Origin: a virus | Lineage: Duplodnaviria; Caudoviricetes | Length of the DNA: 34,460 bases | Strand: one strand, 5' to 3' | IMG/VR virus record: IMGVR_UViG_3300030059_002546 | Location: 1 to 34,460 of that record | In this document: piece by piece, positions 1 to 34,460 of the stretch | Numbering within the stretch: position 1 is the stretch's first letter | Layout: every line of letters begins with the position of its first letter | Program-made: the position numbers and the translations under genes | The notes under the pieces: generated by a model | What the model saw: only the letters and a program-made list of their open reading frames with translations | Databases searched by the model: none | What the model was told of the DNA's origin: nothing

Positions 1-27
1 CTGCAAGAGGTGCTTGATGTATATATC

Positions 28-78
28 TGGTAGGCACGATTGGATTCGAACCAACGACCCCCACCATGTCAAGGTGGT
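28..78 (-). repeat. att core: 3' 51-nt fragment of tRNA-Val(GAC) (anticodon arm, T arm, 3' acceptor strand, CCA)
   Basis: Minus strand reads ACCACCTTGACATGGTGGGGGTCGTTGGTTCGAATCCAATCGTGCCTACCA; D arm and 5' acceptor strand are absent. Confidence 0.9.
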
Positions 79-243
79 ACGGTAACTCGCGCAAACCTAC
101 TAGGGGCGGCATTTTACACTGTTTTTAGCTACTGTCAAAAATGGCATTTTCGGCATAATAAAAACAATGGGTTATGTGTTGGTTTCGGACTCAATCAGCT
201 TTTCGCTTTCGCCAATTAAATTAATTTATTAAAGGTGAAAACG

Positions 244-360
244 ATGGATACATTTGATTTGATTTTAGCTGTTTTAGGAATAGCCGCAGTTTTTGGTTTG
301 GTTGGGGCTTCTTGGTTTTGGATCATGAAGAAAGACGTGCAGGATGTAGAGGAAGATTAA
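244..360 (+). CDS. 38-aa single-pass membrane protein (moron), not in ORF track
   Basis: AAGGTG RBS, then MDTFDLILAVLGIAAVFGLVGASWFWIMKKDVQDVEED*. Confidence 0.6.
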   Translation: MDTFDLILAVLGIAAVFGLVGASWFWIMKKDVQDVEED

Positions 361-365
361 ATATT

Positions 366-413
366 TTGACAATGGATAGCTAGAGATCATATTTTGTGAT
401 CTCGTTCACACTT
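366..413 (+). promoter_or_regulatory. sigma70-like promoter (-35 TTGACA) with CRP-family site over the predicted start
   Basis: TTGACA 366-371; -10 candidates CATATT (388) or TATTTT (390); TGTGA-TCTCGT-TCACA at 395-410. Confidence 0.65.
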
Positions 414-429
414 CTATGGAGGGAGTCCC

Positions 430-996
430 GTGAAAGCTATCCTGTTTTTTTCTGTTTTATTTTTTTCCGCCTCTGCTAATTCTGCGCTATTTACAATACT
501 TACTGGCGGTGCAGCCAGCCCTTTTGGTGGACACTATGATGGCTGCTCATCAGAATGTGTAATTGGCTACAAAGATCCAGCCGTCTTCCCTGATGCGGTT
601 GATTTGGACAATCCAATCAACAATGAAAATTATTTTTCAGTTGGAACGGATTTAGTAGATCGGCAAATGACAAACGGCGCAAATATTTTAATTGAGCGAC
701 CAGTTAATATTGTTATTGAGTGGACAACCTTTAATATAACTGATGCAAGTTTATATTACGATGGCAAGTCTCTGGCACTCCCCGGCACTGGCTCCGGATT
801 GTTTAGCTATTATTTATTTAACCAAGTATACACACCCTTCACATCCAGTTTCGCTATTGGTGGAAAAGCTTTATCTCTAGAATCTTTTGTTGAGCTAAGG
901 TTTTATGAGGTTAGTGAAGTGCCTTTGCCTGCAACTTTGTTTTTGCTCGCTCCAGCATTATTTGGCTTTATGGGGTTAAGGCGAAAATTATCTTAA
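430..996 (+). CDS. Secreted protein with VPLPA-CTERM (PEP-CTERM-like) sorting signal; moron
   Basis: Signal peptide ending SANSA; C-terminus VSEVPLPA + transmembrane helix + RRK; GGAGGGAG RBS; opposite orientation to late operon. Confidence 0.85.
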   Translation: MKAILFFSVLFFSASANSALFTILTGGAASPFGGHYDGCSSECVIGYKDPAVFPDAVDLDNPINNENYFSVGTDLVDRQMTNGANILIERPVNIVIEWTTFNITDASLYYDGKSLALPGTGSGLFSYYLFNQVYTPFTSSFAIGGKALSLESFVELRFYEVSEVPLPATLFLLAPALFGFMGLRRKLS

Positions 997-1475
997 TCTG
1001 GACGCCTGCATGCCTCTCGATAGTAGGCTACCTGAGCCTCTAATTTCACTATTCCATCCCTGAGGGCGTTATAAGTTGGTCGAGCAGAGGGATTAAGCTC
1101 GGGACGGGTTCTTTCACCCATGCTGGAATCGGTGCGGGTTTTGGGCAGTCTATCGCTATGGGCTGGACAACTGGCGTTGACGAGCAGGCGCTTATTGAGA
1201 GCATTAACAGCAGCATCAAGCCGCCTAGTTTTGTCTTCTGCATTGCGCATGATAGCGTATTGTTCAGTTTCAACAACTGAAAGCCTGGCCTGCTCTTTGT
1301 CGAGTTCATTTTGCAATTCCCGTTGTTTGGTTGCTGCGGTTACAGATATTTTTTGAAGTGTTTTTGACGTTTCCAAATTAGCTTTTGCAAGCTTTTCACC
1401 CATACGCCAACCCTGCACTCCAAACCCCGCACTAAAAGACACAAGTAAGACGGCGATTAAAAGGTATTTATTCAT
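993..1475 (-). CDS. Rz-like inner-membrane spanin
   Basis: Start MNKYLLIAV overlaps endolysin stop; N-terminal TM, coiled coil, RLLVNASCP motif; contains embedded lipoprotein ORF. Confidence 0.88.
   Translation of the reverse strand: MNKYLLIAVLLVSFSAGFGVQGWRMGEKLAKANLETSKTLQKISVTAATKQRELQNELDKEQARLSVVETEQYAIMRNAEDKTRRLDAAVNALNKRLLVNASCPAHSDRLPKTRTDSSMGERTRPELNPSARPTYNALRDGIVKLEAQVAYYREACRRPD
1049..1243 (-). CDS. Rz1-like outer-membrane spanin lipoprotein, embedded in Rz
   Basis: Alternative frame inside Rz; lipobox ISAC; Pro-rich CPKPAPIPAWV. Confidence 0.85.
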   Translation of the reverse strand: MQKTKLGGLMLLLMLSISACSSTPVVQPIAIDCPKPAPIPAWVKEPVPSLIPLLDQLITPSGME

Positions 1476-1998
1476 AAAGTCCAGCCAAACAAAGATTGTC
1501 ACGCTCAGCTTGTCTTCGGTTATACAATCCTTGAACAAATACCTTGCCATTAACGGTTGTTACGTAAGACCAGTTTGGTTTGCCACCATAGGTCGTTGCC
1601 AACAGATTGCAGCCGATCGCGTAATCACCATCATTTATATGACTAACAGAATTACTTGAGCATGTTTTTGGATAGCCAAAATTCCACGCATGGCTTGATA
1701 TGGCATCGAATACAGGCTGTGGCGGCTGATGCGTCAGACAAGAAAGCAATTTAAGCTGAACCTTTGTCACCGCTACACTCATAACGCGATCACACTTTTC
1801 TTTGGGCCAATATTCACCCACAATCACGGGCTCATCGGTTACGTGCTTTGTTATGCCATAGCAAGCAGTTGGTAATCCTTCTGCTAACTTATCGGCATAC
1901 ACCGTCATCCCATCCTGTCCACCTCCCTCCCATAATGCGAGAAAGGCAACAAGCACAGACGAGCCTAGCGTTAATCCGCCAACCTTCATTCTATTCAT
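1468..1998 (-). CDS. SAR-type endolysin (GH24 lysozyme)
   Basis: Weakly hydrophobic Gly/Ala/Ser-rich N-terminal helix, WEG...YAD...PTACYG catalytic region, GLYNRRQAE C-terminal motif. Confidence 0.9.
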   Translation of the reverse strand: MNRMKVGGLTLGSSVLVAFLALWEGGGQDGMTVYADKLAEGLPTACYGITKHVTDEPVIVGEYWPKEKCDRVMSVAVTKVQLKLLSCLTHQPPQPVFDAISSHAWNFGYPKTCSSNSVSHINDGDYAIGCNLLATTYGGKPNWSYVTTVNGKVFVQGLYNRRQAERDNLCLAGLYE

Positions 1999-2014
1999 GC
2001 TTTACTCCAGGCGT

Positions 2015-2038
2015 AAAAAAGCCGCCCGAAGGCGGCTT
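2015..2038 (-). terminator. Intrinsic terminator after 1236-aa gene
   Basis: AAGCCGCC-TTCG-GGCGGCTT-TTTT on minus strand. Confidence 0.85.
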
Positions 2039-2068
2039 GATTGAAGTTTAATTTAATATCTTTTATAC

Positions 2069-5000
2069 CTATAAGCCATATGAATCCCAAGGTGCTGGCG
2101 ATCCATTTATGCCAACGGCCACGGCAGCTATATGGACTCCTGGCGTATTATCCATGCCAAAACCAACAAAAGCGTTTGCTAACTCATTACTCGGAAGTGT
2201 CACGGAGTACACAGGTGTTTCTGGCCGTGACCCGTCATAAGCCCAATATCTTGTTGATATAATTCCTGCACCTGTTACAGTAGTTTCCACCCAATACCAG
2301 TTAGCATTAAAGTTGGTGGTACTGATGCCACCCGCGACCCCACTCCTTGTGAATACATCATCTACCACATATTGTATTTCAACATTATCAAACGTTGTTA
2401 CTAATCCACCGGCAACCCACTCAGGTTCAGCGCCATCCTCTTGTATTCTGGGGCATGGTTTAGGTTGGTATGTTCTTGATGTTGTACTTCCGGTCCCTTT
2501 CATGAGTGCAGCAATAGTTACAGTTCCAGTTTGAGCGCCTATCTCGTCAATTATTAACGCCAAATTAACAGAGTTAAGGTTGCCCCCTATGAGCGCGATA
2601 TTTCCAGTTACTCCAGACGGAAGGGTTGATTCAAATATTGAGTTGGTGACACTGTTCGGATTATTAGCAGCAGGTCTTAAAAATGGAACTGTTCCACCCA
2701 CTTCGTAATCATCCACATTGTAAAGGAATTGTGTTACAGCATTAGTTGATATATTCACGCCATCAACTAGCGTGTTAAACGCTTCTAAGGTATAGCCAGT
2801 GGTTACACCAGCATCAATAACTAATGCTACATAATTATTAACTTGAGAAGGGTTATAAAGATTGTTACCCGTTATCACGCCGCCATCAAATGTAGCAGAG
2901 CTAAGTTTTAAGCACTCACTGTTAAAGTCAATATTATTAACGTTGTCAACAATCTCTAGTCCACGTTGCACTTGTGCTTGGCTATAATCTGCCAATCTAT
3001 GCCCGATAACGCTATTGTCATCAATAACCGCTTTATAGCCTTGGTCTTCTGGATTCGCCCCAACAAACGCCGCCCATGAACCGCTATCATTCCCTAAATT
3101 CGCCACATCCTCTGTAACGTTTTTGGCAAACCTAACAGTTCCCGGAGCGCCGTAATAAACCAAGCAATGAAGTACGTTAGAATAGTTACCCCTTACAAGG
3201 AGTCCGTCAATAAATTCTCTCGGATTGGTGTTGTTTGTTATAGAGCAGTCCACACCAAAACGTCTATATTGCGACATAAAGTTGTCGCAAACAGATACGT
3301 TGTGCGAAGTATATCCTTCAATATTCTTTGCCAAGTTACTATTAACTGCAAAAGACGATCCTATGCCCTTGCCGAAGGTGTTATAACAAACGTGAGCATT
3401 ATCAATTGCACCACTGATGTATGCATCATGGTCTTTAACATCGTCTTTTGAATCGGTTTCAAACTCACAAAAGATTATTCCAACACTCCAGTTCACGTTT
3501 TTCATGGAGAGGTATACGTTGTAACTGTGCTCTACCGATCCGCTTGATATACAATAGTTTTCAGAACCGCAATCAGAAACCGTTGCTGACGCCAATACAA
3601 AACCATCCACATCCCAAGATGTATAAGCTATCCTCGGTTGAAGCCTCCCGGCATCATTTAAGTACCAGATGTACCCTGTCTGAGGTGTTTCGGGAGGAAT
3701 GGTTTCAATAGGCAAAAATACAGTTGTTCCAGATGGGTTTCCGGCACTGGTAAAGTCATTCCGATTATTCAGTAGCCCATCAAATTTACAACCCAAGAAT
3801 GTCCAATGGCGGATAAATCCATCTGCCGAGCAAACTGCCGAGAAGGTTGTACCAGAGACGGCTCCTTTAAATTCTACGTTGTGATAGCAGTCTCTAAACG
3901 TACCCGATCCAGTAGAGCTTAACGACCTACCAACAACCGTGTTTTTAAACTCGCCATCGACAACCCCGTTTGCCATAAAGAATCTATGGTCAGCAGGCGC
4001 GTTAATTGAGCTACCAATACCAGCCGCTAAAACAATCTGATCTGTTCCGGGATTTGTTAATCTGAACCCACCTTTGTAGCCAACGATATAAGTTGACATT
4101 CTGGTTGATTGAAGCTCTCCACGGGTCCATTCGCCAGTCACATACCAGAAGTTGCCGGTTAACGTATTATCGGTAGGTGGTGCTGCCTTCGGTCCAGTTG
4201 AGAAAGTAACGCCCGTGTAGTCCGCTCCTAATGCTTCGGCCAACTCAATCTCGTCATCACTTATTTTAGCTGCAACTTCGTAACGACCGGCAGGGAAGCC
4301 GCCCTCATTCGCCCCTGTAAAATACATATAGTTGTAGTTGTAAACTGGGTTAATGTTTGCGGATGCAGCAGTGTGGTCGTAATCAGCGAATAAACCTGTA
4401 CCGGTGACACGTTTAGTTGCATTTGTATAAGCAGCGGTTCCTGATACAACAAAGGCGCTTAAGCCATCATAGGCTGAATTTCCATTAACGGAATCCGCAT
4501 ACTTAACCGGGAAAGCGTTTTCAGTAACATTAAATGTTTTACTGAGACTGTTTACCCGGACAAATCCCTCACCATTTTGACCTTTTACTAAACAGGTAAC
4601 TTTATAATTATCAATAGCGGGAACAATCGCGTGATAGTTACCCTCCTTAGTATCTGAAAACAGATCAAATGCCGCATCCGTTATAGGATGTAGCAAGCCA
4701 AAATAATCGGGTACAGGGTTATCTTCCGCATCTGTAATGATGAACCTGATATCGAGATCGTTAAACTCATTAATTTCGTTAGCAGTTAAAGTCCTGCCGC
4801 CTGATATAGAAATATCACCAGGACGTATTTTGCATATCAACTGCTTTGGAACGGCATCTGGCGTTTCAACAATTTCAAAATCATTGACAACAAGACCGGT
4901 TATATCAATGTGTTTATAACCAACGTAATTTAAACCTAGATCAGGCTCTACAGTTCCCTGCCCAACAACGCTCTCAACCGTAACTAAATCATCTGTATTT

Positions 5001-5779
5001 GATGCTGAAGACGTTCCGGCTGCATTGGTTGCGGTAAATGATAATCCAGCAGCAGTACTTTCTGCGTCAGGTGTGCCGGTTATTGATCCTGTTGATGCGT
5101 TAAGCGTTGCCCATGAGGGCAACGTTCCTGTAGCAGTCTCAAACGTATCTATCTCGCCTGCAAACACATACGCAATGCTGAAACTGAAAGGAACACCAAT
5201 TGTGGCCTGTGGAAAATCAAGAGTTGCAATAACTGTAGGCGCTTCTAGTGCAGCCGCTTTATATACTGTGACCGTTCTAGTAGTAGGCGTAATCGTAAAG
5301 CCAGAAGGCACACCAATAATATCCAGCGTAACGCTCTGACCGTCTTCAACCGTAATGGTGTGAATATTGACGGTATAAACAGCCCCAACTTTCGACACAA
5401 CACCCTTGCTTGCGCCTGTTACCACAAAGTTGCCAGTGGTCAAGCCTGGGTCAATATCAAACGTTGCCGTTAATTGCGTGGTTGAAACTGAGCCACTTGT
5501 GCCGTTTGCGGTTAGGGATTGGAAGGCTACGGCTGTTGGTTCGACAAAAACCATTGTGGTGCGTGAAAGCGGCGAGAAGCTGTAGCCACTCGGACTTGTC
5601 ATGGTGATTGTTGCTTCGTTATTTCCTGCAGGCAGGCTAACGCTAGATATTGGTAAAACGCGAGTTGTTCCGGTTCCAGTCAATGTGCCTTTTACGGCAA
5701 AAGGAACGCCAAAATTATCAGCAGTTAATGGTCCGGGATCTTTGTTATATTCAAATACCAATTCTGATGTTGTAGCCAT
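2069..5779 (-). CDS. 1236-aa multidomain virion-associated protein: Ig-like repeats, He_PIG/cadherin-like domain, probable beta-helix, C-terminal lectin-like domain
   Basis: Two tandem ~90-aa Thr/Val-rich repeats; LPSWATLNASTGSITGTP; KYADSVNGNSAYDGLS; Asn-rich xxxxGN/DN repeats; TAATG overlap with upstream gene. Confidence 0.75.
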   Translation of the reverse strand: MATTSELVFEYNKDPGPLTADNFGVPFAVKGTLTGTGTTRVLPISSVSLPAGNNEATITMTSPSGYSFSPLSRTTMVFVEPTAVAFQSLTANGTSGSVSTTQLTATFDIDPGLTTGNFVVTGASKGVVSKVGAVYTVNIHTITVEDGQSVTLDIIGVPSGFTITPTTRTVTVYKAAALEAPTVIATLDFPQATIGVPFSFSIAYVFAGEIDTFETATGTLPSWATLNASTGSITGTPDAESTAAGLSFTATNAAGTSSASNTDDLVTVESVVGQGTVEPDLGLNYVGYKHIDITGLVVNDFEIVETPDAVPKQLICKIRPGDISISGGRTLTANEINEFNDLDIRFIITDAEDNPVPDYFGLLHPITDAAFDLFSDTKEGNYHAIVPAIDNYKVTCLVKGQNGEGFVRVNSLSKTFNVTENAFPVKYADSVNGNSAYDGLSAFVVSGTAAYTNATKRVTGTGLFADYDHTAASANINPVYNYNYMYFTGANEGGFPAGRYEVAAKISDDEIELAEALGADYTGVTFSTGPKAAPPTDNTLTGNFWYVTGEWTRGELQSTRMSTYIVGYKGGFRLTNPGTDQIVLAAGIGSSINAPADHRFFMANGVVDGEFKNTVVGRSLSSTGSGTFRDCYHNVEFKGAVSGTTFSAVCSADGFIRHWTFLGCKFDGLLNNRNDFTSAGNPSGTTVFLPIETIPPETPQTGYIWYLNDAGRLQPRIAYTSWDVDGFVLASATVSDCGSENYCISSGSVEHSYNVYLSMKNVNWSVGIIFCEFETDSKDDVKDHDAYISGAIDNAHVCYNTFGKGIGSSFAVNSNLAKNIEGYTSHNVSVCDNFMSQYRRFGVDCSITNNTNPREFIDGLLVRGNYSNVLHCLVYYGAPGTVRFAKNVTEDVANLGNDSGSWAAFVGANPEDQGYKAVIDDNSVIGHRLADYSQAQVQRGLEIVDNVNNIDFNSECLKLSSATFDGGVITGNNLYNPSQVNNYVALVIDAGVTTGYTLEAFNTLVDGVNISTNAVTQFLYNVDDYEVGGTVPFLRPAANNPNSVTNSIFESTLPSGVTGNIALIGGNLNSVNLALIIDEIGAQTGTVTIAALMKGTGSTTSRTYQPKPCPRIQEDGAEPEWVAGGLVTTFDNVEIQYVVDDVFTRSGVAGGISTTNFNANWYWVETTVTGAGIISTRYWAYDGSRPETPVYSVTLPSNELANAFVGFGMDNTPGVHIAAVAVGINGSPAPWDSYGL

Positions 5780-5820
5780 TATTCTTCCCCGCCGTTAGCT
5801 GTGACTGATAACCAAATGAC
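5258..5820 (-). repeat. Two tandem Ig-like protein repeats; the first is split across two ORFs
   Basis: VIWLSVTANGGEE*|MATTSELVFEYNKDPGPLTADNF...SPSGYSFSPLSRTTMVF aligns with VAFQSLTANGTSGSVSTTQLTATFDIDPGLTTGNF...VPSGFTITPTTRTVTVY. Confidence 0.8.
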
Positions 5821-6285
5821 CTCAATCGTTTCGTTGCCGGTGACGCGCACTATCGGCGAGTTGATTTCTACAACTGCGGTGCGACCGACGATTGAATTGG
5901 CAGATGATGGATTTGTGGTTGAGCTGAAGACTTTTCCGGTAAAGAAATCGCTTGTGCCGTCCTGATAATCAATCCGGAATGAATGTTCTGTATTCTTAGT
6001 GGCACCATCTACAGCAGCAGCTAAAATGGCTTGTCCGGCATCTAATATGTCCCGCCCAAGCTGCAGTGCTGTTTGCCCATAATTGATAAATCCTTTGTAC
6101 TTCTGGGTTACACCCGTCTTTAATGGATTGTGCTCAACTACCTGTGCGCTTGGCCCGTATTCGGGGATGTCGGTTACCTCTGCTACCTCGGTGTAGTCCA
6201 GCGCCAAAAAACCAGCACCATCAAGCACTAAAGGCTCACCAACAGCTACGGAAAAAACAGTCCCGGTACTGGTTAAAACGCCCAT
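5779..6285 (-). CDS. Second tail tube protein paralog with C-terminal extension
   Basis: Gap-free alignment with 13687-14145, 106/148 identical by hand count; AGGAG RBS. Confidence 0.9.
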   Translation of the reverse strand: MGVLTSTGTVFSVAVGEPLVLDGAGFLALDYTEVAEVTDIPEYGPSAQVVEHNPLKTGVTQKYKGFINYGQTALQLGRDILDAGQAILAAAVDGATKNTEHSFRIDYQDGTSDFFTGKVFSSTTNPSSANSIVGRTAVVEINSPIVRVTGNETIEVIWLSVTANGGEE

Positions 6286-6327
6286 GTGATTTCTCCTATT
6301 TGTGTCTGCATGAAAACTCCGGGCAAT

Positions 6328-6351
6328 AAAAAACCCGCACTAGGCGGGTTT
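6328..6351 (-). terminator. Intrinsic terminator after tail fiber assembly gene
   Basis: AAACCCGC-CTAGT-GCGGGTTT-TTT. Confidence 0.85.
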
Positions 6352-6373
6352 GTTTGGTGAGGTTTGTTGGCGG

Positions 6374-6892
6374 TTACAGCTGTATCTGATTTGCGTTTAT
6401 AAATAAATCGTCAAACTGCTGTTGAGTCAGATTTAATCCGCCTTCACCAGCAAGTAGCTGCATTGTCGGGCTGTTTTTTTGCCATGTATTTGCTGCATAT
6501 AAAGCCTGTTCAGCAATTATTTTTGTTGTGGGATCTGGAATAGCATCAACAAGAGCAATCACAGTGGGCCAATAGCCTGATATTTTTAGCTGCGCCGTTC
6601 CCTGCGCACGACTCACTTGAGTTATCGGCTCAGGATCGGGCGTAGGAATTTCATCCTGCCACCCAGAAGGCGTCTCATCCTCGGTCAATATTTCTTGTGA
6701 TTCGACAGCTTTATCAACCAGTCGGTAAACTGTTCGCTTTTCTCCGCTATAGATGAATGGAGCGCCTTCGCGCACTGTAACGGGCTTACCGTCCAATTTA
6801 GCCGCAAGCAGCGACTGATACTGTGCATCGCTTATTTCAATGCCACCACTAATCACTGACTGGCTTATAGTGTCGTTTTTCATATACGGCAT
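6374..6892 (-). CDS. Putative tail fiber assembly/chaperone protein
   Basis: GGIEISDAQYQSLL N-terminus and VSRAQG...LTQQQFDDLFINA C-terminus; coupled to fiber gene. Confidence 0.65.
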   Translation of the reverse strand: MPYMKNDTISQSVISGGIEISDAQYQSLLAAKLDGKPVTVREGAPFIYSGEKRTVYRLVDKAVESQEILTEDETPSGWQDEIPTPDPEPITQVSRAQGTAQLKISGYWPTVIALVDAIPDPTTKIIAEQALYAANTWQKNSPTMQLLAGEGGLNLTQQQFDDLFINANQIQL

Positions 6893-7800
6893 TATGCGAT
6901 CCTCATGTAATAGGTTGCACCGATGTTTCGTGGCCTTGTTTCATCACCGCCAGTTGCGCCAGAATTAAGGGTTGCTGTAGAACCAACTACACGACCATTT
7001 CCAGCGCCAACATAATCAAGAATCCCCCCGATAGGGTGGGTATGCGAGGCAAACTGATCGTCCTCCTCCGTGCCGGATGATCCTGGCCGAATAAATTGAC
7101 GAGACGTATTAAGTAGCTTGACCGTTTGCCCATTCATTGGGCTTGGTACATAATCTATTACTGCCGTAGCTACCACATCAGGAGCAGTGCCTGACACGCT
7201 CTCGCTGGTGAGCAATCCTTCGTTATATTCGCCAGATCCATCCTCGCCAGCTGTTAATTTTATAAATTTTGCAGTTCCTGAGTTTGATGGCTCGTCCACT
7301 CCAGTTAAGTGAGTCCATAAAGCAAAAGGCTCGCCTATGGCCCTCAACAAAAAAGCCTGCTGATTAACCTGCTCTAAAGTTGCTAAATCTGGCGCTTGCT
7401 CCGGGGTGACAATTCCGTTAAAACTCAGCGATACGGACCAGCTACTGAAGGTGCCACTACCCTGAACTACCTGAACATTAACTACCAGAGCACCCGTTGA
7501 TGTACTGTATGAAAGTACATCGCCAATCATCCAGAGACTGCCATTTGTGGTGCTGGCAATCTTTACCGACATGCCGGTGAAATAGGATTTTCCGGTTTCA
7601 ACCGTTAATGTTTTTTCAGCTACAGATATTGCAAGCGAGGTTGTTGATACACTATTAGTTGAAAGGCTATTTAATGCGGCAGCATAGGTATTTAATTCTT
7701 GCTGAAACTGTGGGAGCGCACCCAAAAAGTCGTCAGCTCTTGAATCAAAGTTATCGGGGCTAGCTGTGCTTGGTGGTGTGGGTAAGGCTGTTATTTCCAT
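6892..7800 (-). CDS. Short tail fiber with collar-like domain
   Basis: N-terminus LPTPPS...FDSRADDF; IGEPFALW, RQFIRP, DQFASHTH and GGDETRPRNIGATYYMRI collar/tip motifs. Confidence 0.8.
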   Translation of the reverse strand: MEITALPTPPSTASPDNFDSRADDFLGALPQFQQELNTYAAALNSLSTNSVSTTSLAISVAEKTLTVETGKSYFTGMSVKIASTTNGSLWMIGDVLSYSTSTGALVVNVQVVQGSGTFSSWSVSLSFNGIVTPEQAPDLATLEQVNQQAFLLRAIGEPFALWTHLTGVDEPSNSGTAKFIKLTAGEDGSGEYNEGLLTSESVSGTAPDVVATAVIDYVPSPMNGQTVKLLNTSRQFIRPGSSGTEEDDQFASHTHPIGGILDYVGAGNGRVVGSTATLNSGATGGDETRPRNIGATYYMRIA

Positions 7801-7802
7801 GC

Positions 7803-8729
7803 TTATATTTCCTCTAACTCTAAGTCAATAAGTGCGTGCTCTGGATGGCCTGCAGATATTCTGAATTTGCGATAAAAGCCAAGGATAAACAGAGCGTTGA
7901 AATATCCGTCTGTCGGATCATCAAGAGCGCTCCATACGGCAGGCACGGCGTTTAAATCACTGCGTACATCAATGAGTCTATTAATGAGGTTTTTATCTGT
8001 AAAAACGCGCTGTGATGTTTTTGGTATTGTGCGGCGAGGCACTAAAGTAGTGTCACCAAACTCATTGCGCTCGACGGTTGAGAAGTTCAACGCATCAGAT
8101 TCAGCCCTTGCTTCGGTTGATCCCAAATAAACTCGATTGCCAATAACCAATCCGCCGCACTTCACATCGCCAGAGTTACGGCTTATTTCAACGTGAATAA
8201 TGGCCTGGCTGAATGGGGGTAAATCTTCAAAAAAGCAGGCCTTTTGAAATACAAATGGTTTAAAGAAATAATCACTCCAGGTGACCACAGTTCTAACGAG
8301 AAGGTTTATTGTTTTGTCGTAAACTATTTCACTATCAACCTCCATCCAACACCTAACCTGCTCTGCTTGCAGGTTAAATAGCGCAACCGAACTGATACGA
8401 GTCATGGGGGTGATTTGAACATCAATTAATGAATCGTTGATCGTTTGCGTGTTTCGGATAAGCTCGAACATTTTCCAGCGGTTTATCTTGCCGATATAGT
8501 TCCAGTTCACAGGAGAGTCAACGTTGTCCTCCCACGGCTTATTGCCGGTATTGCCATCATTAACAGAGCGATAAATGTTGTTATAAAAAGTGCCGTCACC
8601 AGATATAACGATTACATATTCATCAGCGCTGTATGAGGTTGCGATATCCCACTCTGGATAATCATCCTCTGTCACGTTTGAGCCTGTTAGTCGTGCATTG
8701 GTTACAGCAACAGGAGGGATTACAATCAT
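7803..8729 (-). CDS. Tail tip/baseplate protein with N-terminal CBM5/12-like motif
   Basis: Directly follows tape measure (ATGA overlap); WDIATSYSADEYV...IYRS...N.G..P motif. Confidence 0.6.
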   Translation of the reverse strand: MIVIPPVAVTNARLTGSNVTEDDYPEWDIATSYSADEYVIVISGDGTFYNNIYRSVNDGNTGNKPWEDNVDSPVNWNYIGKINRWKMFELIRNTQTINDSLIDVQITPMTRISSVALFNLQAEQVRCWMEVDSEIVYDKTINLLVRTVVTWSDYFFKPFVFQKACFFEDLPPFSQAIIHVEISRNSGDVKCGGLVIGNRVYLGSTEARAESDALNFSTVERNEFGDTTLVPRRTIPKTSQRVFTDKNLINRLIDVRSDLNAVPAVWSALDDPTDGYFNALFILGFYRKFRISAGHPEHALIDLELEEI

Positions 8730-11700
8730 GCTGCTGACTCCGTTATTAATGAATTTCCGTCACGGGTGACACGCTCCAAAACGTCTGCGGTGGTTTTGGT
8801 GTTTCGGGCTATTTCGTTATTGCCGTATCTCAGCGCTGCAACTTCACTGCGCAATGCTGCTATCTCCTGAGCCATTGGGCGCATATCGATAAGTTGATCT
8901 TGATTAAATATCCGACTTGGCCCTGTTGCTTCAATCTCTGGGCCGTTTTCACCAACCATTCTCAGGCCGCCTGAGTGGTAACCGCCATTAGCAAAGCCCG
9001 GTATGCCGTTTTGATTAAGTGCAACCGCTCTGCGGAAATCAACAACATTGCTGAATCGGCTTGAATCTAATGAGCTTAAACTGTCAGCTAGTGCGTCTGC
9101 CTGCTCTCTGGTCTGCATAAATGCATCAACCAGCGATGGGAATACCGAGGCAAGGTTTAACCCTTCCTCTGTCATGAAATCAATTCCAGACGCTATCTGG
9201 ATTAACCCTTGAACGCTGCTTGGCACTTCAAGGCCAAATTCTTCAAACAATGCACTGGTATTGGCGCGCATCTGTTTTAATTGTTCAGTCGGATTTAACA
9301 AACCAAAGACAGCACCAGAAACCGCGCTTTTTAACTCATTTATTCCAGCGGTGTAATCGGCAAAGCCTTCACGTAATGCGAATAGTTCATAGAATGAATC
9401 GATACCAGCTTGTGTAGTGGTATCTATAGCTTTTAAAGCTTCGTCATAAGCCGTTAGACTTGCAGGCAATGCTCCGCCATAAACGGATTCCATCGCCTCA
9501 CGGATTTGCACAAGCTGCTGCCCTAGTGATTTACTACCATCAGCAGTTTGAGCAATATAGTTGACAAGCTCTCTTAATTGATCGCCTGCCGCGCCGGAAG
9601 CTAACGCAACCTGTGCAGCCTGGTTAACTGTTAACCCGAATCTTTCTGCAAGTTGCTCTTGCGCATTATTGAGATTGATTGACGCCTGAATCATTTTATT
9701 GATTGAGGCATTGTCTGTCATACCATTAAACAGTCTTTTAACCTGGCTAGGGATGTCACTTTTTTGTATGGCTTGAACTAGGTATGTTCCAACAATGCGG
9801 CCTAAAAACGCCTCTAAATTTTCCTGCCCGAATGCGTCTTTATCGCGCATAGTTCCAGTGTTAACGCCGCCACCGGAGAAGCCCCAGTAAGATGAGCCTC
9901 CATCACGCCCAGAATAGCGCGCAGTGGCATAGATATTTTTTTCTATATCAAAGCCTTTCTGCAGCGCATCAAGCGATGTGACAAACGCTGTCGTGGCGTT
10001 ACGAATACCTCCCGTTATGCTTGGATCGTATTCACCCCATCCAGTCATATTGCGGGATGATATAACGCCATTATTTGAAGATGCTGATGCGATACCACCT
10101 ACCCGGTCGGGCAAGTCGTCTCCGCCAAACAGACTGCCAACTACACTGCCAAGTGCGCCACCGATTGCCGCACCTATTGGACCGAAGAGGCTGCCAAGGT
10201 ATGTTCCTGCCGCCGTAAACGCTGCCCCCTTCACATCACCCTGAACGGCTTGCAGTATTGCTCCGGCATAAGGGAGTGCTTTTGATATGGCAACGTTGTT
10301 TTCTATTAGGAAGTTACCAAGCGTTCCTCTGATGCCTTCAAAATTACCGCCGATGGAAACACCGAGCTTTGCTATACCTTCAACTACGGCATTGTTGCCT
10401 TTCATTAAGCCCTGCTGGATAGCGCCAACGATGGTATTTCCTGCCCCTGCAACACCACCTGTTCCGCCTGCCGCCGCACCACTTTGACCAGTGCCGCCAC
10501 CACCGCCTGAAAAAGCCTGCTGAAACTGCATGACAATTGGCCGAGTAATGGCTGCATGTGCTAATTCAGCTAATAACCCCGTAAAGCTGCGTTTTAAGGT
10601 ACTGCCAAAATCCTTGAACCCATCAAAAGCAGATGTCCACAGATTGGCGAACATGTCGTCCACGCGCTCAATGCCACGCTTCCACGCTGTTTCAAATTCT
10701 GTCGCAGTATCTTTGGTTTTTCTGCCAACATCATCAAGTGAGTCAGCCAGCTGCTCATTTAACCTTTCAGCGTCCTGCTTGCTGATTAAGCCTTTTTTGA
10801 GCAAGTCGTTTATTATCTTCTCTTGCTTGATCCATTCATTCGTTTGAGCAATTAAAGGATTTAATGACCCTTCAAGCTTTTCCACCGCCTCCATGTCAGC
10901 TATAAGGCTAGACATAAACTGATCGTCTGCTGCTGTTTTTAACGTGATACCGTTTGTTTTTAATGCTTCAGTCTGGTCATAAAGGCTTGCGGCAACTTCT
11001 CTTATCGATTGCGCGTATTGGTGGTTATCGCTGACACCAAGCTTTATTTGTTCGTTATAGATAAACTGCTCGCGCTCAGACATGGTGAGCATTTTGGTTT
11101 GAGTTTCTAAATCTGTTAGCAGTTCTTTATATTTTTCAGAAAGCTTTTGTGCAGCCTTCCCGTGATTTTCAGTTGATTCAGCGGCCTGCGTTTCTGCTTG
11201 TGCAATATTTTCAGTGACTAGAACAGTGCCACGTAATACAGATTCATATTCTGAAATCTGCGCCCGTAATTCTGCGATCCTTGCCGCATTGCCGCGTGAC
11301 ATTTGACCGCGACCAGAATTTCCGTCAAGAAGTGATTCTAATTCGGCGCGTGACGATACCAGCGCATCAGCAACAGCATCCAAATCGCCAGCATCTGCTT
11401 TTAAAAGTGCAAGCTCTGCCCTGGCAGTTGCTAATTGTTGCTGTAATGCAGATTCTTGTGCGCCCGCTGAACGTCCAAAGAAACGACTACTAGAAAGCCG
11501 TTCTTCAAGGCTCGCGATTTCTTCTTCAAGTGACGCAATGGTTTGTCCGCCAACCGCCTCAGTAATCTTGTTAATGAACTCGGTTAGCCATTGAGTTGAA
11601 CTGCGTAATGCAGGTTCAAGCTTTTCTCCAAAGGTAATACTTAAGCCTTCAATAGCACTATCCAGCTCTAGGCCATCGCCTTTAAGCGTGTCCATTCTTA

Positions 11701-12670
11701 TGGAGGCTTGCTCTGTAGCGGTTTCAGTGCCGCGTAACTGTGAGTTTAATTTTTCAACGTTACCAGCCTGGGTTAATAGTGCTGTACCGGCTGTAAAGGC
11801 TTCGTCACCGAATAGCTCCATTAATTCAGTGTTTGAAAGATTTCTTCTTTCAAGTTCAAGTAATGCGCCGGTTAAACCAACAACAGATGGCTGCAATTGG
11901 GCGTCTGCTGTCTTTTCAAGCCGTAACAGTACCTGGCGCAAGCCTGTGCCCGCATCAGCGCCTTGACGCCCTGCTATGGCTAAGCCTTGAATACCGGCAA
12001 CCGTTTCAGCGAGATCAACACTTAATGCGTTGGCTGCTGGACCAGCATTTCTTAAGGCTTCTGTAACGGCTGGTATTTCAGCCGCACCGAATTTGGCAGA
12101 TGCGGCCAGAATATTAATGACTTCATTCGATTTGGTAGCGTCAAGTTGAAACTGGTTTAATGCGCTACCCAAGGCTGATGCAGCATTAGGTAAGTCAATC
12201 CCAGCTGCCTCAGCCAAGGTAACAGCTTCTCTGGTAACCTGATTTAAAGCGTCAGCACTGCCAAGCAAGTCGGGCTTAGCTGAACCAATCAGTTTAAAGG
12301 CTTCAACAGCCTGAGAGGCGCTTAACGACGTGGTTCTCCCTATCTCCTGTGCCTGTTCACTGTAAAAGGCTAAGTCACGCCCTGCGGCTCCTGTAATAGC
12401 AGACAAATCAGCAATAGACTGTCCGAACTGAGATATGTCGCGACGCGCCTTGCTAACCAGTGCGCCTGCCGCTGCAACCGCCGCAATACCTGCTGCCGCA
12501 CCCAAAGCTGCAACCTTTATGCGTGAATAGTCACGCACCATTGCTGTGGTTGATTGTTTTGTAGTGCGCTCAGCCGTTTGACCTTTACGGCTTAAATTGT
12601 CAAATTCACGGCCAGCTTTGGATAGATCGCTTGTGTCGGCTTTAAAGCCAATACTCACTAAATCAGTCAT
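8726..12670 (-). CDS. Tape measure protein (TP901-like core)
   Basis: 1314 aa, Ala-rich helical; GADAGTGLR core motif; C-terminal FANGG...MVGENGPE; follows tail chaperones. Confidence 0.95.
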   Translation of the reverse strand: MTDLVSIGFKADTSDLSKAGREFDNLSRKGQTAERTTKQSTTAMVRDYSRIKVAALGAAAGIAAVAAAGALVSKARRDISQFGQSIADLSAITGAAGRDLAFYSEQAQEIGRTTSLSASQAVEAFKLIGSAKPDLLGSADALNQVTREAVTLAEAAGIDLPNAASALGSALNQFQLDATKSNEVINILAASAKFGAAEIPAVTEALRNAGPAANALSVDLAETVAGIQGLAIAGRQGADAGTGLRQVLLRLEKTADAQLQPSVVGLTGALLELERRNLSNTELMELFGDEAFTAGTALLTQAGNVEKLNSQLRGTETATEQASIRMDTLKGDGLELDSAIEGLSITFGEKLEPALRSSTQWLTEFINKITEAVGGQTIASLEEEIASLEERLSSSRFFGRSAGAQESALQQQLATARAELALLKADAGDLDAVADALVSSRAELESLLDGNSGRGQMSRGNAARIAELRAQISEYESVLRGTVLVTENIAQAETQAAESTENHGKAAQKLSEKYKELLTDLETQTKMLTMSEREQFIYNEQIKLGVSDNHQYAQSIREVAASLYDQTEALKTNGITLKTAADDQFMSSLIADMEAVEKLEGSLNPLIAQTNEWIKQEKIINDLLKKGLISKQDAERLNEQLADSLDDVGRKTKDTATEFETAWKRGIERVDDMFANLWTSAFDGFKDFGSTLKRSFTGLLAELAHAAITRPIVMQFQQAFSGGGGGTGQSGAAAGGTGGVAGAGNTIVGAIQQGLMKGNNAVVEGIAKLGVSIGGNFEGIRGTLGNFLIENNVAISKALPYAGAILQAVQGDVKGAAFTAAGTYLGSLFGPIGAAIGGALGSVVGSLFGGDDLPDRVGGIASASSNNGVISSRNMTGWGEYDPSITGGIRNATTAFVTSLDALQKGFDIEKNIYATARYSGRDGGSSYWGFSGGGVNTGTMRDKDAFGQENLEAFLGRIVGTYLVQAIQKSDIPSQVKRLFNGMTDNASINKMIQASINLNNAQEQLAERFGLTVNQAAQVALASGAAGDQLRELVNYIAQTADGSKSLGQQLVQIREAMESVYGGALPASLTAYDEALKAIDTTTQAGIDSFYELFALREGFADYTAGINELKSAVSGAVFGLLNPTEQLKQMRANTSALFEEFGLEVPSSVQGLIQIASGIDFMTEEGLNLASVFPSLVDAFMQTREQADALADSLSSLDSSRFSNVVDFRRAVALNQNGIPGFANGGYHSGGLRMVGENGPEIEATGPSRIFNQDQLIDMRPMAQEIAALRSEVAALRYGNNEIARNTKTTADVLERVTRDGNSLITESAA

Positions 12671-12682
12671 GCTCGCCGCCTT

Positions 12683-13123
12683 TTAGGTAATTTTTCCAAA
12701 CACGTCTTTAATGCCTTTACTCAGCACTTCACGCCAAGACGTGATCTTGCTTTCATCCGCATAGGGAGCCGGATAGGTTTTCTGTTTTGATTTTTGCGAC
12801 ATCACGGCATATTCCCGCGACATCAATATGATTTGCTCGGACTCCCAGCCCGAAAGCGGTACACCTGATTGCTGGCAATAGCTTTGGACATCGCCCCAAG
12901 TAAATGGAGTAATCCCCATGCTGCCTTGATTGATTTGCCCCATACGGGAAAAGTGATGCGCCAGGTCTTCAGCGTTTTCGATTTCCGGCAACGCTTTGAA
13001 TGGTGATTCATCTTCCAGCGTTTTTATTCGTGGCTCTGTATCTTTATCTTTCACTGACGGCGCTGTATGCAGCCATGCCAATTGCGCTGCATACAGTTTT
13101 AGTTTGTCCGTCAGCTCTTGATA
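12683..13123 (-). CDS. Tail assembly chaperone, frameshift extension (gpT-like)
   Basis: -1 frame open from the slippery site through YQELTDKLKLYAAQLAWLH...; PFTWGDVQSY...LSGWESEQIILMSREY motif. Confidence 0.85.
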   Translation of the reverse strand, partial: YQELTDKLKLYAAQLAWLHTAPSVKDKDTEPRIKTLEDESPFKALPEIENAEDLAHHFSRMGQINQGSMGITPFTWGDVQSYCQQSGVPLSGWESEQIILMSREYAVMSQKSKQKTYPAPYADESKITSWREVLSKGIKDVFGKIT

Positions 13124-13536
13124 AAATTTTCCTGCTCAGCAATGAAGTTGCCGACCTGAACACGAATATCTTTGAAGCTTTTATAAAGGTTCACAGCATT
13201 TTCAAAAGTGAACGGCATGGCATTACCTTCTTTGTCTGGAATATTCTCCCAGCCAACCGTTAATTTTGCGTAAAGCTCGCAAGCGTCCTGGATGGATTGC
13301 TCAATATCAATATCATCCTTTTTATTGCTCTTACGGCGAGCGCGGGCTTTAACCTGAACGTATTTGGTGTATTCGTCAGAATCAAGACCGAGCAAAGTGA
13401 TCGTAAGTGGTTTTTTAGGGTTTTTAACGCCTTCATCAAGATAGGCTGGGACCCCAGAGCCGGGAACAGTTAAATGTAAAACTGCACCACTGTTAGCCTG
13501 AGAAACCGTGTCAAAAACTGATAAATTTAAAGCCAT
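13111..13536 (-). CDS. Tail assembly chaperone (gpG-like)
   Basis: Between tail tube and tape measure; ITLLGLDS, TVGWENI, ENF end motif. Confidence 0.88.
   Translation of the reverse strand: MALNLSVFDTVSQANSGAVLHLTVPGSGVPAYLDEGVKNPKKPLTITLLGLDSDEYTKYVQVKARARRKSNKKDDIDIEQSIQDACELYAKLTVGWENIPDKEGNAMPFTFENAVNLYKSFKDIRVQVGNFIAEQENFIKS
13123..13129 (-). other. -1 ribosomal frameshift heptamer A AAT TTT
   Basis: GAA AAT TTT ATC AAG AGC TGA fits X XXY YYZ in frame, and the -1 frame joins the downstream ORF. Confidence 0.85.
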
Positions 13537-13539
13537 AAT

Positions 13540-13630
13540 TATTCATCCTACATCCGAGATAATGAATTGCGCGGCAGCGCGGGCCGGATGAAAAAACCGC
13601 GTTTTCGATTGCGCCAATCTAGCCGCACAA
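13540..13630 (-). promoter_or_regulatory. Structured 5' leader (three-way junction with anti-RBS loop) of the tail chaperone gene
   Basis: TTGTGCGGC/GCCGCGCAA, GATTG/CAATC and CGCGG/CCGCG stems; loop TTCATCC complementary to GGATGAA at the RBS. Confidence 0.55.
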
Positions 13631-13638
13631 ACAGGTAC

Positions 13639-13659
13639 AAAAAAACCCGCATAAGCGGG
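13639..13659 (-). terminator. Intrinsic terminator after major tail tube gene
   Basis: CCCGC-TTAT-GCGGG-TTTTTTT. Confidence 0.8.
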
Positions 13660-13686
13660 CCTGTGTCGTTTTCTTTGGTTATGCGA

Positions 13687-14145
13687 TTATGGTGTTGGTA
13701 AAACCCGAACCACGATTGAATTGATTTCAACACTGGCCGTACTGCCTACCATTGAATTAGCTGAACCAGGGTTTGTGGTATAACTGAAAACCTTGCCAGT
13801 GAAGTAATCAATCGAACCGTCTTGATATTCGATACTGAAGGAATGCTCATCATTCTTGGTTGAACCCGTAACACCATCAGACAAAATAACCTGGCCAGCG
13901 TCAGCAACATCCTGTGCCAGCTGTAATGCTGTTGAGCCGTAGTTAATAAAGCCTTTGAATTTCTGAGTAACGCCGGTTTTAAGCGGGTTATGCTCAACGA
14001 CCTGAACATTGGGGCCGTACTCTGGAATATCGGTAACCTCACCCACTTCAACAAACGTTAAAGCGCCGAAGCCTGCTGCATCGATGGTTGCTGGTTCGTC
14101 AGCGACTACCGATAAGATTGTGCCTGTGCTTGTTAAAACACTCAT
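13687..14145 (-). CDS. Major tail tube protein
   Basis: Canonical position; VGEVTDIPEYG, KFKGFINYG, DAGQ, YFTGKVFS motifs. Confidence 0.9.
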   Translation of the reverse strand: MSVLTSTGTILSVVADEPATIDAAGFGALTFVEVGEVTDIPEYGPNVQVVEHNPLKTGVTQKFKGFINYGSTALQLAQDVADAGQVILSDGVTGSTKNDEHSFSIEYQDGSIDYFTGKVFSYTTNPGSANSMVGSTASVEINSIVVRVLPTP

Positions 14146-14208
14146 TGGTAAATCCTCTTAGTTGTGTACACAAAAATCATCCGGTTTTATCGGTAGAGCG
14201 GCGCGCTC

Positions 14209-14622
14209 TTATCTGATATGGAAAGCATCAAAACGTAACTCAATCATGATCCCGTACCACACGTCTTCGTCAGGCTTTGGCTTGACGGTTGACTCAAACG
14301 TGCGTAACTGGAAGCCGCTTTCGGTTATATCTTGATGTGAAATGTCTTGGCTGATTGCATCTGCTTTGGTCAGCGATGTGATAACGCCGCTACCTTTCGG
14401 TGCGAATAAATCAATCTGAGCAATGCCATTCATGCGGTCTTTGCCGTTGCCGTAAGTGAAAAACGACAGATCACCACTGAGTAGAGTTATGCGCGCCCAA
14501 AGTTCGTTATCAGGGGTTTCAAAACTACCATTTGGCACTTTAATCTTGCTGATTCCGGCTGCTGTGATGGCGTTTACCAGTAGCGTTGTCAGGATGTTGC
14601 GTTGCTGTAGGTTATTTGCCAT
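14209..14622 (-). CDS. Tail terminator protein (DUF4128-like)
   Basis: PNGSFETP, WARITLL, GIAQIDLFAPKGSG motifs; precedes tail tube. Confidence 0.8.
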   Translation of the reverse strand: MANNLQQRNILTTLLVNAITAAGISKIKVPNGSFETPDNELWARITLLSGDLSFFTYGNGKDRMNGIAQIDLFAPKGSGVITSLTKADAISQDISHQDITESGFQLRTFESTVKPKPDEDVWYGIMIELRFDAFHIR

Positions 14623-14764
14623 AAATAAGACCAAATAATGAACTAACACTGCCAACACGTTTATAAATTGCTATACCAAAAAGAGTGGTCAGCTCAATAT
14701 CACCAACGCGCTGATAAACCAAGCTGCCCCAAAGCATTTCTTTGTGCTCAGTATCACTAGCCAT
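14612..14764 (-). CDS. 50-aa hypothetical protein with internal repeat, not in ORF track
   Basis: MASDTEHKEMLWGSLVYQRVGDIELTTLFGIAIYKRVGSVSSLFGLIYGK*; overlaps both neighbours. Confidence 0.6.
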   Translation of the reverse strand: MASDTEHKEMLWGSLVYQRVGDIELTTLFGIAIYKRVGSVSSLFGLIYGK

Positions 14765-14960
14765 TACGGTTTGCCGAATTAAATGTAAGTGTCACTTGCG
14801 TTAGCTCGCCCACACCACTTGAAGCGGAAACGTTTAATTGGTCAGGTATCATGTGTCCATACTGATCAACCACAATCAAAACACCGTCCACCTCCATAAT
14901 TGAAAGCCTTGTGTTGCTTTCTTTTGGAAATCTTGCGTTAGTCGGAAATGCTAAAGCCAT
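14757..14960 (-). CDS. Hypothetical protein (67 aa)
   Basis: Start MALAF via TAATG overlap, GAGGGG RBS. Confidence 0.6.
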   Translation of the reverse strand: MALAFPTNARFPKESNTRLSIMEVDGVLIVVDQYGHMIPDQLNVSASSGVGELTQVTLTFNSANRNG

Positions 14961-15319
14961 TACAACCCCCTCACCTGAATAATCCAAACCGCATCGGCTG
15001 CATCTTTTTCAGCACGAACCACCTGACAATCAACACCATCGACATTAACTTTCAGGCCGTCTGTTTTTGGGTTTATCTCTGTGAAATTATTTACCAAGGC
15101 GAGCAGTTTAAAATCGCGTGACTGGATGGCTTGGCCATCAATTTGTCTTGCTTGATATTCTTCACGAACTGCATCTACCGTTTCAGTAGCGCCGCCGGTT
15201 TCTTGCTCTGTAATTGGATCAACAGCACCCGGCAAAGTAAATACACGCGGCAGGAAGAAATCAGAAAAGGTGGTTTTAATGTCCGCTGCTATACCTTGGA
15301 AATCAGCGCGTGTAACCAT
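14960..15319 (-). CDS. Putative head closure (stopper) protein
   Basis: IDGQAIQSRDFKLL and WIIQVR motifs; neck region. Confidence 0.75.
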   Translation of the reverse strand: MVTRADFQGIAADIKTTFSDFFLPRVFTLPGAVDPITEQETGGATETVDAVREEYQARQIDGQAIQSRDFKLLALVNNFTEINPKTDGLKVNVDGVDCQVVRAEKDAADAVWIIQVRGL

Positions 15320-15338
15320 TTTCCAATCTCCAGATAAT

Positions 15339-15361
15339 AAAAAACCCCAATTAAGGGGTTT
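15339..15361 (-). terminator. Intrinsic terminator within neck module
   Basis: AAACCCC-TTAATT-GGGGTTT-TTT. Confidence 0.8.
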
Positions 15362-15379
15362 CTAGTAAATTTGTTTTGT

Positions 15380-15778
15380 TTAGCTGTACCGCTTAACCGC
15401 TCTCGCCACAATGCCAGGAAAGTCCGGTGTGGATGTTTTAACCATGCCTAACGGTGCCTGCTCAGACCAGCCATTTTCTAGCGGCTCTGCATAAGGCTGG
15501 TTATTTACGAAATAAAACTCTGATCCTAACTTTAAGCCTGCCAATGCTGTTTCTAATTTGCCGGTTGAATCGCTACCGGATTTATTCTGAATATCTGGGA
15601 CCGTATTATCCGGCGAACCATAACTAGAAAGCCATGAGTTACGAAACAAGCCATCCCTTACAGGAGACTTGGCAACTATTCTTGCACCTAGCGTTTGCAG
15701 TGCTTCTCCGGCGACTTTCTCCAAATCACCATTAGCACGTTTGGCAATGGCATCAATTTGAGCCTTTACTGATTTCAC
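15380..15778 (-). CDS. HK97 gp10-like tail completion/neck protein
   Basis: SPVRDGLFRNSW, NNQPYAEPLENGWSEQAPLGMV. Confidence 0.88.
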   Translation of the reverse strand: MKSVKAQIDAIAKRANGDLEKVAGEALQTLGARIVAKSPVRDGLFRNSWLSSYGSPDNTVPDIQNKSGSDSTGKLETALAGLKLGSEFYFVNNQPYAEPLENGWSEQAPLGMVKTSTPDFPGIVARAVKRYS

Positions 15779-16263
15779 CAGCGTTTAACCGTTCCCATAC
15801 CCTGTGCAAGCGTGTAAGGCTGCAATAACCTGTCAATCATGACTGTAGGGTATGTGCTTGTGCGTTCATAGCCCTCAGCATAGGTTCTGCTGGTCGATAG
15901 ACTACCAACCGAATCAGACTTGCTTGAAACCGGGCCAGCACTGGTTAGCTCAGTCGGATTGACAAATAATCTGTTTTTTAACTGTAATAGTGCGGCCTCA
16001 TAACAGGCCAGCTTGATTTTGTTATTAATCGACACTTCATTGGTAGGTAACTGCATGGCTTGATCGGCCTCTAATGCATCACCTTTGAACGTATAAAACG
16101 TGTCGATGTAGTTCACCGAAGCCACGACAATAGCCGCTTGCTGTGCAGTTTCATCAAAGGCAGATATATCCTCGCCCCTATCTGATGCAAACGCTTGAAA
16201 TTCTTCTGCACTGATTAGTGCATTTGAGTTATCTAAGCCTGTGCCGTCTTCGACTGTGAACAT
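15775..16263 (-). CDS. Head-tail adaptor (DnaT-like family)
   Basis: MFTVEDGTGLDNSNALIS, FKG...QAMQLP, IKLACYEAAL, VGSLS, IDRLLQPY. Confidence 0.85.
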   Translation of the reverse strand: MFTVEDGTGLDNSNALISAEEFQAFASDRGEDISAFDETAQQAAIVVASVNYIDTFYTFKGDALEADQAMQLPTNEVSINNKIKLACYEAALLQLKNRLFVNPTELTSAGPVSSKSDSVGSLSTSRTYAEGYERTSTYPTVMIDRLLQPYTLAQGMGTVKRW

Positions 16264-16361
16264 TATGCGTTAGCCTTCCGACGCTTGCGTGCCAGTTGAC
16301 TTAGATACGCCTTTACCGCTGCGCTTTGGGGTTGGGCGAACTTCATCTGTTGTGCTTTCAT
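16263..16361 (-). CDS. 32-aa basic peptide, not in ORF track
   Basis: MKAQQMKFAQPQSAAVKAYLSQLARKRRKANA*; ATGA overlap upstream, TAATG overlap downstream, GAAGG RBS. Confidence 0.6.
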   Translation of the reverse strand: MKAQQMKFAQPQSAAVKAYLSQLARKRRKANA

Positions 16362-16663
16362 TTATTACCTTCCCGAATTAATAAATTCTTTTCTGCACGG
16401 TATTTGTTTTTTAATGACAAATAAGATTTTTCATCAACTGCATATCCTGGAATTAACCCATCCTTGTTTTTCTCTAAAGGCTTATCCGAAAGCTCTTTTT
16501 GATTAATGTATGCCTGAACGCCCGTAACCTTTTTCTCAGCATCCACCGATAAAGACTTTAATAATGCCGCTAATTCTGCATTTTTTAAGTTATCTGTAAC
16601 CGCGTCAGGTTTAATTGACTTGATTTTAGCTGTCAGCTCTTTATTTGAAGCCATGATTTTCAC
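16358..16663 (-). CDS. Hypothetical protein downstream of capsid gene
   Basis: Lys-rich ORF; LKNAELAALL resembles Rho-N/HeH-like helical motif. Confidence 0.65.
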   Translation of the reverse strand: MKIMASNKELTAKIKSIKPDAVTDNLKNAELAALLKSLSVDAEKKVTGVQAYINQKELSDKPLEKNKDGLIPGYAVDEKSYLSLKNKYRAEKNLLIREGNK

Positions 16664-16671
16664 CTCTAAAG

Positions 16672-16696
16672 AAAAGCCCGCACATGGCGGGCTTTC
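16672..16696 (-). terminator. Intrinsic terminator after major capsid gene
   Basis: AAAGCCCGC-CATGT-GCGGGCTTTT. Confidence 0.85.
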
Positions 16697-16711
16697 AATT
16701 AACGCCTATGG

Positions 16712-17722
16712 TTAGTTAGTGATTAAAAACGCCATTGGGATATTTTTGCGTTCAATAACCCGATCCCAACGAGCAGCACCAGCCAATTCAGCCAAAGTAA
16801 AGCTGACGCTTGCAGGCGTACCAGTGTTTTGAAAGCCAAATGGATGCAATACCCAAGTATTACGGATCCATAAAGTTTCAATACCACCGCCTTCACCTTG
16901 AGCCGCTTCACGCTCAACTTCAACGGGAACATCGGGAGAGCCAACACCATAACCAAATGCACCAGCACCAAAGATAACGCTAGTGTATTTAAAGCCACTG
17001 GTTGTGCCTGCTGTAACGGTCATGCCGTCATCAACAACAACACGCAAGCCCATGTAGGTTGGGATGGTCAAATTACCCTGACTGTCTGGCATATAAACGA
17101 TGTCATCGTTTTTAACCATCTGCTCCATAACGGCAGAGTGAACAGCCATGGTGCTAAGTGCTGCTGATGCGTCACCCATTGTGTAAACCGCTTCTGTAAA
17201 TACGTCACGGTTAAAACGGGTATCTGCTGTTACTGAGCCAGTTGCTTCAGCGGCGACACTAACGACCATATCACCTGAATCATTTGCTACGTTGTCAGCC
17301 AGTACACCGTTAGCAGATGCAATCAAACGGCGCTGCCATTGACGCTGGAAATAGGTGTCAGTGCGCGAACGAATGTGATCCATTGCTTTTGGACCCATAG
17401 CAATTTCACTTGCCAGGTCTGACTTTGACCAGCCTTGGTTAACAAACGCTTTGCGGGCAATTTGTTCACCTTGAACCACTTTTTGTGGGGTAGCCACATC
17501 AGATGGATCGTCAGTTGAGTAATTAACCTCAACAGTGCCGTCCAAGTCTTTCCAGAATGGCAGCTCTGCTGTTTTACCTGGAGCTGATGCGATCTCATCC
17601 AGTAATGAATTACGAGTAACCACGCCACTTTGGAAAAAGACCGTTTTTTCAGGTCCATTTACCGCAGGCAGGTCGCGAAATACGGTGACATCAATAATGT
17701 CGGAGAGTTGTACAGTAGCCAT
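16712..17722 (-). CDS. Major capsid protein
   Basis: 336 aa after scaffold; LPFWKDLDG, MAVHSAV, IPTYMGLRVVVDD, WVLHPFGF, WDRV..RKNIP. Confidence 0.93.
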   Translation of the reverse strand: MATVQLSDIIDVTVFRDLPAVNGPEKTVFFQSGVVTRNSLLDEIASAPGKTAELPFWKDLDGTVEVNYSTDDPSDVATPQKVVQGEQIARKAFVNQGWSKSDLASEIAMGPKAMDHIRSRTDTYFQRQWQRRLIASANGVLADNVANDSGDMVVSVAAEATGSVTADTRFNRDVFTEAVYTMGDASAALSTMAVHSAVMEQMVKNDDIVYMPDSQGNLTIPTYMGLRVVVDDGMTVTAGTTSGFKYTSVIFGAGAFGYGVGSPDVPVEVEREAAQGEGGGIETLWIRNTWVLHPFGFQNTGTPASVSFTLAELAGAARWDRVIERKNIPMAFLITN

Positions 17723-17735
17723 TAGTTATTTCCTC

Positions 17736-18479
17736 TTAGCTGTTTGAATAATGTTGTGACTTCAAACGCTGATACTCTGCCGGATCTTCTTTTCGAAGTG
17801 CGGACAGCTCTGCGCCGGTCATTTCGTTGAATTTACGATTGACAGCACTGCCGCCGTTTTGTGAACCATTAGCGTTACCACTACCATGAGTAGTTTGTTC
17901 GCCTTTTATTAACCGTTTCAGCCTTGCCTGCTTTTTGAGTTCAGCAATGTAGCCGTTGCGGTCAACACTTAAGGCACTGCCTTTTGTGTCGTAATAAATT
18001 TCTTTCCCTGTATCGGGGTCAATCTTGATTTGTGAGCGGATTAAATCTGCAATTGCATATCCGGCATCTTCATCAACACCTAAAGCCAAGCCGATTTTGT
18101 CGGCAATGCTTGAAGCGTCTTTTTCTGCCTGTTCGCCTTTAATCTCTGAGCGCGCCGAATCATAAGCTTCTTGACGTACCCGCTTTTCAAGGTCTGCCAT
18201 TTGCTGTTGATAGCGCTCTTCAATGGCTTTTACATCACCCTTGCTGCGGGCTTCTTCCAGGGCATCAGCACGCGCTTTTTCTATCGCTGACGCTTGGGTT
18301 TTTTCAAACTCGGAAAGGCGTTGATTGGTTTCTTTTAACTTGCTATCCAGATTGTCTGCGGTTTGCTTTACCTTGAGCATTCCAGCGTGCTTCCACACAT
18401 CACCGACTTGCTCGTAATCAGCTTTCAGAAAATCCGGCACTTGTTCAAATTGTTCTTTTGTTAGTTCTGACATTGGCAC
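17736..18479 (-). CDS. Capsid scaffolding protein
   Basis: Coiled-coil, Gly-rich linker, C-terminal FNEMTGAEL...DPAEYQRL helix. Confidence 0.8.
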   Translation of the reverse strand: MPMSELTKEQFEQVPDFLKADYEQVGDVWKHAGMLKVKQTADNLDSKLKETNQRLSEFEKTQASAIEKARADALEEARSKGDVKAIEERYQQQMADLEKRVRQEAYDSARSEIKGEQAEKDASSIADKIGLALGVDEDAGYAIADLIRSQIKIDPDTGKEIYYDTKGSALSVDRNGYIAELKKQARLKRLIKGEQTTHGSGNANGSQNGGSAVNRKFNEMTGAELSALRKEDPAEYQRLKSQHYSNS

Positions 18480-18500
18480 TGCCTCTGCTTAGTTAAACGG

Positions 18501-19988
18501 TCACAGACCGTCGTTATTGCCGATTAACGGCCCTTGGTTTTCCATTTCTTGCATCATTGAGTCCACGTCCGAAATCAGCCATCCACCGTTTTCAAGTTGG
18601 CGGTGCAGTTCTGGTTGGCTTATATCGCCATTCATTTTCAATTCGATAAGCGTGCGAACTTCGTCAGTCGTTAAGCGTGGTGATGCAAAGTCGCGTGGTA
18701 GATCGAGTGTGATTTGATCTAGTGAGCTTTCAACGGCTTCTGGTTGCCATACACCCTCAAACATGGCGCAGTAGCTAATAGCCCGCTTCCAGGAGTTCTC
18801 GGAATTATCTGCAACGGTTTCAAGTAGTGCGTTTTGGTCTGCTGCTGCAATCTCAGCTTCGGTAGCCGTCATTGCGCCTGCTTTGTCGCTTGTGCCGCCA
18901 AGCATTCTTATGCGCTTATCGCTTTCGGTGAAATACCAATGGAAATCATCCATATTGGCTTCGGCTGATAGCACTCCCACTTCAACGCTGTTCGGGTAAT
19001 TATTGACGCCATAGCCACCTGTTACCTGGTAGTCACGTCCGTTAATTTCTTTGAATATGTCTTTATCAATCGTCTTCCAACCTTTGGTAAATTTGGTTGG
19101 AACTAAGCTGCGCTGAGTCTCTTTGTAAACAGCCGAAACACGATAGCGGTGCAATGTTGCATCGCAGATAGGATGCAAAAACCCCATGCCACGAGAAAAT
19201 ATGCCGTGACTCATTTCCTCATCAGCCACAATCGAAACGGGTAGCCACTTAAGAGGTGAGCCGTTAACCGTCACATAAGAGCGTTCGCCCTCTTGCTTTC
19301 CGTCAGTGCCATAAACTATTTTTTGCTGGTAATAATCCCCGTTTTCATCCAATGCCAGCACTAAAAATGATTCAACATTCTGGTGCATGAAGCTGTCTTG
19401 ATTAAACTCTGTGCCACGCTCTAACAGCATGATGAACCGTAACTGCATCGCACCGTTAATTCGGTCAAAGTGCCAGTTAACGACATTCTCGCGGGTATAT
19501 TGCTTAATACTTGACCGTGGGTTTTGAGCCTCTAAGTCAGCAATACTGATGGCGTTTAAATCAACATCAGATAAGCCCTGATAATCAGCAACCAGCACAT
19601 GCCATTTCATTGAAAGCACATTACTGGCTGCAAACTCAACTGCGCCTTTGAGTGACATTCCATCACCATCGACGTTTTGCTCTAAATAGCTAATGCGATC
19701 AGGCAATTCAACTGTTGTATTACCAATACGCATCTTGCCAAGCAGTGTCCGGCGCGTTTGCTCTGGATAGGGCTCAAACTCAGCACCGGCAATATATTCC
19801 TTGTAGCGAAGTTTCTGCTCATTAGATTCGGTATCAATCTGTGACGGATGAGGTAAGTAACGATAGCCTTTACGCTTAATCTCTGGGCTACCTTCCAGGC
19901 AATCACGCACCTTGGTTAGCTCATTAATACCCACGGTGTAATCAGGATGTACTTCCTCACTGATGGTTGCCGCTTCTGTTGTTGCCAT
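18501..19988 (-). CDS. Portal protein (DUF4055-like)
   Basis: 495 aa; HPDY, RYLPHP, RYKEYIAGA, NVDGDGMSL, YTRENVVNW. Confidence 0.9.
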   Translation of the reverse strand: MATTEAATISEEVHPDYTVGINELTKVRDCLEGSPEIKRKGYRYLPHPSQIDTESNEQKLRYKEYIAGAEFEPYPEQTRRTLLGKMRIGNTTVELPDRISYLEQNVDGDGMSLKGAVEFAASNVLSMKWHVLVADYQGLSDVDLNAISIADLEAQNPRSSIKQYTRENVVNWHFDRINGAMQLRFIMLLERGTEFNQDSFMHQNVESFLVLALDENGDYYQQKIVYGTDGKQEGERSYVTVNGSPLKWLPVSIVADEEMSHGIFSRGMGFLHPICDATLHRYRVSAVYKETQRSLVPTKFTKGWKTIDKDIFKEINGRDYQVTGGYGVNNYPNSVEVGVLSAEANMDDFHWYFTESDKRIRMLGGTSDKAGAMTATEAEIAAADQNALLETVADNSENSWKRAISYCAMFEGVWQPEAVESSLDQITLDLPRDFASPRLTTDEVRTLIELKMNGDISQPELHRQLENGGWLISDVDSMMQEMENQGPLIGNNDGL

Positions 19989-19991
19989 TAT

Positions 19992-21164
19992 CTAAAGCCC
20001 AAGCCGTTTGAATATTTCACTGTCTCTTGCCTTTAGTTCGTTAATCGTGAGTCTTCGTCCAGACATATCAATAAAGTCATTAAAATCGTATTCACCGCTA
20101 CGCAATAGCTTGGCTCTAGTTGGCCCAAGTGCGTCATCCTGAAACCAGGCAGGTTGCGATCTCATCCAACTGTCTTGTGATGTGGACGCTCTGACTTGCC
20201 CTGCTTTGAATATGTCGCTGTCCTTACGTCCTCGGTATTTCACCCTGGACGCTTTGGTTAAATTCTTGGGCGGGCTTTCTTCGTTAGCACGTCTGCGCTG
20301 TGCATCTCTGATGCGTTGTTCACGCACTTCAAAGGCTTCTTTAGCATCTGTGCCAGGTTGCCCGCCTATCGCCGCTCTAGTGCCTTCCAGCTTTTCTGCT
20401 GATGGCAGATATAGGTGTGAAGAACGGCAATTAAAATGTCTAGGCACTTCAACGATATTGGGTGAGCCTTTAGGCCAACGCTTACCGTTTAATGCCCTAC
20501 AACCTAATGTCGTGCGGTTATCGAATACGGCAGAGAACACCACATCCATTTCAACACTTGGGTTAGCCTCTGCCATTGCTGCTCTTGCTTGGTTAGCAAA
20601 GTGCTGGTAGCCGGTTCTGGTTAATGTTTCGGTTTCGCGTAATAAAATCCCGTTAACCGATTGACGGACATCCCGAATGATTTCACTTACGGGCAACTGC
20701 CTGCTGTAACCTCGACGAACAATGCCTAAAACCTGTCTCAACCGTGATTGCAAATTAGCGTCAACAAAATCAGTCCAAACGCCTGTATTAACTCGTTCAC
20801 CACTGGTTATGCTCATGGTGGCCGCATCAACAAATGTGCGCACCTGCTTAACCGATGGAACCGAAAGCGACTGCTCCGTGCTATTACTTATAAAGCCTGC
20901 TTGAAAGTCAGCTTCATACTCGGCCAGTGACCTCATTTCAGCCGTTAATTCAGGCCATCCCGATTCTGCAATGATGGCTTTGTTAATCTGCTCGACTAAT
21001 CGCTTAAGCTGTAAGGGTGTTCTGATATTGCCTTCTGCAATTAACTGTCTGACCCGGCTATATGTGCGACTTAATGCTGGCGTCATAATGGCATTAATGT
21101 TTTCTGATGCCAGTCTTGCTAAATACGTTTCGTGGCGTAGATATTCATCAATGTTGATTGGCAT
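19992..21164 (-). CDS. Minor head protein (SPP1 gp7/Mu F family)
   Basis: ETLTRT, SAVFDNRTTLGCRALNG, PRHFNCRS, WMRSQP..FQDDALG..RAKL. Confidence 0.9.
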   Translation of the reverse strand: MPINIDEYLRHETYLARLASENINAIMTPALSRTYSRVRQLIAEGNIRTPLQLKRLVEQINKAIIAESGWPELTAEMRSLAEYEADFQAGFISNSTEQSLSVPSVKQVRTFVDAATMSITSGERVNTGVWTDFVDANLQSRLRQVLGIVRRGYSRQLPVSEIIRDVRQSVNGILLRETETLTRTGYQHFANQARAAMAEANPSVEMDVVFSAVFDNRTTLGCRALNGKRWPKGSPNIVEVPRHFNCRSSHLYLPSAEKLEGTRAAIGGQPGTDAKEAFEVREQRIRDAQRRRANEESPPKNLTKASRVKYRGRKDSDIFKAGQVRASTSQDSWMRSQPAWFQDDALGPTRAKLLRSGEYDFNDFIDMSGRRLTINELKARDSEIFKRLGL

Positions 21165-21166
21165 AT

Positions 21167-22420
21167 CTACCCCGTTCGTGGTGCGGCTGATGGTCTTTGT
21201 AAAGGGAAGCGTTGGTGTATGAAATAGCCTGCCGCATCATTGTGATCGTCAATTGCCGGATGAACGTTGAATTTCTCCGGTTCGTTTTTATCGTTGTAGC
21301 CTTGGGTTTCCAGTGCATGTGTTAGCTCTGGACATTTATCGGTGTTTATTGCAATTCGGTTATGTGAAAACAAAGCGTTCATGGCATTAACACGGTCACG
21401 GACAAAAGGGTTTTTATCCGGCGCGTCAACGGCATAACCAGCGTTTTCAATAATCTCAATATCCGTTGCAGATGCGTTGGTGCTGTTATTGCCGCCGCTA
21501 CTATCTGGATAAACCGTTAAGTTGTGACCTCTATAACGTTCCAGGTTGTTTACAAAATCATGTGTGTCGTGACTAATGAACTCATCAACAGCAATTGGTT
21601 TGTTACCCTCAATCACCCAAACATTTGCACATGTGCCGCCTATGTTGAAATCAAGTCCGATGTGTAATCTGTCACCCTCTCTGATTTCTCTATCAGAGTG
21701 ATGTGTTTTCCGGTTGAAGAAGTGATAAACCTTGTTTTTAGTGAAGCTAACCCAGCCACCATAGATAAAGGCATCTGCCATTATCGGATCGTAGTTCTTA
21801 CGAATTTGCTCTACATATCCTTTAGGAAGGAACTTGTTGCTGTCCGTTCCTGCTTTTATGTAGTGATAGCCCTCACCGATATTCTCGCCGTAACCCCATT
21901 TCTCAAAACAGAATCCGCCGGTTCCTTGGTCTGTCGTGCTGGCAACCGCTAATGTATTGCCGCATGCATGAACTGTTTTTTCACGGACGCGCTCTGTAAT
22001 TTTTCGCCATGCATGTTCTGCATCGTCTTTTTTGAGTGTGTCTAATTCATCTACGCCACCATGAGCAATTTCATACGAAACAATCGCATCAGGGTCGTGA
22101 TAGGTGTCGAGGTAATAAATACCGTTATTTAATGCCGGTATGGTTATCGTTAAATCTGATTTGTTTAACGTGTACTCATAACCTAACTGCTTGAGGTAAG
22201 CCTGAACACCACTTAAACCTCTACGCTTTGCCAGTTTGTATGATGGAAAGTAATGCCCGACACTAATGCCAGGGTCTTGCTCCATCAATGTAACAAGTCG
22301 CTTTATTAACCCCTCAGATTTCCCTGAACCAAAACCACCGAACATGGCTGGATGTGGGTGCATTGAGTTAATCAGTAGCTCTTGAGGCCGTGTTATCTCT
22401 ATTCGGTCACTCAACGACAT
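21167..22420 (-). CDS. terL: Terminase large subunit
   Basis: Walker A GGFGSGKS, Walker B GGVDE, nuclease IGLDFN and DDHNDAAGY; likely start MSLSDRI. Confidence 0.95.
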   Translation of the reverse strand: MSLSDRIEITRPQELLINSMHPHPAMFGGFGSGKSEGLIKRLVTLMEQDPGISVGHYFPSYKLAKRRGLSGVQAYLKQLGYEYTLNKSDLTITIPALNNGIYYLDTYHDPDAIVSYEIAHGGVDELDTLKKDDAEHAWRKITERVREKTVHACGNTLAVASTTDQGTGGFCFEKWGYGENIGEGYHYIKAGTDSNKFLPKGYVEQIRKNYDPIMADAFIYGGWVSFTKNKVYHFFNRKTHHSDREIREGDRLHIGLDFNIGGTCANVWVIEGNKPIAVDEFISHDTHDFVNNLERYRGHNLTVYPDSSGGNNSTNASATDIEIIENAGYAVDAPDKNPFVRDRVNAMNALFSHNRIAINTDKCPELTHALETQGYNDKNEPEKFNVHPAIDDHNDAAGYFIHQRFPLQRPSAAPRTG

Positions 22421-22874
22421 GGAAAACTCGCGTGATCGTTTTCTCGCCGTTGTTTTGCGTGTTCTGTTGCACTTGCGTTGGTTTGGCGTGACGGTCATTT
22501 AACTTAGTCATGACGCTAAGCCTGTCGACACCTTCAACCACTGCTTTAAAGTCTGAACCTGAGTCAGATACAGTTAATAATTCTTTTGCCTTTCCTATTG
22601 CTTGTGAGGTAAATCCTTCAATGTCTCTGAGCAACTGGATTTTAAACTGAACAGAGTGTTCAACTGCGTTCAGTTCTTCGGGCGTTAATTCTGCACTCTC
22701 TTGAATTACTTCAACTTTTTTCTGAACAAGGCGTTCAGTTTTCTTTTCAACGCCTTTGGTTGCAGTGTTAACGGTTCCTAATGAAATTCTGTATTTTTTG
22801 GCTAACTCTCTCTGGCTATATGAACCTGTATGAAAGTCAGCTAACAAGGCCGCCTTATCATACTTGCTTGCCAT
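22407..22874 (-). CDS. terS: Terminase small subunit
   Basis: N-terminal HTH SQRELAKKYRISLGTV; directly upstream of terL. Confidence 0.75.
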   Translation of the reverse strand: MASKYDKAALLADFHTGSYSQRELAKKYRISLGTVNTATKGVEKKTERLVQKKVEVIQESAELTPEELNAVEHSVQFKIQLLRDIEGFTSQAIGKAKELLTVSDSGSDFKAVVEGVDRLSVMTKLNDRHAKPTQVQQNTQNNGEKTITRVFHVVE

Positions 22875-22921
22875 CTGTATAGCCCCTCACTGAGTTTGGT
22901 CACTGACCTTTTTAGGCTGGT

Positions 22922-23233
22922 TTATAAATTAAATTCTTGCTCTGTTTTCCGGGGCTTTTTATGCCCCGCCTTACAGGTATCAAACATCAGATCGAATACT
23001 TGGTCTGGGTTAAGCTCTGCTGGTATTTTGTGGTAGACCAGATAGGCTATTCCCAGGAGGTTGTGATAACCCTCATCATCTTTGTATATTTTCTGAGTTG
23101 TGGCTTTGAAGGCTTCCCAGTCATCGCCGCTTTGTCGAACTTCCTGTACTCGGCTTGCGACACCCGCCTGATAAATGCATTGATCTTGAATTTGCTGCTG
23201 GCTTAATGCCACCGCGAAAAGTAATTCGATCAT
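22922..23233 (-). CDS. Hypothetical protein with short hydrophobic N-terminus
   Basis: AGGAGG RBS; two Cys; between holin and terS. Confidence 0.7.
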   Translation of the reverse strand: MIELLFAVALSQQQIQDQCIYQAGVASRVQEVRQSGDDWEAFKATTQKIYKDDEGYHNLLGIAYLVYHKIPAELNPDQVFDLMFDTCKAGHKKPRKTEQEFNL

Positions 23234-23258
23234 GCTGCCCTCCTTTGAGGGTTATGTA

Positions 23259-23555
23259 TTAGAGCCTGTCGTCTATTTCATTCGGATATGGATGGTTGTT
23301 TGCTTTGTTACGAGCCATTTCTGCTTCAATACGCATCTGTTCAAGCTTTAATGTTTTGCTTTTGAAGTACCACGTCATAAGTGACTGCGTTAAGAAGCCT
23401 GCTGCAGCAAAGAAGATACCCGCCAGGATAGCTACGACTGTCCACTCTTCCGGACTAAGCCAGCCCAAGAACAGTAACCCGGCACTTGCCCCGTAGTTTG
23501 TCTTTGCGCCTACGGTGGCGGCTGTCTCAGCCAAGTGATGGGTTATGCCAGTCAT
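23259..23555 (-). CDS. Holin (phage 21 S-like pinholin)
   Basis: Two hydrophobic segments, LSPEEW and WYFK followed by charged tail; first late gene. Confidence 0.7.
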   Translation of the reverse strand: MTGITHHLAETAATVGAKTNYGASAGLLFLGWLSPEEWTVVAILAGIFFAAAGFLTQSLMTWYFKSKTLKLEQMRIEAEMARNKANNHPYPNEIDDRL

Positions 23556-23588
23556 TAGTTAATCCTGAATCTCCGAACGTTGGGCAAT

Positions 23589-23621
23589 AAAAAACCCCGA
23601 CACATTTCTGTATTGGGGTTT
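23589..23621 (-). terminator. tR'-like terminator at end of late leader
   Basis: AAACCCCAATACA-GAAA-TGTGTCGGGGTTTTTT. Confidence 0.8.
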
Positions 23622-23977
23622 GGTTTGTATCTATTTGTGGGTAATTGAGTGAGTAAAAGGCTTCCCACGCCTACCAAGCCACTTATATACAGTCAAACGC
23701 ACGGGCTAGTCTCATTAGCGCCTTTTAAGGGTTACTGGTAGGTTAGCGCTTTATATTTTTGCAGGGAGCAAGCGCCGGTTGGTAACTCTCCTGCAATACT
23801 GCTTACATTACAGTACCAACTGTCTCGCCAAAGAAACGACTGGATTAACCTGTCTTCTCAATTGGTACTGTGATGTAATCTTTTTTCCGGTTACTTAACC
23901 GAAGTATGGCTTATTAAACCATGTTTATTCCTGCCTATAGTGCCTTTTTCTGTGCTGTTTTTGGGGTTTTATTGGGG

Positions 23978-24586
23978 TTAGTTAAGTAAATAGTAAACTC
24001 GGTGACGTAAAGTGCTTAATTTACGGTAATACTCCGACCTGCTTATATCGTGAACCTGCTCTATGTACGCCAGCCATAGTTCATTTTTTGGCTTTTCAGT
24101 GATAACTGTTTCACCATCACCAAGAACCAGTCGATTTGGACGATGGCCTACACGGTTATGCTTAAAGCCACTATCTCTGAGTTTATTCATCCAGGCGCTT
24201 TGTCCAATATAGTGCAGCATGGTCAACTTCATTCTTGTTGGCTTCTGCTGTGGATTTCTGCCTCGCTCAGGTTTAAGCCAATGGCCTTTACGCCTCACTC
24301 CACTCTTCCACCAGTTACGCTCTATGTAATGCAGTTTCCCAACCTTGTGCATCATTTCCTCGTCTTTTGACAGCGATATCATATAACCCATTACAAGCTC
24401 TTCTTCACCGCTTATTGGTTCCTGGTATCCGCTATAACCAATCACCATCTTTTGCTCCGGGCTTATGTGGTTATATCCTAAATCGTCACCGTCATGTAAT
24501 ACGTTTCTAGCCCATTCTTCTAGCGCTCTGTCTGCTACCGCCGTAATTGTTCGCTCTGAGATCCGATTTGTAGTTTTCGATGGCAT
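23978..24586 (-). CDS. Putative late antiterminator (Q-like)
   Basis: LEEWAR N-terminal motif, LHY, C-terminal HTH-like ISRSEYYRKL; last early gene before long leader and terminator. Confidence 0.6.
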   Translation of the reverse strand: MPSKTTNRISERTITAVADRALEEWARNVLHDGDDLGYNHISPEQKMVIGYSGYQEPISGEEELVMGYMISLSKDEEMMHKVGKLHYIERNWWKSGVRRKGHWLKPERGRNPQQKPTRMKLTMLHYIGQSAWMNKLRDSGFKHNRVGHRPNRLVLGDGETVITEKPKNELWLAYIEQVHDISRSEYYRKLSTLRHRVYYLLN

Positions 24587-24818
24587 ATTCAATATCCTTT
24601 AGCAGTAACAGGTAAGGCGGTAGCGTTTTTGATGTAACTCGCTTTATGTGCAGTTCTTTAATGTGGGATGATTCTGGTGTGTCTCGCACAATCCGAATAC
24701 CTTCACCTTGGAAGTAAAGTTGATGAGCGCCATGCCTCTTAACCTTACTCTCTAAGGTCTGATAATCCCGTGGCGTGAATAGGTCCATCACTTTTATATC
24801 AATCAATACCTCAGCCAT
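24507..24818 (-). CDS. Hypothetical protein
   Basis: AAGGGG RBS before MAEVL; overlaps the Q-like gene start. Confidence 0.55.
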   Translation of the reverse strand: MAEVLIDIKVMDLFTPRDYQTLESKVKRHGAHQLYFQGEGIRIVRDTPESSHIKELHIKRVTSKTLPPYLLLLKDIEYAIENYKSDLRANNYGGSRQSARRMG

Positions 24819-25023
24819 TTGACACCCCTTTATGGATATCCATCTTCTCCTGATGCAGCTGCATTTCCTCACCAACCGATCCAGCTTCTTCGTAATGCCT
24901 ATCTGTTTTAGTGCTGTTGCTGGTTAAGATGCAGATGGGCTTGCCGAATATGCGATCCCATTCTGATTGCACCACTTCGTCATCGGCTTGCTGTGGTCTT
25001 CTGGTTGAGCCTTTGCCTGTCAT
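24811..25023 (-). CDS. Hypothetical phage protein
   Basis: GKGSTRRP...EWDRIFGK motif; coupled to neighbours. Confidence 0.65.
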   Translation of the reverse strand: MTGKGSTRRPQQADDEVVQSEWDRIFGKPICILTSNSTKTDRHYEEAGSVGEEMQLHQEKMDIHKGVSNG

Positions 25024-25184
25024 CGTGAAAGCTCCTGTCTCAATCTGCGTCTACGGCCTTTTTGTGATAACCGGTTAAATGTTGGAGGTTTTGAGTATTT
25101 GTTATGGACTGGCATACGCTTCATCCAAGACAAATCCATTTCGGCCAGTGATAACCCGATTTGTAATGCGTAGATATTTTTCAT
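25020..25184 (-). CDS. 54-aa basic hypothetical protein, not in ORF track
   Basis: MKNIYALQIG...LSQKGRRRRLRQELSR*; ATGA overlaps at both ends, GGAGG RBS. Confidence 0.6.
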   Translation of the reverse strand: MKNIYALQIGLSLAEMDLSWMKRMPVHNKYSKPPTFNRLSQKGRRRRLRQELSR

Positions 25185-25369
25185 CTAAAATGCCTCCCTA
25201 AATGTTCTTCGTTAGAATCACAAAGCTCGCACAATTCAGTGCCTCCAGTGATTACCTGTCTGCTTGCTGGAATACGATTACCGCAGTCGACGCAATCAAG
25301 TGATGTTGGCTTTTTCCTGGCTGGTTGCTTCTCTTGGCGGTCACTGGTTTTGTCTGCATCATCAGCCAT
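25181..25369 (-). CDS. TraR/DksA C4 zinc-finger protein
   Basis: MADDAD N-terminus, CVDCGNRIPASR...LCELC. Confidence 0.88.
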   Translation of the reverse strand: MADDADKTSDRQEKQPARKKPTSLDCVDCGNRIPASRQVITGGTELCELCDSNEEHLGRHFR

Positions 25370-25378
25370 ATCGAAAAC

Positions 25379-25693
25379 TCAAAGAATCAAGCTTCTGATG
25401 CGCCCAATTCTTTCTCTAGCCGCAGTTATCTTCTGCGTAATATCGTCTTGGGCACTATCCATAAACTGGACCAAGGAGGGCGGTGGAGAGTCATCACGTT
25501 CGCCATCAAACTCACCGGTATGGGTAATATCCTCAAGCACCCGATCTAAATCTCTGATAATTAAATTAATATCTTCGATTGCCCTGTAAATACCAACATG
25601 CTTGTATTCCCTTTCTTTTTGAATGCTTGCACCAGCGCCTGAAACGGCTTTCGCGGCAAGATGTAAAGCTCCAGCGTCTAATTTTTTATCCAT
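25379..25693 (-). CDS. Hypothetical protein
   Basis: GGAG RBS, helical ORF in nin region. Confidence 0.65.
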   Translation of the reverse strand: MDKKLDAGALHLAAKAVSGAGASIQKEREYKHVGIYRAIEDINLIIRDLDRVLEDITHTGEFDGERDDSPPPSLVQFMDSAQDDITQKITAARERIGRIRSLIL

Positions 25694-25695
25694 TG

Positions 25696-25995
25696 CTATT
25701 CTCCAGTTGATTTAATTTCATCTAATATTTGCTCTAAGCTATGAACAATGGCGTAATGACCTTTCCACTCCGCCGCTAACTTGATTTGGCTGTCTTTGAT
25801 TGCACCGGCTTTGAAGCCGCCTGATTTTTTAACTGCTTTGTCAGGATTTTTTATCTCAAAAAGATATGTAACCCCGTTGTGTCCAACCAAAATATCGTCA
25901 TGCCCAGTCAGTACGCTGTAACCCATTTTCCTTAAGTCGCTGACTATGGATTTTTGATTATCATCAACTCTTGCAGCCCTTCTAAACTTACTCAT
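25696..25995 (-). CDS. PD-(D/E)XK nuclease (VRR-NUC/resolvase-like)
   Basis: RAARVDDNQ..IV..LR, DILVG, LFEIK, Q...W.G motifs. Confidence 0.8.
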   Translation of the reverse strand: MSKFRRAARVDDNQKSIVSDLRKMGYSVLTGHDDILVGHNGVTYLFEIKNPDKAVKKSGGFKAGAIKDSQIKLAAEWKGHYAIVHSLEQILDEIKSTGE

Positions 25996-26884
25996 TGGCA
26001 GCCCTCAAAGCTTTAATTCCATATGTTTCTGTCTGCCTGTGGCAGCCGATGCAGAGAGTCCTGCCGTTGTCGATATTTAAACGAAGCTCTGGGTGTGTAC
26101 TAAACGGCTTGATATGGTCTGCATTTAGTTTTCCGCCAACCTGACCACATATTTGGCACTGATAGCCGTCGCGCTCAAATACTGCAACACGCCAGCTCTT
26201 GTATTCGAAGGAGCCTCTAATAATCATGGCATCAGTAGTTTTTCCGCCTTGCCATCTGTGAGATTTAGCGCCTTTCTGCCGTTTAGCTAATTGCTTGCTT
26301 CTGCAGAAGTCAGAGCAAGTTCTTCTTGCGTTGCCTGCATATTGACGCTCAAAATCACTGCCACAAATAGAGCACTTTGCCTTCTTCTGCATGGGTGGCT
26401 TGCCGTTTACATGCCCAATATGATCATCGCAATAAGTCCTCTTATGAATATCGCGGAAAACCTTACTACAGGTCTTGCAAGTGTTTTTCCGTCCGAGTTT
26501 AGGTCTGGGCTGCTGGGTTGAATTTGAAATTGCTGCGGCAATAGGCGCAATCACTTTAAGCCTTTCAATGTTATCCGGCCTTGAGCCAAGGCAACTTCTG
26601 CTGCAGTATTTTGATTTAGCATTAACCGGCTTGAACTTTTCGCCACAAGTTGGGCAAACCCTCAACTCATCCATAACGCCTTTATAGTTTATGTTGCCGC
26701 TGCCAGACATTCTTTCGGAGTGAGCTTGATTTTGGCATTCTGTAGAACAATACTTAGGTGGCCTTGATGGTCTGTTGCAATGAAAAAAATCATTACTGCA
26801 GTATTTACAACAAGCCACCTTCTGCAGACCTGATCGGAAGGCTTGGTTTTCGTCCACTCTCGCGGCTTGACGGTATTTACCCAT
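25988..26884 (-). CDS. HNH endonuclease with repeated CxxC...YCS..C zinc motifs (homing-type)
   Basis: WRVAVFERDGYQCQICG, ADHIKP, NGRTLCIGCH; AAGGAG RBS before MGKYRQ. Confidence 0.9.
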   Translation of the reverse strand: MGKYRQAARVDENQAFRSGLQKVACCKYCSNDFFHCNRPSRPPKYCSTECQNQAHSERMSGSGNINYKGVMDELRVCPTCGEKFKPVNAKSKYCSRSCLGSRPDNIERLKVIAPIAAAISNSTQQPRPKLGRKNTCKTCSKVFRDIHKRTYCDDHIGHVNGKPPMQKKAKCSICGSDFERQYAGNARRTCSDFCRSKQLAKRQKGAKSHRWQGGKTTDAMIIRGSFEYKSWRVAVFERDGYQCQICGQVGGKLNADHIKPFSTHPELRLNIDNGRTLCIGCHRQTETYGIKALRAANE

Positions 26885-27074
26885 CAACCAACTCCTTAAA
26901 CCTTCCGTCAAAAAACTCGTTTTCAGGCCGAATCCACAAACTGCCGTTATCAACACTTTGATAAACACAAGCTCTAGTTAGGTCGACCTCCATTACAGCA
27001 ATCATCAGCAATTCATATTTACCACCTGATTTTTGATGTAAAAAATATCTTCTGTTTTTTATTGGCTGCTTCAT
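26877..27074 (-). CDS. DUF1653-like small protein
   Basis: HQKSGGKYE...VYQS...LWIRPENEFFDGRF. Confidence 0.75.
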   Translation of the reverse strand: MKQPIKNRRYFLHQKSGGKYELLMIAVMEVDLTRACVYQSVDNGSLWIRPENEFFDGRFKELVDG

Positions 27075-27229
27075 TTACGCTTCCTCATCTCAAACTCATT
27101 AACCACAATTCGTTTAACCCAATTCTTTAAATGCTCTGGCACTTCGTCTAGCAGTTTTTGGCGTTCTTTTTTGGTCTGTGCGGCCAGTACTTTTTCAGCG
27201 TAATAAGCCGCACAGAGACCGTTAATCAT
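27071..27229 (-). CDS. 52-aa helical protein, not in ORF track
   Basis: MINGLCAAYYAEKVLAAQTKKERQKLLDEVPEHLKNWVKRIVVNEFEMRKRK*; ATGA overlap downstream. Confidence 0.65.
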   Translation of the reverse strand: MINGLCAAYYAEKVLAAQTKKERQKLLDEVPEHLKNWVKRIVVNEFEMRKRK

Positions 27230-27233
27230 TTAG

Positions 27234-27500
27234 TTAAAATGTTGCTGGCTGAGCTACTGAGCGAACCAAACACATGTAACCTTTCTGCAAATCGGTTCTA
27301 CCTTCTGCCAGCCAGCGCGATGGGTTCGTTGTAACTGTGTGAGGGTTGTCCACGGTTTCCCGCTGGGAGTTAATATGTTGATCAATTTTATGGATAAGTA
27401 GTCGCACTTCTTCTGCATGAGCCTTAATCTCATTCATCAAATCAATTTCTTCCTGACTTAAGTCGCGGTAGCCGCTAATTTTCGTGTGTTGATCTTTCAT
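27234..27500 (-). CDS. acb2: Anti-CBASS cyclic-nucleotide sponge, Acb2 family
   Basis: MKDQHTKISGYRDLSQEEIDLMNEIK...RWLAEGRTDLQKGYMCLVRSVAQPATF matches recalled Acb2 signature; GGAG RBS. Confidence 0.88.
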   Translation of the reverse strand: MKDQHTKISGYRDLSQEEIDLMNEIKAHAEEVRLLIHKIDQHINSQRETVDNPHTVTTNPSRWLAEGRTDLQKGYMCLVRSVAQPATF

Positions 27501-27673
27501 AACCACATACTCCAACCAAAGACTCGGCATAGTCTCCGGCGCTCTATAAAGATATTCAGACAATGCCGTACCTGTTTGTTGTTCGGGCATTCACTTAACG
27601 CCCTTTCCTGCTCTGCCCTGCTTTGCATCGCAAAAATAGCCTTGGCAATCTCTGCTGGTGCTTGGTCATGCAA
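27497..27673 (-). CDS. 58-aa helical protein (TTG start), likely homolog of 27071-27229
   Basis: MHDQAPAEIAKAIFAMQSRAEQERALSECPNNKQVRHCLNIF...; ATGA overlap with acb2. Confidence 0.5.
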   Translation of the reverse strand: MHDQAPAEIAKAIFAMQSRAEQERALSECPNNKQVRHCLNIFIERRRLCRVFGWSMWL

Positions 27674-27953
27674 CCTTCAAAACCCCTTCGTTAAATCGTC
27701 TGATATTCGTTAGCATGATGAAGTGGAGGAACATTTCTGAACGCTCAGCCTTGTTGTGATAGATGTTTACGCCTTCACTGAACAGTTGATCGCACACGTA
27801 ACAAAACTCTGCTGTTGCCATGTCACTGCATTTCTGACCTCTACCCTTTCCGTACCAGTGCTGCATTTCACCGTTGTAATGGCATGAGTAAGCGTCAGGT
27901 GAGCCGCATCTGATGCAGGTTGTGCCTTTGGATTTTTGCGTTAACTTGCTCAT
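27666..27953 (-). CDS. YbcO/DUF1364-like zinc-binding nuclease
   Basis: MSKLTQKSKGTTCIRC, CHY, GKGRGQKCSD, CYVCD. Confidence 0.7.
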   Translation of the reverse strand: MSKLTQKSKGTTCIRCGSPDAYSCHYNGEMQHWYGKGRGQKCSDMATAEFCYVCDQLFSEGVNIYHNKAERSEMFLHFIMLTNIRRFNEGVLKVA

Positions 27954-28561
27954 AAATCACCCCATTGAGTAGCCATTGCATTTGCTATCCCCGGAAAGAA
28001 TCTTGCCCGCTCTTTGCCTCTATCCTTACTTGGTGACATATAAAAAACCCGCTCCCGCTCATGTTTTGGCAATGTCATCATGTGTTCGTAAACATCATCT
28101 GTTCCGGTTAATCGTGGCAACCCCTTTAATGCAAATCCTGTTTTTTTCTGCTCTGGATGCCCAAACTCGTAGGGTTGAACATATTGAATGTCAGCACCTC
28201 TCTGGCTTCTCAGTATTGGGAATAAAACGCTTGCCGGGTTTTCCATTGATACACGCTCAGAATGCTCGCAAGCCACGCCCCATACCTTTAATGCAAAATC
28301 TATTGCATCAAGCCTTTCCTGATGCTTCGCTTTGCCTTCTCCATAGGTTCCGTTACCACATACGCCCATTGCGGTGCATGGAATATGGATAATTATTAAG
28401 TCCCATTTGCGCGACCTGATAGCCTCTATGCAGTCACCCTGGATATGTTTTGATGGGTCACCCTCTGTTTCAAGAATGTCATTTGAATATGCGTTATGGC
28501 CTGCAGCAATAAACGCTTGAGTTACGACTTGAGAGTATTCGCAAGCAACTAGAACGTTCAT
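27950..28561 (-). CDS. Short DNA cytosine methyltransferase-like protein
   Basis: MNVLVACEYS, D...GD, DLIIIHIPCT (PC motif), ENP, KKT. Confidence 0.75.
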   Translation of the reverse strand: MNVLVACEYSQVVTQAFIAAGHNAYSNDILETEGDPSKHIQGDCIEAIRSRKWDLIIIHIPCTAMGVCGNGTYGEGKAKHQERLDAIDFALKVWGVACEHSERVSMENPASVLFPILRSQRGADIQYVQPYEFGHPEQKKTGFALKGLPRLTGTDDVYEHMMTLPKHERERVFYMSPSKDRGKERARFFPGIANAMATQWGDL

Positions 28562-28953
28562 GCTGCATACCTCGCTGATGGCAGACTTATTCCAGCCTCA
28601 GCCGCCAATCGGTAACAGGTTTCGATTAGCTCGCTGTACTCTTGTTTTTTGAGGGTTTCGCTTGACTTGACGACCTCGATTTCACGGCCTGCCAGATTTA
28701 CGAATGTCGTACCCATCAGCTCAAACTTGCACAGCTCTTTAATCTCACCTTTTGTGTAACCGGTCTCGTCCGCAAATATGCCGCACAGGGTATGGAAGAA
28801 AGCGCGCTGCTCTGCCGTCTTATCTTCAACGTAATCCTGAACCGTGATGCGATACTTCTTATCAGCCGGTAAAGATTTAAGGCACTCGTAAAGACCAACT
28901 TTTATTTTGTCGCGTCTCTGGTCATCCAGGAATATGAAGGTGCGGGAGAGCAT
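28558..28953 (-). CDS. NinB/YbcN-like recombination protein
   Basis: KTAEQRAFFH, SSETLKKQEYSELIE, AAEAGI. Confidence 0.8.
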   Translation of the reverse strand: MLSRTFIFLDDQRRDKIKVGLYECLKSLPADKKYRITVQDYVEDKTAEQRAFFHTLCGIFADETGYTKGEIKELCKFELMGTTFVNLAGREIEVVKSSETLKKQEYSELIETCYRLAAEAGISLPSARYAA

Positions 28954-29543
28954 TAGGCGGCTCTCGCTGTGGTCTTTTCACGGACTCGGTTAATCAATCG
29001 TCCGTAGGTAATAGCCACTGGCTTAACTGCGTCTGGAACGTTTCTCAGGCCACGTTTATTTAAAATCGCGTGCTCTGCCCTGCTTATCATTTGCAGGTTT
29101 TCTATCTGCCAGTTAAGCGGATTTCCATCAACGAAAATGACAATATGGCCTTTCGGTATTGGTCCGTGATGCTTTTCCCATTCAACGCGGTGCTTGCCGC
29201 ACCACTTTCTTGGCTCTGCAATCTTGACTTCCAGCCATCCATCTTTTGAGATCCGCTCGGAACCTACCGGACGATGATTAACTGGAGTATTGCCTTTTTT
29301 GAATGTGGTTTTATTTGGCCCCTTACAACCAGCCAACGGACTAGGAATATTGCCCTTCTTAAAGCAGCCTGTCCTACCTGTCATCCAGCCTTTTCGTTTG
29401 CAAAGTGCGTTAATGTTTTTAATGTCATGGCTTGCATTAAACTTAGCGTTTACAGCGTCGGTTAATTCCCTGCGAACCATTGTCCGATTCGCATAGATGA
29501 AATCTAACTCAGCCTGGCCGTATTTAATTTGCCGGCCTTTCAT
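28953..29543 (-). CDS. HNH endonuclease (HNH_3-like)
   Basis: FKKGN repeats, HRVEWEKHHGPIPKGHIVIFVDGN...NL...RAEH. Confidence 0.88.
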   Translation of the reverse strand: MKGRQIKYGQAELDFIYANRTMVRRELTDAVNAKFNASHDIKNINALCKRKGWMTGRTGCFKKGNIPSPLAGCKGPNKTTFKKGNTPVNHRPVGSERISKDGWLEVKIAEPRKWCGKHRVEWEKHHGPIPKGHIVIFVDGNPLNWQIENLQMISRAEHAILNKRGLRNVPDAVKPVAITYGRLINRVREKTTARAA

Positions 29544-29764
29544 ATCTGATCCAGCATTTTTGGCAGTGGTGATTTAATGCCGTATTCAAGCTGCAATTCA
29601 TGCGCTTGTATGGCAATTTTTGCGTTGTCGATAATCTGCCCGCTAACCGAAACAATGCTTTTGCTTCGCTCTATCTCTTCGCGTAAGGCATCACCTTTCA
29701 AGCTTTCACTACCAAGCCGATCAAGTTGTGCAAATAAGCTGCTGTTTAATGTTGATAAATTCAT
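29540..29764 (-). CDS. Conserved hypothetical phage protein
   Basis: LNSSLFAQLDRL...EEIERSKSI...QIIDNA; GGAG RBS. Confidence 0.7.
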   Translation of the reverse strand: MNLSTLNSSLFAQLDRLGSESLKGDALREEIERSKSIVSVSGQIIDNAKIAIQAHELQLEYGIKSPLPKMLDQI

Positions 29765-29809
29765 AATGTGCTCCAAATCATCTGTGATACTGGATCTTTT
29801 GTTCTGGTG

Positions 29810-30610
29810 TTAGTTGTGATCATACTGCTGCTCCTGATAGCGGTTTCTGGCTTCAAGCAGTAATCTTTCTTGCTCTGCCAGTTCATCACGGCGTTTTTGT
29901 TCGTCCTGCTTTTGCTGCTCAACTTTGTTCACGCGTGGCTCAGGCGTGGATGACGCGAGCGCTTCGCGTAGTTTTTTAAAACCTGCTTTTGATTCGTTGG
30001 TGATAGGTGCTTCAAACGTGCCGTCATAACCAACCAGTGCAGCTATGTGCTGACCATCACCTGTTGGCTCTGGCGATGGAAGTAATCCAGTAACGCGACT
30101 TTGTGAGATAAGCCCTTTTTGCTGAGCCACTTCCAATGCTGTTTTTTTCTGAGCCTGATCGTGTCCGAGTGAAACTGTCCAGCGGATTGGCTGTCCAGTC
30201 ATGCGGGAGTGCTCAATTTGTCTTTGGTAGTGCTGACGGAAAGCCATGCGAGCGCCTATTTCATCGCCTGATTCAAATACGGGCTGGCAGTGATACCAGG
30301 CCTGTGCAATTTCCTCAGTCCATACGGCCGTTGTGTTTTCATCAGCGCCTTGCAGGGCAATAGGCCAAGCTTCGTCTGCTGATGGTCTGCCGTCTTGCTG
30401 GTTGATGATTTCGATTATGTCTGCTGGCTTTGGTGCAAAATGGCTTTTTGCCACATGAACCTTGAATGCTCGCTTTACCTGCTCAATACTGTAAGGCGAT
30501 AAGATATTCATCCAGAACTCAACCACCGAGGGTTCAGGTGGGTGCTTGTCAAAAATTGCCAGCGCCTCGCACAAGGCAATATCAAATTCTTTCAAGTTTT
30601 GGGCTATCAC
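29810..30610 (-). CDS. Replication protein P-like / helicase loader (DUF6475-like)
   Basis: Follows initiator; FAPKPADII, GRPSADEAW, GARMAFRQHY, SLGHD. Confidence 0.75.
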   Translation of the reverse strand: MIAQNLKEFDIALCEALAIFDKHPPEPSVVEFWMNILSPYSIEQVKRAFKVHVAKSHFAPKPADIIEIINQQDGRPSADEAWPIALQGADENTTAVWTEEIAQAWYHCQPVFESGDEIGARMAFRQHYQRQIEHSRMTGQPIRWTVSLGHDQAQKKTALEVAQQKGLISQSRVTGLLPSPEPTGDGQHIAALVGYDGTFEAPITNESKAGFKKLREALASSTPEPRVNKVEQQKQDEQKRRDELAEQERLLLEARNRYQEQQYDHN

Positions 30611-31347
30611 GATAATCGCTCCCCTGGTACTTCACGTTGATAATTGAGCTCACCAGGACGGCGAGCGGTTTTTGAGTTGCCGCGGTTAAATTGCTTTTGG
30701 CGTTTATGCCAATTTCTTGCTGCGGCCTGCCAGTTCTTCATTTTGTTTTTACCCACCATCCAGCCGTTTGATTCGTAGTAATCAAAATAGCCATCAAGGT
30801 TTAAATTTTGCTCGTAGGCTAGGGCTTCGATTTCACTTTCAGTTGGCGGCATGAATTTCTTCGCGGGCGCCTTCTCTTTAACTGGTGGTTCTATGGTGGT
30901 TAAAAGAACTGATGGTTCTGTGTCCCGTTTTTGGGACTCTTTAACAGTCCCGTTTTCGGGATCGTTAGGAGGAAAAAACGGTACTGTTCCGTTTTCGGTA
31001 CTGTTCCGTTTTTGGGACTCTTTCATTGGTTGTTTTTTTGCTTTATCTAAGTGTCCCGTTTTTGGTACTCTTTCATTGGAGGGTTTAAGTTGTAACTTCC
31101 AGACTTTCACTTGTCCCGTTTTACCTCTCACCATGCCGGTGTCAGTGATAAGTCCAAGCAATGAAAGCTCTTTGAGCGCTGATATGATTGTCTTGCGATT
31201 AAGGGATGTTTTAGCTGTGATCGTTTCAATTGTTGGGTAGGCTTCACCCGCCTCATTTGCGTAGTCAGCAAGGGCAACAAGCACGAACTTGGTGGCTGCT
31301 TTTTGAATGCCAGCCTTAAACGCTAAATTTAATTGCTCAATACTCAT
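30607..31347 (-). CDS. Replication initiator (O-like, N-terminal winged HTH)
   Basis: KFVLVALADYAN...YPTIETI; internal iterons; C-terminal FDYYESNGW..GKNKMKNWQAAARNW. Confidence 0.88.
   Translation of the reverse strand: MSIEQLNLAFKAGIQKAATKFVLVALADYANEAGEAYPTIETITAKTSLNRKTIISALKELSLLGLITDTGMVRGKTGQVKVWKLQLKPSNERVPKTGHLDKAKKQPMKESQKRNSTENGTVPFFPPNDPENGTVKESQKRDTEPSVLLTTIEPPVKEKAPAKKFMPPTESEIEALAYEQNLNLDGYFDYYESNGWMVGKNKMKNWQAAARNWHKRQKQFNRGNSKTARRPGELNYQREVPGERLS
30921..31122. repeat. Iterons / probable replication origin inside initiator gene
   Basis: Six copies of GT(C/T)CCGTTTT near 30921, 30947, 30985, 31002, 31052 and 31112; three extend to GG(G/T)ACTCTTT. Confidence 0.85.
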
Positions 31348-31377
31348 GAGCTTAAATTCTTTAATGAGGTGGAATGG

Positions 31378-31725
31378 ATGTACCTATCAGAAGATAACGA
31401 AGAAACAGCTAAATACGTCATAACTATAAAAATTAGTGATGAAACGCCCCTGACTAATTGGCGGGAAATAAAGAAAGCGATCGAGAAAATTAGCGATGAA
31501 CGATGTAAGCAATTCATGACCTCATCAGACGGCCGATGCGCTGCTTTTTTTGTTGTGTCAAATCTGGTTGCCAGAGGTATACGCTCAGTACTTAACGGCG
31601 ATACAGGGATGATTCGGCTATCCCCTTTACTAGCGGGTGATAGCATATTCGTCGCTGAAATTGATGATGAGAACTGGACAGCCATGGGGTTTAGCACCGG
31701 GTGGAGCTGGTTGCAGCACCAGTGA
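31378..31725 (+). CDS. Inverted gene; possible ferredoxin-like Cas2/VapD-type fold
   Basis: GAGGTG RBS; KYVITIKIS...WREIKKAIE...FFVVSNL.A..IR...DSIFVAEI...WL pattern. Confidence 0.6.
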   Translation: MYLSEDNEETAKYVITIKISDETPLTNWREIKKAIEKISDERCKQFMTSSDGRCAAFFVVSNLVARGIRSVLNGDTGMIRLSPLLAGDSIFVAEIDDENWTAMGFSTGWSWLQHQ

Positions 31726-31924
31726 TTTTGAAATAACGACGGACAGCGGCCTTTCTCCCGTATACATCGCTGTATGGCTGGAAGTCGTTTTCTCCAAAAA
31801 TCTCATACACCTCACGAAGCCTGAGAAAGTGCTGACGCTTGGAGACCGGAGACCAGATCCACTTAATGATATTAGGGATAAGGTTGAATGTTTTTGAGGT
31901 TATGATTGTGTCGATTAGGTTCAT
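31691..31924 (-). CDS. Hypothetical protein after cII
   Basis: Starts 1 nt after cII stop, GAGG RBS. Confidence 0.5.
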   Translation of the reverse strand: MNLIDTIITSKTFNLIPNIIKWIWSPVSKRQHFLRLREVYEIFGENDFQPYSDVYGRKAAVRRYFKITGAATSSTRC

Positions 31925-31925
31925 A

Positions 31926-32378
31926 TCAAACAGCCCTCACCAACTTGCCAGCTTCCTGCTGATGAATAGCCAGCTTTAAATGCTCACAGGCTTTTTCAAT
32001 TCGATTTAACTGGCTAATGCAGTCGGATTTCTCTCGTTCTGTGTATTTGTTATCAGCTTCGGCCTCACTAATGATATGAGCCATTGAGCCTAATTCGCTG
32101 GTGATATGTAGCAGTGATTCAGTTACGCCCCGCTCAGTTGCTCCAGCGCGCTTTTCAGCCAGCCGCATAGCATTGTTAATGCGGTAGTCGTCTGCAATGT
32201 TTTGCAGGTTGAGTAACTGATCAGGTGAAAAGTAGGAGTTTTCAGAAGTTGGGCAAGCTTTATTACGCATGACCTGCTCACTCATACCCATTAATGCGGA
32301 TAGCTCACGGAATGCACCGTTTTTGCCGTCCTTGTATTCGTGTGCTGTGCTCCAGATGGCTAACTTAACTTGATTCAT
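31926..32378 (-). CDS. CII-like regulatory protein (CP76-type)
   Basis: AGGAG RBS; LSALMGMSEQVMRNKACP HTH; ELG...D.KYTERE; follows cro. Confidence 0.75.
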   Translation of the reverse strand: MNQVKLAIWSTAHEYKDGKNGAFRELSALMGMSEQVMRNKACPTSENSYFSPDQLLNLQNIADDYRINNAMRLAEKRAGATERGVTESLLHITSELGSMAHIISEAEADNKYTEREKSDCISQLNRIEKACEHLKLAIHQQEAGKLVRAV

Positions 32379-32473
32379 TGTTTGAACTCCTGGAACTTAA
32401 ATATATTTTTCTTGCCATGGCTCGGTTAATCTGGAGTCATGGATAAATCAGCTTTCAAAAACGTATCAGGCAC

Positions 32474-32499
32474 AAAAAAAGCCCACCCGAAGGTGAGCT
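32474..32499 (-). terminator. tR1-like terminator after cro
   Basis: AGCTCACC-TTCG-GGTGGGCT-TTTTTT. Confidence 0.8.
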
Positions 32500-32500
32500 G

Positions 32501-32695
32501 TTATGCGGCTGATTTATTAGTGCTAAGGAAGTCATGTAGGCGCTGGATTTTTTGCACGCCAGGTTCCTTGATGATTCCATCACGAACCTTGCGAACCCAT
32601 CTCCCGGTTACACCAATATTGGAAGCCACGAACTCCGGCGATAAATCGCTGGCGTTAAGTAACTTCAATGTCTGTTCATATAAGTTTTTATTCAT
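32501..32695 (-). CDS. Cro-like HTH regulator
   Basis: VASNIGVTGRWVRKV...IKEPGVQKIQRLHDFL; divergent from cI. Confidence 0.8.
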   Translation of the reverse strand: MNKNLYEQTLKLLNASDLSPEFVASNIGVTGRWVRKVRDGIIKEPGVQKIQRLHDFLSTNKSAA

Positions 32696-32701
32696 GGGTG
32701 A

Positions 32702-32762
32702 ATTATGAACAGTTGTTCCGCAACCTGTCAAGAACAATCGTTCAAATTAGGAACAAAATTTC
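32702..32762. promoter_or_regulatory. OR operators and pR promoter
   Basis: GAACAGTTGTTC 32707, GAACAATCGTTC 32732, weak GAACAAAATTTC 32751; minus-strand TTGACA (32726-32731)-N18-CATAAT (32702-32707). Confidence 0.85.
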
Positions 32763-32788
32763 CCGACGTTTTGTATAAAGTACATGAT

Positions 32789-33157
32789 ATGCAAAACAAA
32801 CCATCTACCCAGGAAACCCTCGTTAATAACCTGAAAAGGTTAATGGATATGTGCGAGTGGGAAATAAAGGACTTGGAAAAGAAAAGCGGCGTTACCGCGA
32901 GAATGATACGTTACATACTCAGCGGTGAGCGTTGCCCTTCAATTGAGATCGCAGACAAGCTGGCTGCAGCTTTCAACTTAACTGGTTGGCAATTGATTAT
33001 GCCTCAGCTTATGGGTGATATTAAGCAAATGCGCCACATTGAAGCCTTAATTGATAACTGGAATAAAGCCGATCCTGACGGAAAGGCTTTTATAGAAGAT
33101 GCCGCTAAGCGCGAAGCCACCCGCAAAGTTTCAAACGGCGATAGTCACGCACATTAA
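32789..33157 (+). CDS. CI-like XRE repressor without S24 peptidase domain
   Basis: LEKKSGVTARMIRYILSGERCPSIEIADKLAAAF HTH; 122 aa from MQNKP. Confidence 0.85.
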   Translation: MQNKPSTQETLVNNLKRLMDMCEWEIKDLEKKSGVTARMIRYILSGERCPSIEIADKLAAAFNLTGWQLIMPQLMGDIKQMRHIEALIDNWNKADPDGKAFIEDAAKREATRKVSNGDSHAH

Positions 33158-33306
33158 TGATTATATCTACTGCGTGGCATACACCCGTTACGCGTATATG
33201 GTGCAAAATACACAAACATAAATGGCGGTTATTGCACCTTAACGCTGAAGGTGAGCAGGTTTTTAATTGTGAAGCCTGTAAGTCTATATCTGTAAAATTA
33301 ATTTAA
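33157..33306 (+). CDS. 49-aa Cys/His protein coupled to cI, not in ORF track
   Basis: TAATG overlap; MIISTAWHTPVTRIWCKIHKHKWRLLHLNAEGEQVFNCEACKSISVKLI*. Confidence 0.5.
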   Translation: MIISTAWHTPVTRIWCKIHKHKWRLLHLNAEGEQVFNCEACKSISVKLI

Positions 33307-33912
33307 ACCATTGCTAGATTTATAGCTGTCAACAGCCTCAAGCAGTGCCGCTACTTCAGCAGCGAAGAACATTCTATTTTCATCCGATCCCGTTCTAGCT
33401 TTAAGCTTGTATTCCCATGTAGCTCTATCGGCAACGGTTGTATAAGTTGAAGCTATGCGCTCAAGCAGATTCCTATCAACGCTCCAGGCTACATCCTCTC
33501 TTAGGGTGCAGCCATATTCACTTATGTAGCTGCAAGATATAACATCGCTTGATATCTTAAGAAGCGGTTTAGACTTTAAATCGCCGCTGGATAAATAGTT
33601 TACCTGGTAAAAATTTGACCAATCTTTCATGTAAATAACATCATATACCTGGTATGTCGTCCTACCTGTAGATTTATCTATGTATGCCCTCAAAAAGTTA
33701 TCATTCCATACCTCACCGCTAGTATTAAACGATCTAAAGCCATATAAGGTATTAATCTCCGCCTTATCTTCAAGCGGGCCATCCTTAACCGTTATTTTCT
33801 CACTGAAACCCTCCTTGCTTAAATCTTGAGGTGGGGATTGAGTTGCTTGCTCATATGAGTACGGAGTGCAGCCTGCAATCATAATGGCAGTAATCAAGAC
33901 GAACATTCTCAT
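33298..33912 (-). CDS. Lipoprotein moron in immunity region
   Basis: Lipobox IAGC after hydrophobic core; AAGGA RBS; AT-rich. Confidence 0.8.
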   Translation of the reverse strand: MRMFVLITAIMIAGCTPYSYEQATQSPPQDLSKEGFSEKITVKDGPLEDKAEINTLYGFRSFNTSGEVWNDNFLRAYIDKSTGRTTYQVYDVIYMKDWSNFYQVNYLSSGDLKSKPLLKISSDVISCSYISEYGCTLREDVAWSVDRNLLERIASTYTTVADRATWEYKLKARTGSDENRMFFAAEVAALLEAVDSYKSSNGLN

Positions 33913-34021
33913 CAGTAATTCCTTGTTAGATTAATACAAAACAAGTTTATCCTATAAAACACCTGTTTACGCGCCATATATTTAAACGATAGTAATATTT
34001 GCCTTTTTATTTACAAACCCG

Positions 34022-34063
34022 GAACAATTGTTCTTGACATGTACGGAACAATTGTTCAATAAT
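34022..34063 (+). promoter_or_regulatory. OL operators and pL promoter
   Basis: Perfect palindromes GAACAATTGTTC at 34022 and 34046 flank TTGACA (34034); AATAAT at 34058. Confidence 0.88.
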
Positions 34064-34204
34064 AGCCCCACGGTCACAGAGAAACCGGCGAACAGTGAAC
34101 AAACACACGTAAAAATGCCTAGCGCCCTCTCTGTTGACCGGCTTAAGCCACAAAGGCAACGCCGGTCTCGACCAAACCAACAACGGTTACGGGAGCAAAA
34201 CAAC

Positions 34205-34399
34205 ATGAAGTCAGCAAAGATACAACCTACTTATCGAGTCGGTGATTGTTCTGCCGAATACCCAGTGCCTAGAAAGCCTATGGGTGTACTGGAAATCATC
34301 CTGCATGTAATCGCCTGCACCTTCCTTGTTTGGATTTTTGCATGGCCTTTGGCAAACATGGTTTTGCAACCGCTTCTTAAAGTTATGGGGGTGCTGTGA
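34205..34399 (+). CDS. First pL-operon gene; small membrane protein
   Basis: GGGAG RBS before MKSAKIQP; C-terminal hydrophobic helix. Confidence 0.6.
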   Translation: MKSAKIQPTYRVGDCSAEYPVPRKPMGVLEIILHVIACTFLVWIFAWPLANMVLQPLLKVMGVL

Positions 34400-34460
34400 T
34401 GGGTAATTATCCAGAAGGTATCCGCCAATTCGACAGTCACCCGCTAAGCCCTTTTGCTGA
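34399..34460 (+). CDS. Partial hypothetical gene running off the window
   Basis: TGATG overlap; MGNYPEGIRQFDSHPLSPFA... Confidence 0.5.
   Translation, partial: MGNYPEGIRQFDSHPLSPFA

Follow-up and report, generated by a model that had tools for sequence, protein, structure and literature searches.

A second tail-tube gene and a split Ig-like repeat as a predicted tail-shaft decoration in a prophage

A second tail-tube gene, TTP2, and the adjoining gene for a 1236-aa cargo protein are predicted, from the genes alone, to specify a tail-shaft decoration with a new split link. On the usual view a tail tube consists of the product of a single gene, decorations being added by fusion or frameshift. 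As a tentative proposal, possible but less than probable, we suggest that phages have repeatedly duplicated the tube gene to obtain a shaft-display subunit, that the connection here is a non-covalent plug and socket consisting of a one-strand tag, a split Ig domain and a 130-kDa depolymerase, and that the fibre pool is movable between head vertices and tail shaft by exchange of the 5' anchor module.

Second tail-tube gene and its cargo

The window, the whole stretch of 34,460 nucleotides that was analysed, belongs to a prophage, the host being a marine Methylophaga bacterium. The features considered are as follows.

2015..2038, minus strand: intrinsic terminator between cargo and endolysin (8-bp stem and U run, z -2.5)
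2069..5779, minus strand: 1236-aa cargo protein, with an incomplete Ig repeat, a complete Ig repeat, He_PIG and a long beta-rich region
2690..3988, minus strand: predicted right-handed beta-helix region, about residues 600-1030, limits approximate, from a low-confidence model
5003..5239, minus strand: He_PIG putative Ig domain, residues 181-259 (PF05345, E 3.7e-8, above cut-off)
5252..5539, minus strand: Ig repeat 2, residues 81-176
5543..5779, minus strand: Ig repeat 1, residues 1-79, without its first strand; predicted acceptor
5777..5799, minus strand: stop/start overlap TAATG; the last TTP2 codons contain a Shine-Dalgarno-like purine run
5779..6285, minus strand: TTP2, second tail-tube gene, 168 aa (tube domain and 20-residue tail)
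5782..5841, minus strand: TTP2 tail, residues 149-168, corresponding to the opening strand plus ANG turn of an Ig-like repeat; predicted to act as donor strand
5842-6285, minus strand: lambda-gpV-like tube domain of TTP2, residues 1-148, preceding the 20-residue tail
6273..6311, minus strand: upstream ORF of 12 codons that begins at the ancestral cargo start codon and marks where the inserted module has its left edge
6328..6351, minus strand: intrinsic terminator upstream of the slot (6331-6351 in the terminator scan)
13687..14145, minus strand: TTP1, major tail-tube gene, 152 aa, in its usual place between the tail terminator and the assembly chaperones

The initial annotation had described TTP2 as a second tail-tube gene lying about 7.4 kb from TTP1, after the tail fibre genes. 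Alignment bore this out, with 106/148 identities and no gaps (E 3e-78); the two genes are separated by 7,402 bases, and TTP2 follows the fibre gene (6892-7800) and the fibre-assembly gene (6374-6892). TTP2 matched phrog_158, major tail protein, over residues 6-152 (E 1e-17) and scored 211 bits against a profile of 107 tube relatives, while the tube family profile reached the gpV chains in PDB (E 3.6e-5); Pfam TTP matches to TTP2 were found below cut-off only. Cultured phage records matching TTP2 numbered 127, each at one place. A terminator comes after the TTP1 stop codon, and no Ig frame was found there.

Divergence between TTP2 and TTP1 was pN 0.17 vs pS 0.94, silent sites being saturated, and TTP2 kept 31 of the 37 family-conserved positions, all 37 of which are matched by TTP1. 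By these measures TTP2 is under purifying selection with its core intact. The six altered positions are A19, T20, T30, G35, Y114 and G127; plain tube proteins deviate at a median of 8 conserved positions (n = 107). On a quick tree the TTP2 branch was 0.40 against 0.05 for TTP1, and this faster branch, taken together with the six altered positions, indicates relaxed constraint. The TTP2 product likely enters the tail as a minor subunit, polymerisation into hexameric rings around the tape measure being predicted. Codon anti-matching between TTP1 and TTP2, of the kind that avoids recombination, was not significant (32/105 shared codons vs 39.7 expected, z -1.6).

The structural model of the cargo gave repeating short strands at low confidence (mean pLDDT 47.8). 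With this low-confidence model, tailspikes came first in both fold searches; the best PDB fold matches were phage tailspikes at E 1.5e-5 to 3e-4, but at TM 0.10, and Atlas feature matches to beta-helix clusters reached 0.86, to be taken as a lead only. No sequence match to the cargo was found in PDB, and Pfam gave neither a catalytic domain nor a beta-helix match. The modelling makes the cargo likely to be a putative beta-helix glycan depolymerase or adhesin. Ig repeat 2 was 78-91% identical among relatives carrying unrelated cargos, and is likely a recombination handle for cargo swaps.

The cargo slot and second tube copies in other viruses

TTP2 and the cargo gene had been taken initially for a two-gene cassette bounded by terminators. 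Both terminators are present, the one at 2015-2038 being absent from the 19 calls of the terminator scan and found by folding, but both also flank the cargo gene in relatives without TTP2. The terminators therefore mark the slot and not a TTP2 cassette, and the idea that they point to a unit specific to TTP2 was discarded. Among podo-, sipho- and myovirus relatives, cargos of this family occupy the same slot behind an N-terminal peptide, and the cargo gene begins at the ATG of the upstream ORF, which in the window overlaps the TTP2 start out of frame; the contig match has a loose end at 6313. The TTP2 module (about 5546-6310, about 765 bp) consists of TTP2 and one Ig repeat and sits at the ancestral cargo start codon; as read from this gene arrangement, it replaced an N-terminal peptide of about 20 residues. 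In the peptide-anchored P0001, cargo residues 245-1236 were identical and all 15 differences fell within 85-244. The peptide of the relatives is likely a head-fibre anchor, the cargo being mounted there on the head. An N-terminal pattern of alternating hydrophobic residues was observed in 6/15 cargo homologs and other peptides in 9/15, the pattern being absent from the window's cargo. Each of the cargo-bearing podo-, sipho- and myoviruses also has a candidate base gene of 84-91 aa, and no match to any of the three candidates was found in the window. The candidate bases gave no useful PDB sequence match and no support from PHROGs, annotated phages or Atlas; a candidate base model was poor (pLDDT 38), with a best Z of 3.0 in the fold search.

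A search for phages with two tube paralogs, suggested in the initial annotation, was productive: a second tube copy was detected in 5/50 other viral records (4 phages; G088, G093/G094, G121 and G133, GC-rich), in every case fused in frame to a cargo and in none split. The fused copies are 381-1494 aa in length and lie 9.6-13.6 kb downstream of the first; their cargos, of 230-1350 residues, are unrelated, and one contains two GH5 domains. Like the window, these phages have a plain tube gene and, far from it, another copy that is linked to a cargo of glycan-active or unknown kind and placed after tip or lysis genes. Each second copy is nearest to its own TTP1 or within 2 points of the nearest, and at least 3 origins were needed by the tree, a quick one. 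Among the best 150 tube relatives, 13 exceed 300 aa, with matches to GDSL/SASA esterase, Calx-beta and He_PIG and weaker ones to GH16 and CBM. A full second tube copy was found in 0/26 of a closer set of records. G147 and G148 gave two partial matches to the tube, both weak and on the opposite strand. The original idea of a minor tube subunit carrying a large glycan-active protein is partly supported: purifying selection, the retained conserved positions and the fused copies speak for it. The terminator argument for a dedicated cassette has fallen away.

Split Ig-like repeat at the TTP2/cargo junction

One Ig-like repeat is composed of the 20-residue tail of TTP2 and the first 79 residues of the cargo, a point absent from the initial annotation, which proposed no mechanism for the link. 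Cargo residues 3-79 cover only positions 19-94 of the 96 in the repeat profile (44 bits, E 2e-14), and TTP2 residues 156-165 ranked 2nd among the 41,774 10-mers of the six-frame window against the first-strand profile, with only the intact repeat above. The TTP2 tail is missed by an HMM built on the whole repeat and picked up by the short-strand profile. The DNA across the junction aligns in register with repeat 2, with 2 extra bases, and the break falls in the loop following the first strand. The TTP2 tail and the new cargo N-terminus together make six loop residues, as in 18/18 intact repeats aligned, among which Met was found at the break position in none. Judged from these profile matches, an Ig domain of the cargo is missing one terminal strand and the missing strand is on another chain. 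Since the TTP2 tail matches the strand missing from the cargo, the two chains would likely snap together; to the whole claim, that TTP2 docks a separate cargo chain by predicted strand complementation, we assign a chance slightly short of even. An isopeptide lock is not available to the TTP2 tail strand, which contains no lysine, and binding through one edge strand may be weak.

The claim of translational coupling between TTP2 and the 1236-aa ORF at 2069-5779 agrees with the TAATG overlap, and such coupling was also observed at the fibre/assembly gene junction of the same phage. Anti-Shine-Dalgarno pairing at the cargo start was -5.7 kcal/mol, against -3.4 to -7.6 for 16 other structural and lysis starts and +0.6 for the uncertain Rz start, and equally strong pairing was found for 2/78 internal in-frame ATGs. 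From its sequence, the cargo start has a normal ribosome-binding site and looks adapted. The junction was identical over 70 bases in L001, L012, L132 and L162 (L001 and L132 being one contig), and when a single spanning contig was taken from each of 4/4 runs, neither a difference nor an indel appeared; these contigs may include the window's own source. Four lower-coverage runs from two other studies did not reach across the junction. An assembly error was ruled out by the identical junctions in other contigs and runs. When other split junctions were sought, the strand-stop/start-DPG DNA pattern matched at 1 place in viral contigs, in the same phage; the middle of the cargo also returned the same phage only, and TTP2 matched in 1/83 genomes of the host's family, the known one. 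A fused TTP2-Ig-cargo form was found neither among the longer proteins (2 matches, other cargos) nor among near-length cargo relatives, which is weak evidence.

Strand complementation is the best reading because the ribosome-binding site of the cargo start is normal and a frameshift signal was not found; since the split form was found in one clonal phage only, a broken or a frameshifted fusion keeps some probability. It is unlikely that a 2-base insertion cut an ancestral TTP2-cargo fusion, leaving the cargo unanchored and the cassette decaying in a clonal prophage. Such a lesion would agree with the presence of exactly 2 extra bases in the junction DNA, with the fusion of 5/5 other second copies, with every split copy being the same clone and with the faster evolution of TTP2 than TTP1, but by chance it would have had to meet at once an in-frame ATG, a normal ribosome-binding site and a loop position, in spite of the scarcity of such ATGs and the lack of Met at this position in the intact repeats; no fused form was found, and the reading frames of TTP2, the cargo and every structural, lysis and replication gene of the window are open. 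Programmed recoding, in which a -1 shift in the last four TTP2 codons would yield a covalent TTP2-cargo of about 1400 aa as in SPP1 gp17.1* and 936 TpeX, appears less likely still. Frameshifted tube extensions are documented (PMC8718954, PMC6669499), the two frames form continuous halves of one domain, and all other second copies are covalent fusions. However, a stop in the -1 frame confines any shift to a window of four codons, in which no X XXY YYZ heptamer was found near the TTP2 stop, canonical sites only being examined; the RNA downstream of the stop was no better folded than shuffles (z +0.2 and +1.2), and the cargo has its own strong start.

With respect to location, TTP2 might serve as a side-fibre adaptor in one ring next to the tip or neck and not in shaft-wide display, which we regard as improbable. 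TTP2 lies beside the tip and fibre genes, a placement shared by the fused copies of G121 and G133, the tip of this phage is minimal with no recognised hub or central-fibre gene, and the 4-8 more changes at conserved positions in second copies than in their own TTP1 could restrict their fit. On the other hand, 72% gap-free identity is far above that of tube-like tip or terminator proteins vs their tubes, and the copy lies after the lysis genes in G088, G093 and G094, so that gene position says little. Very improbable, in our estimate, is a role outside the virion, where TTP2 would form free self-polymerised tubes or act only as a carrier, so that the enzyme is set free at lysis and clears capsule or biofilm. 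Self-polymerisation is known for tube proteins (SPP1 gp17.1), RcGTA is described as having a biofilm-degrading tailspike that can detach (bioRxiv 10.64898/2026.07.19.739414), and the cassette lies directly before the endolysin; against this role, each second copy is close to its own TTP1, which fits co-assembly, and other anchors of the cargo family look virion-bound.

Proposed assembly and relation to known systems

Three steps towards the proposed display along the shaft can be read from the sequence: the tube gene and its leader were duplicated long ago, the TTP2 module was inserted at the cargo start codon, and the repeat was split in the loop behind strand one, where a coupled TAATG start now stands with a ribosome-binding site of normal strength. 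The terminator and the overlapping upstream ORF would keep TTP2 levels low, and few TTP2 subunits would stand among the TTP1 rings. The TTP2 tail strand would project outward, like the C-terminal extensions of lambda-type tubes, and complete Ig repeat 1; Ig repeats 1 and 2 with He_PIG may form a spacer, and the distal beta-helix region would bind or cut host or biofilm polysaccharide. With the split, folding and polymerisation of the tube subunit may proceed free of the 130-kDa load, and the enzyme may be detachable. Recombination in repeat 2/He_PIG may exchange cargos with the pool of genes whose products are anchored by a peptide, likely as head fibres.

In chaperone-usher pili, an Ig fold missing one strand is completed by the terminal strand of another chain; the pilins lack the C-terminal strand, an N-terminal extension is donated, and a chaperone helps. 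Here, in contrast, it is the first strand that the domain lacks, a tail at the C-terminus would serve as donor, and the binding is a prediction. For SPP1 gp17.1* and lambda gpV, a C-terminal Ig domain on the lambda-type tube protein is proposed to bind cell-wall sugars, and only a quarter of the SPP1 tube subunits carry it (PMC8718954). That extension, of about 100 aa, comes from the major tube gene by fusion or frameshift (PMC8718954), whereas here a separate paralog is predicted to give one strand to a separate 1236-aa protein. TpeX of lactococcal 936 phages is a large carbohydrate-binding tail extension on some subunits, 470-530 aa overall, which binds host cells (PMC6669499). The passages on TpeX in that source describe a programmed frameshift in a single major tail gene and a binding module, with no paralog or split domain (PMC6669499), in contrast to the predicted beta-helix enzyme here. 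As in gp17.1* and TpeX, domains of Ig-like or sugar-binding type come after the tube domain, here two Ig-like repeats and He_PIG; unlike them, the extension is not read from the major tail gene, a separate paralog being used. The RcGTA head spike consists of a base, Rcc01079, and a flexible capsule-binding fibre, Rcc01080, held by a short N-terminal alternating-leucine peptide (PMC7296036). Likeness to this spike, in an alternating N-terminal peptide and a candidate base, is a feature of the relatives, the cargo of the window being without the peptide. RcGTA TspA, compared by description only, is a glycan-degrading beta-rich enzyme loosely attached via an N-terminal beta-sandwich, and its abstract mentions no tube paralog (bioRxiv 10.64898/2026.07.19.739414).

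The architecture as a whole had initially been thought undescribed; since large carbohydrate-binding tube extensions (TpeX) are already in print, what is new is confined to the use of a separate paralog and to the split link. Neither a second tube gene with cargo nor strand complementation on a tail was found described in the literature covered, most subscription papers and supplements being outside coverage. If true, a recurring cargo-bearing second tube gene would be an overlooked third route of arming virions, and the number of enzymes per tail would be set by expression, not symmetry. Second tube genes are hidden by annotation as 'major tail protein'. Near-identical cargo behind two anchors would make head and shaft positions comparable for infection through capsule, and a natural split-Ig tag loading a 130-kDa protein on a self-assembling tube would, if true, be a useful display tool. 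The 'second tail tube' of PMC13595954 refers, in the text available, to a second ring.

Prophage setting and the second tail-tube gene

The gene order of the window is that of a lambdoid siphovirus prophage, and a Methylophaga sp. contig carries the same DNA, with 100% identity over window positions 1-15779 and 99.98% over 15292-31289. The features used below are as follows.

Late genes, all on the minus strand, in order: terminase, portal, capsid, neck, tube, chaperones, tape measure, 308-aa tip protein, fibre, fibre-assembly protein, TTP2, 1236-aa protein, endolysin, spanin
Beyond the late block: repressor, CII-like and replication genes
13687-14145 (-): TTP1, major tail-tube gene, 152 aa
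5779-6285 (-): TTP2, second tube gene, 168 aa, with a 20-residue tail (residues 149-168)
2069-5779 (-): cargo, 1236 aa, its start overlapping the TTP2 stop by TAATG; Ig repeat 1 (residues 1-79), Ig repeat 2 (81-176) and He_PIG (181-259)

The initial annotation took TTP2 for a tube paralog, and this was borne out by the gap-free alignment of TTP2 and TTP1, in which 106 of 148 residues are identical. Silent sites are saturated between the two genes (pS 0.94, pN 0.17) and no exact DNA match between them is longer than 12 bases, indicating that the duplication is old and that the protein has been retained. At the 37 positions conserved among 107 plain tube proteins, for which the median number of deviations is 8, TTP2 keeps 31 residues. 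Since TTP1 shows no deviation at these positions and the TTP2 branch in a quick tree is long (0.40 vs 0.05 for TTP1), TTP2 appears to be intact but relaxed or specialised.

The tail tip of the window (6374-12670) is minimal, consisting of the tape measure, a single 308-aa phrog_6278 protein and a 302-aa fibre with its assembly protein; neither hub nor central fibre was recognised in this region. The phrog_6278 domain sits in proteins of 778-1261 aa in GC-rich two-copy phages. Three HNH endonuclease-like genes lie in the early/middle region (25988-26968, 27666-27953 and 28953-29543). Window 430-996 (+), oriented toward the lysis genes, encodes a phage-borne 188-aa protein that starts with a signal-like segment and ends in a VPLPA/PEP-CTERM-like motif, a Pfam hit below cut-off; the gene is likely a moron placing a protein on the host surface via exosortase. 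A gene 30% identical to it occupies the same slot in the podovirus-like loci L008/L009.

A split Ig-like domain between TTP2 and cargo

From the 15 cargo homologs found, a profile of the Ig-like repeat was derived (96 residues, 18 copies); the repeat may resemble SbsA/CopC-type Ig domains. Cargo residues 81-175 matched the profile over its full length, and residues 3-79 matched at positions 19-94 only. The 18 positions missing from repeat 1 correspond to the TTP2 tail, and the DNA of this tail plus the cargo start is in register with repeat 2, apart from 2 extra bases at TAATG; the split falls in the loop downstream of the ANG turn. When a first-strand profile from nine distinct homolog starts was scored on all 41,774 six-frame 10-mers of the window, TTP2 residues 156-165 ranked second, behind the intact repeat. 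Within the C-terminal regions of 152 other tube proteins, no stretch reached half the score of the TTP2 tail. On this evidence the two genes are linked by a split Ig domain.

The TTP2/cargo junction was identical in four fetched loci (three contigs) and unchanged in four contigs that span it, each taken from a different run; the exact 1236-aa protein was found on 24 contigs and the exact 168-aa protein on 37. All of these sequences represent one clone, and the split, being known from a single clone, may be a recent lesion. The two products may also be joined by a non-canonical frameshift. A -1 shift would be confined to the last four TTP2 codons, because a stop codon interrupts the -1 frame immediately before them; these codons include no slippery heptamer, and the RNA downstream of the junction is unstructured. 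The ribosome-binding site of the cargo ATG is on a par with sites at real starts and exceeds in strength those at 76 of 78 internal ATGs, Met is found in the break loop of none of the intact repeats, and TAATG coupling is used at another junction of the same phage. Taken together, these features favour two chains made in step and predicted to reunite: TTP2 and cargo would be translated separately in step and rejoin through strand complementation.

Outside He_PIG, the cargo gave no match in Pfam, PHROG or PDB sequences. A poor model of residues 80-1236, built from 11 sequences (pLDDT 47.8), shows repeated short strands at about residues 600-1030. Its best fold matches in PDB and BFVD were tailspikes and depolymerases (TM about 0.1), with jelly-roll and CBM folds as lesser matches, and Atlas features, scoring 0.86, gave a lead toward beta-helix families. 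The cargo is likely a beta-helix protein, predicted to bind or cut glycans.

Cargo relatives behind a short peptide

In five viral loci, a cargo homolog lies in the same slot, 3' of the fibre genes and 5' of the endolysin, with no tube gene in front. As inferred from gene content, L008/L009 and L011 are podovirus-like and L007/L010 siphovirus; L013, a myovirus-like prophage, has a further homolog where its tail genes end. The relatives' cargos open with a peptide of about 20 residues, followed by repeat 2 or the cargo proper. Terminator and leader are common to the window and the relatives, and position 6311 of the window still has the relatives' start codon, which now opens an ORF of 12 codons overlapping the TTP2 start. 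Because DNA similarity is lost at 6309-6314 and regained at 5536-5545, the inserted module bounded by these breaks is estimated at about 765 bases. P0001, a peptide-anchored homolog, is identical to the cargo over residues 245-1236, all 15 differences lying within residues 85-244, which indicates that the cargo was recently exchanged between anchors.

Alternating hydrophobic residues as in the RcGTA head fibre were found at the N-terminus of 6 of the 15 homologs, the other nine carrying other peptides. The RcGTA head fibre binds a pentameric base (passages of PMC7296036). A beta-rich candidate base gene of 84-91 aa is present in each of the three phage types (podo-, sipho- and myovirus-like); no match to these genes was detected in the window, nor any gene at the two syntenic places compared. 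As the cargo is common to three tail types, we infer that in the peptide-anchored relatives it would be attached to the head, the best explanation of this distribution; structural support for the base assignment was sought and none was found.

The window siphovirus and podovirus-like relatives (L009 7774-9871, L011 8300-9871) are alike in the fibre-assembly gene (83-92%) and in the fibre's C-terminal half (57-69%), which points to movement of a fibre/cargo/lysis block between tail types. G003 (L013-L016), a record of 67.7 kb, contains two different prophages, a myovirus-like and a podovirus-like one, and both have a cargo gene of their own (P0008 and P0014).

Known tube extensions and recurrence of a second tube copy

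Lambda and SPP1 carry Ig domains on their tubes through fusion or frameshift, and TpeX of 936 phages is a large sugar-binding extension made by frameshift (passages of PMC8718954 and PMC6669499). TTP2/cargo would work like TpeX, and both the proposed docking by a split Ig domain and the proposed move from head to tail are specific and open to test. TTP2/cargo is, however, not a member of the TpeX system, because its extension does not derive from the major tube gene. The literature searched, most subscription papers being outside its reach, yielded no description of a second tube gene that serves to carry cargo, nor of strand complementation on a tail.

Among cluster representatives, 877 tube relatives were detected. 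Among the best 150, 13 proteins exceed 300 aa, and the tube domain comes first in 12 of these, as read from protein sequences; their other domains were GDSL, SASA esterase, Calx-beta and He_PIG, all above cut-off, with GH16 and CBM_4_9 scoring under it. An alignment of nine long tube fusions led to 73 viral loci, from which 50 whole records, picked by length, were searched. Two tube copies were present in five, a count that is no frequency, the sample being enriched by its query; these come from four different phages, G093 and G094 being almost the same. Each of the five has its second copy 9.6-13.6 kb downstream, as an in-frame fusion to a cargo (1494, 381, 381, 822 and 642 aa). GH5 occurs twice in one of the cargos, another gave a weak Calx-beta hit, and two matched no Pfam domain. 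The long tube protein was the sole copy in none of the 50. A full second copy was found in none of the 26 records of closer relatives searched (of 29 given; many are fragments). For all tube-copy pairs dN < dS. In the quick tree (65 rows, G094 left out), TTP2 groups with its own TTP1, and a branch with support of 99 sets it apart from the GC-rich copies; the topology implies three or more changes of state. A recurring second-tube paralog is well supported by the genomics.

Several other arrangements were observed. P0138 (1464 aa) has its tube domain mid-protein (residues 511-657), preceded by a beta-helix-like region, and L182, a 1-kb contig, carries two divergent tube-like genes in tandem (79-961). 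In G147 (18569-18697) and G148 (32785-32913), a 170-aa frame that runs antisense to the tube gene weakly matches tube positions 1-44 (E about 2e-6). An acyltransferase-3 gene (L129 4181-5320, +) and the fused second tube copy of G121 converge; the former is possibly a surface-modifying moron beside a glycan-directed cargo.

Follow-up and report, generated by a model that had tools for sequence, protein, structure and literature searches.

The locus described here raises the question of how two neighboring phage genes came to carry one Ig-like domain between them, and whether their products come together again in that domain. It lies in a 34,460-nucleotide stretch of DNA from a marine bacterial virus (IMG/VR record IMGVR_UViG_3300030059_002546), referred to below as the window. 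An earlier note on this DNA had described an Ig-like domain divided at a TAATG stop/start junction and had offered three options for it: a −1 frameshift giving one fused protein, two proteins re-associating by strand complementation as in pili, or an indel or sequencing error in one fused gene. The anatomy and the choice of options in that note proved right, whereas no signal was found for the frameshift and a sequencing error turned out to be very unlikely.

A second tube gene and an incomplete Ig-like domain

The window belongs to a lambdoid siphophage whose genes are read on the minus strand, including those for terminase, portal, capsid, connector, tail terminator, TTP1, chaperones, tape measure, fibre, fibre assembly, endolysin and spanin. 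TTP1 is the canonical short tail-tube gene, assigned by a PHROG profile (13687..14145, −). Two HNH endonuclease genes were also seen in the early region (25988-26968 and 28953-29543, −). A second tail-tube gene, TTP2 (168 aa; 5779..6285, −), and an ORF of 1236 aa with an intact 3.7-kb frame (2069..5779, −), whose product we call the cargo, are placed between the fibre-assembly gene and the endolysin. They stand 3′ of an intrinsic-terminator-like hairpin with a T run (6331..6351, −), which follows the fibre-assembly gene, is common to the relatives L007 and L009, and would lower the output of TTP2 and the cargo. A mini-ORF of 12 codons (6273..6311, −) begins at the ATG that starts the leader-type large gene in relatives, and is likely a relic of a replaced leader start. 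Since TTP2 and cargo residues 1-270 recur with 100% identity in a Methylophaga sp. MAG, the phage is likely a Methylophaga prophage.

TTP2 was identified by its match to phrog_158, the major tail (tube) protein (E 1e-17, residues 6-152), and by its likeness to TTP1; matches to Pfam TTP families were below the cut-off. TTP2 and TTP1 share 71.6% identity over residues 1-148, and their 148 codons differ by 73 synonymous and 42 non-synonymous changes. TTP2 adds a tail of 20 residues, in which residues 156-165 (5791..5820, −) correspond, by profile and model, to strand A of the Ig-like repeat and form the candidate donor strand. The end of TTP2 had been described in the earlier note as a match to the first strand of the intact repeat, and this was supported: among the 41,774 ten-mers from the six frames of the window, residues 156-165 ranked second against a first-strand profile with 18.6 bits, behind the intact repeat's own strand (33.3) and ahead of the third place (8.2), where the profile was built from 29 distinct first-strand 10-mers and anchored on the ANG motif, which favors the TTP2 match. 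The score of the TTP2 tail is lower than that of every one of the 29 family strands (22.1-34.1), which themselves trained the profile. Ile and Leu occupy two tail positions at which nearly every family strand has a small or polar residue; judging from the residues, this could mean a stronger intermolecular strand, or decay.

The cargo begins with repeat 1, which lacks strand A (residues 1-80; 5540..5779, −) and is by model and alignment the candidate acceptor. It is followed by repeat 2, an intact Ig-like sandwich by model and structure match (5252..5539, −), and by a He_PIG putative Ig domain found with Pfam (residues 181-259; 5003..5239, −). In the AlphaFold model of residues 1-178 (pLDDT 94), repeat 1 begins at the second strand, while repeat 2 has its first strand at residues 82-92. 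This model was made with an alignment of 12 sequences and used in place of a single-sequence fold, which gave an unusable pLDDT of 38. The closest solved structure to repeat 2 in a VIA search was a domain of the S-layer protein SbsC (Z 10.4, rmsd 2.5, 86 aligned), and Foldseek with the 1-178 model returned no match at E ≤ 0.001. For residues 270-1236 there was no Pfam match, and their likeness to beta-helix polysaccharide lyases is seen in language-model features alone (score 0.87). As a lead, the cargo is predicted to be a polysaccharide-binding or -cleaving protein.

At the junction the minus strand reads GGC GGG GAA GAA TAA TG, with the TAA at 5781-5779 and the ATG at 5779-5777, so that the TAATG overlap (5777..5781, −) lies within the A-B loop of the repeat. 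The letters, the frames and a GGGG placed 7 nt 5′ of the ATG (5787..5790, −) are as previously described. The duplex of this SD-like signal was calculated at −5.7 kcal/mol and ranked 20 of 30 genes tested, within the range seen in this phage. Of its 14 close junctions listed, 3 have a TAATG. The last three residues of TTP2 and the first six of the cargo ORF together give a loop of nine residues, in agreement with the earlier observation that the cargo starts where the repeat continues and that the length is preserved. Of 28 distinct intact A-B loops in the family, 26 have nine residues, the other two seven or eight, and none ten, after 16 of 64 domains had been dropped for not matching the anchor pattern. 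The junction contains two bases beyond a loop of nine codons, and none of 26 family loops has a Met at the corresponding position.

Among frameshifting indels that we simulated, a stop within five codons that overlaps an in-frame ATG was produced by 0.03-0.14% in three genes of this family, by 0-0.03% in TTP2 and by 0.7% in the tape measure gene. Under a lenient definition of a break compatible with re-initiation, the fraction was 4-6%.

Relatives of the cargo and of the second tube gene

The split was found in one near-identical lineage. The stretch 4500-7000 is covered by single contigs from runs X3, X4 and X8 (three studies, depth 26-37), which agree with the window at every position and without a gap; as these are contigs, rare variants would be invisible, and each run is a possible source of the window DNA. 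L001 and L010 match the window with 100% identity, the exact 168-aa protein is present on 37 contigs and the exact 1236-aa protein on 24, and one variant with a single-residue difference keeps the same start. In runs X11, X12, X15, X16 and X17, the matches stop short of the junction. All copies of the split are one clone, and because of this they give no evidence of conservation. They argue strongly against a sequencing or assembly error in a continuous gene, an explanation already largely refuted: its one support is that the comparison rests on contigs from runs that may have supplied the window itself, whereas the agreement of three studies over the junction, the identity of L001 and L010 and the many contigs with both exact proteins make it extremely improbable. 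The error half of the third option in the earlier note was thus set aside, while its other half, a real lesion, stays a serious contender.

Searches with cargo residues 1-270 gave 34 matches, 17 of which were chosen as phage-type by their N-termini; in all 17 the first strand is complete and is preceded by a short leader. One of the relatives, P0005, is 98.7% identical from residue 80 onward, and the contigs in X16 and X17 diverge from the window at 5539 and 5542 and continue into short leaders. Comparison of the junction among homologues, as had been proposed, gave two outcomes: the near-identical clone has the same split, and in relatives without TTP2 the large protein starts with a leader. 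In L007, L008, L009 and L179-L182, the large gene follows the fibre region and precedes the endolysin, and it has no tube gene ahead of it. The leader-type Ig/cargo gene in this slot (about 9935-12910 in L007 and L009, 7935-11423 in L179, 7323-10844 in L181) has a conserved first repeat and variable cargo. Among the phages with leader-type cargo are myovirus-like ones with a baseplate wedge, siphovirus-like ones with a central fibre J, and some that we take to be podovirus-like from their resemblance to P22 genes. Because the tail types of these phages differ, the cargo may need no tube anchor.

The window retains the terminator and the leader ATG of these relatives and then changes to a tube-type start region, and hence the TTP2-repeat-1 module likely replaced the leader by recombination. 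In the window, TTP2 stands in the leader's place and is the sole apparent anchor of the cargo. Farther into the cargo, the X16 phage contig has 81 differences from the window over 4500-5539; among the differences listed (40), all were at 5021-5255. This pattern points to a recent crossover close to where the He_PIG domain ends.

Protein, DNA-pattern and viral-contig searches detected no fused or diverged TTP2-repeat-1 junction beyond the same clone. Two proteins with unrelated cargo were found in a search for longer forms of TTP2, and one protein without a tube domain in a search for longer forms of repeat 1. None of the 150 best tube representatives (116 of up to 170 aa, 21 of 171-299 aa and 13 of 300 aa or more) had a cargo match at E < 0.1. 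Each of two DNA patterns of the junction hit one contig, which was the clone. The repeats of the cargo had no match in GenBank phages, and single-protein queries matched one of 83 genomes of the host family. A scan for short-tailed tube proteins returned only the canonical tube gene in the one locus read out of three, and among L001-L089 no tube gene besides that of the clone is followed by the cargo's Ig-like repeat.

Second tube genes were found in other phages by scans covering the best 80 of 287 and the best 80 of 101 candidates. In L024, L104 and L108 a second tube gene is in frame with cargo (431, 664 and 1494 aa), and a short canonical copy is present on the same contig. The second tube protein of L158 carries a terminal tail of 31 residues, and 5 nt after its gene begins a separate ORF related by homology to the L104 cargo (27%, E 1e-10). 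L186 and L187 have tandem tube genes of another family, the second of which is in frame with the window's Ig-like repeat (42% over 77 aa, E 5e-11; nine-residue loop). These phages are like the window in combining a canonical short tube gene with a second copy that has cargo, and in L104, L108 and L158 the second copy also stands beside fibre and lysis genes. They differ in where the cargo is joined: it is fused in frame in L024, L104, L108 and L186 and split off between whole domains in L158, and none was found split within a domain, whereas in the window the TAATG falls inside one. Because other phages have second tube genes fused to cargo or split from it, the locus most probably derives from a tube-cargo fusion that has been split and is translated as two coupled proteins.

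Several further arrangements were observed in these surveys. The same Ig-like repeat is carried in frame by unrelated phages, on the second tube gene in L186 (2695-3405) and on a head-tail adaptor in L188 (3314-4225). Tube proteins of L158 (9947-11895), P0108, P0129 and P0181 have short tails with repeated Leu-x-x-(Glu/Asp/Asn)-Gly motifs, and the separate ORF after the tube gene of L158 is lipase/esterase-like. Two short tube genes are in direct tandem in most of L032-L047 and in L069. A conserved ORF of 113-117 aa lies directly 3′ of the canonical tube gene in L004, L011, L017, L018, L020-L023, L026 and L030, and the one tested had no PHROG match.

Explanations for the split domain

If ribosomes shifted by −1 at a non-canonical site within the four final TTP2 codons, a minor tube-cargo fusion of about 1400 aa would result. 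Ig extensions of tail proteins made by frameshift are known in SPP1 (gp17.1*) and Listeria phages, where defined shift sites are used (PMC8718954, PMC5009743), one of them the +1 site CCC_UGA (PMC5009743). An in-frame tube-cargo fusion of 1494 aa exists in L108, and the −1 frame of the window is open, from TTP2 codon 165 only, as had been pointed out. The rule for a −1 shift site is X XXY YYZ. No slippery heptamer was present in TTP2 codons 146-168, none in the zero frame where the −1 frame is open, consistent with the earlier remark that a canonical one is missing, and no CCC precedes the stop. As a positive control, the phage's own G/GT heptamer was found at 13129-13123 (−), at the end of the tail-assembly-chaperone gene, with the −1 frame open for 148 codons into the ORF 12683-13081 (lambda G/GT type). 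Since this site was found, the heptamer test can detect a real one, and the phage's own site has a canonical heptamer. Whichever slip is considered at codons 165-168, each of the two tRNA sites has a mismatch at its first or second position, if not at both, and the RNA downstream folds only to −4 to −5 kcal/mol. Moreover, the −1 product would have a ten-residue loop, seen in 0 of 28 family loops, and if ribosomes slipped only once strand A had been made, the major product would carry half a domain at its end to no purpose. We therefore consider the frameshift unlikely. Transcriptional slippage was rejected, as no run at the junction is longer than four G, and ribosome hopping was set aside, as the short open −1 frame has no matching landing codon.

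The explanation that we favor, tentatively and at a little under an even chance, is that strand A of TTP2 re-completes the first Ig domain of the cargo and thereby hangs the cargo on the tail. The ancestor would have been a single fused TTP2-cargo gene. After the split, the cargo ORF would be read by re-initiation at the ATG of the TAATG, TTP2 is predicted to be a low-copy subunit among rings of TTP1, owing to the upstream terminator, and its C-terminal strand would slot into the incomplete first Ig domain. Several observations argue for this. The break lies in the loop that follows strand A, and both sides keep the family pattern and the loop length. The junction is unlike a fresh slip, given its two extra bases, a Met absent from the 26 family loops and an exact overlap that was rare in simulated indels. 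The SD-like signal is in the phage's range, and TAATG recurs at its close junctions. The leader has been lost, with TTP2 in its place as the only apparent anchor. TTP2 shows more synonymous than non-synonymous change relative to TTP1, and the long cargo ORF is intact. Finally, the same tube family has cargo fused in L024, L104 and L108 and separate in L158. Against it stand the single clonal lineage, the frequency of lenient breaks, the selection of coincidences by a genome scan, the score of the TTP2 tail below all family strands, and the presence of the cargo in phages with other tail types. A single first strand of ten residues may also bind weakly. Put in its most specific form, which we consider slightly less probable again, the locus would be a natural tag-and-catcher on a phage tail, in which a minor tube paralog donates the first strand to a separate 1236-aa beta-helix protein and so attaches it with no covalent link or frameshift; donor-strand complementation would then take place in a virion, with the polarity of pili reversed.

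Close behind comes gene fission without re-association, which we regard as a good possibility though somewhat less probable than re-completion of the domain. Here an indel broke a tube-cargo fusion, leaving TTP2 as a nearly bare minor tube subunit or idle and repeat 1 as a remnant, while re-initiation would yield a free cargo protein, one let out at lysis for instance, or the cargo would be useless. The occurrence of the split in one clonal lineage fits fission, as do the in-frame fusions that are the usual form (L024, L104, L108, and L186 with the same repeat), the relatives that have the cargo next to lysis genes without any tube domain, and the lenient re-initiation sites that follow some simulated indels. 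It explains less well why an exact stop/ATG overlap, rare after random indels in this gene family, is present together with a Met and two extra bases exactly in the A-B loop, and no fused form with the TTP2-repeat-1 junction was found in searches of limited reach. All other readings together retain very little probability.

Relation to known systems

In SPP1 gp17.1/gp17.1* (FN3) and in the Tsh proteins of Listeria phages A118, A500 and PSA, a minority tube subunit shows Ig-like domains outside the siphophage tail through an extension in another frame, and by its genes the TTP2/cargo pair is alike (PMC8718954, PMC5009743). Short and long products, both in virions, come there from one tube gene, whereas the short subunit of the window has its own gene, TTP1, and the window has a separate second tube gene, no slippery site, a break inside the Ig domain and a cargo of about 1240 aa. 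Lambda gpV, T5 pb6 and YSD1_22 also have a tube domain followed by an outward Ig-like domain, but they are major subunits in one chain (PMC8718954), while in the window a paralog is divided into two parts and further Ig and beta-helix-like domains follow.

The analogy with pilus donor strands drawn in the earlier note was apt in one respect. In chaperone-usher pili such as CupE, an Ig fold short of one strand is completed by a neighboring chain, and repeat 1 of the cargo lacks one strand in the model (PMC10104325). The polarity is reversed: pilins miss the final strand, have an N-terminal donor and use a chaperone, whereas here the first strand is missing and the candidate donor is a C-terminal tail. 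No dedicated chaperone or usher was found among 30 phage ORFs compared with PHROGs or 10 compared with Pfam, a search of phage genes only. If the favored explanation is true, the locus resembles pilus donor-strand complementation in the way it works but falls outside that definition by its polarity; it is not a frameshift-extended tail protein, and we class it as a variant of cargo display on tail tubes. Searches of the literature, mainly freely readable, listed no phage case of donor-strand complementation on a tail tube, and the consulted parts of PMC13370021 and PMC3556154 contained nothing on a split domain.

Two ways are known by which phages place Ig domains on their tail tubes, in-frame fusion and programmed frameshift. 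If the domain is indeed re-completed, a third way would be for two coupled gene products to complement each other by a strand; a very large cargo could then fold apart from tube assembly and join afterwards, and the locus would provide a short peptide/domain pair for phage display. If the junction is only a break, the locus records how Methylophaga-assigned phages swap the N-terminal anchor of a cargo between a short leader and a tube paralog.
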